IMG/VR virus record: IMGVR_UViG_3300044996_000468
Span: 58,627 to 78,626 of that record
Reading direction: 5' to 3' (one strand)
DNA length: 20,000 nucleotides
DNA from: an uncultured virus (IMG/VR IMGVR_UViG_3300044996_000468)
Lineage: Duplodnaviria > Heunggongvirae > Uroviricota > Caudoviricetes
Shown: piece after piece, positions 1 through 20,000 of the stretch
Layout of the letters: each line of letters opens with the position of its first letter
How positions within the stretch are numbered: the stretch's first letter is position 1
The notes under the pieces: model-generated
What the model was told of the DNA's origin: nothing
Seen by the model: only the letters and a program-made list of their open reading frames with translations
Databases searched by the model: none
Position numbers and translations under genes: made by a program

Positions 1-207
1 GCTTACGAGGTCGTGATCGTGAGTGAAGGTGGTTACGAGAATTTCAAAATGCAGGTGAGGAACGAGTGGGTCGTGGATCATTGCAACGCGATGTTGTGCG
101 TGTTCGACGGTTCACCCGGCGGAACGGCAAACACCGTCAACTACGCTGACCGCGTTCGCCGTGACAAGATCCGTATCAACCCTCGGGACTTTCAGGCGGC
201 CGTGTGA
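1..207 (+). CDS. C-terminal part of a SLOG-superfamily (YspA/DUF1273-like) protein, 5' truncated by the window edge
   Basis: Frame is open from base 1. Motifs KMQVRNEWVVDHC, VFDGSPGGTANTVNYA and IRINP resemble the YspA/DUF1273 C-terminus (RN..MVD.S...WDG..GGT..TV.YA). Confidence 0.7.
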   Translation, partial: AYEVVIVSEGGYENFKMQVRNEWVVDHCNAMLCVFDGSPGGTANTVNYADRVRRDKIRINPRDFQAAV

Positions 208-349
208 GGGTCGCGCGATCGAACCAAACGCAGACGTACGAACCAACGTCAGTGACCTTGGCATTCGAAGGCTGGAGCTACGACACATGACGACGTTCTT
301 AATCGGCCTTGCTGCGTTCTCGTCGGTGTTCTTGGGCACTTTTTACGAT

Positions 350-385
350 GTTGCGATCAACTTTGATCGTGACGTGGATAGAAAT
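350..385 (+). repeat. Solitary CRISPR repeat of the same family as the 10262-13735 array
   Basis: GTTGCGATC-AACTTT-GATCGTGAC-GTGGATAGAAAT has the same 9+6+9+12 layout as the array repeats. The stem is fully paired when two G-U pairs are allowed. Confidence 0.85.
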
Positions 386-427
386 CAGACCATCAACGTC
401 ACACATGGACGACATGCAGGTGTATAA

Positions 428-961
428 ATGAGTCGCGAAGACGACGACAAAGGCGAAATCGAAATCGGTGCCGTGTTCCCGGGCGGGACGCTCGAAGAAG
501 CGCAAGCCTTCGTGCAGCTCCACCTGGCGAACGGCGCCAAGTGTCCTGCCTGTGGACAATTCGCCAAGCTCTATCGCAGAAAATTGAATGCCACGATGGC
601 CTACGCGCTCGTGCTGATCCACCAGTTCTTCAAGAAGAACCCGCAACACGCCTGGATCCACGTCGCGTCGTTCTTGGTCAACACGCGTCGCGATAGCTCG
701 GTGGCAGGTGGTGATGTTGTCAAGCTCCGACACTGGGGCTTGATCGAGCGCGTCGACGGCGAGCGCGGCGATGGCAGTGACCGTGTCGGTCGGTACACGA
801 TCACGGAGCTGGGACGACGGTTCGTCGAGGGGGCGATCGCCGTTCCGCGCTACGCATATCTGTTCAATCAGATGCTCATGCGGTTGAGTGAAGAGAAGAC
901 GACGATCCAGGAGGCGTTAGGCGATCGATTCTCGTACGAAGAGCTACTGCAAGGAGCCTGA
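428..961 (+). CDS. Phage hypothetical protein, CxxC plus probable winged-helix DNA-binding fold
   Basis: 177-aa ORF with GC3-rich codons. Contains CPACGQ and a wHTH-like wing segment (HWGLIE...GRYTITELGRRFV). Confidence 0.7.
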   Translation: MSREDDDKGEIEIGAVFPGGTLEEAQAFVQLHLANGAKCPACGQFAKLYRRKLNATMAYALVLIHQFFKKNPQHAWIHVASFLVNTRRDSSVAGGDVVKLRHWGLIERVDGERGDGSDRVGRYTITELGRRFVEGAIAVPRYAYLFNQMLMRLSEEKTTIQEALGDRFSYEELLQGA

Positions 962-963
962 AG

Positions 964-1254
964 ATGAACTGCACCTGCGATCAGCGCGGCGACTTCTGCC
1001 CCGAGCATCCCACCTGCGCGTGCGGTTGCGAGCGGCACGCGCACCGCGGCAACGCCGAGTGCATCGCCGGCTCGATGAACTGCCACGGTTGTAACGCCTA
1101 CCGCCCGGCGCGGCTCAAACGCTTCCACGAGCTGTACGACCACGACCTTGAAGACATCACGTTGGATGCCCTCAAGCTCGCCTACAGAGACCTGCGCGCG
1201 CACCACATCGAAGAAACCACGGCGTTGTGGCATAGGATCACCAATCCGAAGTGA
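964..1254 (+). CDS. Small Cys/His-rich hypothetical protein
   Basis: Starts 2 nt after the previous stop. Cys-rich N-terminal half and GC3-rich codons. Confidence 0.6.
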   Translation: MNCTCDQRGDFCPEHPTCACGCERHAHRGNAECIAGSMNCHGCNAYRPARLKRFHELYDHDLEDITLDALKLAYRDLRAHHIEETTALWHRITNPK

Positions 1255-1508
1255 AGACCTACGAGACCAAGCCGTCTGAGCCGCCGACAACATGTCCCGT
1301 CCCGCGATGTGGCTACAAGCGCGTCTGGAAGTATTTCAAGTACGACCGCGTACGCGGTGGTCGTAAGCCGCCGCGTGACGGTTGGCGGGCGCACTGTGCA
1401 GCCTGTGCGGTGCTCACCGAGCTACGCCATCATAAACGCCGCGCCGAAGTACTCCAAGAACGCTGGTCGGCGATGGTAGAACCGCCGAAGCCTGTGCCGC
1501 GTCGATAG
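1251..1508 (+). CDS. Small basic hypothetical protein, possible zinc finger
   Basis: GTGA start/stop overlap with the upstream gene. Contains CPVPRC...CAAC. Confidence 0.5.
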   Translation: MKTYETKPSEPPTTCPVPRCGYKRVWKYFKYDRVRGGRKPPRDGWRAHCAACAVLTELRHHKRRAEVLQERWSAMVEPPKPVPRR

Positions 1509-1829
1509 TTCTCGTTCTGACGAAAAGCCTCGACGACGGTGAAGACCGACGACGGTGAGGACTTGCGGAATTAGTCTTGCTTTGGTGCTTGCTTTAGTGA
1601 GTGCCTTTGTGCTGTGCTATAGCTCTCGACTTCTAGGGGAACCATGGGCACCAAAATCACGGCACTTGCCAAGGCGAAAAAGATCGGCATGTACGAAGAC
1701 GCCAAGAGGGCGATCTTCGTCAACGTCACCGAAATCGACATCGAGCGCGCGACATGCTTCGCGCCCGACCAGTGCGCAATGGCCAAGGCTGCTTGCCGCG
1801 CAATTCCGAATGCGTTGAGGGCCTTCTTC

Positions 1830-3020
1830 CATGCTTATCCGGTTAACACCCCAAACGTGATTTAGACACATGAGTACCGTACTGACACATCAAGTCACGA
1901 TCTGGATGGCAGGCGACAAGTTGTGCTGAACCTCGCGAACTGGCGTAAGTACCAGCACCTGTTTGTCCCTCCGTCCGATCGCCCGTGCATCGCTGGAGTC
2001 AGCGGTGGTTCGACGAGTGGTGTGATGGCCGCGCTGCTCTCGGCTGCCGTGCTCATGTCGTTCCAGAACACGGGCAAAGAGCACGCGCTGACTTACGAAT
2101 TCCTGGAGGCGCTCGCAGATGCTATCGGTCGCGAGATTGTCTGGTTGGAGTACCGCCCGCCCGCCTCGCGCGGGGCCCCGCCTGCGGCGGCACGTTTTGC
2201 AGTCGTAACACCGCGAACCGCTGATCGTAGCGGCGGACCGTTCGAGATGATGATGATGGACGCGATCAACGCATATCGCGCAGCCATCGGTAAGGGGCCG
2301 ATCGCGCCGTGGTGGCGCTCGCGCATCTGCACGACGTACATGAAGACGCGACTCGCGCGCCGCTACGTGGAGTCGCTTGGGTGGAACGGCCACGATGAAC
2401 TAGTGGGGCTTCGTGCCGACGAGCCCGATCGTGTGGCCAAACTCCGCGTGGGCGTCCCCAAGCGAATCGGTCGCCATGCGCCGCTTAGCGTCGCTGGTTT
2501 CACGGCCAACGATGTAGCTGCGTTCTGGGGTGAGCAGTCGTTCAGGCTCAACCTGCCGCCTCACCTCGGCAACTGCACTGGATGCTTTCTAAAGGACCAG
2601 GCCGACCAAAGCCGCGCGCTCGACCAGAATGGCGACGTCGATTACTGGGCGGGTATGCAGGAGCGGCATCCGGGATTCGGCGGCAAGAATCACCCCGGCT
2701 ATCGTCGGCTCGCAGCCGAGGCGCCATCGCGTTACGCGATTGAGGCGGCACTGTTGGCCGGGCGAACGCCCGATAACGAGAACGGTATGGAGTCTCGTCG
2801 GTTCAAGCTTGTTGTCATCCAGGAGCGCAAGCGGCTAGCCGGACAGGTGGCGCCGTTCTCGTGTGCGTGCGAGGGCTCCGACGCACTAGCGCAGATGGAC
2901 GACGACGAAGAGAACGCATACATCGCATCACTACCAAGTGAGGACGCGGCATGAAGAGTGCCAATTCACAATCTAACAAGGACGGTCAGACCTGTTATGG
3001 GTGCCAACCGGATAAGCATG
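1830..3020. mobile_element. Non-autonomous TIR element (mobile-cassette-like) carrying a PAPS-reductase-family gene, no transposase
   Basis: Left end CATGCTTATCCGGTTAACACCC (1830-1851) and reverse complement of the right end CATGCTTATCCGGTTGGCACCC (2999-3020) match at 20/22. An 8-bp direct repeat CCTTCTTC lies at 1822-1829 and 3021-3028. Confidence 0.9.
1923..2954 (+). CDS. Phosphoadenosine phosphosulfate (PAPS) reductase-family / PP-loop protein
   Basis: PP-loop-like GVSGGSTSGVM, plus FQNTGKEH, RICTTYMK, VGLRADEPDR and GNCTGCFLK, as seen in phage PAPS-reductase-like proteins. Confidence 0.8.
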   Translation: MLNLANWRKYQHLFVPPSDRPCIAGVSGGSTSGVMAALLSAAVLMSFQNTGKEHALTYEFLEALADAIGREIVWLEYRPPASRGAPPAAARFAVVTPRTADRSGGPFEMMMMDAINAYRAAIGKGPIAPWWRSRICTTYMKTRLARRYVESLGWNGHDELVGLRADEPDRVAKLRVGVPKRIGRHAPLSVAGFTANDVAAFWGEQSFRLNLPPHLGNCTGCFLKDQADQSRALDQNGDVDYWAGMQERHPGFGGKNHPGYRRLAAEAPSRYAIEAALLAGRTPDNENGMESRRFKLVVIQERKRLAGQVAPFSCACEGSDALAQMDDDEENAYIASLPSEDAA

Positions 3021-3330
3021 CCTTCTTCTACGAGAATGCTGTGTACATCGCATACTACGACACGAAGACAAAGAAGAAGAGGACCTTGCGCTTCATTCCT
3101 TCACCGGAAGCGCGGAAGAACATTCATACCTTCGACACGACCGGGAAGTTCTCTCCAGGACGCTACCGGCTGGACGCACCCAAGGGTTCGGACACGCTGG
3201 CCAGCATTCGTGAGCGGAGTCGACGTCGTCCTGGTCGACATCCTCCGAGCAACAAGCCGGTGATCAAGCGCGCTGTCAAGGCTACCGTCAAAGGGCGTCT
3301 GCAGTACGCCTACGCCTACTAGCCGAGACC

Positions 3331-3792
3331 GTGAAGACCGACGACGAGATCAGTCACGCGATCGCGCGAGCACACAGCGACGAAGCCGTGTTCGCTGACT
3401 ACCTGCGCGGCTTTGGTCTCGTCGTCGATACACTCTCCCGCGGTTTTCGAAAGTCGCTCGACGACATCGCGCAGTACGCCCACGACGTCGACCTGCAAGT
3501 CGCCGGCTACGCTTGCCAGTACAAGCATCGCGGCAACGCGCGGCTCGCGTACATCGTCAGGAACTACTGGGGGCCGTTCCTCGACGAGAAGCAGAAGGCC
3601 GATCGCACGCCGGTCGACTTCTACATCCTCGACTTCACCGACGCGACAGTGATCGCACCGTATGCACCGGATCTGTGGAAAGTCCAGACCAACGACGATC
3701 GATCGGACCGAGCACGCGCGAAACAGTTCTACATCGTGAACATCCGCGACTGCGTCCAGCTGCAAGCCTGGATCGACTGGCTCAGAAGCTGA
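3331..3792 (+). CDS. Hypothetical protein, possible PD-(D/E)xK nuclease fold
   Basis: 153-aa ORF with GC3-rich codons. E in an N-terminal helix and DVDL...QYK spacing resemble the PD-(D/E)xK motif; the fold assignment is tentative. Confidence 0.6.
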   Translation: MKTDDEISHAIARAHSDEAVFADYLRGFGLVVDTLSRGFRKSLDDIAQYAHDVDLQVAGYACQYKHRGNARLAYIVRNYWGPFLDEKQKADRTPVDFYILDFTDATVIAPYAPDLWKVQTNDDRSDRARAKQFYIVNIRDCVQLQAWIDWLRS

Positions 3793-3828
3793 CGTCGAGT
3801 GATCTCGCCGCGGTTCGTTCGCATCATA

Positions 3829-3925
3829 GGCTTGACTTGTCAGGTACATCTGCGAAACGTTCAGTTCCAGTAGAGAACGGCTTGACTCGTCGAAGTCGTG
3901 CGTGAGAGGTTCAGTTCGAGTAGAG
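3829..3925 (+). promoter_or_regulatory. Tandem imperfect 50-bp duplication upstream of cas3 (putative promoter/operator)
   Basis: GGCTTGACTYGTC at 3829 and 3879, and GTTCAGTTCSAGTAGAG at 3859 and 3909. The sequence between the blocks differs. Each unit contains a TTGACT -35-like hexamer. Confidence 0.5.
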
Positions 3926-3945
3926 CGCGACAATTTAGGGAGCAC

Positions 3946-6051
3946 ATGAAGAGCACGAGGCTAGGGCCTCGGTCACTCACTGCCCGTAGGGTTCGGGACG
4001 TTGAGCGACCACTGGTCGAGGACATTCTTGCGACCGCAGATCGTGGAGCCGCTCTCGCCGTAGCGTTCGGTGCGCAGGAAACTCGCGCTGTCTGTCTTTG
4101 GTCGGATATCGGCAAGGCATCCGAGTCCTGGCAGATCCAGCAACGCGGGTCGAAGTACGGCCTACGTATTAACCATGTTGGATTAGGCGTTTGGCACACC
4201 TTACGCGTTCCCGGCATCCCGTCCATGCAACGATTGGCAATCGCTGTCGCGATCGCCGGTCACCATGGTGGTCTCCCAGACGCAAGTTACCTACCTGCAC
4301 TGGCAGATGAGAGCGCACCGCTTCGAGAGGCGCTGATCGATCTTCCCGACGAGATCACTGCCCTTCCCGTAATGCGACAACGTCGGTTCGCAAACGCGAC
4401 GCATTTGTTCATGTTCACGCAGATGATCGCGTCGGCACACATCGACGCCGACTGGCAAAACGCGGCGGAATGGGAGCGAGAAGTCTGTGGTGCGCCCATC
4501 ACACGACCTTCGTATCCGAGCATCGAACAGCTCTACCGACAGTTGGAGAGCGTGTGCAGTGACACACGGCTCGATCGGAGCGATCTCCGTACTGCGTTCC
4601 GTTTGCACTATCTAAGTGCCGCTGAACGTGTTCCGGGGTTCTATTCGTTCTCAGCCCCTCTCGGTGCGTTCAACGTCGAAGCCTTGGCGCTGTACGGGCT
4701 GGCACACGCGCGACGCAACGCACGAGAAAGGGTCATCCTTGTCTGTTCGACGCAGATGATGTTCGAAGAGTGCACAGACAAGCTTCGTGCCTCTCTCGGA
4801 GACGCATTCGCAGAGCCCGCCGCGTTCGACGTCCAAAGTTGTGGGTTCAGTCCTCGTGTCGAGACCTGGGACGCTCCTGTCGTCGTTACCGCGCTTCGAG
4901 ATTTCTTAGGGCTCCTCTTTGACAATCGTCCAGCGTCTCTGCGACGTTTCCATCACCTCGCACGCGCAGTGGTCGTTGTCGTCGACGCACAACAGATCCC
5001 GTTGCCCGTGCGCACGTTGACCCGCGAAGCGTTACAAGTACTCGTTGATCATTTCCACGCTTCGGTGTCGCTCGTGTCGGCGGTCCCCTACGGAGTCGCG
5101 GAGGACGATCGACCAGAGTTGTTGGGGCCAAAGGACGCCTTCAACACGGTCTACGGAGAGATTCAGACCACATGGCCCGATCATCACGAACCGTTACCCT
5201 CCGCCGTACAGATCGCACACGAGATCGCCGAGCACGCTGAGTGTTTGACGGTTCTCCAAGATGCATCCAGATTGCGTGAGGTAGCACAAGCGATGAGGGC
5301 GTACGTCCCCGACGTCCAGGTCACTGCCGTGTCGTCTCGGATGTGTGCTGAACATCGTCGTGCGGTGATACGTAACCTTCGTGGAGGGTGTATCATCGCC
5401 GACGAAATCGGGAGTGCTCTCGCGAGGACGTTCAATACGGTCCTGTGTGAGATGACCGAACTGCCGACCATGGCCGCTGCTGCCTGTCGTGCGTTTGGTG
5501 ACGGTCAGCGGCGTGCAAACTTCAAAGTTCTTCTCTCGACGAGACGTACGGCTGGAGCTGTCGTCACGCACCTCATGTGGCGAGGTCGTTCAACACTGGC
5601 GTTTCAGGATCCCGCAACCTGGCGCGAGTACTTTCTGGACTTGCGCTCCGGGGTTCTACCAAACGATCGGCAGTGGGCCGACGCTCGTCAGGCGGACGTC
5701 GAGTGTCTTCGGTTCCGAACACTGGCCGCGGAAATGTTGCGTGTCGGCAAACGCTGCGCGGCACCTGTGAGCCTTGGGTTGGGAGAAGCCAGCCTAGTCC
5801 CGGTCGTCGTTCCTATGCCACTGCCGAGGGGTGGCTCCAGACCGGCGACCAAAGCCTTGATCGACAGGCTTCGTGCAGACGGTTCAAGTCAAGAAATTCT
5901 ACGTCGACTCATGAGCTACGTCGTGTGGATCTCCGTCGACGAGCGCACACAACTTCTTCGCGACGGTCATGCTGTCTGGGTCAGCGAGGCCGTGGTCTAT
6001 GTGATCAACGAGCTTCTGTACGATGAATTTGGGCTGAAGCCACTAGCCTAG
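3946..6051 (+). CDS. cas3: Type I-C Cas3 (HD plus SF2 helicase), predicted catalytically inactive
   Basis: Cas3 scaffold motifs DIGK, AIAGHHGGLPD, IDADW, ETWDAPVVVT, LFDNRP..LRRFHHLARAVVV and C-terminal LRRLMSY...YDEFGL. ATG 3946 follows an AGGGAG RBS. Lies upstream of cas5c. Confidence 0.9.
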   Translation: MKSTRLGPRSLTARRVRDVERPLVEDILATADRGAALAVAFGAQETRAVCLWSDIGKASESWQIQQRGSKYGLRINHVGLGVWHTLRVPGIPSMQRLAIAVAIAGHHGGLPDASYLPALADESAPLREALIDLPDEITALPVMRQRRFANATHLFMFTQMIASAHIDADWQNAAEWEREVCGAPITRPSYPSIEQLYRQLESVCSDTRLDRSDLRTAFRLHYLSAAERVPGFYSFSAPLGAFNVEALALYGLAHARRNARERVILVCSTQMMFEECTDKLRASLGDAFAEPAAFDVQSCGFSPRVETWDAPVVVTALRDFLGLLFDNRPASLRRFHHLARAVVVVVDAQQIPLPVRTLTREALQVLVDHFHASVSLVSAVPYGVAEDDRPELLGPKDAFNTVYGEIQTTWPDHHEPLPSAVQIAHEIAEHAECLTVLQDASRLREVAQAMRAYVPDVQVTAVSSRMCAEHRRAVIRNLRGGCIIADEIGSALARTFNTVLCEMTELPTMAAAACRAFGDGQRRANFKVLLSTRRTAGAVVTHLMWRGRSTLAFQDPATWREYFLDLRSGVLPNDRQWADARQADVECLRFRTLAAEMLRVGKRCAAPVSLGLGEASLVPVVVPMPLPRGGSRPATKALIDRLRADGSSQEILRRLMSYVVWISVDERTQLLRDGHAVWVSEAVVYVINELLYDEFGLKPLA

Positions 6052-6105
6052 GTGGCTGGTCTTCCGAGCAGGTTCGCAGGGAAAGTAGGCTAGGTACGCC
6101 TTAAA

Positions 6106-6118
6106 AATCAAGGACTTA
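6106..6118 (+). promoter_or_regulatory. IHF consensus site in the cas3-cas5 intergenic region
   Basis: AATCAAGGACTTA matches WATCAANNNNTTR exactly, within a locally AT-rich patch. Confidence 0.45.
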
Positions 6119-6178
6119 CGAGTTTACTCTCGACAGAACGGACGCCTCGCGCGTCGTAGACAACAACAGGGAGAGCAC

Positions 6179-6814
6179 ATGAAACGGAGCAGTGTACTTG
6201 CACTACGCGCAATGGGGCGGCGCGCGTGTTGGACGAACCATCTTTGTCGTGTCGAACGACAGACATACGACATTCCTACGCCGTCTGGCGCTGTAGGGGT
6301 GTTCGAAGCTGTCAATTGGCATCCCGGAATGCATTGGGAGCTGCACAAAATCTGGGTACTCAAGCCCATTCAGCACTTTTCACTGCGCACGAACGAGGTG
6401 AAGTGTTTCGCAGGCCGCCAGCCAATCAACATCGACAGCAATCGGACGCAGCGCAATACCGTCGGGCTCTACGACGTCGACTACATCTTCGAGGCCAGCT
6501 TCGTACTGGACGCGCGTGCGTCTCACGACGTCGCGACCAACGAAGACATCTTTCGTCGGCGCGTCAAGAACGGTGCCTGCTATCACACGCCGTATCTGGG
6601 GATGCACCCCTTTATCTGTGACGTGATGGCGCCGCCTGCCCAGTATACGCCGATTCGCCTGAGTCGGAGTTTTGGGCGAATGTTGTACGGGTTCGACTAC
6701 ACGAATAAGAAGCCGACGCCGCTCTACTTCGAAGCCTCGATGGAGAACGGTGTCGTGCAGATCCCTTCGCGTGAATACGTTCTTCAGAACCAAGGGATCA
6801 ACCATGTTCCGTGA
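6179..6814 (+). CDS. cas5c: Type I-C Cas5c (Cas5d)
   Basis: Motifs G..ACWT..RVERQTYDIPTPSGA.G.FEA..W.P, VLKPI, RTNEVK, RTQR....LYDVDY, FRRR..G.CYHTPYLG, FGRMLY.FDY and FEA.MENGV..P. Confidence 0.95.
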   Translation: MKRSSVLALRAMGRRACWTNHLCRVERQTYDIPTPSGAVGVFEAVNWHPGMHWELHKIWVLKPIQHFSLRTNEVKCFAGRQPINIDSNRTQRNTVGLYDVDYIFEASFVLDARASHDVATNEDIFRRRVKNGACYHTPYLGMHPFICDVMAPPAQYTPIRLSRSFGRMLYGFDYTNKKPTPLYFEASMENGVVQIPSREYVLQNQGINHVP

Positions 6815-8816
6815 GTTGTACGAATTCGCCCAGCGCAACCGATTAGCAGACCCCGGCTTTCAGAATCGATTCGTCCATTACGAGATCGTCCTCGACGAGA
6901 ACGGTCGATTGATCTCAGGACATCGGATCGACGCAGAAATGCGCGCCCCCATGATGCCGAACAGGGCTGGTACCATCGTCCGTCCACAAGCTTGCATCGA
7001 ATCGGTGCAGTACATCCTTGGGCACGTCCTCGCAAAGCCGGGGGAGGACCCGCACAAGAAGCAAGAGCGTGCAGTGATTCTCTTCCGGGGACACTACGCG
7101 CACGTACACCGTATGGCGGAGGAAACCGGCGATCCCTACGCTCGGGCGTTGGCCAACTTCGTACGAGACGTCGACAATGGTGTCTATGGTCCGCCTCAAC
7201 AGGCCGCCGAACGCTGTTTGGGATGGACATCTGTCGACGAACCGCTTACCGGCAGTGAGTGGTGTGTCTTCGCCGTCAAGGAACCGGATCAGCCGAAGTA
7301 CTACATCCACGATCGGCCGGCGGTCTCACAGTGGCTTCGCGCGAACCGGCCCACTGCCGACAGCGACGTTGTTATCACATGCGCTGTGACAGGTCGCCAA
7401 GACAAACTCTGTATGACGTGGAACAAGGTCAAAGGCATTCCTGGTACGCAAGGGTCAACTCTCGTTTCGTACAACCATGCCCCGTGGACTTCCTACGGCT
7501 TCGACCAAGGGGAAAACTCCCATACGGGACGGGACACTGCAGAGGCCATTGTCGAAGGGCTCAACTATCTTCTTCGACCGGTGGAAGTCCCTTACACGCG
7601 GCGGAACTCGAAGACCGAGGAGATCGAGACGCGTGTGCGGATCAAACCGTACGGCGGCGTCTACCCCTTTAGCTTCGGTGCGCCGCAAAAAGGAGCCACA
7701 GTATTCGTTTGTTGGACGGCGGAGAAGGACGTCGAGCTGACGGTTCGTGGCGGTCTCACAGCTCTGTTCTCTGGCGGCGGCGAGGTCGAGACGTTACTCG
7801 ATATCGAACACGCGAGTGAGTCGGCCGTCGAAAAGCTACTTCGGACCGAGACGAACGATCCGCAGATCATCCACGATCTGCTCGCAGTGCATCGCACAGG
7901 TCGTGCGATGCCACAGTTCAACGAGGGCGCTTTTCACGCGTTGTTGCTCTCGGATAATCAACGCGTCGTGCCGCGCAGCACGCTGATCGGTACGATCGGT
8001 GAGCTGCGCGCCAAGATTCAAAAGTACGTCGACGACATGCGGCTGCCGACGGTCAACCGTGTTCCGCCCCTAACCAAGATCTTTGAAGCGCTTCGCGCAC
8101 GTGATCGAGAGCAGTTCACAGCAAGGACCACCGACAACATGCTGCGCTGCGTACTCGAAGGCGCCCCCGTGCCAGCTGAACTCGCAGCCGCCGCGCTCAA
8201 GCGATGCAACACCTATCCTTCCAATAAGGATGCGAGGAAACGGTGGAAGCGCCTGCTTCCGATTCGGATCAGCATCCTGAAACTCGATCTCGTCAGGAAA
8301 GGACTTGAACCACACGTGCAGAAAAATCCGTTCGACAACCTCGAAGAGACACACATCGCGAACGTACTCGGTTACGTCATGGCCGAGTGTAATCGCGTCC
8401 AACGCTGGGCCCTTGGCCCAGTGCAGCGTTCCAGCCTGTCACGCACGGACATCGTCCAGGCGCCACACAACGTACTCGCGGCGATTCTGACGAAGTACGA
8501 GAAGCACACCTCCAGTGCCAAGATCAGGAAACAATCCGGTCCGTCCAAGGAACGAATGGGACGTCTGATGACGCGACTCGGCGACGAGATGCTACCGGTA
8601 CGACTCGGTGCCGAAGAGCAGACTCGATTCTGGATTGGCTACTACACCTACGAGAGGTGGATGAAGGAGCACTTGGCGGCGAAGGCGGCGGCGAAGGCAG
8701 CTGCTCAGGCCGCTCAGGCCGCTCAGGCCGCTCAGGCTGCTCAGGCCGCTCAGGCCGACGAGGACACGGACACCGATGAAGACGTAGACGTAGACACCGA
8801 CGACATGTCCCAGTAA
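6804..8816 (+). CDS. cas8c: Type I-C large subunit Cas8c (Csd1) with an Ala/Gln repeat and acidic C-terminal tail
   Basis: Start set at ATG 6804 (MFRELYEFA), which overlaps the cas5c end. Motifs CAVTG, KVKGIPG...LVSYN...SYGFDQGEN...LNYLL, and a Cas11-like C-terminus LGYVMA...EEQTRFWIGYY. Confidence 0.92.
   Translation: MFRELYEFAQRNRLADPGFQNRFVHYEIVLDENGRLISGHRIDAEMRAPMMPNRAGTIVRPQACIESVQYILGHVLAKPGEDPHKKQERAVILFRGHYAHVHRMAEETGDPYARALANFVRDVDNGVYGPPQQAAERCLGWTSVDEPLTGSEWCVFAVKEPDQPKYYIHDRPAVSQWLRANRPTADSDVVITCAVTGRQDKLCMTWNKVKGIPGTQGSTLVSYNHAPWTSYGFDQGENSHTGRDTAEAIVEGLNYLLRPVEVPYTRRNSKTEEIETRVRIKPYGGVYPFSFGAPQKGATVFVCWTAEKDVELTVRGGLTALFSGGGEVETLLDIEHASESAVEKLLRTETNDPQIIHDLLAVHRTGRAMPQFNEGAFHALLLSDNQRVVPRSTLIGTIGELRAKIQKYVDDMRLPTVNRVPPLTKIFEALRARDREQFTARTTDNMLRCVLEGAPVPAELAAAALKRCNTYPSNKDARKRWKRLLPIRISILKLDLVRKGLEPHVQKNPFDNLEETHIANVLGYVMAECNRVQRWALGPVQRSSLSRTDIVQAPHNVLAAILTKYEKHTSSAKIRKQSGPSKERMGRLMTRLGDEMLPVRLGAEEQTRFWIGYYTYERWMKEHLAAKAAAKAAAQAAQAAQAAQAAQAAQADEDTDTDEDVDVDTDDMSQ
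8316..8816 (+). CDS. cas11: Putative internally translated Cas11c
   Basis: In-frame GTG at 8316 follows AGGAAAGGA (8295-8303) and lies just before the LG(R/Y)xxA helix, where I-C Cas11 normally starts. Confidence 0.5.
   Translation: MQKNPFDNLEETHIANVLGYVMAECNRVQRWALGPVQRSSLSRTDIVQAPHNVLAAILTKYEKHTSSAKIRKQSGPSKERMGRLMTRLGDEMLPVRLGAEEQTRFWIGYYTYERWMKEHLAAKAAAKAAAQAAQAAQAAQAAQAAQADEDTDTDEDVDVDTDDMSQ
8703..8756 (+). repeat. 6 x 9-bp tandem repeat (GCTCAGGCY) encoding (AQA)n in the cas8c tail
   Basis: Read directly from the sequence. Confidence 0.95.
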
Positions 8817-8900
8817 CTCACAAACGTCGACGACGATGTCGTCGTCGTAGATACAAATACGCACGCAACACAGAGCAGTAGAGAGAAGGGAAAGAGACCA

Positions 8901-10082
<1,182 letters not shown>

Positions 10083-10261
10083 CAACGAGCGCCTTGGTGC
10101 GAGGCGAGTTACCAGAACCGCTCGCATGATCTAACACCGCGCAAGTCCTGACGTAACACGGTTCTCTGATAACCGAATAGCAGCACAAAAGAAGCGTTTA
10201 TGGGCGTCGCTCGCTAGGCATCACCTAACGAACAGCGCCAGTTGTCTTTTCAGAAAGTGTT
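10083..10261 (+). promoter_or_regulatory. Putative CRISPR leader
   Basis: About 180 bp, non-coding and lower in GC, between the cas7 stop and the first repeat. The GAAAC 3' end of the repeats implies + strand transcription. Confidence 0.7.
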
Positions 10262-13200
10262 GTCGTGATCGAGATCGATCACGGCGTGGGTAGAAACTTG
10301 AGGTTGGGCCTCATCCACAGGCACCGCGGTCGGGGGTCGTGATCGAGATCGATCACGGCGTGGGTAGAAACAACGATCGCTACTTCGATGGCCGAACCGT
10401 CGGCGTGTTTCCTCGCGCTTGATACGTGATCGCGTCGCGATCGACAACGATCACGACGCGGATAGAAACACGCGCAACCTCCGCGTGATGCCGTCCGGCT
10501 CCCTGGGTCGCGATCGACAACGATCACGACGCGGATAGAAACGCGGCGCCCTGGACGACCTTCACCGTACGGATGACGCGGGTCGCGATCGACAACGATC
10601 ACGACCGTGGATAGAAACCTCGCAGACGCCGAGTACACATACGCGTCGTGCGCGGTCGCGATCAATCAATCTAAATCGCGACGTGGATAGAAACACCGCG
10701 GGTGGTAGCGACGGCGACGGTCCAGCACCGGTCGCGATCGATTCAGATCGCGGCGCGGATAGAAACACGCTGGACGACGGGCCTACGACGACAAGGGCAA
10801 TCATGGGTAGAAACCAGATTTCAACCACCTTGCGTGCGACAACCTGCGTCGGCAGTCGTGATCGATCAGGATCGCGACGTGGATAGAAACAACTGCAGGG
10901 AGTTGCCGTCGGGCAATTTGGTCGATCAGGATCGCGATGTGGGTAGAAACACCACGCGCGCCGCCAGCCAGCGCTCGATTTCCGCGCGGTCGTGATCGAT
11001 CAGGATCGCGACGTGGGTAGAAACTGTTCGGCGACCGCATGTGCGACGGCCTCGGGTGGTAGTCGTGATCGATCAGGATCGCGACGTGGGTAGAAACGTC
11101 GACGACGTGGCCCGGCGCGTGATCCCCGTCGACGTCGCGATCGACCAAGATTGCGACGTGGGGTCGATCACCAGCCCCGTAATCAACCGCGATCACGGTG
11201 TGGATAGAAACGTGAGCGGCGAAAAGCCGCTACTGAAGGAAGGCGTCGTGGGTCGCGCCGCGGATAAAAACAGTTCGAGTGGTGTCGTTGGTGGTGTAGC
11301 GTGCTGGGTGTCGTCGTGATCGATCGAGATCACGCCGTGGATAGAAACCTGTGCGGTCGCGCTCGCCCTACGCGAGCCCCAAGGTTGCGCAGGTACGTGT
11401 AAGTCGTGATTCGATCAGGATCGCGACGTGGGTAGAAATTACGTCGACGCAGAGACCCGCAAGCTGGTGCGCAGCGCCGTCGTGATCGATCGCGATCATG
11501 ACTCCGCTCGCGCCGAGGTTAAACCAGTACGCGACCCAGATCTCGTTGCCAACGACCGTCGTGAATCGATCAGGATCGCGACGTGGATAAAAACGCCGTG
11601 TACGGCGTCTCGCCGATCCACTCCCACGTCGTCGTGATCGATCGCGATCGCAGACGAGGATAGAAACAGCGACGGGTAGTTGATCGAACCGACGGCGCCG
11701 CTCAGTCGCGATCGATCGCGGCGCGGCGCGGCGTGGATAGAAACAAGCGGGTCCGGCTCGCGCTGCACGTGTGGATGGAGGTCGTGATCGGCGGCGGTCA
11801 CGGCACGGATAGAAACTCGGCCTCGCTCCCCAGCGACGACTGGTACGCCACCTGTCGCGATCGACAACGATCACGACGCGGATAGAAACACCGGCGACGT
11901 GAAGATGCCGACGCTGAAGAAGCTCCGTCGCGATCGACAACGATCACGACGCGGATAGAAACTGGATGATCTCGTGGCCTTCGTCGGGACGCCACGGTGG
12001 TCGCGATCGACAACGATCACGGCGTGGGTAGAAACGAAAGAAGGGGAGAAGAGTCAGGAAAGCATCCTAACCGTCGCGATCGACAACGATCACGACGCGG
12101 ATAGAAACACACGTACGAGCGCGGTCATGTCCTGCACGAATCGCGATCGACAACGATCACGACGCGGATAGAAACGGCACGGGAGAGCACTTTGAATGGG
12201 AGGGCAAGATCAGTCGCGATCGACGCGCGGGCTCATCAGGTCGTGATCGATCAGGATCGCGATGTGGATAGAAACGGTCGCCGTACCAAGACATCACAGG
12301 CGAGGTCGCGATCGATCTGGATTGCAGCGCGGATAGAAACAGGTTGTACGCCCACCCGGGCGGAATACATTGCTGTAGTCGCGATCGATCGCGACGTGGA
12401 TAGAAACCCGGTCAAACTAGGTCCACCGCACGCCGGGCCGTTGGTCGTGATCGATCTGGATCGCGGCGCGGATAGAAACAAATCCTGAACTGGCGTCACC
12501 TCATTATAGAATACGGCGCGATCGATCTAGATCGCGGCGAGGATAGAAACAGCATGGCTACTTGAGTAGTCGATCTACGCTTATCTCGCGGCGTGGATAA
12601 AAAACGCGATCACCGTTTGGCGAATCACGGAGCACTGCTCATCGTGATCGACTCAGATCACGGCGTGGGTAGAAACAAGGAAATCGTCGCGAGCGATGAA
12701 ACCTCGGGATGTCGTGATCGACTTAGGAATCGTGACGTGGGCAGAAACATCGGCGTGATCGGGACGATCATTGCGAAACTCGTGGCTCTGCATCGCCGGT
12801 GGCGGCGTGTACTTGTCACGATCGATCACAGCGTGGATAGAAACATCTGTACGTACTCGTCAGCGCGAAGCTCCGCGCGGTCGCGATCGACAACGATCAC
12901 GACGCGGATAGAAACGATGCGAGGATATAGCGGAGCCCCGGCACCGAGCGTGTCGTGATCGATCGCGATCACGTGATTGATCAGGATCGCGGCGTGGGTA
13001 GAAACGTCGCGAAGGGCCTCGCGTTCCAGGTGCGTAAGCACGTCGTGATCGATCGCGATCACGGCGAGGATAGAAACAGCGACGGCAAGCTCTACAAGAT
13101 CAGGATCGACGTGGTCGTGATCGATCGCGATCACGGCGAGGATAGAAACCGCTGGACCGAGCGCCGTCGATTTTCAACCGCCCACACGTCGTGATCGACG

Positions 13201-13735
13201 CAGATCACGGCGCGGATAAAAACGGCGCCGTCGCGAACGGAGTCGACTTCTACGGCGAAGGTCGTGATCGTCGTCGTCGTGTTGGATCGCGACGCGGATA
13301 AAAACAAGAACATCCTGTACGGCGAGATCCTGTCCGCAACGTGGATATCATCGGTGGCAGTGTCGTCGTCGAGGAGTTGTCGTGGATCGCGGTGTGGATA
13401 GAAACGCGTCGCGTGGATAGAAACACGAGATCGATCAGGCAGGCGATCTGGATCGTGGCGCGGATAAACGAAAAAAGTGCGTCTTGCCGCGACCGAATGG
13501 GCGGTGACGTCGCGATCGATCTGAATCGCGACGCGGATAGAAACGTCGCGCAGTTCCAACCGGTTGCGCTGAGCGCGATCGCGATCTTGATCAATCGCGA
13601 CGCGATCGTGGATAGAAACCAGAAGTTGAACCGTACTTCGTCGAGATACGTCGCGGCGTGGATAGAAACGCGGCAGTCATCCCGAGGCCGGTCACGACGA
13701 TCGCGATCGATCGAGATCGCGACGTGGATAGAAAC
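10262..13735 (+). CRISPR. Type I-C-like CRISPR array, about 50 highly variable repeat units; consensus GTCGYGATC-N6-GATCRCGRC-GYGGRTAGAAAC (36 nt)
   Basis: Manual count gives about 47 handle-bearing units plus about 3 without a handle. Spacers are mostly 34-40 nt with outliers. Adjacent to cas7c, with GTCG start and GAAAC end as in I-C repeats. Confidence 0.95.
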
Positions 13736-13791
13736 CTCACCAGCTGCCTTCGTGATGCGGGAGTCGTATCAAGATCTATCGGTTGCAATTA

Positions 13792-14127
13792 TCAACGACG
13801 AATGAGGCGCGGGTCTTCGACGAAACTCTCGACGGCGCGGGGGACGAAGCGAACACGACCAAACGCGTAGCCAAGACCAAGCAGCGCGAGCGCACCCGCG
13901 GCGAGCAGTAAGACCGTCGGCGGCTCGAAGAGACCGACCGGCGAGCACTGGAAGTTCTTGAGTGCCGGATCGAACTTGCAGCGGACGGTAACGTTGTCTG
14001 GGATCACAGGCATCACGATCTTTGGGTCGGTGATGACGTTGGGCGTCGCGGCCGGCGTCGTCGCGTCCTGTCCCAGACCGAAGATGTTCGGACGATCGGT
14101 CGTAGATTGAAATTGCACCGCGAGCAT
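13792..14127 (-). CDS. Small protein with C-terminal transmembrane helix and basic tail
   Basis: MLAV...FGLGQ N-terminus, a Cys pair, and hydrophobic VLLLAAGALALLGLGYAFG followed by Arg residues. Confidence 0.7.
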   Translation of the reverse strand: MLAVQFQSTTDRPNIFGLGQDATTPAATPNVITDPKIVMPVIPDNVTVRCKFDPALKNFQCSPVGLFEPPTVLLLAAGALALLGLGYAFGRVRFVPRAVESFVEDPRLIRR

Positions 14128-14211
14128 GCCGGCATTGTACGCGATCGCGCCCGCGATCGATGAACAGTGTAGGGACTACCCTGGGGATTGAAACGGCTCT
14201 AGCCTTGTTGG

Positions 14212-14577
14212 ATGTCAGGTAGCAGGCCGATCTTCGTGTTTGGCAGCAACCTCGCCGGTCGCCATGGGACTGGTGCCGCGCTCGAAGCGCGACAAAAACA
14301 CGGGGCGGTGTATGGCTGCGGCGAAGGACTTTCTGGTTACTCGTACGGGATTCCAACGAAGGATCGGGACCTTAAGTCGCGGACGCTCGACGAGATTCGT
14401 GCTTCTGTCGAGACGTTCCTGGCGTTCGCGCGTGATACGCCCGAAACCACCTACGAGGTCACGCGCGTGGGCTGCGGCCTCGCCGGCTATAAGGACCACC
14501 AGATCGGGCCCATGTTCGCCGAGGCACCGGCCAACTGCATCCTGCCGCTCAACTGGGAGCAGTACAGGCGCACTTGA
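14212..14577 (+). CDS. Conserved phage protein (IFVFGSN...GRHG.GAA family, A1S_2505-like)
   Basis: IFVFGSNLAGRHGTGAA, YG.GEG..G.SYGIPTK, VTRVGCGLAGY and MF...P.NC.LP..W. Confidence 0.8.
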   Translation: MSGSRPIFVFGSNLAGRHGTGAALEARQKHGAVYGCGEGLSGYSYGIPTKDRDLKSRTLDEIRASVETFLAFARDTPETTYEVTRVGCGLAGYKDHQIGPMFAEAPANCILPLNWEQYRRT

Positions 14578-14614
14578 GCTTCGTCAGCCGACGCGGTAGA
14601 AAAGCGAGACCAAC

Positions 14615-14986
14615 ATGGGCAAAGATCTTTTTGGAATCGGTGACAAGCCTGGCGCGAACGATGACGACGGCGACGAGATGGAGCATCCGGGCTACGTCAT
14701 CATGCAGCTCATCCCGGCCGAGGGCTGGCGAGCTGTATTCGAGGACACTTCTGGCCAGCCGTCTCGTATCCTCGGCGTGGCGTGTTTCGCGCTCATCGAA
14801 GTCCTGGGACAGAACCTACCCCCCGACATGCCGCCGCTTCGTGTGCCGCGCCCGATGATCGTCGACGAAACAGGACAAATCGAAGACGTCGAGGCCTTCG
14901 ACGACTTCGTTTGTATGGTCCCGCCGGGTGGCGACGTCGGCCTCGCGCTGGCGGGCCTGGCGCAGATCGAGAAGGCCGGTCGGTAG
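14615..14986 (+). CDS. Acidic hypothetical protein
   Basis: 123-aa ORF with GC3-rich codons, abutting the next gene. Contains IMQLIPAEGWRAVF. Confidence 0.7.
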   Translation: MGKDLFGIGDKPGANDDDGDEMEHPGYVIMQLIPAEGWRAVFEDTSGQPSRILGVACFALIEVLGQNLPPDMPPLRVPRPMIVDETGQIEDVEAFDDFVCMVPPGGDVGLALAGLAQIEKAGR

Positions 14987-15841
14987 ATGTCGCTCCGATC
15001 GCGACCTCCGGTGGATAATCGGACGCCGGTCATGAAGCGCGAGGAGGAGATCTCCCTGGAGAAGCTCTCCCTCGGGTGGCCATGGGTCGACGCACGTAAC
15101 GCCGCCGCGCTCTCATGTGAGTTGATTCGATGGGTGATGCCTGCGCCGATGTGGGTTCCTGCTGATGATCCGCGCGTCGACGTCGTCAACCAACACCTCC
15201 GTGCGGAGGTATCCGAAAACGGTCCGTACCGGACGCCCGGCGACCAGAAGATCAACATCGATCCGCCCGAGGTCACCGAAGCACGCTTCGAAGTCGCGAA
15301 CATCCTCGCGTACCTGTCGCGCTACGTTGCCGGCGAACCGATCGTCATCCCCAAGGACTTCGGCGAGCCTGACGATCCGCCGATGAAGAAGCTCTACTGG
15401 TACGCGACAGAGATCGGCAAGCGCGCGGCGAAACACGGCCAGATCGCCGGTGAGACTGTGGCACGGCTCGGACTCGCACCGCCGAGCAAGACGTGGCTCG
15501 GTGGATCGACGCCCTGGTATCACACCGGTCATGCTGCCGAAGAAGCGTGCGAGTTTCTGCGTAAGCACGCCTCGGCGAGCCAGACGGTTGGCATGATCGA
15601 CGGTGCCGGCGGTGCGGTCCTACATCGTCTGAGCTGGCACCTCGCGTTTACGGGCAAGCCATCTGAAGAGATCACGGGGCGTATCTTCCACTGGCGTGTT
15701 CGCGATGCACTGCGCGGTAGACAGCTCAACCCGACGATGGAAGCGAACTTGCGGCCCGCGTTCGAGGCGGCGTGGATGTCGGGAAATTTCGATTTCGCGT
15801 ACTCGCTCCTGACCGACATCGAGCAGTTCGCAGAGCGATAA
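14987..15841 (+). CDS. Hypothetical protein
   Basis: 284-aa ORF directly after the upstream stop, with GC3-rich codons. The start may be a later Met. Confidence 0.7.
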   Translation: MSLRSRPPVDNRTPVMKREEEISLEKLSLGWPWVDARNAAALSCELIRWVMPAPMWVPADDPRVDVVNQHLRAEVSENGPYRTPGDQKINIDPPEVTEARFEVANILAYLSRYVAGEPIVIPKDFGEPDDPPMKKLYWYATEIGKRAAKHGQIAGETVARLGLAPPSKTWLGGSTPWYHTGHAAEEACEFLRKHASASQTVGMIDGAGGAVLHRLSWHLAFTGKPSEEITGRIFHWRVRDALRGRQLNPTMEANLRPAFEAAWMSGNFDFAYSLLTDIEQFAER

Positions 15842-15842
15842 G

Positions 15843-16184
15843 ATGCGACGGTGTCGTGCATGTCATCGACGCGGACACGACCGTCGAAACTGTCCACGAC
15901 CGATCTACCCACGAAAGCGCCCCAGAGAACAGCCATACGTTGGGCTCGACGAGTACATCCTCAAGCACCTCGGTCGTGTTCCTGTAACGAGCAGCGTTCT
16001 GCGTGAACGCGTCGCGGATGACTTTGGCTATGTCGGTGAGCGGACGTTTCTCAGGTGCCTCAGGGCCCTGCGTGAAAGCGACCGCTTGACGGCGATCCGA
16101 ATCTTCGACGGGACGGCGTGGTTTCTGTACACACGGAAGGCAACAGGGCGCGAATTGTTAAGCGTCGGCCAGTTGGCAACGTAG
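15843..16184 (+). CDS. CCHC zinc-knuckle plus probable winged-helix protein
   Basis: CRACHRRGHDRRNC is an exact CX2CX4HX4C. It is followed by a wHTH-like segment (ILKHL...GERTFLRCLRALRESDRL). Confidence 0.6.
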   Translation: MRRCRACHRRGHDRRNCPRPIYPRKRPREQPYVGLDEYILKHLGRVPVTSSVLRERVADDFGYVGERTFLRCLRALRESDRLTAIRIFDGTAWFLYTRKATGRELLSVGQLAT

Positions 16185-16227
16185 ATCGCGCGAGCGATCG
16201 ACGTTGTGGTAGCCTCGAAGCAACCAC

Positions 16228-16839
16228 ATGCTCGCCGTCACCTACTCGGGTTCTGGATTTGGTCAAGCCGGCTGCCCTGCCGGTCAGCACTCGTTCACGT
16301 TCCCGTGGGGCGTGAACACGTGTGTTGCCGACGACGCCGCACCGCCCGATACGAGCGCGATCTCTGCGGATTCGACGCCAACGTGTGCGGCGGGTCAGCA
16401 TCTCTTCACGTTCCCGTGGGGCGTGAGCACGTGCGTGTCGGACGACGCACCAGCCATCAACGTCAACGCAACGTCGCCCGATCAGACACCACAGTGTCCG
16501 GCGGGTCAGCACCTTTTCACGTTCCCGTGGGGCGTGAGCACGTGCGTGTCGGACGACGCACCAGCCATCAACGTCAACGCAACGTCGCCCGATCAGACAC
16601 CACAGTGTCCGGCGGGTCAGCACCTTTTCACGTTACCGTCGATCGGGCTGCTGCCTCCGGTGATGCAGTGCCAGCCGGATGTCGTACCCTCATCGAGGAA
16701 GTTCTTCGACGTGAAGAACCCGATCATGTGGGCGACGTTCGCGGGTGGTGCGGCCGTCGTCGGCCTCGGTATCTACGCGTTCAGATCACCCAAGCCGACC
16801 ACGGTTGCAGGTCGCCGTCGTCGCCCACGTCGCCGCTGA
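16228..16839 (+). CDS. Membrane-anchored protein with about 3.3 copies of a 37-aa Cys-containing repeat
   Basis: CPAGQHLFTFPWGVSTCVSDD... repeats, then a C-terminal TM segment (IMWATFAGGAAVVGLGIYAF) and an Arg-rich tail. Confidence 0.8.
   Translation: MLAVTYSGSGFGQAGCPAGQHSFTFPWGVNTCVADDAAPPDTSAISADSTPTCAAGQHLFTFPWGVSTCVSDDAPAINVNATSPDQTPQCPAGQHLFTFPWGVSTCVSDDAPAINVNATSPDQTPQCPAGQHLFTLPSIGLLPPVMQCQPDVVPSSRKFFDVKNPIMWATFAGGAAVVGLGIYAFRSPKPTTVAGRRRRPRRR
16273..16632 (+). repeat. 111-bp intragenic tandem repeat
   Basis: GCGGGTCAGCA recurs at 16390, 16501 and 16612. Units 2 and 3 are nearly identical. Confidence 0.9.
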
Positions 16840-16856
16840 CGTCGTATACTGCGTAG

Positions 16857-17129
16857 ATGCGCGACGACGATACGGGGTTGAAGGAAACGCTCCAGCGGAT
16901 CGCGAAGAGCGGCGTGTTCCCGGGGCAGTACTACCGTCACAACGAGACTCGTGTGATCTACAGGGTGCTGGTAGTCAGCGTGAACGAAGCGGATCTTGAA
17001 CCGTACGTGCAGTATCAACAGTTCGACGATCCCTACGCGATGTCGTGGAGCCGACATCTCGACGTCTTCTGCGGGCAGGTGTTGCGCGGCGAGGTCTTGT
17101 CTCCGCGTTTCTCATTGGTCGAGCTGTGA
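16857..17129 (+). CDS. DUF1653-like protein
   Basis: PGQYYRH...YRVL......E..V.YQ......WSR....F......PRF pattern. Confidence 0.75.
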   Translation: MRDDDTGLKETLQRIAKSGVFPGQYYRHNETRVIYRVLVVSVNEADLEPYVQYQQFDDPYAMSWSRHLDVFCGQVLRGEVLSPRFSLVEL

Positions 17130-17410
17130 CCGACACGCGACGCTTCCCGATCATTCGAGGCCAAAGTCGTTTGGGGCGGGCCATCTGTGACACCTGGCCG
17201 CGAACAGTCCCGTGGTCGTTCGTCGAACGGTTTCGTGCTCAAGCCGAGCTGAACCACGACCAGACGCTGGAGCGACTCGCCGAGCGCGGCGGCTTGGCTC
17301 CCGACGAGCTATGGTGCGCGGCCAACAGCAAGGCGCTCTTCCCGATGCCGGACGAGAAGGCCTGCGGTGACTGGCTCGTTGCCGAGATGAAGAAGCTCGG
17401 CGAGAGTTAA
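17126..17410 (+). CDS. Conserved phage hypothetical protein
   Basis: GTG start overlaps the previous TGA (GTGA). Motif VPW......QA..NH.QTLERLAERGGL...EL. Confidence 0.7.
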   Translation: MTDTRRFPIIRGQSRLGRAICDTWPRTVPWSFVERFRAQAELNHDQTLERLAERGGLAPDELWCAANSKALFPMPDEKACGDWLVAEMKKLGES

Positions 17411-18171
17411 GCTGCGATCGCGGCGGCGTCGGCGGTGATGCGCGCCAGGTCGAAACCGTTGGGTGCGTGGCGTGTCTGTGTGACCCAGAGATCATCGACG
17501 ACGAACCACGCTTCGTCGATGTAGAGGTCTTCCCATGCGTACGAGATCTTGCGCGGGCTTACCCACGGCATCGCGAACCATTGACCGCGTTGGTGGCCCG
17601 TCAGGATGAACGCGTGGCCACCGTACGAACCGATCTTGTCGTCGGGCGTACGACTTCCGGGCGGCCCGACGTCCCACAAGTCGCGTTGAGCACGGATCGC
17701 GTTCGGAAGATCAGCACCGACGATCACCGAACCGAAGATGTGCAGCGCTGCACGCATTTCGACTGGGTCCTTGTGGTTCACGCGTCCGAACGACGAGATC
17801 TTGTACTTGCCGTTGCGAAGGCCGTAGTACTTCATCTGCACGAGCGCGTTGATGATCGTGTCACCGCGATCGGTCGCGGCCGTGCCGTCCCAACCGATGC
17901 CATCGGCGTACGCCAACAAGATGTCGCCATCAGTCAGCTCGCACTTCACGCCGAGGAGCGCGCAACGCTGTTGGATGATGTGGCCGTAACAGGTTCGCGT
18001 GCAACATCCGACGTCGCGGTTGCCGAGCCAGCTGTACGTGTTGACGTCGCCGGTCCAGTCATCGAACGGCGGTGGCGCTGTATAGGTAGGGCCTTCAGCG
18101 TAGCGCGAGAACCACAACGTTCGACGATCGTGGGGTGAGACTTGTGAACGACCTGCTTTGCCGTAGCTCAT
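17407..18171 (-). CDS. Papain-like cysteine peptidase
   Basis: LGNRDVGCCT (putative catalytic Cys), DRGDTI..AL and GGHAFILTG (putative catalytic His). Start set at ATG 18171 by the ATGA overlap with the upstream stop. Confidence 0.7.
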   Translation of the reverse strand: MSYGKAGRSQVSPHDRRTLWFSRYAEGPTYTAPPPFDDWTGDVNTYSWLGNRDVGCCTRTCYGHIIQQRCALLGVKCELTDGDILLAYADGIGWDGTAATDRGDTIINALVQMKYYGLRNGKYKISSFGRVNHKDPVEMRAALHIFGSVIVGADLPNAIRAQRDLWDVGPPGSRTPDDKIGSYGGHAFILTGHQRGQWFAMPWVSPRKISYAWEDLYIDEAWFVVDDLWVTQTRHAPNGFDLARITADAAAIAA

Positions 18172-19028
18172 CGTGTGGTTGGCCATTGGTGAGGGTGATT
18201 TTCGCCGTCGAGCCACGCCCATCGAGGCTGATCGCCGTCGATGACGGTCGGGTGCGTCGAGAGCACGCACGCCTTCTCGAACGGGTAGTACATCGGCGTG
18301 CACTGCATGAGTGCGAGACTCGCGCGGAGGCTCAGCTCGCAGATCTCTGGGTACAGGTCTTCATTGAGACCTTGAACCAACCGAAGAACATCGATGACGG
18401 CGGCGTGACGCAACAACGTGTGGTCGAACTGACCAGATGCGAGCCCCGTGCGTAGCGGCAGATCTTCGTCTTCGCCGGCACGACGAACGGCGAGAGACAG
18501 GCCTTCCCCAAAGTGCGCCGCGTCGATGATTTCGTGCAGTACGCTGACCGACATCTGACGATCCCACGTACGACGAAAGCGCCAGATGATCTCGCCGAGG
18601 TTCTGTCGGCGGTAACCTTCATCGTTGAAGAGGTTACGGTAGACGATCGCGGGCGACGGCAGCCACGTCACTCGTGGATACGCGAGGTAGCGCTCGTCTT
18701 CACCACGATGACTTACGGCTGCGCGGTACATGCAACCGATCGCCGCGAGCGCAAGCGCTTCATCGCTTGGACCAGTTCGAAAGAGAACACCGGTCTCCAG
18801 CTGGTCCGCGTTCGCTCTGATCGTATCGATTTCGGTGTGCGACAGCTTCTCGACGCGCTTGCGTCGACGGTAGCCGGGCAGTTCGTCGCGCCAGAGCATC
18901 GCGATGTCCCGACGGCCGATCTCGTCGTACGCGTCGGCGAGGATGTGCCGTGCGTCGTCGTCGCCCATCCAGACCTGTTCGGTGAGGGCACGGATCTGTG
19001 GTGCCGTTGCCATCCCGAACGCGAGCAT
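18168..19028 (-). CDS. Protein with a TIGR02996-like N-terminal motif and a DUF6745-like C-terminal region
   Basis: DDDARHILADAYDEIG; WLPSP; YYPFEKACVLSTHP...W.DG. Confidence 0.6.
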   Translation of the reverse strand: MLAFGMATAPQIRALTEQVWMGDDDARHILADAYDEIGRRDIAMLWRDELPGYRRRKRVEKLSHTEIDTIRANADQLETGVLFRTGPSDEALALAAIGCMYRAAVSHRGEDERYLAYPRVTWLPSPAIVYRNLFNDEGYRRQNLGEIIWRFRRTWDRQMSVSVLHEIIDAAHFGEGLSLAVRRAGEDEDLPLRTGLASGQFDHTLLRHAAVIDVLRLVQGLNEDLYPEICELSLRASLALMQCTPMYYPFEKACVLSTHPTVIDGDQPRWAWLDGENHPHQWPTTR

Positions 19029-19032
19029 AGAC

Positions 19033-19398
19033 CTACCGCCTCTTGGGGAGCTTGATGCTGCGGCCGATGAAGACGCCGGCCGCGATGCCGCCGAGGCCCA
19101 TGCTGATGCCCCAGAACACCGGCGACGTGAGGAGTTTCTTCAGCTTCGACGGCTGCGCCTGTGCCGACAGGAACGGCCGCTGGACGTCCTGAAGGCACGA
19201 GACGTCACCCGACGCCGTCGCGGCGGTTACAAGCTGCTGTTGGATCATCGCCTGATCGGCAAGATCGGGAAACGACTTCAGGATGTCGCTGATCTGGTTG
19301 TCGATCAGCTTGCTCTTCTCAGGCGTGACGCGCTGACACGACGCCATCACGCTGTTGCTGATGTTCGTCAGCTGCTCCTGCGTGATCGCGCCAAACAT
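19033..19398 (-). CDS. Small protein with C-terminal TM helix and basic tail
   Basis: A Cys pair, then PVFWGISMGLGGIAAGVFIG followed by RSIKLPKRR. Confidence 0.7.
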   Translation of the reverse strand: MFGAITQEQLTNISNSVMASCQRVTPEKSKLIDNQISDILKSFPDLADQAMIQQQLVTAATASGDVSCLQDVQRPFLSAQAQPSKLKKLLTSPVFWGISMGLGGIAAGVFIGRSIKLPKRR

Positions 19399-19468
19399 CA
19401 GTAGTCGCCTTGTGCTGTACGGAACGTCGCGTTGCCGGCCACCTCACGACGACGAAATTGGAATCTGA

Positions 19469-19999
19469 TCATGAGAGCGCCCCTCCTGCAAACGGTCTTA
19501 GATTCGTCCACGATTTTCGAAGACGGATGCGGCTCACCATGACTGCGCTGACATTCAAACGTTTCGCGACCGAAGCCGCCGTTTCGCCGTGTTCCATTCG
19601 ACCGAGGGCTTCATTGGCAAGATCTTCGGTCAGTTTACACGTTCGTCGATTGCGGCCTTGTGCATCACGCGACGCCCATACGCAGTTACCCGGTTCGTAG
19701 TTGCCGTTGTTGTTTCTGCGTTCGATCGTCATCCCGTATGGACGCTCGCCCATGTCGGTTAGGAACGATTCAAAACTGTTACGCCAACGATCACAGATGC
19801 CGATCCCACGTCCGCCGTAGTCCTTCCAGTTTGGATTTTTGGAGTTGGTGCAACGTTGAATGATCGAACACCACGTTTTGTGCGTTGGCGATCCAGATCG
19901 ACCATGCGTGGTCAGACGATCCGTGTTCGTTTCAGGCTGCAAACAACCACACGAGTTGGTGCGAGCGCCAAGATCTTGACCGACTCGTATACAAGTCGT
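19469..19999 (-). CDS. Phage HNH-type (homing) endonuclease with C-terminal HTH, 5' truncated by the window edge
   Basis: SCGC, THG, W..IIQRC, YGGRGI..C.RW..FE.FL.DMGERP..TIER.NNNGNYEPGNC.W. The frame stays open to the window end. Confidence 0.88.
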   Translation of the reverse strand, partial: TTCIRVGQDLGARTNSCGCLQPETNTDRLTTHGRSGSPTHKTWCSIIQRCTNSKNPNWKDYGGRGIGICDRWRNSFESFLTDMGERPYGMTIERRNNNGNYEPGNCVWASRDAQGRNRRTCKLTEDLANEALGRMEHGETAASVAKRLNVSAVMVSRIRLRKSWTNLRPFAGGALS

Positions 20000-20000
20000 C

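Follow-up and report, generated by a model that had tools for sequence, protein, structure and literature searches.

The current view takes solitary repeats in phages for decoys or for hijacking guides directed against the CRISPR system of the host. According to Camara-Wilpert et al. 2023 (PMC10651486), the solitary repeat units (SRUs) of viruses, 'not associated with cas genes', match the host system and often lie right behind a promoter, and the SRUFinder procedure masks ORFs called with at least 80% confidence. In bacteria, single-repeat crlRNAs of type I-C loci repress promoters belonging to genes that have inserted into cas operons (bioRxiv 10.1101/2024.12.27.630466), and both these units and CreR/CreA (bioRxiv 10.1101/2023.03.10.532045) place a repeat near the cas operon, with non-cas genes between. 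Viral crlRNAs, the Cracrs, possess a phage-borne repeat with a guide-like tail and are defined by 9 or more PAM-proximal matches with the CreA/CreR spacers of the host, whose Cas proteins they use (bioRxiv 10.1101/2024.10.29.618823). Huge phages can also carry type I-C variants of their own, with Cas5d-type processing and no Cas6, Cas1, Cas2 or Cas4, where a helicase replaces Cas3 and the arrays are compact, with a median of 6 repeats (Al-Shayeb et al. 2020, PMC7162821); no off-array repeat is mentioned in the parts of that report drawn on here. All of these descriptions follow the excerpts of the cited reports, as far as those extend.

In the solitary repeat considered here, the matching machinery is the phage's own. 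The window, that is, the whole stretch of 20,000 nucleotides analysed, is the last 20 kb of a virus record of about 78.6-78.9 kb. This record agrees at 99.99% identity with one part of an IMG/VR contig of 221,422 bp that is rated 100% complete, and the repeat is present in three assemblies, mutually 99.99% identical. The ends of this contig join when placed on the record, 5 bases excepted, indicating a circular phage genome of about 221.4 kb, with a GC content of 61%. Regarding GenBank phages, no match was found for window positions 1-4000, and 208-427 gave just matches of 27-33 nt (E about 9). The + strand of the window carries phage genes from 428 to 3792, followed by a cas operon, a 179-nt leader and a long array (Table 1); the phage is a huge bacteriophage with its own stripped-down type I-C system.

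Table 1. Features of the window that bear on the solitary repeat.
Feature	Position	Strand	Basis or remark
3' remnant (26 codons and TGA) of the gene preceding the 428 homolog, pseudogene scar	210-290	+	similarity to relatives' C-terminus
46-codon ORF through the insert	287-427	+	ATG 287; SD-like GGAG 274-277; stop TAA 425-427 abutting ATG 428
T-rich 5' part of the inserted segment	291-349	+	absent from relatives' junctions
Solitary type I-C repeat	350-385	+	stem 350-359/364-373, loop 360-363, 3' segment 374-385
Expected Cas5c cut in the solitary repeat	between 374 and 375		would leave 11-nt handle 375-385; type I-C processing as excerpted from bioRxiv 10.1101/2024.12.27.630466
42-nt segment in spacer position, leader of gene 428	386-427	+	SD-like AGGTG 418-422 (positions 33-37 after the repeat)
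Conserved backbone gene 428 (phrog_2693, function unknown)	428-961	+	PHROG match, E=8.6e-37
Type I-C interference genes	3898-10082	+	Pfam, NCBIfam, PADLOC
cas3	3898-6051	+	Pfam, NCBIfam, PADLOC
cas5c	6179-6814	+	Pfam, NCBIfam, PADLOC
cas8c	6672-8816 (true start probably later)	+	Pfam, NCBIfam, PADLOC
cas7	8901-10082	+	Pfam, NCBIfam, PADLOC
Putative array leader	10083-10261	+	179 nt, cas7 stop to first repeat
CRISPR array, strongly variable repeats, source family of the solitary copy	10262-13735	+	covariance-model matches
Two decayed repeat-like ends beyond the array	14078-14194	+	3'-segment near-match and motif searches
Decayed repeat-like end, ...GTAGATTGAAAT	14102-14113	+	
Decayed repeat-like end, hairpin and GGGGATTGAAAC	14160-14194	+	17 nt before ATG 14212

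The cas3 gene starts 3.5 kb downstream of the solitary repeat, on the same strand. Cas5c scores above its NCBIfam cut-off (112.4 against 85 bits) and matches solved Cas5c pre-crRNA endonucleases at E about 1e-29, while family searches of the 221-kb genome for Cas1, Cas2 and Cas4 gave nothing, the control genomes responding. A search for relatives of Cas3 returned the phage itself only, and none of the 49 viral loci obtained by Cas7 alignment has the repeat family of this phage.

The array comprises 41 matches on the + strand at E<=1e-5, or 49 units on that strand once minus-strand and overlapping partial matches are removed, with typical spacers of 36-37 nt. Its repeats are highly variable: among the 28 best-aligned, 20 are distinct, with a mean pairwise distance of 7.1 over 36 positions and 14 invariant columns, which implies a processing enzyme tolerant of variation. 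The stems are preserved, as 92.2% of 180 cells are paired, compared to 10-43% when the partner column is slid. Tandem Repeats Finder leaves the array unreported, it has no match among GenBank phages, and its spacers match the phage genome over no more than 13-19 nt; with neither the phage itself nor GenBank phages as targets, they yield no PAM. The assignment of the family to type I-C is supported by a canonical type I-C array in another viral contig (L127), which shares the 5' GTCGCG, the palindromic stem and the 3' GTGGAT-GAAAC frame. However, the L127 repeat has 32-33 nt, is nearly invariant (15 copies) and ends in ATTGAAAC, whereas the family of this phage has 36 nt, is highly variable and ends in ATAGAAAC, or ATAGAAAT in the solitary copy.

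The earlier note had read a complete 36-nt repeat at 350-385, and both the letters and two covariance models bear this out. Model R1, trained on 28 array repeats and applied unfiltered to the whole record (about 78.9 kb), matches the solitary repeat over model positions 1-36 at 27.7 bits (E=1.4e-4); the 41 better matches are all on the + strand of the array, and the next match outside the array is partial (13.5 bits, E=0.21). Model R2, which was trained on 41 array repeats and not on the solitary copy, scores the latter at 33.2 bits (E=7.1e-6) within the 221-kb genome, and a further score with a model trained on array repeats only gives E=3.9e-4. Searching the window for 350-385 within 3 mismatches recovers a single match, the repeat itself, and 0 of 200 shuffles gave any. 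Its 12-nt 3' segment, allowing up to 2 mismatches, has 43 matches compared to 0.71 expected, 40 of them falling in 10286-13735, and the only exact copy is the one at 374-385 (GTGGATAGAAAT). The handle at 375-384 is the same as in the commonest array form, and one array repeat likewise ends in T. Consequently, 350-385 is a genuine full-length, diverged copy of the phage's own array repeat and not a chance likeness.

As in the array family, all 10 stem pairs are formed with the 3' segment in register; two of them are G-U and the loop is ACTT, the loop AACTTT with a 9-pair stem, as first described, being an equally valid alternative. This hairpin is found in both the minimum-energy and the centroid folds, although its 111-nt surroundings are not unusually stable (z=-1.24), as 23 of 200 shuffles fold equally well. 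No Rfam family covers the solitary repeat or the leader. The surroundings reported earlier also stand, with a T-rich stretch upstream (at about 317-345), a 42-nt segment between the repeat and ATG 428, and no second repeat nearby, the array beginning 9.9 kb downstream. R1 detected no degenerate repeats flanking 350-385, and no other model match lies within 9.8 kb. As a qualification, the repeat sits in frame within the 46-codon ORF 287-427, which is called by public gene callers.

The nearest array repeat differs from the solitary copy at 9 of 36 positions, compared to 1-7 between array repeats and their nearest neighbours, and its GC (0.42) is below that of every array repeat (0.50-0.64). At 32 of the 36 columns, the base of the solitary copy is also seen in the array; the remaining four (T3, T15, T21 and T36) are private, being found in none of the 28 aligned repeats, and all correspond to C-to-T on the + strand. 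In the stem, the private bases still pair, as U3-G22, G4-U21 and A10-U15 (two G-U, one A-U). Fourteen columns are invariant in the array (C3, G4, A7, T8, T18, C21, G27, G28, T30, A31, A33-35 and C36), of which the solitary copy keeps 11, with C3, C21 and C36 replaced by T. Through the C3 and C21 changes, the foot of the stem, invariant in the array, consists of two neighbouring G-U pairs, so recognition by Cas5c may be impaired. Judged from the letters, the distance of 9/36 and the low GC look like drift. When five random changes were simulated, the stem and all 11 handle bases survived together in 0.14% of trials with any substitution, in 1.9% with transitions only and in 4.3% with GC-to-AT changes only; this gets little weight, because a relic without stem or handle would have gone unnoticed.

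Repeat-like sequences also occur elsewhere in the phage. The two decayed ends beyond the array are absent upstream of the 14212 homolog in 6/6 relatives compared there, and R2 detects two or three weaker fragments elsewhere in the genome (E 1.5e-3 to 0.023), one of them located between two convergent genes and another within the opening codons of an ORF, suggesting that repeat debris is dispersed in the phage. A hairpin-plus-handle motif has 7 matches outside the array, all with the hairpin in register; one resembles a decayed array end, another overlaps a ribosome-binding site and a third falls between convergent genes. A regulon of such elements placed before genes was considered and rejected, since the background hairpin rate is 33% (1002/3000) and the criteria were set post hoc. 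Similarly, a second remnant repeat at 432-466 was discarded, as this segment encodes the acidic N-terminus common to 428 homologs and has no model match. Beyond this phage, a pattern specific to the solitary repeat retrieved from IMG/VR the phage itself and one stemless match in another contig, taken as chance, and the repeat pattern in 185,579 bacterial species representatives gave 15 single matches, in line with chance, with no second copy and no array.

The history of the site can be followed through gene 428, whose protein has 33 homologs, the closest at 78%, 72% and 68% identity. Through this protein, 23 viral and 46 metagenome loci were fetched, and 12 of the closest (58-65% identity) were compared gene by gene; the viral and metagenome scans returned these 58-65% relatives and near-identical copies of the phage, with nothing in between. 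The 428 homolog is at the same place in 12/12 related loci, all of them fetched via this gene. The backbone common to the 12 relatives comprises, upstream, a gene run ending with the gene that stops at window position 207 and, downstream, homologs of 14212, 14615, 14987, 16857 and 17467. Homologs of cas3, cas5c, cas8c and cas7 are absent in 12/12 related loci, no match to the repeat model better than E=0.33 was found in 22 viral loci, and 10 metagenome loci searched with the model gave matches just in a copy of the same phage. From the end of the 428 homolog to the 14212 homolog, the distance is 0.24-3.3 kb in the 6/12 relatives having the latter, compared to 13.25 kb here, which indicates that the CRISPR island (964 to about 14200) fills a variable cargo site. 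The solitary repeat and the island thus flank backbone gene 428 on opposite sides.

On the side of the repeat, 7/11 relatives have an ORF of about 238-293 aa ending 2-56 nt before the 428 homolog. In the window, a remnant of this gene directly follows the stop of the upstream gene at 207; its frame-3 translation is VARSNQTQTYEPTSVTLAFEGWSYDT, closed by the stop TGA at 288-290, and positions 210-287 (...AFEGWSYDT) resemble the C-terminus (...AIEGWRY...) of the upstream ORF in these 7/11 (z 4.7-11.4; 0/300 shuffles). The other 4/11 relatives have a different gene at the junction, with no similarity to the remnant. In one relative (L071), the stop of this ORF overlaps the start of the 428 homolog (ATGA), and the window keeps ACATGACGACG at 284-294, corresponding to that junction. 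Meanwhile, a segment of about 137 nt before ATG 428 is absent from the junctions of all compared relatives. Its flank of the repeat has no similarity to the array leader (124/500 shuffles score equally high), the inserted segment has none to the rest of the phage genome, and it supplies the SD-like AGGTG and the start codon region now used by gene 428. The tight junction without an array in the relatives shows that the repeat arrived on a short insertion at a rearrangement or deletion scar. The earlier note had named the remnant of a deleted array, if seen in relatives, as the finding that would count against its reading; the repeat is not derived from an array decayed in place, given the relatives without an array, the junction of 2-56 nt in 7/11 and the 0/12 loci with a model match or cas gene. 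An insertion at a scar fits a stranded relic and a recruited element alike.

The reading that is tentatively preferred is that the repeat is transcribed within the gene 428 leader and cut or bound by the phage's own Cas5c; a processing site at this place is compatible with everything observed. The insertion of about 137 nt rebuilt the 5' end of gene 428 after the preceding gene was largely deleted. Regarding transcription, the neighbouring genes are all on the + strand, as is the repeat; no sigma-70-like promoter was found in 1-4000 (0.9 expected), nor any + strand terminator-like site in 208-427. With such a co-directional block and no terminator-like site, read-through from upstream is the simplest expectation, and the repeat would most likely be transcribed as part of the gene 428 leader. 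As the 10-pair hairpin and the 11-nt handle are kept, Cas5c is expected to cut this RNA between 374 and 375, and the scores of Cas5c above its family cut-off and against solved endonucleases make cleavage of a transcribed hairpin the most likely outcome. This would part the dead upstream region from the 428 mRNA and leave a leader beginning with the 11-nt crRNA handle, as a site on which Cas5c might assemble together with Cas7. With a length suited to the usual 36-37-nt spacers, a Cas7 filament would then reach the ribosome-binding site, at leader positions 33-37, and the translation of gene 428 could thereby be tied to the level of free Cas protein. In bacteria, type I-C RNAs that have a single repeat undergo cleavage by Cas5c and are loaded into Cascade, according to the excerpted account (bioRxiv 10.1101/2024.12.27.630466). 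The literature consulted describes no natural CRISPR repeat as a cis processing site in an mRNA leader. Against this leader reading, the pseudogene remnant adjoins the repeat, a place tolerant of junk. It seems rather unlikely that the repeat was recruited to the leader as a full control device, with Cas5c cutting the polycistronic mRNA, Cascade subunits covering the ribosome-binding site and gene 428, perhaps with the cas block, sensing free Cas; if true, the type I CRISPR machinery would here be acting in cis, at the RNA level and without a DNA target.

An adaptive effect and the accident of a stranded repeat both fit these observations, and an inert relic is possible, being nearly as likely as the leader-processing reading. 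In this reading, a single repeat would have been stranded by recombination or by the collapse of a short repeat-spacer unit that came with the insert, drifting toward A+T without efficient cleavage and without consequence; as a part of this same possible reading, the open 46-codon frame and the preserved hairpin would reflect chance and ascertainment. It is consistent with the adjoining pseudogene scar, with the private changes at array-invariant columns in the most distant family member of lowest GC, with the scattered weaker fragments that R2 detects (E 1.5e-3 to 0.023), and with the lack of a promoter-like site, of a tail target and of a flank resembling the array leader. However, the stem changes all preserve pairing, the handle is intact, and a conserved gene on the same strand immediately follows the repeat. 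Moreover, a phage making Cas5c would probably cut any transcribed hairpin-plus-handle, so that inertness needs either no transcription or lost recognition.

The regulatory guide proposed in the earlier note, a trans-acting crRNA-like RNA of the crlRNA, CreR or Cracr type whose handle and tail direct the phage Cascade to a host or competitor site and repress it, is unlikely. The phage has Cascade genes, viral crlRNAs are known (excerpts of bioRxiv 10.1101/2024.10.29.618823), and the single-repeat type I-C crlRNAs, of 48-50 nt, need about 16 matching bases beside TTC (excerpts of bioRxiv 10.1101/2024.12.27.630466). Nevertheless, the 42-nt tail compared with the 221-kb phage genome over 12, 20 and 36 nt gave nothing above shuffled controls. 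In a type I seed scoring, where every sixth base is ignored and TTC is required, the partial matches of 386-427 anticipated next to TTC did not appear, as no site in the 221-kb genome matches at least 13/15 positions; at 8/10 positions, there are 7 TTC sites compared to 2.5 in shuffles, none of them in or near the cas locus. The tail pattern, with N at every sixth base, retrieved from IMG/VR the phage itself only, without a foreign match. In 251 kb of related phages, the best site matches 14 of the first 16 bases, is mismatched at positions 1 and 3 and has GAG at the PAM place; a one-guide unit aimed at relatives was rejected, as the tail has no counterpart in these 251 kb. Thus, no target above chance was found in the phage genome, IMG/VR or the relatives, although a target in the host may exist. 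In addition, the tail doubles as the gene 428 leader and ribosome-binding site, being therefore constrained for another purpose, and the 3' hairpin that ends known type I-C crlRNAs was not found in the folds.

It is very unlikely that the 46-aa ORF 287-427 is a real small membrane protein, the repeat likeness being incidental. The ORF is called by public gene callers (a cluster of 1 member, 4 contigs), has the SD-like GGAG 9 nt before ATG 287, a hydrophobic N-terminus and a stop that abuts ATG 428, and ATG 287 appears to be the ancestral start of gene 428, as seen by the ATGA overlap of L071 and the ACATGACGACG kept at 284-294. However, among 1.84 billion representatives, its homologs are itself and a stretch at 29% identity in a 4677-aa protein only, its GC3 is 0.53 compared to 0.62-0.85 in 10/11 neighbouring genes, and 10% of shuffles leave such a frame open by chance; the ORF is probably not a conserved gene, as judged from its composition and homologs. 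A coding role also leaves unexplained the full-length, in-register array-repeat match at E=7e-6. Ribosomes starting at ATG 287 could still read through the repeat and restart at 428.

The least likely explanation is the decoy also proposed earlier, a Racr-like RNA aimed at the type I-C system of either the host or a rival phage, Racrs being small RNAs that bind host Cas proteins and so inhibit interference: although phage solitary repeats can act so, including the type I-C RacrIC1 (excerpts of PMC10651486), this repeat is of the phage's own family, whose matching Cas proteins are made, so that the decoy would titrate and poison its own system, no promoter-like site was found directly upstream, no array of the family occurs in the 185,579 bacterial species representatives, and the repeat is no stand-alone small RNA gene, continuing straight into gene 428.

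If the solitary repeat is a relic, it still illustrates how repeats become stranded, having come with an insert of about 137 nt at the scar of a deletion. The action of CRISPR RNA-processing proteins on ordinary mRNA has so far been mainly an engineering trick, and the repeat, if cut or bound, would be a natural case. In addition, beyond the backbone gene that separates it from the solitary repeat, the 13-kb CRISPR island occupies a cargo hot spot of this phage lineage.

Compared to the known systems, the locus resembles the viral SRUs and Racrs (PMC10651486, as excerpted) in having a single phage-borne repeat with hairpin and handle and no neighbouring repeat, its isolation over 9.8 kb being measured with models of the phage's own array and not with the SRUFinder database. 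Unlike those units, it is matched by the array and cas operon that the phage itself carries on the same strand; no promoter is predicted for it, a called ORF overlaps it, and a gene follows it without a break. Thus, it departs from the described SRUs in cas association and promoter, and, as for an intergenic position, it lies inside a called 46-codon ORF with atypical GC3 and the 29%-identity stretch as its only homolog. With the type I-C crlRNAs (bioRxiv 10.1101/2024.12.27.630466) and CreR/CreA (bioRxiv 10.1101/2023.03.10.532045), it shares a repeat near the cas operon with non-cas genes between and, with the former, the 11-nt handle expected after Cas5c cleavage. However, type I-C crlRNAs, as far as that account goes, match a nearby promoter over about 16 bp beside a PAM and end in a 3' hairpin, neither found here, and lie downstream of the neighbouring genes, whereas this unit is upstream of them and on a phage; its tail has no PAM-flanked partial match, the matches in the 221-kb genome equalling those of shuffled controls. 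Similarly to the Cracrs (excerpts of bioRxiv 10.1101/2024.10.29.618823), a phage-borne repeat is followed by a guide-like tail, but those rely on host spacers and host Cas proteins, and this phage has its own Cascade. The system itself is like the huge-phage type I-C variants (excerpts of PMC7162821) in its Cas5d-type processing and the lack of Cas6, Cas1, Cas2 and Cas4, with the difference that an HD-domain Cas3 and about 49 units are present. The solitary repeat is a further member of the solitary-repeat class. What sets it apart is its match to the CRISPR system of the phage itself, its place in an mRNA leader and an insertion history that can be traced.

The CRISPR array (window 10262-13735) comprises about 49 units, whose repeats are strongly variable, some of them being truncated or merged, with 20 distinct sequences among the 28 best array repeats, and it was not reported by Tandem Repeats Finder. 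Regarding the adaptation genes, no Cas1, Cas2 or Cas4 was found by family searches of the 221-kb phage genome. The two decayed repeat-like ends (Table) terminate in ATTGAAAT and ATTGAAAC, an ending that the canonical type I-C repeat in the viral contig L127 also has, and are separated from the array by an ORF. The second of them lies 17 nt upstream of the backbone gene 14212, and it was not found upstream of the homolog of this gene in any of the six relatives inspected.

Far from the array, three weaker full-length matches to R2, the covariance model built from 41 array repeats with the solitary copy excluded, are present in the phage genome (G001 coordinates), and these may be scattered repeat debris. 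In addition, an exact 21-nt copy of the 3' half of the commonest array repeat is located at a gene boundary on the minus strand of L041 (929-952; G002, a phage record of 59 kb bearing terminal repeats). This copy is devoid of the 5' stem half and may have arisen by chance, given the size of the collection. Strong hairpins followed in register by a short sequence were also seen before two start codons; neither element scores with the repeat models, and the one at 165124-165159 overlaps the likely ribosome-binding site. Both are possibly chance occurrences, as the background hairpin rate is 33%.

Table. Coordinates of repeat-related and other features in the window and in the phage genome (G001)
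Feature	Location	Strand	Remarks
Weak repeat match	G001 91656-91686	+	E=1.5e-3 (R2); between convergent genes
Weak repeat match	G001 95822-95852	+	E=9.7e-3 (R2); within an ORF that has a good SD (codons 3-14)
Weak repeat match	G001 122366-122405	-	E=0.023 (R2); close to the end of an ORF on the minus strand
Strong hairpin, then AGGGTTGAAAT in register	G001 108043-108076	+	14 nt before start codon
Strong hairpin, then AAAGGATAGAAAT in register	G001 165124-165159	+	3 nt before start codon
ORF	window 13792-14127	-	between the array and the decayed repeat-like ends
Two decayed repeat-like ends	window 14078-14194		past the last good array repeat
PAPS-reductase-like gene	window 1923-2954		phrog_424, E=7e-31; between the solitary repeat and cas3
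111-bp tandem repeat	window 16383-16639		2.3 copies, 97% matches

The interval between two backbone genes (window 961-14212) is a cargo hot spot, occupied here by 13.25 kb that comprise seven genes in addition to the CRISPR-Cas island. In the six relatives bearing a homolog of gene 14212, the cargo at this site is unrelated and amounts to 0.24-3.3 kb. The PAPS-reductase-like gene, whose N-terminus has a weak SspD-like match (E=3e-8), may be a DNA-modification gene. Near the 111-bp tandem repeat, two assemblies align only as two offset, overlapping pieces, perhaps because the copy number of this repeat differs between them.

The Cas7 (Csd2) protein (window 8901-10082) possesses an N-terminal Gly/Asn repeat, encoded by a CAACGG run (8981-9024), and is circularly permuted relative to canonical Csd2, as its residues 57-251 align with Csd2 97-292 and its residues 286-369 with Csd2 4-97. 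The permuted arrangement is common to eight database proteins, with 42-47% identity to the phage Cas7, compared to approximately 33% for ordinary Csd2 proteins.

What the first reader, a model, noticed from the sequence alone, without database searches (positions are those of the whole stretch)
1822..3028. Transposase-less TIR cassette mobilising a PAPS-reductase-family gene, inserted into a phage gene
Seen: a 1191-bp segment with 22-bp TIRs (20/22, CATG...CATG termini) and a perfect 8-bp duplication CCTTCTTC. Precise removal restores one 159-aa ORF. The only complete gene inside is the PP-loop/PAPS-reductase-like ORF. Known: IS231-derived mobile insertion cassettes (IS4 family, CAT termini) carry passenger genes without a transposase, and PAPS-reductase-like domains occur in DNA-modification systems such as DndC. 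Inference: a recent, trans-mobilised cassette is spreading a putative DNA-modification or sulfur-transfer enzyme.
Basis: partly seen in the sequence, partly recalled or inferred. Interest (0 to 1): 0.78.

Follow-up and report, generated by a model that had tools for sequence, protein, structure and literature searches.

The report
Transposase-less IS1595 gene cassette in phage
A 1.2-kb jumping-gene cassette that has no transposase of its own has dropped a DNA-modification-type enzyme gene into the middle of a small gene of a large lake-water phage, and it belongs to a big family of such cassettes that move single accessory genes between phages.

Summary
Window 1830-3020 is a 1191-bp element. 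Its inverted ends match 23/27, with the first 15 nt identical. It is flanked by a perfect 8-bp duplication (CCTTCTTC). Removing it restores a 159-aa ORF, and an uninterrupted homologue (P0002) spans the junction without a gap.

The element is not IS4/IS231-like. The same 15-nt end bounds at least 62 distinct elements in viral contigs that encode IS1595-family transposases (Zn ribbon + DDE), and dozens of transposase-less one-gene cassettes. About 82 distinct copies have perfect 8-bp duplications. Identifiable cargoes are mostly DNA-modification genes: several methyltransferase classes, Mom-like, NADAR.

The cargo here is a 343-aa PP-loop enzyme with the PAPS/APS-reductase fold, conserved cysteines, and matches to phrog_424 and SspD. 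Four other family elements carry diverged versions. One is a second transposase-less cassette (63% identical cargo) at an unrelated site.

The near-identical, complete 221-kb phage genome has no transposase and no other copy of the end, so any mobilisation needs an outside transposase. "Recent" is not shown, and cargo function (counter-defence by DNA thiolation or interference) is inferred.

This scan has noted the same cassette family before on other DNA. It is a new member of a known kind (mobile insertion cassette / transporter IS).

The parts
1644..1829 (+). 5' half (62 codons) of the interrupted phage ORF; as it stands it reads on into the left end and stops at 1863-1865 (73-aa ORF 1644-1865)
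   Evidence: P0002 residues 1-62 align to it at 68% identity without gaps. No Pfam or PHROG family.
1822..1829 (.). left copy of the 8-bp target-site duplication CCTTCTTC
   Evidence: read directly
1830..3020 (+). the whole non-autonomous IS1595-type cassette (1191 bp, 61.4% G+C against 58.9% in 1.5 kb on either side)
1830..1856 (+). left terminal inverted repeat (27 nt; first 15 nt CATGCTTATCCGGTT identical to the right end)
   Evidence: (I1). The same 15-mer bounds IS1595 transposase-bearing elements.
1870..1929 (+). 19-codon upstream ORF; it begins 4 nt after the stop of the broken host ORF and its stop overlaps the cargo start (possible translational relay; inference only)
   Evidence: read; not tested
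1923..2954 (+). cargo gene: 343-aa PP-loop ATP-pyrophosphatase of the PAPS/APS-reductase fold (GTG start; motif SGGSTS at residues 27-32; conserved Cys 136, 218, 221, 314, 316)
   Evidence: phrog_424 E 7e-31. Pfam PAPS_reduct 18.4 bits, below the 22.5 cut-off. PADLOC SspD E 3.3e-8. Alignment A2. AF2 pLDDT 91.1. Fold matches.
2951..3322 (+). 123-aa ORF whose ATG overlaps the cargo stop (ATGA); it reads out through the right end, in frame, into the 3' half of the host gene
   Evidence: The same arrangement is seen in the sister cassette L440.
2994..3020 (-). right terminal inverted repeat
   Evidence: (I1)
3021..3028 (.). right copy of the 8-bp target-site duplication
3029..3322 (+). 3' half (97 codons + stop) of the interrupted phage ORF
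   Evidence: P0002 residues 63-136 align to its residues 1-74 at 72% identity without gaps

Best explanation
Window 1830-3020 is a mobile insertion cassette, a transposase-less derivative of a passenger-carrying IS1595-family insertion sequence.

Shown: it has the family's conserved ends and an 8-bp target duplication. It sits inside a 159-codon phage ORF on the same strand. It carries one intact gene.

Inferred mechanism: an IS1595 DDE transposase made elsewhere (by a co-resident phage, prophage or host copy) binds the two ends and moves the segment by cut-and-paste or copy-out, with staggered 8-bp target cleavage. The family prefers A+T-rich, roughly symmetric targets (R-T-W-N-N-W-A-Y). The cassette has no recognisable promoter or terminator. 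The cargo is therefore probably transcribed from the host operon, and overlapping stop/start codons (ATGA at 2951-2954) may hand ribosomes on to the downstream half of the broken gene.

The cargo is a PP-loop ATP-pyrophosphatase of the PAPS/APS-reductase fold with a probable Fe-S site. It belongs to the phage 'PAPS reductase' family (phrog_424) and its nearest defence-system relative is SspD. I infer that it acts on nucleic acid, either by thiolation-type modification or by interference with phosphorothioate-based immunity, as a counter-defence accessory gene. It then belongs with the methyltransferase, Mom-like and NADAR genes that sister cassettes carry.
For: Ends and duplication.

Insertion into a real gene: removal restores 159 aa. 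P0002 (139 aa) covers both halves, residues 1-62 and 63-136, with no gap at the junction.

Family:
- There are 36 distinct +/- pairs of 184-1784 bp, and 27 of them have perfect 8-bp duplications.
- The three largest encode proteins with DDE_Tnp_IS1595 (E about 1e-32) and Zn_ribbon_IS1595 and NF033547 at 186 bits.
- A search with these transposases gave 79 viral loci. In 67 of them end pairs (3 mismatches or fewer) bracket the gene. These make 62 distinct elements, and 49 have perfect 8-bp duplications.
- Pooled, 87 entries have perfect duplications, about 82 distinct after 5 duplicate pairs are removed. Sizes are 241-1191 bp and 1514-2563 bp.

Mobility in the family: L006 and L082 are 98% identical 365-bp cassettes with different duplications and unrelated flanks.

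Mobility of this cargo type:
- L440 is a 1076-bp cassette with exact ends, the duplication GAAAGAAG, and a 63% identical cargo, sitting in an unrelated HNH-like ORF.
- Transposase-bearing elements L326, L278 and L325 carry phrog_424/SspD-like passengers.

Trans-dependence: G000 and the complete 221-kb relative G001 have no transposase relative and only this one pair of ends.

Cargo:
- Sequence-family matches.
- Invariant PP-loop and cysteines in 36 homologues.
- AF2 model with pLDDT 91.1.
- Best folds are APS reductase 2goy (Z 11.5, rmsd 4.0, 182 aligned), PAPS reductases, [4Fe-4S] NcsA, LarE and TtuA.
- PMC13551039 (passages read) calls phage PAPS reductases DndC/SspD homologues found in anti-defence hotspots. 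It cites Piel 2022 for a phage PAPS reductase that promotes evasion of a host Dnd system.

No sigma-70-like promoter or terminator lies inside the cassette.
Against: - No near-identical second copy of this very cassette at another site was found. The three contigs with it are one population.
- No empty-site contig appeared in four further lake-water runs. These are contigs only, which drop rare variants.
- Transposition was not observed, and no donor transposase is identified for this phage or its unknown host.
- Of 80 viral loci and 80 metagenome loci encoding relatives of the cargo, only the window's own population and L440 are flanked by the ends. The gene family is mostly a resident phage gene.
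- Pfam PAPS_reduct is below its cut-off. The SspD match is partial, 31.6 bits. All fold matches are tied within about 1 Z among PP-loop enzymes of many functions.
- The phage encodes no cysteine desulfurase, PF00266, so a complete thiolation pathway is not on board.
- The translational-relay idea rests on two cassettes. My survey of 36 cassettes had no proper control.
Confidence: 0.85

Rival explanations
1. The cassette is an IS231-type (IS4-family) mobile insertion cassette.
For: It has CAT-type termini, no transposase and one passenger gene, which is the same layout as MIC231 (concept cited in PMC3129680, passages).
Against: All transposases found between these ends are IS1595 family. No IS4-type transposase was met. 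The duplication is 8 bp, the size given for IS1595 (PMC8101967, passages).
Confidence: 0.02
2. The cargo is an auxiliary metabolic gene, an assimilatory PAPS/APS reductase (CysH-like) that boosts host sulfate reduction, and has nothing to do with DNA or defence.
For: The best fold matches are APS and PAPS reductases (2goy Z 11.5, 7rge Z 11.1, 6vpu Z 10.5). JGI names many homologues PAPS reductase. PHROGs files phrog_424 under auxiliary metabolic genes.
Against: Pfam PAPS_reduct scores below its cut-off. No ECGLH-type C-terminal motif of CysH (motif recalled) is visible in the sequence. Instead there are CxxC and CxC pairs conserved across 36 homologues. The nearest defence-library model is SspD. 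Within the cassette family the same slot holds methyltransferase, Mom-like and NADAR genes. The literature statement on an anti-Dnd role is in PMC13551039 (passages).
Confidence: 0.12
3. The insertion is an old, fixed and now immobile relic. The cassette was delivered long ago and is simply inherited by this phage lineage, so nothing is 'spreading' today.
For: There is one copy per genome and no transposase in the complete 221-kb genome. No empty allele was seen in contigs of four further runs. The nearest other cassette with this cargo is only 63% identical.
Against: The duplication is perfect. Both ends keep the exact 15-nt transposase-type terminus. Both halves of the broken ORF are still open and gap-free against P0002. 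The family as a whole shows 98% identical copies at unrelated sites. Close relatives of the transposase are very common: 5903 cluster representatives at E<=1e-30 among 8000 candidates scored.
Confidence: 0.3
4. The inverted repeat and direct repeat are a chance arrangement around a resident gene.
For: None beyond the fact that short repeats abound in G+C-rich DNA (one search lists many repeats of 8-20 nt).
Against: 0 of 200 shuffles give two copies of the 15-mer. The borders coincide exactly with an 8-bp duplication and with the break in a gene that is continuous in P0002. The same ends bound about 82 other elements with 8-bp duplications.
Confidence: 0.01

Closest known systems
IS1595-family insertion sequences, including 'transporter IS' with passenger genes (Siguier, Gagnevin & Chandler 2009; seen only as cited in passages of PMC3129680 and PMC7986276. 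Family features from passages of PMC8101967)
   Same: Same terminal inverted repeats as elements encoding Zn-ribbon + DDE_Tnp_IS1595 transposases. 8-bp target duplication. The full-length relatives carry one or two passenger genes beside the transposase gene.
   Different: This copy has no transposase gene at all. The lineage was met here overwhelmingly in viral contigs: 136 of 171 ends fit the extended end pattern there, against 18 of 129 in bacterial genome hits. Its assignment to a named subgroup was not tested. ISSod11-like ends are my recollection of ISfinder.
Mobile insertion cassettes (MIC231 of IS231, Bacillus cereus group; De Palmenaer et al. 2004, seen only as cited in PMC3129680)
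   Same: IS ends plus passenger gene(s), no transposase, target duplication, mobilisation expected from a cognate transposase in trans.
   Different: Different transposase family (IS1595, not IS4), 8-bp duplication, phage rather than bacterial or plasmid carrier, and cargo of DNA-modification type.
Phage 'PAPS reductase'/NinC-like proteins (phrog_424) and the PP-loop enzymes SspD/DndC of DNA phosphorothioation systems
   Same: PP-loop motif, PAPS/APS-reductase fold, conserved cysteines. phrog_424 E 7e-31, SspD E 3.3e-8. tblastn hits at 28-33% identity to phage genes annotated PAPS reductase or NinC.
   Different: Stand-alone: no SspA/DndA-type cysteine desulfurase in the complete phage genome. 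Only partial, weak match to SspD, and none to DndC for the window's protein. Activity unknown.
Mycobacteriophage mobile elements (MPME1/2), small transposable elements in phage genomes (recalled, no call)
   Same: Short TIR-bounded elements that move between phage genomes.
   Different: As I recall, MPMEs are about 440 bp with their own small ORF and a different end sequence. There is no IS1595 relationship and no variable cargo. Not tested here.

Membership tests
IS1595 family (as a non-autonomous derivative) | 8-bp target-site duplication | tested here: met
   CCTTCTTC at 1822-1829 and 3021-3028. The family rule is in PMC8101967 (passages).
IS1595 family (as a non-autonomous derivative) | terminal inverted repeats shared with elements that encode an IS1595 transposase (Zn ribbon + DDE_Tnp_IS1595) | tested here: met
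   The 15-nt end is identical to that of L027, L046 and L067. Their proteins hit PF12762 and PF12760 and NF033547 at 186 bits. 62 distinct transposase-bearing elements are bounded by the end with 3 mismatches or fewer. The closest ends are L333 at 26/30, and L320 and L323 at 25/30.
IS1595 family (as a non-autonomous derivative) | own transposase gene | tested here: not met
   No transposase ORF in 1830-3020 and none in G000 or G001. It is therefore a derivative (cassette), not an insertion sequence proper.
IS1595 family (as a non-autonomous derivative) | actual mobilisation by an IS1595 transposase | not testable with these tools
   Indirect evidence only: the sister cassette L440 at another site, and 98% identical cassettes L006/L082 at unrelated sites.
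Mobile insertion cassette (MIC) | IS-type ends and target duplication around non-transposase gene(s), with a cognate IS in existence | tested here: met
   Definition from passages of PMC3129680.
IS4 family / MIC231 | ends shared with an IS4-type (IS231) transposase-bearing element | tested here: not met
   Every transposase found between these ends is IS1595 family.
PAPS reductase domain family (Pfam PF01507) | score above the curated gathering cut-off | tested here: not met
   18.4 bits against a cut-off of 22.5, covering residues 25-72 only. The passenger of L326 does pass at 29.6 bits.
PP-loop ATP-pyrophosphatase / PAPS-APS reductase fold | PP-loop motif and adenine-nucleotide alpha-hydrolase fold | tested here: met
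   SGGSTS at residues 27-32, nearly invariant in 36 homologues. Model pLDDT 91.1. 2goy Z 11.5, 7rge Z 11.1, 6scy Z 10.6. Foldseek LarE/NcsA/TtuA at E about 6e-4 to 1e-3.
SspD / DndC (DNA phosphorothioation) | sequence match to the family model | tested here: inconclusive
   PADLOC SspD E 3.3e-8, 31.6 bits, in two partial stretches, and no DndC hit for the window's protein. PADLOC gives no curated cut-off.
SspD / DndC (DNA phosphorothioation) | partner genes (cysteine desulfurase SspA/DndA and the rest of the operon) nearby | tested here: not met
   No PF00266 match in G000 or the complete G001, while the control rings in 14 of 14 genomes. The cassette holds one gene only. Other Ssp/Dnd partners were not searched.
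Assimilatory CysH | C-terminal redox motif (ECGLH, recalled) and enzymatic PAPS reduction | tested here: inconclusive
   No such motif is visible in the translation, but the motif is recalled, not taken from a call. Activity is not testable here.

The most novel reading that the evidence does not exclude
This IS1595 lineage is a phage-adapted gene-delivery system. Transposase-bearing 'mother' elements and their transposase-less one-gene cassettes would form an exchange network, functionally comparable to integron cassettes. The network would plug counter-defence and DNA-modification genes (methyltransferases, Mom-like, NADAR, SspD/PAPS-reductase-like) into operons of unrelated phages. Compact ends with overlapping stop and start codons would let the cargo and the broken host gene both be translated. 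The SspD-like cargo here would be a mobile counter-measure against phosphorothioate-based (Dnd/Ssp) immunity. In this case it is carried by a 221-kb phage that also encodes its own type I-C CRISPR-Cas system.
Probability: 0.4. Interest if true: 0.75.

Novelty: new member of a known kind. Interest (0 to 1): 0.6.

Why it matters
Insertion sequences are generally regarded as rare in phage genomes (my recollection, no call). Here one IS1595 lineage is common in uncultured phages. It demonstrably carries single accessory genes into new phage backgrounds.

This gives a concrete mechanism for how phages acquire and swap anti-restriction and DNA-modification genes. It also gives a simple sequence handle, the 15-nt end plus the 8-bp duplication, for finding fresh phage accessory genes, most of which have no known family.

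For the 'phage PAPS reductase' question, cargo-slot sharing with methyltransferases and Mom-like genes is independent circumstantial evidence for a nucleic-acid or defence role rather than sulfur metabolism.

I found no paper describing phage-borne IS1595 cassettes (searches; listings and abstracts only). Earlier notes of this same scan had already reported the family on other DNA.

Tried and rejected
- Own record and its complete relative: no second copy, no transposase.
- INPHARED phages: the family transposase hits only three unannotated gut-phage fragments at 27-36% identity, so cultured phages gave no partner.
- Genome-contig scan with the 15-mer: mostly single hits that I take for chance. 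About 1100 are expected in 596 Gb by my arithmetic. Only 18 of 129 ends fit the extended end pattern. A related multi-copy element with different subterminal sequence sits in Terriglobia MAGs, and no host could be named from this.
- Empty site in reads: only Logan contigs were on offer. Four runs were laid. The contigs bridge both junctions of the occupied allele, and there was no joint across the element. This is no evidence either way.
- The search for related loci with the 3' half of the host gene in viral contigs found only the same phage.
- Relatives of the cargo at 52% identity or less (L441-443, L445-448, L458) and at 61% (L444, left side only) have no such ends and no other convincing flanking inverted repeat.
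- PDB by sequence gave only insignificant ChaP hits. NCBIfam gave nothing for the cargo.
- Survey of stop/start spacing in 36 cassettes: many upstream frames stop within a few nt of the cargo start. Because cargo starts lie only 23-62 nt from the end, this could be trivial, so I draw no conclusion from it.
- Papers not held: the FEMS review I tried by PMC id and Piel et al. 2022. What I say of the latter rests on the citing sentence in PMC13551039.
The protein-level test (P0002) replaced it.
Full report
**1. The observation**

The 22 bases from 1830 (CATGCTTATCCGGTTAACACCC) recur as a reverse complement ending at 3020, with 20/22 matches. The repeat finder extends the arms to 27 nt at 85% (1830-1856 and 2994-3020, I1). 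CCTTCTTC flanks the segment on both sides (1822-1829, 3021-3028), so the element is 1830-3020, 1191 bp.

The 15-nt terminus occurs exactly twice in the 20-kb window. It is expected 0.01 times, and 0 of 200 shuffles reached two copies. Cutting out 1830-3028 in a script gives one 159-codon frame from the ATG at 1644.

Inside the element the only ORF with family support is 1923-2954 (343 aa). The other ORFs listed there overlap it or lie antisense.

**2. The broken gene is real and exists unbroken elsewhere**

A search of the 5.8-billion-protein collection with the 97 residues downstream of the element returned two proteins. One is the window's own 123-aa ORF. The other is P0002, a 139-aa metagenome protein.

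P0002 residues 1-62 align to the 62 codons upstream of the element (68% identity, no gaps). Its residues 63-136 align to residues 1-74 downstream (72%, no gaps). The junction in P0002 falls exactly where the element sits.

Neither half has a Pfam or PHROG family.

**3. What the ends belong to**

In these I found 36 distinct plus/minus pairs 184-1784 bp apart, and 27 of the 36 have a perfect 8-bp duplication.

The three largest (L067, L027, L046; 1729-1784 bp) each encode a protein of about 350 aa with these matches:
- Pfam DDE_Tnp_IS1595 (E about 1e-32) and Zn_ribbon_IS1595.
- NCBIfam 'IS1595 family transposase' at 186 bits against a cut-off of 75.

A search of viral contigs with their alignment gave 79 loci encoding relatives of 57-100% identity.
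- In 67 of the 79, a pair of ends with 3 mismatches or fewer brackets the gene.
- These make 62 distinct elements of 1150-2636 bp.
- 49 of the 62 have perfect 8-bp duplications.

Twelve loci gave no pair. Several of those are cut by contig ends.

Pooling both sets at 2 mismatches or fewer gives 87 entries with perfect duplications, about 82 after five duplicate pairs are removed. They fall in two size classes: 241-1191 bp, which is too small for a transposase, and 1514-2563 bp.

The duplicated 8-mers are 64% A+T against 46% in the flanks. They follow a roughly symmetric R-T-W-N-N-W-A-Y pattern, as expected for a DDE transposase target.

According to PMC8101967 (passages read), IS1595-family members are usually flanked by 8-bp duplications and, apart from the IS1016 group, carry the N-terminal zinc finger plus the DDE_Tnp_IS1595 domain. 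All of this fits.

**4. Layout of the family**

In most transposase-bearing elements the transposase gene abuts one end. The 100-1200 bp between the other end and its start hold a co-oriented passenger ORF. This is the 'transporter IS' layout that PMC3129680 and PMC7986276 (passages) attribute to IS families including IS1595.

Of 63 passenger ORFs scanned:
- C5 methyltransferase: L275, L319.
- N6/N4 methyltransferase: L301, L342, L351.
- A fragment of an XcyI-type restriction enzyme: L342.
- PAPS_reduct: L326 above the cut-off, L278 below it.
- DUF551: L315.
- A few weak hits.
- The large majority had no family.

Among 24 proteins of the first set, the transposase-less cassettes carried:
- N6/N4 methyltransferase: L080, L072.
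- D12 methyltransferase: L014.
- NADAR, 94 bits: L017.
- A DUF1281_C protein: L054.
- A Mom-like protein: L055, phrog_1384 at E 6.6e-40.

The cassettes are compact. In 36 of them the longest ORF mostly starts 23-62 nt from one end and stops 5-68 nt from the other.

Two 365-bp cassettes (L006, L082) are 98% identical but have different duplications and unrelated flanks. Three transposase-bearing elements (L284, L285, L288) are 90-95% identical at three different sites. The family has therefore moved recently.

**5. This cassette's place in the family**

Its ends lie within the range seen in transposase-bearing elements: 26/30 to L333, 25/30 to L320 and L323.

The window is the last 20 kb of a 78.6-kb viral record rated 45% complete. 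A 221-kb record (G001, rated 100% complete) and a 33-kb metagenome contig (L438) carry the same insertion. They are 99.96-99.98% identical to the window over 5.4-6.3 kb, so they are one population and not independent events.

Neither G000 nor G001 encodes a relative of the transposase or holds another copy of the end. Any movement must therefore rely on a transposase from outside this genome.

Close relatives of that transposase are very abundant in metagenomes. There are 5903 cluster representatives at E<=1e-30 among 8000 candidates scored. The top 120 are 65-97% identical (all but one 72% or more) and lie mostly on phage-sized contigs. A few lie in MAGs named Methylocella, Terriglobales and Proteobacteria.

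**6. Is this cargo itself mobile?**

The cargo has at least 140 homologues of 42-94% identity. At least 434 viral and 401 metagenome stretches encode relatives.

Of the best 80 viral loci, only the window's own population has the ends. Of the best 80 metagenome loci, three have them: two are the same insertion, and the third is L440.

L440 is a separate 1076-bp cassette with the exact 15-nt ends and a perfect duplication GAAAGAAG. Its 343-aa cargo is 63% identical to the window's. It is inserted in an unrelated ORF that looks like an HNH endonuclease gene by eye.

Relatives at 52% identity or less, and one at 61% (left side only), lack the ends.

Three transposase-bearing elements (L326, L278, L325) carry further members of the same protein family, 23-39% identical to each other and to the window's.

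So genes of this family have been taken up by the IS lineage several times, or very long ago, and at least two transposase-less cassettes with it exist. I could not examine the DNA around the 60-94% identical homologues, which come from collections I could not fetch. That is where proof of present-day spread of this very cassette would lie.

**7. The cargo protein**

Sequence-family matches:
- phrog_424 'PAPS reductase', E 7e-31.
- Pfam PAPS_reduct, only 18.4 bits, below the 22.5 cut-off.
- PADLOC SspD, E 3.3e-8. L440 scores 2e-12, L326 3e-16, L278 3e-14, L325 3e-37.
- tblastn hits at 28-33% identity to phage genes annotated PAPS reductase or NinC, in Salmonella, Vibrio, Klebsiella and other phages.

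In 36 aligned homologues the PP-loop (S27 G28 G29 T31 S32) and five cysteines (C136; C218 and C221 within the conserved stretch G-N-C-x-x-C-F-L-K-D; C314 and C316) are invariant or nearly so.

The AlphaFold model is confident (pLDDT 91.1, pTM 0.88).
- VIA-align against 48,161 chains ranks APS reductase 2goy first (Z 11.5, rmsd 4.0, 182 aligned).
- It is tied within about 1 Z with plant APR-B, PAPS reductases, GMP-synthetase ATP-pyrophosphatase domains, the [4Fe-4S] tRNA thiolase NcsA and LarE.
- Foldseek puts [4Fe-4S] LarE, NcsA and TtuA on top (E 6e-4 to 1e-3, TM 0.32-0.48).

The protein is thus a PP-loop ATP-pyrophosphatase of the PAPS/APS-reductase fold, very probably with an Fe-S site. What it adenylates is not shown.

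PMC13551039 (passages read) states three things. Phage PAPS reductases are predicted DndC/SspD homologues. They cluster in variable regions that are hotspots for anti-defence genes. A phage-encoded PAPS reductase promotes evasion of a host Dnd system (citing Piel et al. 2022, which I could not read).

The complete phage has no cysteine desulfurase and only this one copy of the family. The enzyme would therefore have to use host sulfur donors, or act by interference.

My inference is that this is a counter-defence or DNA-modification accessory gene, at about even odds. Plain sulfate assimilation is the main rival.

**8. Expression (inferred)**

The cassette lies on the same strand as the broken gene. 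It has no sigma-70-like promoter or terminator by the simple scan.

The order of reading frames is as follows (all read):
- The broken gene's frame stops at 1863-1865.
- A 19-codon ORF follows (1870-1929), and its stop overlaps the cargo's GTG at 1923.
- The cargo's stop overlaps an ATG (ATGA, 2951-2954).
- That ATG opens a frame running out through the right end, in phase with the 3' half of the host gene.

In L440 the relay is tighter. The host frame's TGA overlaps the cargo ATG, and the cargo's TAG overlaps a GTG that reads out in phase.

Earlier notes of this scan proposed the same idea on other cassettes. I had seen the overlap before reading them (note). Two cases and an uncontrolled survey do not establish it.

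**9. Comparison, novelty and verdict**

The element works like, and meets the tested criteria of, a mobile insertion cassette derived from an IS1595-family transporter IS. It fails only the criterion 'own transposase', which is what makes it a cassette.

It is not an IS4/IS231 derivative.

I found no paper describing IS1595 cassettes in phages (listings, abstracts and a few passages). This scan had already noted the family on other genomes (e1-3289275, e1-3446206, e1-6001497, e1-5895874, e1-5985775, e1-5917069, e1-6060575).

What this window adds:
- A new cargo class for the family (SspD/PAPS-reductase-like), with four further family elements carrying it.
- A clean protein-level empty site.
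- A carrier that is a 221-kb phage with its own type I-C CRISPR-Cas locus, starting less than 900 bp downstream of the cassette.

I rate it a new member of a known kind, interest 0.6.

Noticed in passing
window 3898-13740: The phage carries what looks like a type I-C CRISPR-Cas locus just downstream of the cassette. Its parts are a Cas3 HD-domain protein (3898-6051; TIGR01596 E 7e-12), Csd1/Cas8c (6672-8816; E 1e-58) and Cas7 (8901-10082; E 2.5e-53). There is also a long array of 35 or more repeats of about 36 nt ending GGATAGAAAC, with a period of about 73 nt (about 10260-13740). The repeat has several diverged variants. The ORFs listed in the array region are probably spurious.
   Followed up: partly
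L440 377-1862: The sister cassette sits inside an ORF that looks like an HNH homing-endonuclease gene. The host frame's stop overlaps the cargo ATG (ATGA). The cargo stop overlaps a GTG that reads out through the right end in phase with the rest of the host ORF.
   Followed up: partly
L342 126-2761 (also L345): A 2636-bp transposase-bearing family member carries an N6/N4 DNA methyltransferase (E 6e-48) followed by a 126-aa ORF matching the start of the XcyI restriction endonuclease (E 2e-20). This is a restriction-modification pair, or its remnant, as passenger.
   Followed up: no
L152, L159, L168, L171-173, L205, L206, L208, L213, L229 (Terriglobia and other Acidobacteriota MAGs): A related element with the same 15-nt end but another subterminal sequence (GTTTCAGCAAGCC...) is multi-copy, often at contig ends. 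L152 has three copies of the end in tandem 59 bp apart. L171, L178 and L227 hold pairs of ends only about 100 bp apart (MITE-like).
   Followed up: no
window 1829-1860 versus a 474-bp contig of run X12 (record 14): Another lake-water contig shares 31 of 32 nt with the window's left end but has different sequence on both sides. This points to a further family member with almost the same end in the same kind of habitat.
   Followed up: no
window 1535-1554 and 3327-3346: A 20-nt direct repeat (95% identical, GAC[G/C]GTGAAGACCGACGACG) lies upstream of the broken gene and again just downstream of it, where it includes the GTG start at 3331. It may be a shared gene-start or regulatory motif.
   Followed up: no
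window 16383-16639: A tandem repeat of a 111-bp unit, 2.3 copies, 97% matches.
   Followed up: no

Follow-up and report, generated by a model that had tools for sequence, protein, structure and literature searches.

A complete phage genome of ~221.4 kb (complete by CheckV) carries a set of cas genes and a CRISPR array that we tentatively interpret, from the sequence, as a virus-borne derivative of the type I-C system without adaptation genes, which would be under selection and would perform RNA-guided DNA binding without processive degradation. We place the chance that this reading is correct slightly below even. The window, i.e., the whole stretch of 20,000 nucleotides that was analysed, is part of this genome and bridges the two ends of the record. 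Between positions 3946 and 13735 it contains, in the order cas3-cas5c-cas8c-cas7, four open reading frames (ORFs) on the + strand, followed by an array with 46 repeat units. The features are as follows.

3946..6051, + strand, cas3-like gene (701 aa from the ATG at 3946; the open frame reaches back to a GTG at 3898)
6179..6814, + strand, cas5c (211 aa; TIGR01876, E 3.1e-32, 112.4 bits vs a cut-off of 85)
6804..8816, + strand, cas8c (670 aa from the ATG at 6804; 11-nt overlap with the end of cas5c)
8655..8813, + strand, C-terminal tail of Cas8c (residues 618-670, 53 aa; rich in Ala/Lys/Gln, then an acidic end rich in Asp/Glu/Thr)
8901..10082, + strand, circularly permuted cas7c (393 aa; PF05107, E 2.5e-53, 181.7 bits, in two stretches)
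8981..9024, + strand, (CAACGG)7.3 tandem repeat encoding the (Asn-Gly)n of the Cas7 N-terminal tail
10083..10261, + strand, gap of 179 nt between the cas7 stop and the first repeat
10262..13735, + strand, CRISPR array (46 units ending in GGRTAGAAAC, plus handle-less remnants)

An earlier note on this DNA had described intact type I-C cas3-cas5c-cas8c-cas7 ORFs, and this was borne out by profile searches, in which each of the four had type I-C models as its best match. The ORFs are all intact and are preceded by Shine-Dalgarno-like motifs. The absence of cas1, cas2, and cas4, previously stated for the window, is real and extends to the entire 221-kb genome, in which PF01867, PF09827, and PF01930 (Cas1, Cas2, and Cas4) gave no matches, with controls positive in 7, 6, and 8 of 14 genomes, respectively. 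The cas3_core model TIGR01587 also had no match in the whole phage genome (control positive), and no match to the Cas6 family was obtained among the window ORFs that were scanned. Across the operon and the array, every listed contig piece from four runs of lake water, with dates of 2018 and 2025, is identical. The (CAACGG)n tract is the only site where contigs of other runs differ.

The flanks are phage-like, as had been remarked before, and the neighbouring genes are phage genes. Family searches gave no match for the ORFs at 2951-3322, 3319-3945 (- strand), 13769-14356 (- strand), and 14615-16184. The terminase-like protein of the phage matches only two distant uncultured phages and gives no clue to the host. 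The HNH endonuclease genes of the genome are scattered across it in the manner of homing endonucleases.

The Cas3-like protein is a full-length homolog of Cas3c (PADLOC PDLC01765, E 3.7e-60, residues 12-697). A GGGAG Shine-Dalgarno-like motif precedes the ATG at 3946, and none is found before the shorter cas3 start given in the database. Despite this full length, residues of the helicase and HD motifs are replaced, in agreement with the previous description of a dead-looking Cas3. In the Walker A motif, PTGGGKT has become APLGAFNV, with loss of the Lys-Thr pair; in motif II, DEAQ has become VDAQ, with loss of Asp-Glu; and in motif VI, GRCNREG has become CRAFGDG, in which the second Arg is replaced. 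In the HD domain, the HD dyad reads SD and the motif I His is also gone, so that two histidines are replaced.

These losses are shared to different extents by relatives. The Walker A Lys-Thr is missing from four of 146 full-length relatives, namely the phage protein and P0143, P0144, and P0145, which form one clade; the latter three are full-length Cas3 relatives with 31-39% identity to the phage protein. All four are 660-717 aa long and have a common clade-specific insertion. Among the same 146 proteins, the DE of motif II is absent only from the phage Cas3, P0143, and P0144, and is kept by P0145, while the HD dyad is absent only from the phage Cas3 and P0143 (three truncated or misaligned rows aside). 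A search of the literature on inactive or dead Cas3 yielded engineered mutants.

P0144 and P0145 retain the HD dyad and P0145 retains DE, and some members of this family may therefore still nick DNA. This bears on the possibility that the phage system still cuts DNA non-processively, either by HD nicking of the displaced strand or by Cascade recruiting the host Cas3 or a phage nuclease, as a form of interference with an unusual effector. Five conserved HD-domain positions (H93, H122, H123, D183, and D185) are kept in the phage protein, and HNH endonuclease genes are numerous in the genome, with one at 19469-19942 of the window. We nevertheless regard such cutting as unlikely: the phage Cas3 and P0143 are without two histidines, that of motif I and that of the HD dyad, family scans of the operon ORFs found no nuclease gene inside the operon, and the HNH genes are distributed as those of homing endonucleases are. 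Besides, if a host Cas3 were the cutter, the conservation of a dead Cas3 would make no sense. A non-cleaving function, on the other hand, fits the loss of helicase and HD residues, as far as these motifs predict activity.

Cas5c aligns with the solved chains 8G9T_N and 7KHA_A (E ~1e-29). At the catalytic and adjacent positions it has N46, H48, T120, and N121, where 26 bacterial Cas5c proteins mostly have F/K/K/Y (F in 25 and L in 1; K in all 26; K in 22 and A in 4; Y in 25 and F in 1). In S. mutans and B. halodurans, the three catalytic residues of Cas5c are Y/K/H (PMC8524198). The alteration of Cas5c at catalytic positions that had been pointed out earlier thus amounts to four changes at or beside the catalytic site, with an uncertain effect, considering that the catalytic Lys is also missing from 4 of the 26 bacterial proteins and that loss of activity is not something that sequence alone can show. 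Trp47, which stacks on the crRNA handle, is kept, as in 26 of 26 bacterial homologs. Since this Cas5c is without residues used in pre-crRNA cleavage, the maturation of the crRNA is unexplained, which counts against our main reading.

Cas8c is matched by PF09709 (E 1.2e-58, 199.6 bits vs a cut-off of 27) and by the PADLOC Cas8c model (E 1.1e-54), and scores under the NCBIfam equivalog cut-off (158.2 vs 218.65). Its residues 54-617 align to D. vulgaris Cas8c (8DEJ_I), with no counterpart past residue 601 of the 612 in that chain. The protein is indeed tailed, as had been suggested, with 53 residues past the end of the alignment, and part of this tail is encoded by a 9-nt tandem repeat (GCTCAGGCC, 6.1 copies) at 8703-8757. 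Met526, a candidate internal start for Cas11, has no Shine-Dalgarno-like motif.

A structural departure concerns Cas7, in which the order of the segments is circularly permuted relative to the solved type I-C Cas7 proteins, and the permutation described in the earlier note was thus confirmed. The layout of the protein, in residues, is as follows.

1-60, basic Gly/Asn-rich N-terminal tail
57-248, canonical core
249-285, linker
286-371, canonical N-terminal block
372-393, acidic C-terminal tail

In phmmer alignments, residues 286-371 correspond to residues 2-93 of the solved chains 8G9S_B and 7KHA_B, while residues 57-248 correspond to residues 84-283, and TIGR02590 places residues 294-339 at profile positions 6-51. 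The score against TIGR02589 is just under its cut-off (176.7 vs 182.25). An AlphaFold2 model has disordered tails, and its top Foldseek matches are type I-C Cas7 proteins over ~200 columns. The permuted order, together with the basic (Gly-Asn)n N-terminal tail and the acidic C-terminal tail, was found in eight metagenomic homologs with 42-47% identity. A pattern specific to this family gave no matches in species genomes, and among 128 fetched loci the permuted order was found in none, with 54 in canonical order and 74 undecidable. The literature found to join Cas7 and circular permutation concerns the HD domain of Cas10.

Searches for whole loci of this kind returned canonical systems. Scans of viral contigs gave only this phage and canonical type I-C loci, a metagenome scan with generic peptide patterns gave 80 canonical loci, and a search of species genomes with the closest Cas5c homolog (P0142) as the query gave 27 bacterial loci, also canonical.

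The array had been estimated at about 50 units, which is fair for 46 units plus handle-less remnants. Well-formed 36-mers make up 26 of the 46 units and comprise 18 distinct sequences with a hairpin of 8-10 bp and a 12-nt tail; when folded, 14 of these 18 gave a hairpin with a free 12-nt tail. The other units contain insertions or deletions or are missing the 5' stem, with 17 of the 46 lacking an in-register 5' stem, which looks like erosion. The earlier description of 36-nt repeats with variable loops therefore holds, with the correction that part of the array is eroded (17/46). Covariation in the repeat stem was not above that of shuffled sequences. Spacers are typically 35-38 nt long, and the 42 spacers of at least 20 nt are non-repeating. 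Most genome-wide matches to GGRTAGAAAC with at most one mismatch (43 of 52) fall in the 3.5 kb of this array, the only one in the genome. In IMG/VR, the repeat motif was found only in this phage, apart from a lone match at chance level in a contig unrelated to it. The Rfam matches, two in number, were likewise at chance level, and none was to a family of CRISPR repeats. By position only, the gap before the first repeat could be read as a leader or as part of a transcript shared by operon and array; a promoter scan of this gap found nothing. An RNA anti-CRISPR (Racr) or solitary-repeat identity was considered for the array and ruled out by its 46 units with spacers beside a full Cascade gene set, and by its non-canonical handle.

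The repeats of the phage end in ATAGAAAC, whereas those of 49 of 49 arrays beside canonical type I-C loci end in ATTGAAAC. The distinct handle and the retained Trp47 of Cas5c suggest, at the level of sequence, a private match between crRNA and protein. The same difference weakens the earlier proposal of a decoy that subverts the host type I-C system. As a dominant-negative form of counter-defence, the dead Cas3, the altered Cas5c, and the tailed Cas7 and Cas8c would poison a host type I-C system or compete with it, and a repeat-rich transcript would soak up host Cas proteins. In favour of this are the phage location of the locus and the loss of catalytic residues from two of its proteins. Repeat-built RNA anti-CRISPRs do exist, including for type I-C (PMC10651486; title of PDB 9JHB), and dominant-negative Cas proteins are considered plausible but almost unknown in a review (PMC11656645). 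A decoy should, however, resemble the handle of the host, and poisoning needs neither a full Cascade gene set nor as many as 42 distinct spacers (≥20 nt), so that we consider this explanation rather improbable.

No protospacers were found in the genome of the phage itself (the best match, 19 nt with 1 mismatch, lies inside a repeat remnant), in GenBank phages (best E 0.3), in PLSDB plasmids (best E 0.08), or in 2.2 Mb of fetched loci. Therefore, the role of the spacers as guides is only predicted, which counts against our main reading, as do the eroded repeat units, the stem covariation at the level of shuffles, and the HD dyads retained by P0144 and P0145. Together with the missing adaptation genes, the lost catalytic residues, and the heterogeneous, partly broken repeats, the lack of spacer matches would also be expected of a decaying relic of a captured type I-C system that is functionless today. 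Four intact ORFs with Shine-Dalgarno-like motifs and a locus that is the same in the runs of 2018 and 2025 speak against such a relic. The peculiarities of the permuted Cas7 and the dead Cas3 are, moreover, kept in full-length homologs at 31-47% identity, which neutral decay would not do. Decay is disfavoured because the Cas7 and Cas3 families are each conserved, and we hold a relic to be quite improbable. The claim that the departures from canonical type I-C reflect coordinated change rather than decay is instead supported by the recurring Cas7 layout, the motif-less Cas3 relatives, and the 3' end of the repeat, which differs from that of 49 of 49 arrays.

Compared with canonical type I-C systems (D. 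vulgaris and N. lactamica; PDB 7KHA, 8DEX, and 8G9S-8G9U), the phage locus has a common gene set and order, no cas6, and four homologous proteins, and in both the repeat is a hairpin with an 11-12 nt tail ending in GAAAC. The phage locus differs in the lack of cas1, cas2, and cas4, the degenerate Cas3 motifs, the permuted and tailed Cas7, the tailed Cas8c, the N/H/T/N residues of Cas5c, and the non-identical 36-nt repeats with their own 3' end. Among earlier reports, the nearest is that of a type I-C variant in huge phages, described as without Cas1 and Cas2, with a helicase replacing Cas3, and with altered active-site residues in Cas5 (Al-Shayeb 2020; PMC7162821). For phage systems without a nuclease, the same text proposes repression without cleavage (PMC7162821). 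The likenesses are a huge phage, no Cas1, Cas2, or Cas6, and a Cas5d-like Cas5 with altered proposed active-site residues. The huge-phage variant is described with a helicase instead of Cas3 and with CasPhi as a further system, whereas the locus studied here keeps a Cas3c homolog without helicase motifs and has one array; a permuted Cas7, present here, is not mentioned in the passages on that variant (PMC7162821). As for whether the combination is unreported, which the earlier note could not confirm, the literature searched gave no description of the exact variant, but type I-C variants of huge phages were already known. The type I-F system of Vibrio phage ICP1 is also cited by the same paper (PMC7162821).

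Other systems share single traits with the phage locus. Type I CASTs (I-F, I-B, and I-C) likewise use Cascade without Cas3-mediated degradation, but they have dropped cas3 and reside in elements of the Tn7 type that carry TnsB and TniQ, whereas the phage keeps a dead cas3 and has no rve-type transposase (PF00665; absent from the genome, control positive in 6 of 14). A type I CAST identity was ruled out by the missing PF00665 match and the presence of cas3; for the TniQ profile search, the control gave no match in any genome. In contrast to the locus described here, ICP1 has a full, active type I-F system that includes adaptation genes and a functional Cas2/3. Type IV-A (with DinG) and type V-M (with Cas12m) are likewise found on mobile elements, have no adaptation module, and are predicted to bind rather than degrade DNA (PMC11656645). 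Their proteins (Csf and Cas12m) are unrelated to those of the phage, and type IV-A depends on DinG working as a helicase, whereas the helicase partner of the phage is predicted to be dead.

Under our preferred reading, in which DNA is bound and not processively degraded, operon and array would be transcribed as one. Cas5c, Cas8c (probably with Cas11 from its 3' part), and ~7 permuted Cas7 subunits would assemble on crRNAs bearing a phage-specific handle (...AUAGAAAC), and this complex would locate complementary DNA and open an R-loop. We infer that the Cas3-like protein docks there and, predicted to be incapable of ATP hydrolysis, would neither reel in nor shred DNA, with its HD site probably impaired too. 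The outcome would be a stable, guide-directed occupancy of the target DNA, which would stop the DNA of the host or of competing elements from being transcribed or replicated, a mode of action like that of type IV-A, type V-M, or an engineered Cascade used for CRISPRi. The guide set would be static, as it would not be renewed by Cas1-Cas2, and has the appearance of a patchwork of repeat subtypes.

The acidic Cas8c tail and the conserved basic and acidic tails of Cas7 could also indicate a guide module for another activity, such as RNA-guided transposition or the recruitment of a partner via the acidic tails. A PAPS-reductase-like gene at 1923-2954, ~1 kb upstream of the operon, would parallel the CysH-like protein of type IV-B loci (PMC11656645). 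This family is, however, common in phages and the adjacency may be chance, and the absence of an rve-type transposase from the genome argues against transposition; we consider this explanation very improbable.

In its most specific form, which we consider possible but doubtful, the preferred reading describes a virus-specific type I-C lineage acting as a natural "dead-Cas3 Cascade," with a tailed and permuted Cas7, an inert docking Cas3, a handle and Cas5c that have co-changed so as to make the system private to the phage, and ~40 fixed guides that would silence host or rival genes in infection. Were this true, no circularly permuted Cas7 would have been known from nature before, nor any conserved family of inactive Cas3, and the lineage would deserve separate status as a variant at subtype level.

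Type I systems that have moved past target degradation, i.e., CASTs and some phage systems, are known for having deleted cas3. If our reading holds, cas3 has here been kept for long in evolution in a non-helicase form, which would imply a structural or regulatory role of Cas3 on Cascade; to our knowledge, nobody has described such a role in nature. The permuted Cas7 would mean that the fold of the Cascade backbone can accommodate new ends at the helical tip that lies between its two blocks, a tolerance useful for engineered fusions to each backbone subunit. The array would also give a view of repeats without upkeep by Cas1-Cas2, non-identical in sequence and free in their loops, with handle and hairpin conserved. 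Should the guides be aimed at host genes, the phage would carry in this array a library for taking over its host.

Four ORFs on the + strand match type I-C families, bearing out the cas3-cas5c-cas8c-cas7 gene set claimed in the earlier note, and a repeat array completes the locus (window coordinates):

3946-6051, + strand, cas3-like gene, type I-C family match
6179-6814, + strand, cas5c, type I-C family match
6804-8816, + strand, cas8c, type I-C family match
8901-10082, + strand, cas7, type I-C family match
10262-13735, CRISPR array, 46 units ending GGRTAGAAAC

A GGGAG- or AGGGA-like motif lies 6-10 nt upstream of every preferred cas start. The protein collection holds shorter versions (Cas3, 608 aa from Met110; Cas5c, 161 aa from Met51; window 3898-6051 and 6179-6814), whose starts lack a Shine-Dalgarno-like motif and lie downstream of where homology begins. 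These features support the longer predicted forms over the database versions, so that automatic annotation would leave the HD domain incomplete and trim Cas5 at its N-terminus. The absence of cas1, cas2 and cas4 noted for the window holds for the whole phage genome, where profile searches gave no match to Cas1, Cas2, Cas4 or cas3_core; the same searches gave matches in comparison genomes.

The PADLOC Cas3c model spans the whole Cas3-like protein (E 3.7e-60), and Pfam returned a partial HD domain, with the helicase domain not detected. Motifs were read from alignments to N. lactamica Cas3 (8G9U_P, 8ZNS_A) and metagenomic Cas3:

Walker A: canonical PTGGGKT, phage APLGAFNV
Motif II: canonical DEAQ, phage VDAQ
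Motif III: canonical TATQP, phage SAVPY
Motif VI: canonical GRCNREG, phage CRAFGDG
HD dyad: canonical HD, phage SD
Motif I: canonical AHS, phage without His

The dead-looking Cas3 was thus correctly recognized, with Walker A, motifs II and VI, the HD dyad and the motif I His all altered. Exhaustive HMMER searching turned up three closer relatives, P0143 (39% identity, 694 aa), P0144 (36%, 705 aa) and P0145 (31%, 660 aa). In an alignment of 146 full-length relatives, the Walker A Lys-Thr is absent only in the phage protein and these three (three other rows have AKT or SKT), the motif II DE only in the phage protein, P0143 and P0144, and the HD dyad, besides three truncated or misaligned rows, only in the phage protein and P0143. 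The Lys-Thr loss is confined to these four proteins, which also share an insertion absent from canonical Cas3, so that a conserved, helicase-dead Cas3 family is predicted. The nuclease would clearly be impaired in the phage protein and P0143, and less clearly in P0144 and P0145; that the system acts as a non-processive nickase, or with a borrowed nuclease, is unlikely.

The phage Cas7 is, as judged from its alignments, a circular permutation of solved I-C Cas7 (8G9S_B and 7KHA_B), as had been proposed: its residues 286-358/371 correspond to chain residues 2-77/4-93, and its residues 57-248 to chain residues 84-283. A 37-residue linker connects the old termini, and the new termini lie in a loop between two helices. 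Eight metagenomic homologs (P0005-P0012; 42-47% identity, 77-84% coverage) keep the permuted order, the (Gly-Asn)n Lys-rich N-tail and the acidic C-tail, and the remaining matches listed are canonical Csd2, each spanning about half of the query. An AlphaFold2 model built from the phage protein and these eight homologs had a mean pLDDT of 61, with both tails disordered and most core blocks at 60-88, and Foldseek aligned it best with Cas7 chains of type I-C, across about 200 columns. A family-specific permuted-Cas7 pattern gave 0 matches in genome_contigs, and the 128 loci retrieved by generic Cas7 patterns comprised 54 canonical, 74 undecided and no permuted forms. Contigs from four further runs span cas7 without difference, the (CAACGG)n repeat excepted, which rules out misassembly as the source of the permuted order.

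Phage Cas5c matches solved Cas5c chains with E ~1e-29. For S. mutans Cas5c, Tyr50, Lys120 and His121 are reported to be catalytic and Lys52 to be important, the catalytic Lys being the only invariant triad residue (PMC8524198). The altered catalytic positions reported previously were recovered against 26 bacterial homologs, from which the phage differs at all four of side positions 46, 48, 120 and 121:

N46: F 25, L 1
W47: W 26
H48: K 26
T120: K 22, A 4
N121: Y 25, F 1

Loss of pre-crRNA processing would be a reasonable guess, and only a guess because 4 of the 26 bacterial Cas5c also lack the Lys. The described Cas8c tail is likewise present: alignment to D. vulgaris Cas8c ends at residue 617, and the terminal 53 residues are Ala/Gln-rich, then acidic.

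The 46 units of the array agree with an earlier estimate of about 50, and the 36-nt repeats with variable loops are also recognizable, 26 units being well-formed 36-mers (18 distinct sequences) whose loop columns are the most variable part. Across the whole genome, 43 of 52 GGRTAGAAAC matches (<=1 mismatch) fall inside the 3.5-kb array, and no second array was found with this sequence. All 49 canonical I-C arrays in fetched DNA end ATTGAAAC, and 0/49 end ATAGAAAC. A hairpin of 8-10 bp followed by a free 12-nt tail occurs in 14 of 18 folded repeats and is absent in four degenerate ones; 93.8% of stem cells are paired, and stem covariation does not rise above the level of shuffled data. Handles lacking an in-register 5' stem number 17, several stems conversely lack a handle, and broken units are scattered along the array, not clustered at one end. 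Loop-defined subtypes reappear in separate blocks (ACAA in units 3-4, 21-22, 24 and 35; ATCAGG in units 9, 11-12 and 26), from which we infer a patchwork probably made by recombination. Most spacers flanked by well-formed repeats are 35-38 nt long, and none duplicates another. The listed contig pieces from runs dated 2018 and 2025 show no difference in the array, which fits a static guide set, at a contig level that can mask rare variants. No protospacers were found in the phage genome, GenBank phages, PLSDB plasmids or 2.2 Mb of fetched loci.

Two isolated matches were also observed. A canonical I-C handle end, GGATTGAAAC, lies at window 14185-14194, 450 nt beyond the array and without a preceding hairpin, and is probably due to chance. 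On an unrelated 59-kb IMG/VR contig, otherwise dissimilar to the phage, 22 nt matching the 3' end region of the most frequent repeat occur once (L178:6001-6021, - strand), with no hairpin partner; the match is at chance level, ~0.7 such matches being expected (rough estimate), and may less probably be a solitary repeat unit.

The window forms the final 20 kb of a 78,626-bp record (G000), which is one phage with a 221,422-bp record (G001; CheckV completeness 100%). Window 1-7515 is identical to the final 7,515 bases of G001, window 7521-7600 to its initial 80 bases, and the start of G000 to G001 positions 155282-175281. The window spans the junction of both G001 ends, and the genome of ~221.4 kb is therefore a ring or circularly permuted. 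G001, classed as linear, begins and finishes within cas8c, 5 bases (window 7516-7520) being absent between its ends. Upstream, the DNA codes for phage proteins of replication and packaging (a DNA polymerase carrying a LAGLIDADG insert, a terminase-like protein, ribonucleotide reductase, primase and helicases), and most of 150 further ORFs scanned with Pfam received no name. The genome has a G+C of 61% and 13 tRNA genes, in two clusters (L012:8645-13957 and L013:16295-19678 of G001) with five consecutive tRNA-Leu genes. GenBank phages gave no match at the DNA level and two distant matches only to the terminase-like protein. Of the words sampled from window 6000-14300, 74% or more occur in each of 11 metagenome runs from lake water. 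Other features are:

L003:9799-13554 and L003:16935-18917 (upstream part of G000), - strand, two insert-bearing genes, DNA polymerase with LAGLIDADG homing-endonuclease insert (residues 239-415) and ribonucleotide reductase small subunit
Window 1923-2954, + strand, PAPS-reductase-like gene (phrog_424, E 7e-31; weak matches to PF01507 and PADLOC SspD)
Window 8592-10127, - strand, 511-codon open frame antisense to cas7, without family match
Window 16383-16639, tandem repeat, 111-bp unit, 2.3 copies, 97% matches

A long insert breaks the reductase small-subunit ORF, both inserts look like inteins, and free-standing HNH and LAGLIDADG endonuclease genes are many. The antisense frame most likely arises from the high G+C content. 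At the tandem repeat the alignment of G001 to the window shifts, with 99.2% identity beyond it, and the two assemblies therefore seem to contain different numbers of repeat copies. The PAPS-reductase-like gene lies ~1 kb upstream of cas3; a CysH-like protein of the same superfamily is reported in type IV-B CRISPR loci (PMC11656645), and the adjacency may be without meaning because the family is common in phages.

The main text of Al-Shayeb 2020 describes huge-phage I-C variants without Cas1/Cas2, with a helicase replacing Cas3 and altered Cas5 active-site residues, and suggests that nuclease-less phage systems act by repression (PMC7162821); on that description, the present system is of the same kind. 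The literature searched, many subscription papers being outside its coverage, nowhere describes a circularly permuted Cas7 or, partly at the level of titles and abstracts, a natural conserved inactive Cas3, and the novelty of both is limited to that literature and to the main text of Al-Shayeb 2020.

A working crRNA-guided complex is predicted from the gene set together with the conservation of the handle, the hairpin and the Cascade proteins; that the locus is a relic is very unlikely, and that it serves as a guide module for another activity is the least likely reading. The Cas3 partner would be unable to translocate, and the adaptation module is absent. A dominant-negative role in counter-defence is quite unlikely. 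We tentatively favour DNA binding without processive degradation, a reading to which the predicted guided complex, the non-translocating Cas3, the missing adaptation module and the retention of the dead Cas3 all contribute. That retention argues that docking itself may be useful to the phage, for example by locking the R-loop or blocking access.

Follow-up and report, generated by a model that had tools for sequence, protein, structure and literature searches.

A type I-C CRISPR locus of a lake-water phage headed by a Cas3 homologue with eroded helicase motifs: a possible binding-only system

Introduction

What can a full-length Cas3 protein do for a phage when the motifs of its motor are eroded? 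The question is raised by a locus in a lake-water phage of about 221 kb, from which a stretch of 20,000 nucleotides (here called the window; positions 58,627 to 78,626 of IMG/VR record IMGVR_UViG_3300044996_000468) was analysed. A cas3-like gene stands first in an operon of the order cas3-cas5c-cas8c-cas7c, followed by a CRISPR array, all on the + strand. A preliminary description, made from the sequence, had taken the protein for a pseudo-enzyme with substituted nuclease and helicase sites that is kept as a scaffold and might either lock R-loops for stable repression or keep host Cas3 off Cascade. The reading that we favour, with a probability of about one half, is that a conserved Cas3 pseudo-helicase works as a subunit associated with Cascade in a CRISPRi-like system that binds its targets and does not degrade them (here called binding-only). 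Below we consider the protein, its relatives and its locus, and weigh this reading against three others.

Results

The open frame that contains the cas3-like gene begins at 3898 and runs to 6051. With the ATG at 3946 it encodes 701 amino acids (3946..6051, + strand) without interruption, as the preliminary description had it; the database protein P0202 is likewise exactly 701 amino acids long. A 701-codon open frame is expected by chance at about 1e-7 given the stop frequency of the window, and the other five frames contain 15–23 stops each. Homology to type I-C Cas3 extends over the full length: the PADLOC Cas3c profile PDLC01765 matches with E 2.5e-60, residues 27–713 of the open frame aligning to profile positions 13–599 of 612. 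Searching 1.84 billion representatives with the protein gave 3275 Cas3-type matches, and the best match by sequence among solved structures is the I-C Cas3 of N. lactamica (8zns, 8g9u; phmmer E 7.6e-15). Identity to active Cas3c proteins among the matches listed is only 21–31%. The AF2 model has a pLDDT of 89.2 and a pTM of 0.92; its best Foldseek match is again I-C Cas3 (8zns, TMq 0.79; 8g9u_P, TMq 0.63), and structural matches from the ESM Atlas reach TM 0.80–0.84. As modelled, the protein keeps the whole fold of HD, RecA1, RecA2 and C-terminal domains. Translation and alignment also bear out the strings said earlier to be retained (AGHHGGLPD, IDADW, ETWDAPVVVT and LLYDEFGL).

The helicase motifs are a different matter. 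They were placed by phmmer alignment to the solved I-C Cas3 chains 8zns_A and 8g9u_P and by MAFFT alignment with active homologues. The motif census comprised 133 aligned proteins, i.e. the window protein and the 132 full-length ones (at least 600 amino acids) among the 149 listed non-self matches; the 129 active relatives outside the clade of the window protein served as reference. At the Walker A position (4657..4677) PLGAFNV replaces PTGGGKT: the Lys of 129/129 active relatives is N243, and the Thr of 128/129 (one has Ser) is V244. At the Walker B position (4981..4992), where VDAQ replaces DEAQ, both Asp and Glu are present in 129/129 active relatives and are V346 and D347 here. SAV replaces (T/S)AT at motif III (5077..5085), with V380 instead of the Thr found in 128 of the 129. 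Motif VI (5476..5499) reads AAACRAFG in place of QAAGRCNR; its first Arg is kept, while the Gln, Gly, Asn and second Arg are gone (Gln and second Arg are each found in 128/129 active relatives and are A511 and G518 here). Motif V is eroded too. As a set, the SF2 helicase catalytic motifs of Cas3c are not present in this protein. The Pfam families DEAD, ResIII, Helicase_C and Cas3-like_C_2 match none of the four proteins of its clade (described below), and both active controls match all four families. ATPase activity has probably been lost, and the protein would then neither unwind DNA nor degrade it processively.

The changes at the nuclease site are fewer. The HD domain occupies approximately residues 1–205 (3946..4560; the boundary is approximate), as placed by the motif table and NCBIfam. 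The NCBIfam model cas3_HD scores 45.7 bits against a cut-off of 43.45, and the Pfam Cas3_HD match is partial only. Two metal ligands are replaced, by H26D (4021–4023, in VEDI) and H53S (4102–4104, in WSDIGK), so the complete ligand set is absent. Seven of the nine scored HD positions are kept (D54, K57, H77, H106, H107, D167 and D169). The claim that the nuclease site is substituted thus stands for these two residues and has to be narrowed to a partial substitution. The nuclease is presumably weakened or lost; Asp and Ser at these positions could in principle still bind metal. For both active sites the coordinates given in the preliminary description were exact (D26 at 4021–4023, S53-D54 at 4102–4107, PLGAFNV, VDAQ, SAV and AAACRAFG), and in the multiple alignment with active I-C Cas3 that it had suggested, these strings do fall on the catalytic motifs.

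The window protein has company. Among the matches listed, three metagenomic proteins, P0051, P0052 and P0053 (39, 36 and 31% identical to it; 660–705 amino acids), join it in one clade; SH-aLRT support is 100 in a tree of 57 rows, and a tree of 19 rows gives 100/100. The four members are all full length and share 30–49% pairwise identity. All four have eroded helicase motifs, with neither a Gln in motif VI nor a motif III of the canonical type; the Walker A Thr is absent from three of the four in the 133-protein alignment and from all four in two other comparisons. P0052 and P0053 keep 9/9 scored HD positions in spite of their eroded helicase motifs, and P0051 has the same Asp/Ser pair at the HD site as the window protein and has additionally lost H106. 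The loop that follows motif III is shortened in the window protein, P0051 and P0052, and is equally short in two active Cas3 proteins of the same alignment. A search for related loci in viral, metagenome and genome collections yielded nothing but this phage and ordinary Cas3 genes, P0051–P0053 not being among the results; the motifs are intact in 7/7 other Cas3 loci checked from this search, one of which is partial. Judged by these alignments, the window protein is no lone decaying copy; it belongs to a conserved clade.

Loss of conservation is uneven along the protein. Active Cas3c is at least 90% conserved at 86 positions, and 44 of these are kept in the window protein, distributed as 14/18 in the HD domain, 19/40 in RecA1, 8/24 in RecA2 and 3/4 in the C-terminal domain. 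As a reference for constraint within the clade we used 300 quartets of active Cas3 whose mean identity equals that of the clade. Invariant positions in the four-member clade number 28 in HD, 37 in RecA1, 13 in RecA2 and 22 in the C-terminal domain, as against means of 29.2 ± 5.1, 54.2, 31.3 and 9.7 ± 2.8, respectively, in the active quartets (n = 300). None of the 300 active quartets (0/300) reaches the clade's low RecA2 share or its high C-terminal share. By this measure, RecA2 has lost constraint in the clade and the C-terminal domain (approximately residues 546–701, 5581..6051, + strand) has gained it. The C-terminal domain also carries a clade-specific insert at about residues 598–613 in the alignment, where the AF2 model has pLDDT below 50 at 602–613. 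Residues that are invariant in the clade and differ from the active consensus are V318R, Q319D and K334R.

An eroded motor next to a better-kept HD domain could also mean that processive degradation was given up and the nuclease retained, i.e. that the protein is an ATP-independent nickase which is recruited by Cascade to make a single cut in the displaced strand. In that case H26D and H53S would represent a remodelled metal site and not a dead one. Agreeing with this are the full HD sets of P0052 and P0053, the seven positions kept in the window protein, whose Asp and Ser are potential metal ligands shared with P0051, and an HD constraint that is undiminished relative to the active quartets; moreover, N. 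lactamica I-C Cas3 does not need ATP to nick the non-target strand (bioRxiv 10.1101/2023.08.05.552134). In the active relatives, however, the replaced residues are close to universal (HD motif I His in 123/129, with 6 gaps; the HD-dyad His of motif II in 127/129, with 2 gaps). Cas3 loses its nuclease activity when the HD dyad is mutated to alanine, which counts against a nickase, and the additional loss of H106 in P0051 suggests that the site is being lost step by step in this sub-branch. Since the HD domain doubles as a Cas8-docking surface in type I-C, its conservation need not mean catalysis. We regard the nickase as unlikely; the HD positions kept in the window protein, P0052 and P0053 do count against the binding-only reading.

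Downstream of the cas3-like gene the effector genes of type I-C are complete (cas5c, cas8c and cas7c, recognized by Pfam, NCBIfam and PADLOC), and all four cas frames are intact. Cas5c (6179..6814, +), a member of the pre-crRNA endonuclease family, scores 112.4 bits with TIGR01876 (cut-off 85) and matches Cas5 of PDB 8g9t_N with E 1.2e-29. At the position of the 'catalytic Tyr', which does not discriminate, it has N where solved or named Cas5c proteins carry L, H or F. The ATG of cas8c (6804..8816, +) lies at 6804 and the gene overlaps the end of cas5c by 11 nt; its product matches Pfam Cas_Csd1 with E 1.2e-58, its NCBIfam score of 158.2 bits is below the cut-off of 218.65, and its C-terminal tail is Ala/Gln-rich and then acidic. 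Cas7c (8901..10082, +) matches Pfam Cas_Cas7 with E 2.5e-53 and scores 176.7 bits with NCBIfam Csd2, slightly under the cut-off of 182.25; it has an N-terminal extension with an Asn-Gly repeat and basic residues, and an acidic C-terminal tail. Word-index searches gave two matches for Cas5c and three for Cas8c. A complex prediction for residues 1–560 of the Cas3-like protein with residues 2–430 of Cas8c, run without controls, gave a score of 0.00, which speaks neither for nor against an interaction.

The surroundings are those of a phage genome. Phage gene families flank the locus, and a near-identical record of 221,422 bases is 100% complete by CheckV. This record contains a single Cas3 match and no second cas3. 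It lacks Cas1, Cas4 and Cas2 (PF01867, PF01930 and PF09827), for which controls match in 7, 8 and 6 of 14 genomes, so the cas4-cas1-cas2 adaptation module of type I-C is absent, and no other Cas family was detected among the 54 large ORFs scanned. The unchanged locus occurs in 11 DNA runs from lake water, which belong to separately listed studies and were released in 2018 and 2025, and contigs from four lake-water DNA runs show no base differences over 3900–13800. Small deletions at 9651–9657 in cas7 were seen in one contig each in X9 and X11, at a likeness threshold of 85%, and may belong to another organism. None of the 13 runs that contain the phage is an RNA run. Promoter and terminator scans over 3200–14300 gave results at or below chance, and Rfam had no match in the window. 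The upstream ORF 3331–3792 has no Pfam, PHROG or phage tblastn match, its sole related locus is itself, and its single-sequence AF2 model has a pLDDT of 43.5. For this ORF the ESM Atlas offers a PD-(D/E)XK candidate (scores 0.93 and 0.91); such scores often arise by chance.

Another explanation, of the kind raised in the preliminary description, is a dominant-negative anti-CRISPR, which would dock on host I-C Cascade at R-loops on phage DNA and block recruitment of host Cas3. That a phage encodes a catalytically eroded protein with a full Cas3 fold agrees with this. I-C Cas3 docking is described as conformational, via conserved hydrophobic contacts (bioRxiv 10.1101/2023.08.05.552134), which would suit such a decoy. 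Yet the gene heads its own Cascade operon and array and is not part of an anti-defence cluster; no active Cas3 among the matches listed, the three clade relatives aside, exceeds 31% identity to its product; and the loop after motif III, which in N. lactamica Cas3 carries the F437 anchor, is shortened. The setting, with the phage's own Cascade genes and array, favours a role in the phage's own system over a free-standing decoy, and we consider an anti-CRISPR very improbable.

The CRISPR array (10262..13735, +) has 46 repeat 3' ends of the type G-Y-G-G-R-T-A-G-A-A-A-C. It is adjacent to the cas genes and its hairpin repeat ends in ...GAAAC. The canonical 36-nt hairpin repeat is present in 27 of the 46 units, in 19 distinct sequences, and spacers are mostly 35–41 nt long. 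The other 19 units are degenerate on the stem side and the spacing is irregular; degenerate units could mean that the array is decaying, and this counts against the binding-only reading. The repeat hairpin is paired in 93.6% of cells, and hairpin and 3' handle are conserved with a variable loop; covariation is not above that of shuffled repeats (the observed values are attained in 228/500 and 152/500 shuffles). Elsewhere, the phage genome contains five solitary hairpin-plus-handle units. A solitary repeat-like unit, a 10-bp hairpin with GTGGATAGAAAT at 350..385 (+), lies 42 nt (386–427) upstream of the ATG of the gene at 428–961. The conserved hairpin and handle together with the five dispersed units suggest that Cas5c-type recognition is still in use. 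When 41 of the 45 inter-repeat stretches (those of at least 20 nt) were compared with the 221-kb phage genome, matches beyond the array did not exceed 19 nt; a search of 50,697 GenBank phage records with the whole array gave a single 34-nt match (88%, E 0.3); and for one 28-nt spacer stretch the only match in IMG/VR was the array itself. None of these searches (phage genome, GenBank phages, one spacer in IMG/VR) found a spacer target that could be a substrate of silencing, which counts against the binding-only reading.

The lack of targets in these searches, the degenerate and irregularly spaced repeats and the absence of cas1, cas2 and cas4 are also what one would see in a relic, i.e. a captured I-C system that has lost adaptation and Cas3 activity and drifts towards loss without a function. 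The NCBIfam scores of Cas8c and Cas7 under their cut-offs fit this, as does the terminal branch of the window protein, which is the longest of the clade (1.08–1.35 versus a median of 0.66–0.67). Drift of this kind is difficult to reconcile with four intact cas frames, one of them of a length so rarely open by chance, with a confident AF2 model, and with a locus unchanged across the lake-water runs of 2018 and 2025. Nor would it predict that a clade with 30–49% pairwise identity should retain full-length proteins and invariant residues of its own, with constraint redistributed and not uniformly lost. A relic is, in our opinion, quite improbable.

Discussion

The proposal of a pseudo-enzyme kept as a scaffold is supported for the helicase/ATPase half of the protein, where the clade, the eroded motifs, the lack of Pfam helicase matches and the shift of constraint agree, whereas the death of the nuclease is an inference. 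In the binding-only system that we favour, Cas5c would cut the array transcript at the repeat hairpins, and Cas5c, Cas8c and Cas7 would form Cascade on each crRNA, which would then open R-loops on matching DNA. Once an R-loop is full, the dead Cas3 would dock on its Cas8c in the way of active I-C Cas3 and remain there. The target would be held and blocked, as a roadblock to transcription or replication in the manner of CRISPRi, and not shredded. While bound, the protein would also exclude active host I-C Cas3 from the phage's own Cascade.

Cascade docking, R-loop locking and silencing by the Cas3-like protein are proposed by analogy with characterized systems. N. lactamica I-C Cas3 binds full R-loops only, contacts Cas8 through its HD domain (at the Cas8 wedge) and its helicase domain (at the Cas8 NTD), and traps the bulge of the non-target strand, ATP being needed for processive degradation only (bioRxiv 10.1101/2023.08.05.552134). 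An engineered nuclease-dead I-F Cas3 is described as accumulating in vivo at targeted loci (bioRxiv 10.1101/2020.09.29.318501). For huge phages, effector-less or dCas-type systems with proposed repression of targets are mentioned in PMC7162821. A point against the binding-only reading is that it leaves the need for a retained Cas3 unexplained, given that Cascade without Cas3 suffices for CRISPRi in laboratory systems.

More tentatively, the four proteins may constitute a distinct and old lineage of Cas3 pseudo-helicases, in which the motor was traded for a new function centred on the C-terminal domain. They could act as a clamp or adaptor, obligatory and dependent on the R-loop, through which the type I-C Cascade of large phages becomes a programmable machine for DNA binding (silencing or recruitment). 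The helicase would have been lost first and the HD site second, and the dispersed hairpin-plus-handle units might be Cas5c-processed guides or regulatory sites of the same circuit. We find this wider picture possible, with somewhat less than even confidence. If true, it would show how in nature a type I system that shreds DNA can become nuclease-free.

How does the locus compare with known systems? With canonical I-C Cas3 (N. lactamica, 8zns/8g9u) the window protein shares length class, domain order and the place in the operon ahead of cas5c-cas8c-cas7c. It differs in its eroded Walker A, Walker B and motifs III, V and VI, in the replacement of two HD ligands, and in the clade-specific C-terminal insert.

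The type I-C variant of huge phages is similar in being phage-borne, in its Cas5d-type processing, in the absence of Cas1/Cas2 and in a proposed action without conventional interference, as stated in PMC7162821. According to the same text that variant has 'a helicase protein instead of Cas3' and a second, CasPhi system, whereas our phage has a true Cas3 homologue with a presumably dead helicase; the variant was compared by its description only.

Type IV-A (DinG) and the Cas3-less I-F3/I-B CAST systems likewise reside on mobile elements, have no adaptation module and presumably bind without degradation; type IV-A interference is called nuclease-independent in the abstract of PMC11519345. In these systems cas3 has been lost or replaced, while here a full-length and conserved, apparently inactivated Cas3 is retained. 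On mobile elements, nuclease-free CRISPR systems are known from loci in which cas3 is gone or has been exchanged (type IV, CAST, some huge-phage loci), and a full-length Cas3 under selection after the death of its motor would be a different solution. Its retention would imply that Cas3 has a structural function at the R-loop valuable enough to be preserved, and this bears on how type I systems become binding-only devices and on how phages use arrays without updating them. Judged by titles and the opening parts of abstracts, the papers listed in literature searches on inactive Cas3 describe no conserved natural Cas3 pseudo-enzyme.

Engineered dCas3 or ∆cas3 type I CRISPRi shares with the proposed system the binding of Cascade without degradation. 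In engineered dCas3 one or two residues are changed, whereas the changes in the window protein are natural, affect many motifs, appear ancient and extend across the clade. A natural 'dCas3' that locks Cascade on DNA could improve type I CRISPRi or recruitment platforms.

The window protein retains the Cas3c fold and has eroded helicase motifs

The ORF at 3946-6051 (+ strand, 701 aa) heads an operon in which cas5c (6179-6814), cas8c (6804-8816) and cas7c (8901-10082) are followed by a CRISPR array (10262-13735), all on the + strand. Its product is Cas3c by homology and fold. Specifically, the Cas3c-specific PADLOC profile matches it end to end (E 2.5e-60). The AlphaFold2 model from a 91-sequence alignment (pLDDT 89.2, pTM 0.92) finds its best structural matches in type I-C Cas3 of Neisseria lactamica (8zns, TMq 0.79; 8g9u_P, 0.63) and then in T. 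fusca Cas3, and the ESM Atlas structural matches agree (TM 0.80-0.84). The WDAP, GHHGGL and C-terminal YD..GL signatures, described earlier as retained, are present. In Pfam, the sole match is a partial one to Cas3_HD; helicase families are not detected.

The preliminary description had claimed that both the nuclease and the helicase active sites are substituted. Translation confirms all of its motif strings and their coordinates, and its placement of the catalytic motifs is borne out by phmmer against 8zns_A and 8g9u_P and by MAFFT alignment with active homologues. Our motif alignment held the window protein and 132 full-length proteins from the 149 non-self matches listed by the exhaustive search described below, 129 of them outside the clade discussed there. 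Among these 129, Walker A Lys and Thr are kept in 129 and 128, Walker B Asp and Glu in 129 each, motif III Thr in 128, motif VI Gln and second Arg in 128 each, HD motif I His in 123 (6 gaps) and the HD-dyad His in 127 (2 gaps). At these nine positions, in the same order, the window protein has N, V, V, D, V, A, G, D and S. The helicase half of the claim therefore stands: catalytic residues that are near-universal in active relatives are replaced. The nuclease half stands only in part, as D54, K57, H77, H106, H107, D167 and D169 remain in the HD domain. Judged by sequence on the catalytic motifs that define Cas3, the window protein is not a member of the enzyme.

A clade with eroded helicase motifs

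A word-index search returned just the window's own protein and ordinary Cas3 at no more than 29% identity. An exhaustive HMMER search of 1.84 billion representatives gave 3275 matches, three of which are intermediates: the metagenomic proteins P0051 (694 aa, 39% identity to the window protein, E 2.4e-120), P0052 (705 aa, 36%, E 1.3e-92) and P0053 (660 aa, 31%, E 4.6e-43). Together with the window protein they form one branch (SH-aLRT 100 with 57 rows in the tree, support 100/100 with 19). Each of the four is a full-length protein with eroded helicase motifs. Walker A reads PLGAFNV, PSSIVDA, PASVDRN and PHGASKI, the Walker B pair reads VD, ED, DD and DE, and the motif VI Gln is missing from every one. 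None of the four matches Pfam DEAD, ResIII, Helicase_C or Cas3-like_C_2; both active controls match all of these families.

The HD domain shows a different distribution. The nine scored HD positions are all intact in P0052 and P0053; H26D and H53S are common to the window protein and P0051, which has additionally lost H106. In the best 19-row tree the window protein pairs weakly with P0051 (60/27). The AU test does not reject P0051 as partner of P0052 (p-AU 0.44); it does reject P0052 as partner of the window protein (p-AU 0.002). Most simply, the helicase would have eroded in the common ancestor and the HD site would have changed later, in one sub-branch. The HD sites left intact in P0052 and P0053, and the Asp/Ser pair conserved in the other two proteins, also support an ATP-independent nickase, a reading that we consider rather unlikely.

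It is also necessary to ask how the clade is constrained. The window protein keeps 44 of the 86 positions that are at least 90% conserved in active Cas3c (HD 14/18, RecA1 19/40, RecA2 8/24, CTD 3/4), and three clade-invariant positions depart from the active consensus (V318R, Q319D and K334R). As a control we used 300 random quartets of active Cas3 with mean identity matched to the pairwise mean of the clade (0.365). With approximate domain limits, the clade has 28 invariant positions in HD (active quartets 29.2 ± 5.1, mean ± sd), 37 in RecA1 (54.2 ± 5.1), 13 in RecA2 (31.3 ± 4.6) and 22 in the CTD (9.7 ± 2.8). None of the 300 quartets reaches the low RecA2 share or the high CTD share of the clade. 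A C-terminal-domain insert is common to the clade (residues 602-613 have low confidence in the window protein's model), and the cas3-like gene runs for 701 codons without a stop, in a stretch whose five other frames carry 15-23 stops. Taken together, the conserved positions, the quartet comparison, the insert and the open frame argue for long-term retention with redistributed constraint rather than uniform decay. A decaying relic appears improbable.

Cascade genes, array and solitary repeat-like units

Cas5c, Cas8c and Cas7c are recognisable as type I-C proteins; Cas8c and Cas7 score below the NCBIfam curated cut-offs. Cas7 is extended at its N terminus by about 60 aa, which include (Asn-Gly) repeats and a stretch rich in Gly, Lys and Arg (8901-9100), and it ends in an acidic tail (10000-10082). 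Cas8c ends in an (AAQ)n run and an Asp/Glu/Thr-rich tail (8650-8816), missing from the three aligned Cas8c homologues. Small deletions in cas7 (2+1+1 bases, 9651-9657) occur in one contig each of the lake-water DNA runs X9 and X11, at depth 3.4 of 10.8 and 6.3 of 12.9; these contigs were aligned at 85% likeness and may represent a related organism or an alignment effect. No match to Cas1, Cas4 or Cas2 was found in the 221-kb phage genome (control genomes were positive in 7, 8 and 6 of 14), and its single Cas3 match is the window protein.

The array has 46 repeat 3' ends, unusually many and unusually heterogeneous for a phage. The canonical 36-nt unit is seen in 27, as 19 different sequences. 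In these, stem pairing holds in 93.6% of cells, the final ten bases hardly vary and the loop is freely variable; covariation does not exceed that of shuffles. The stem side is degenerate in the other 19 units, and their spacing is irregular. GATC and CGATCG palindromes lie within repeat stems; among the phage's genes is one for a D12-class (Dam-type) adenine methyltransferase (L023:948-1976). Array length is equal in both phage records. Eleven lake-water DNA runs contain 50% or more of the words sampled from the locus, and covering contigs from four of these list no base differences across it. Thus, there is no sign of spacer turnover. Comparisons with the phage genome and GenBank phages, and of one spacer with IMG/VR, found no spacer targets.

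Outside the array, the motif G[AG]TAGAAA[CT] occurs five times in the 221-kb genome, always on the + strand and never on the − strand (window 350-385 and, in loci of the near-identical record G001, L016:15770-15805, L018:11651-11686, L018:15817-15852 and L022:5124-5159). Each follows a hairpin (−7.0 to −12.7 kcal/mol) whose stem ends 0-2 nt ahead of the handle, and the stem sequences differ among the five. By the same definition, just 9.6% of 3000 random 25-mers form such a hairpin. The five look like solitary repeat-like elements and may be Cas5c sites, regulators or guide-like RNAs. In at least one case (L022) the element also reads as a Shine-Dalgarno-like AAGGA, placed 9 nt ahead of an ATG. 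The 40 nt downstream of each has no match elsewhere in the genome longer than 14 nt. Separately, GGGGATTGAAAC at 14183-14194, the ending typical of canonical I-C repeats, lies 459 nt past the final repeat of the array, and the ATG of ORF 14212-14577 follows 17 nt later; this occurrence may be chance or a ribosome-binding region.

The phage genome

The window forms the final 20 kb of a virus record of 78,626 b, to which G001 (221,422 b, CheckV completeness 100%) is near-identical. Both ends of G001 fall within the window's cas8c, so that the G001 copy of this gene is split in protein databases. The window crosses the junction at 99.96-99.99% identity, with five bases (7516-7520) missing from G001 where its ends are bridged; the genome is therefore circular or circularly permuted, about 221 kb. 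Phage families flank the cas locus (a PAPS-reductase-like gene, an HNH endonuclease and several PHROGs of unknown function). The gene scan covered 54 of 62 non-overlapping ORFs of at least 300 aa, omitting five that cross locus boundaries and three at the cas locus, namely the Cas3-like ORF and two that overlap cas7/cas8c. Elsewhere the genome carries genes for PolA, ribonucleotide reductase, ThyX, primase-polymerases, DNA methyltransferases and an integrase.

A 1251-aa ORF of G001 (L023:5080-8835, − strand) joins UDG, LAGLIDADG, 3'-5' exonuclease and family A DNA polymerase domains and is probably a polymerase with a homing-endonuclease or intein-like insert. The phage has several further HNH and LAGLIDADG genes, among them window 19469-19942. 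ORF 16228-16839 (+) contains three tandem copies of a 111-nt unit (16273-16639) encoding a repeated 37-aa Cys-containing module (CPAGQHLFTFPWGV...); the two phage records diverge most around it (across 16390-20000, an alignment of 3616 columns, they show 19 mismatches and 7 gaps). Immediately before the cas3-like gene, a 153-aa ORF (3331-3792, +) has no match in Pfam, PHROG or phage tblastn. Its nearest named ESM Atlas clusters are PD-(D/E)XK nucleases, with scores (0.93, 0.91) of a kind that often arises by chance, and its single-sequence model is poor (pLDDT 43.5). If this is a nuclease, its position beside a dead Cas3 would matter.

Proposed role and comparison with known systems

As described in a preprint on N. 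lactamica I-C (bioRxiv 10.1101/2023.08.05.552134), only full R-loops recruit Cas3, which touches the Cas8 wedge domain through its HD domain and the Cas8 NTD through its helicase domain. Cas3 captures the bulge of the non-target strand and nicks it independently of ATP; only processive degradation requires ATP. Another preprint (bioRxiv 10.1101/2020.09.29.318501) describes an engineered dead I-F Cas3 that accumulates in vivo at its targets. A Cas3 with its fold kept and ATPase lost could do no more than dock, keep hold of the displaced strand and perhaps nick it. For the window protein docking without cutting would be the most likely outcome, because two HD ligands are changed besides the loss of ATPase. 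Once docked, it would serve as a clamp, making the Cascade roadblock larger and more stable, and would exclude any active host I-C Cas3 from the phage's Cascade. We give such a non-cutting clamp on the phage's own Cascade a probability of roughly one half. That the protein serves as a decoy anti-CRISPR seems very improbable.

Our full-text literature search returned no paper combining 'Cas3' with 'pseudoenzyme', and the reports listed on inactive or dead Cas3 (25 of 29), going by title and start of abstract, concern engineered mutants or unrelated matters. Two other phage contigs (L005 and L006) carry I-C-like Cas3 with all motifs intact, so an inactivated Cas3 is not a general trait of phage I-C. 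In type IV and CAST systems, cas3 has been lost entirely. In huge phages, repression has been proposed for effector-less or 'dCas' systems, and in the I-C variant described in that study a helicase protein replaces Cas3 (PMC7162821). The window presents the opposite arrangement, a Cas3 without helicase.
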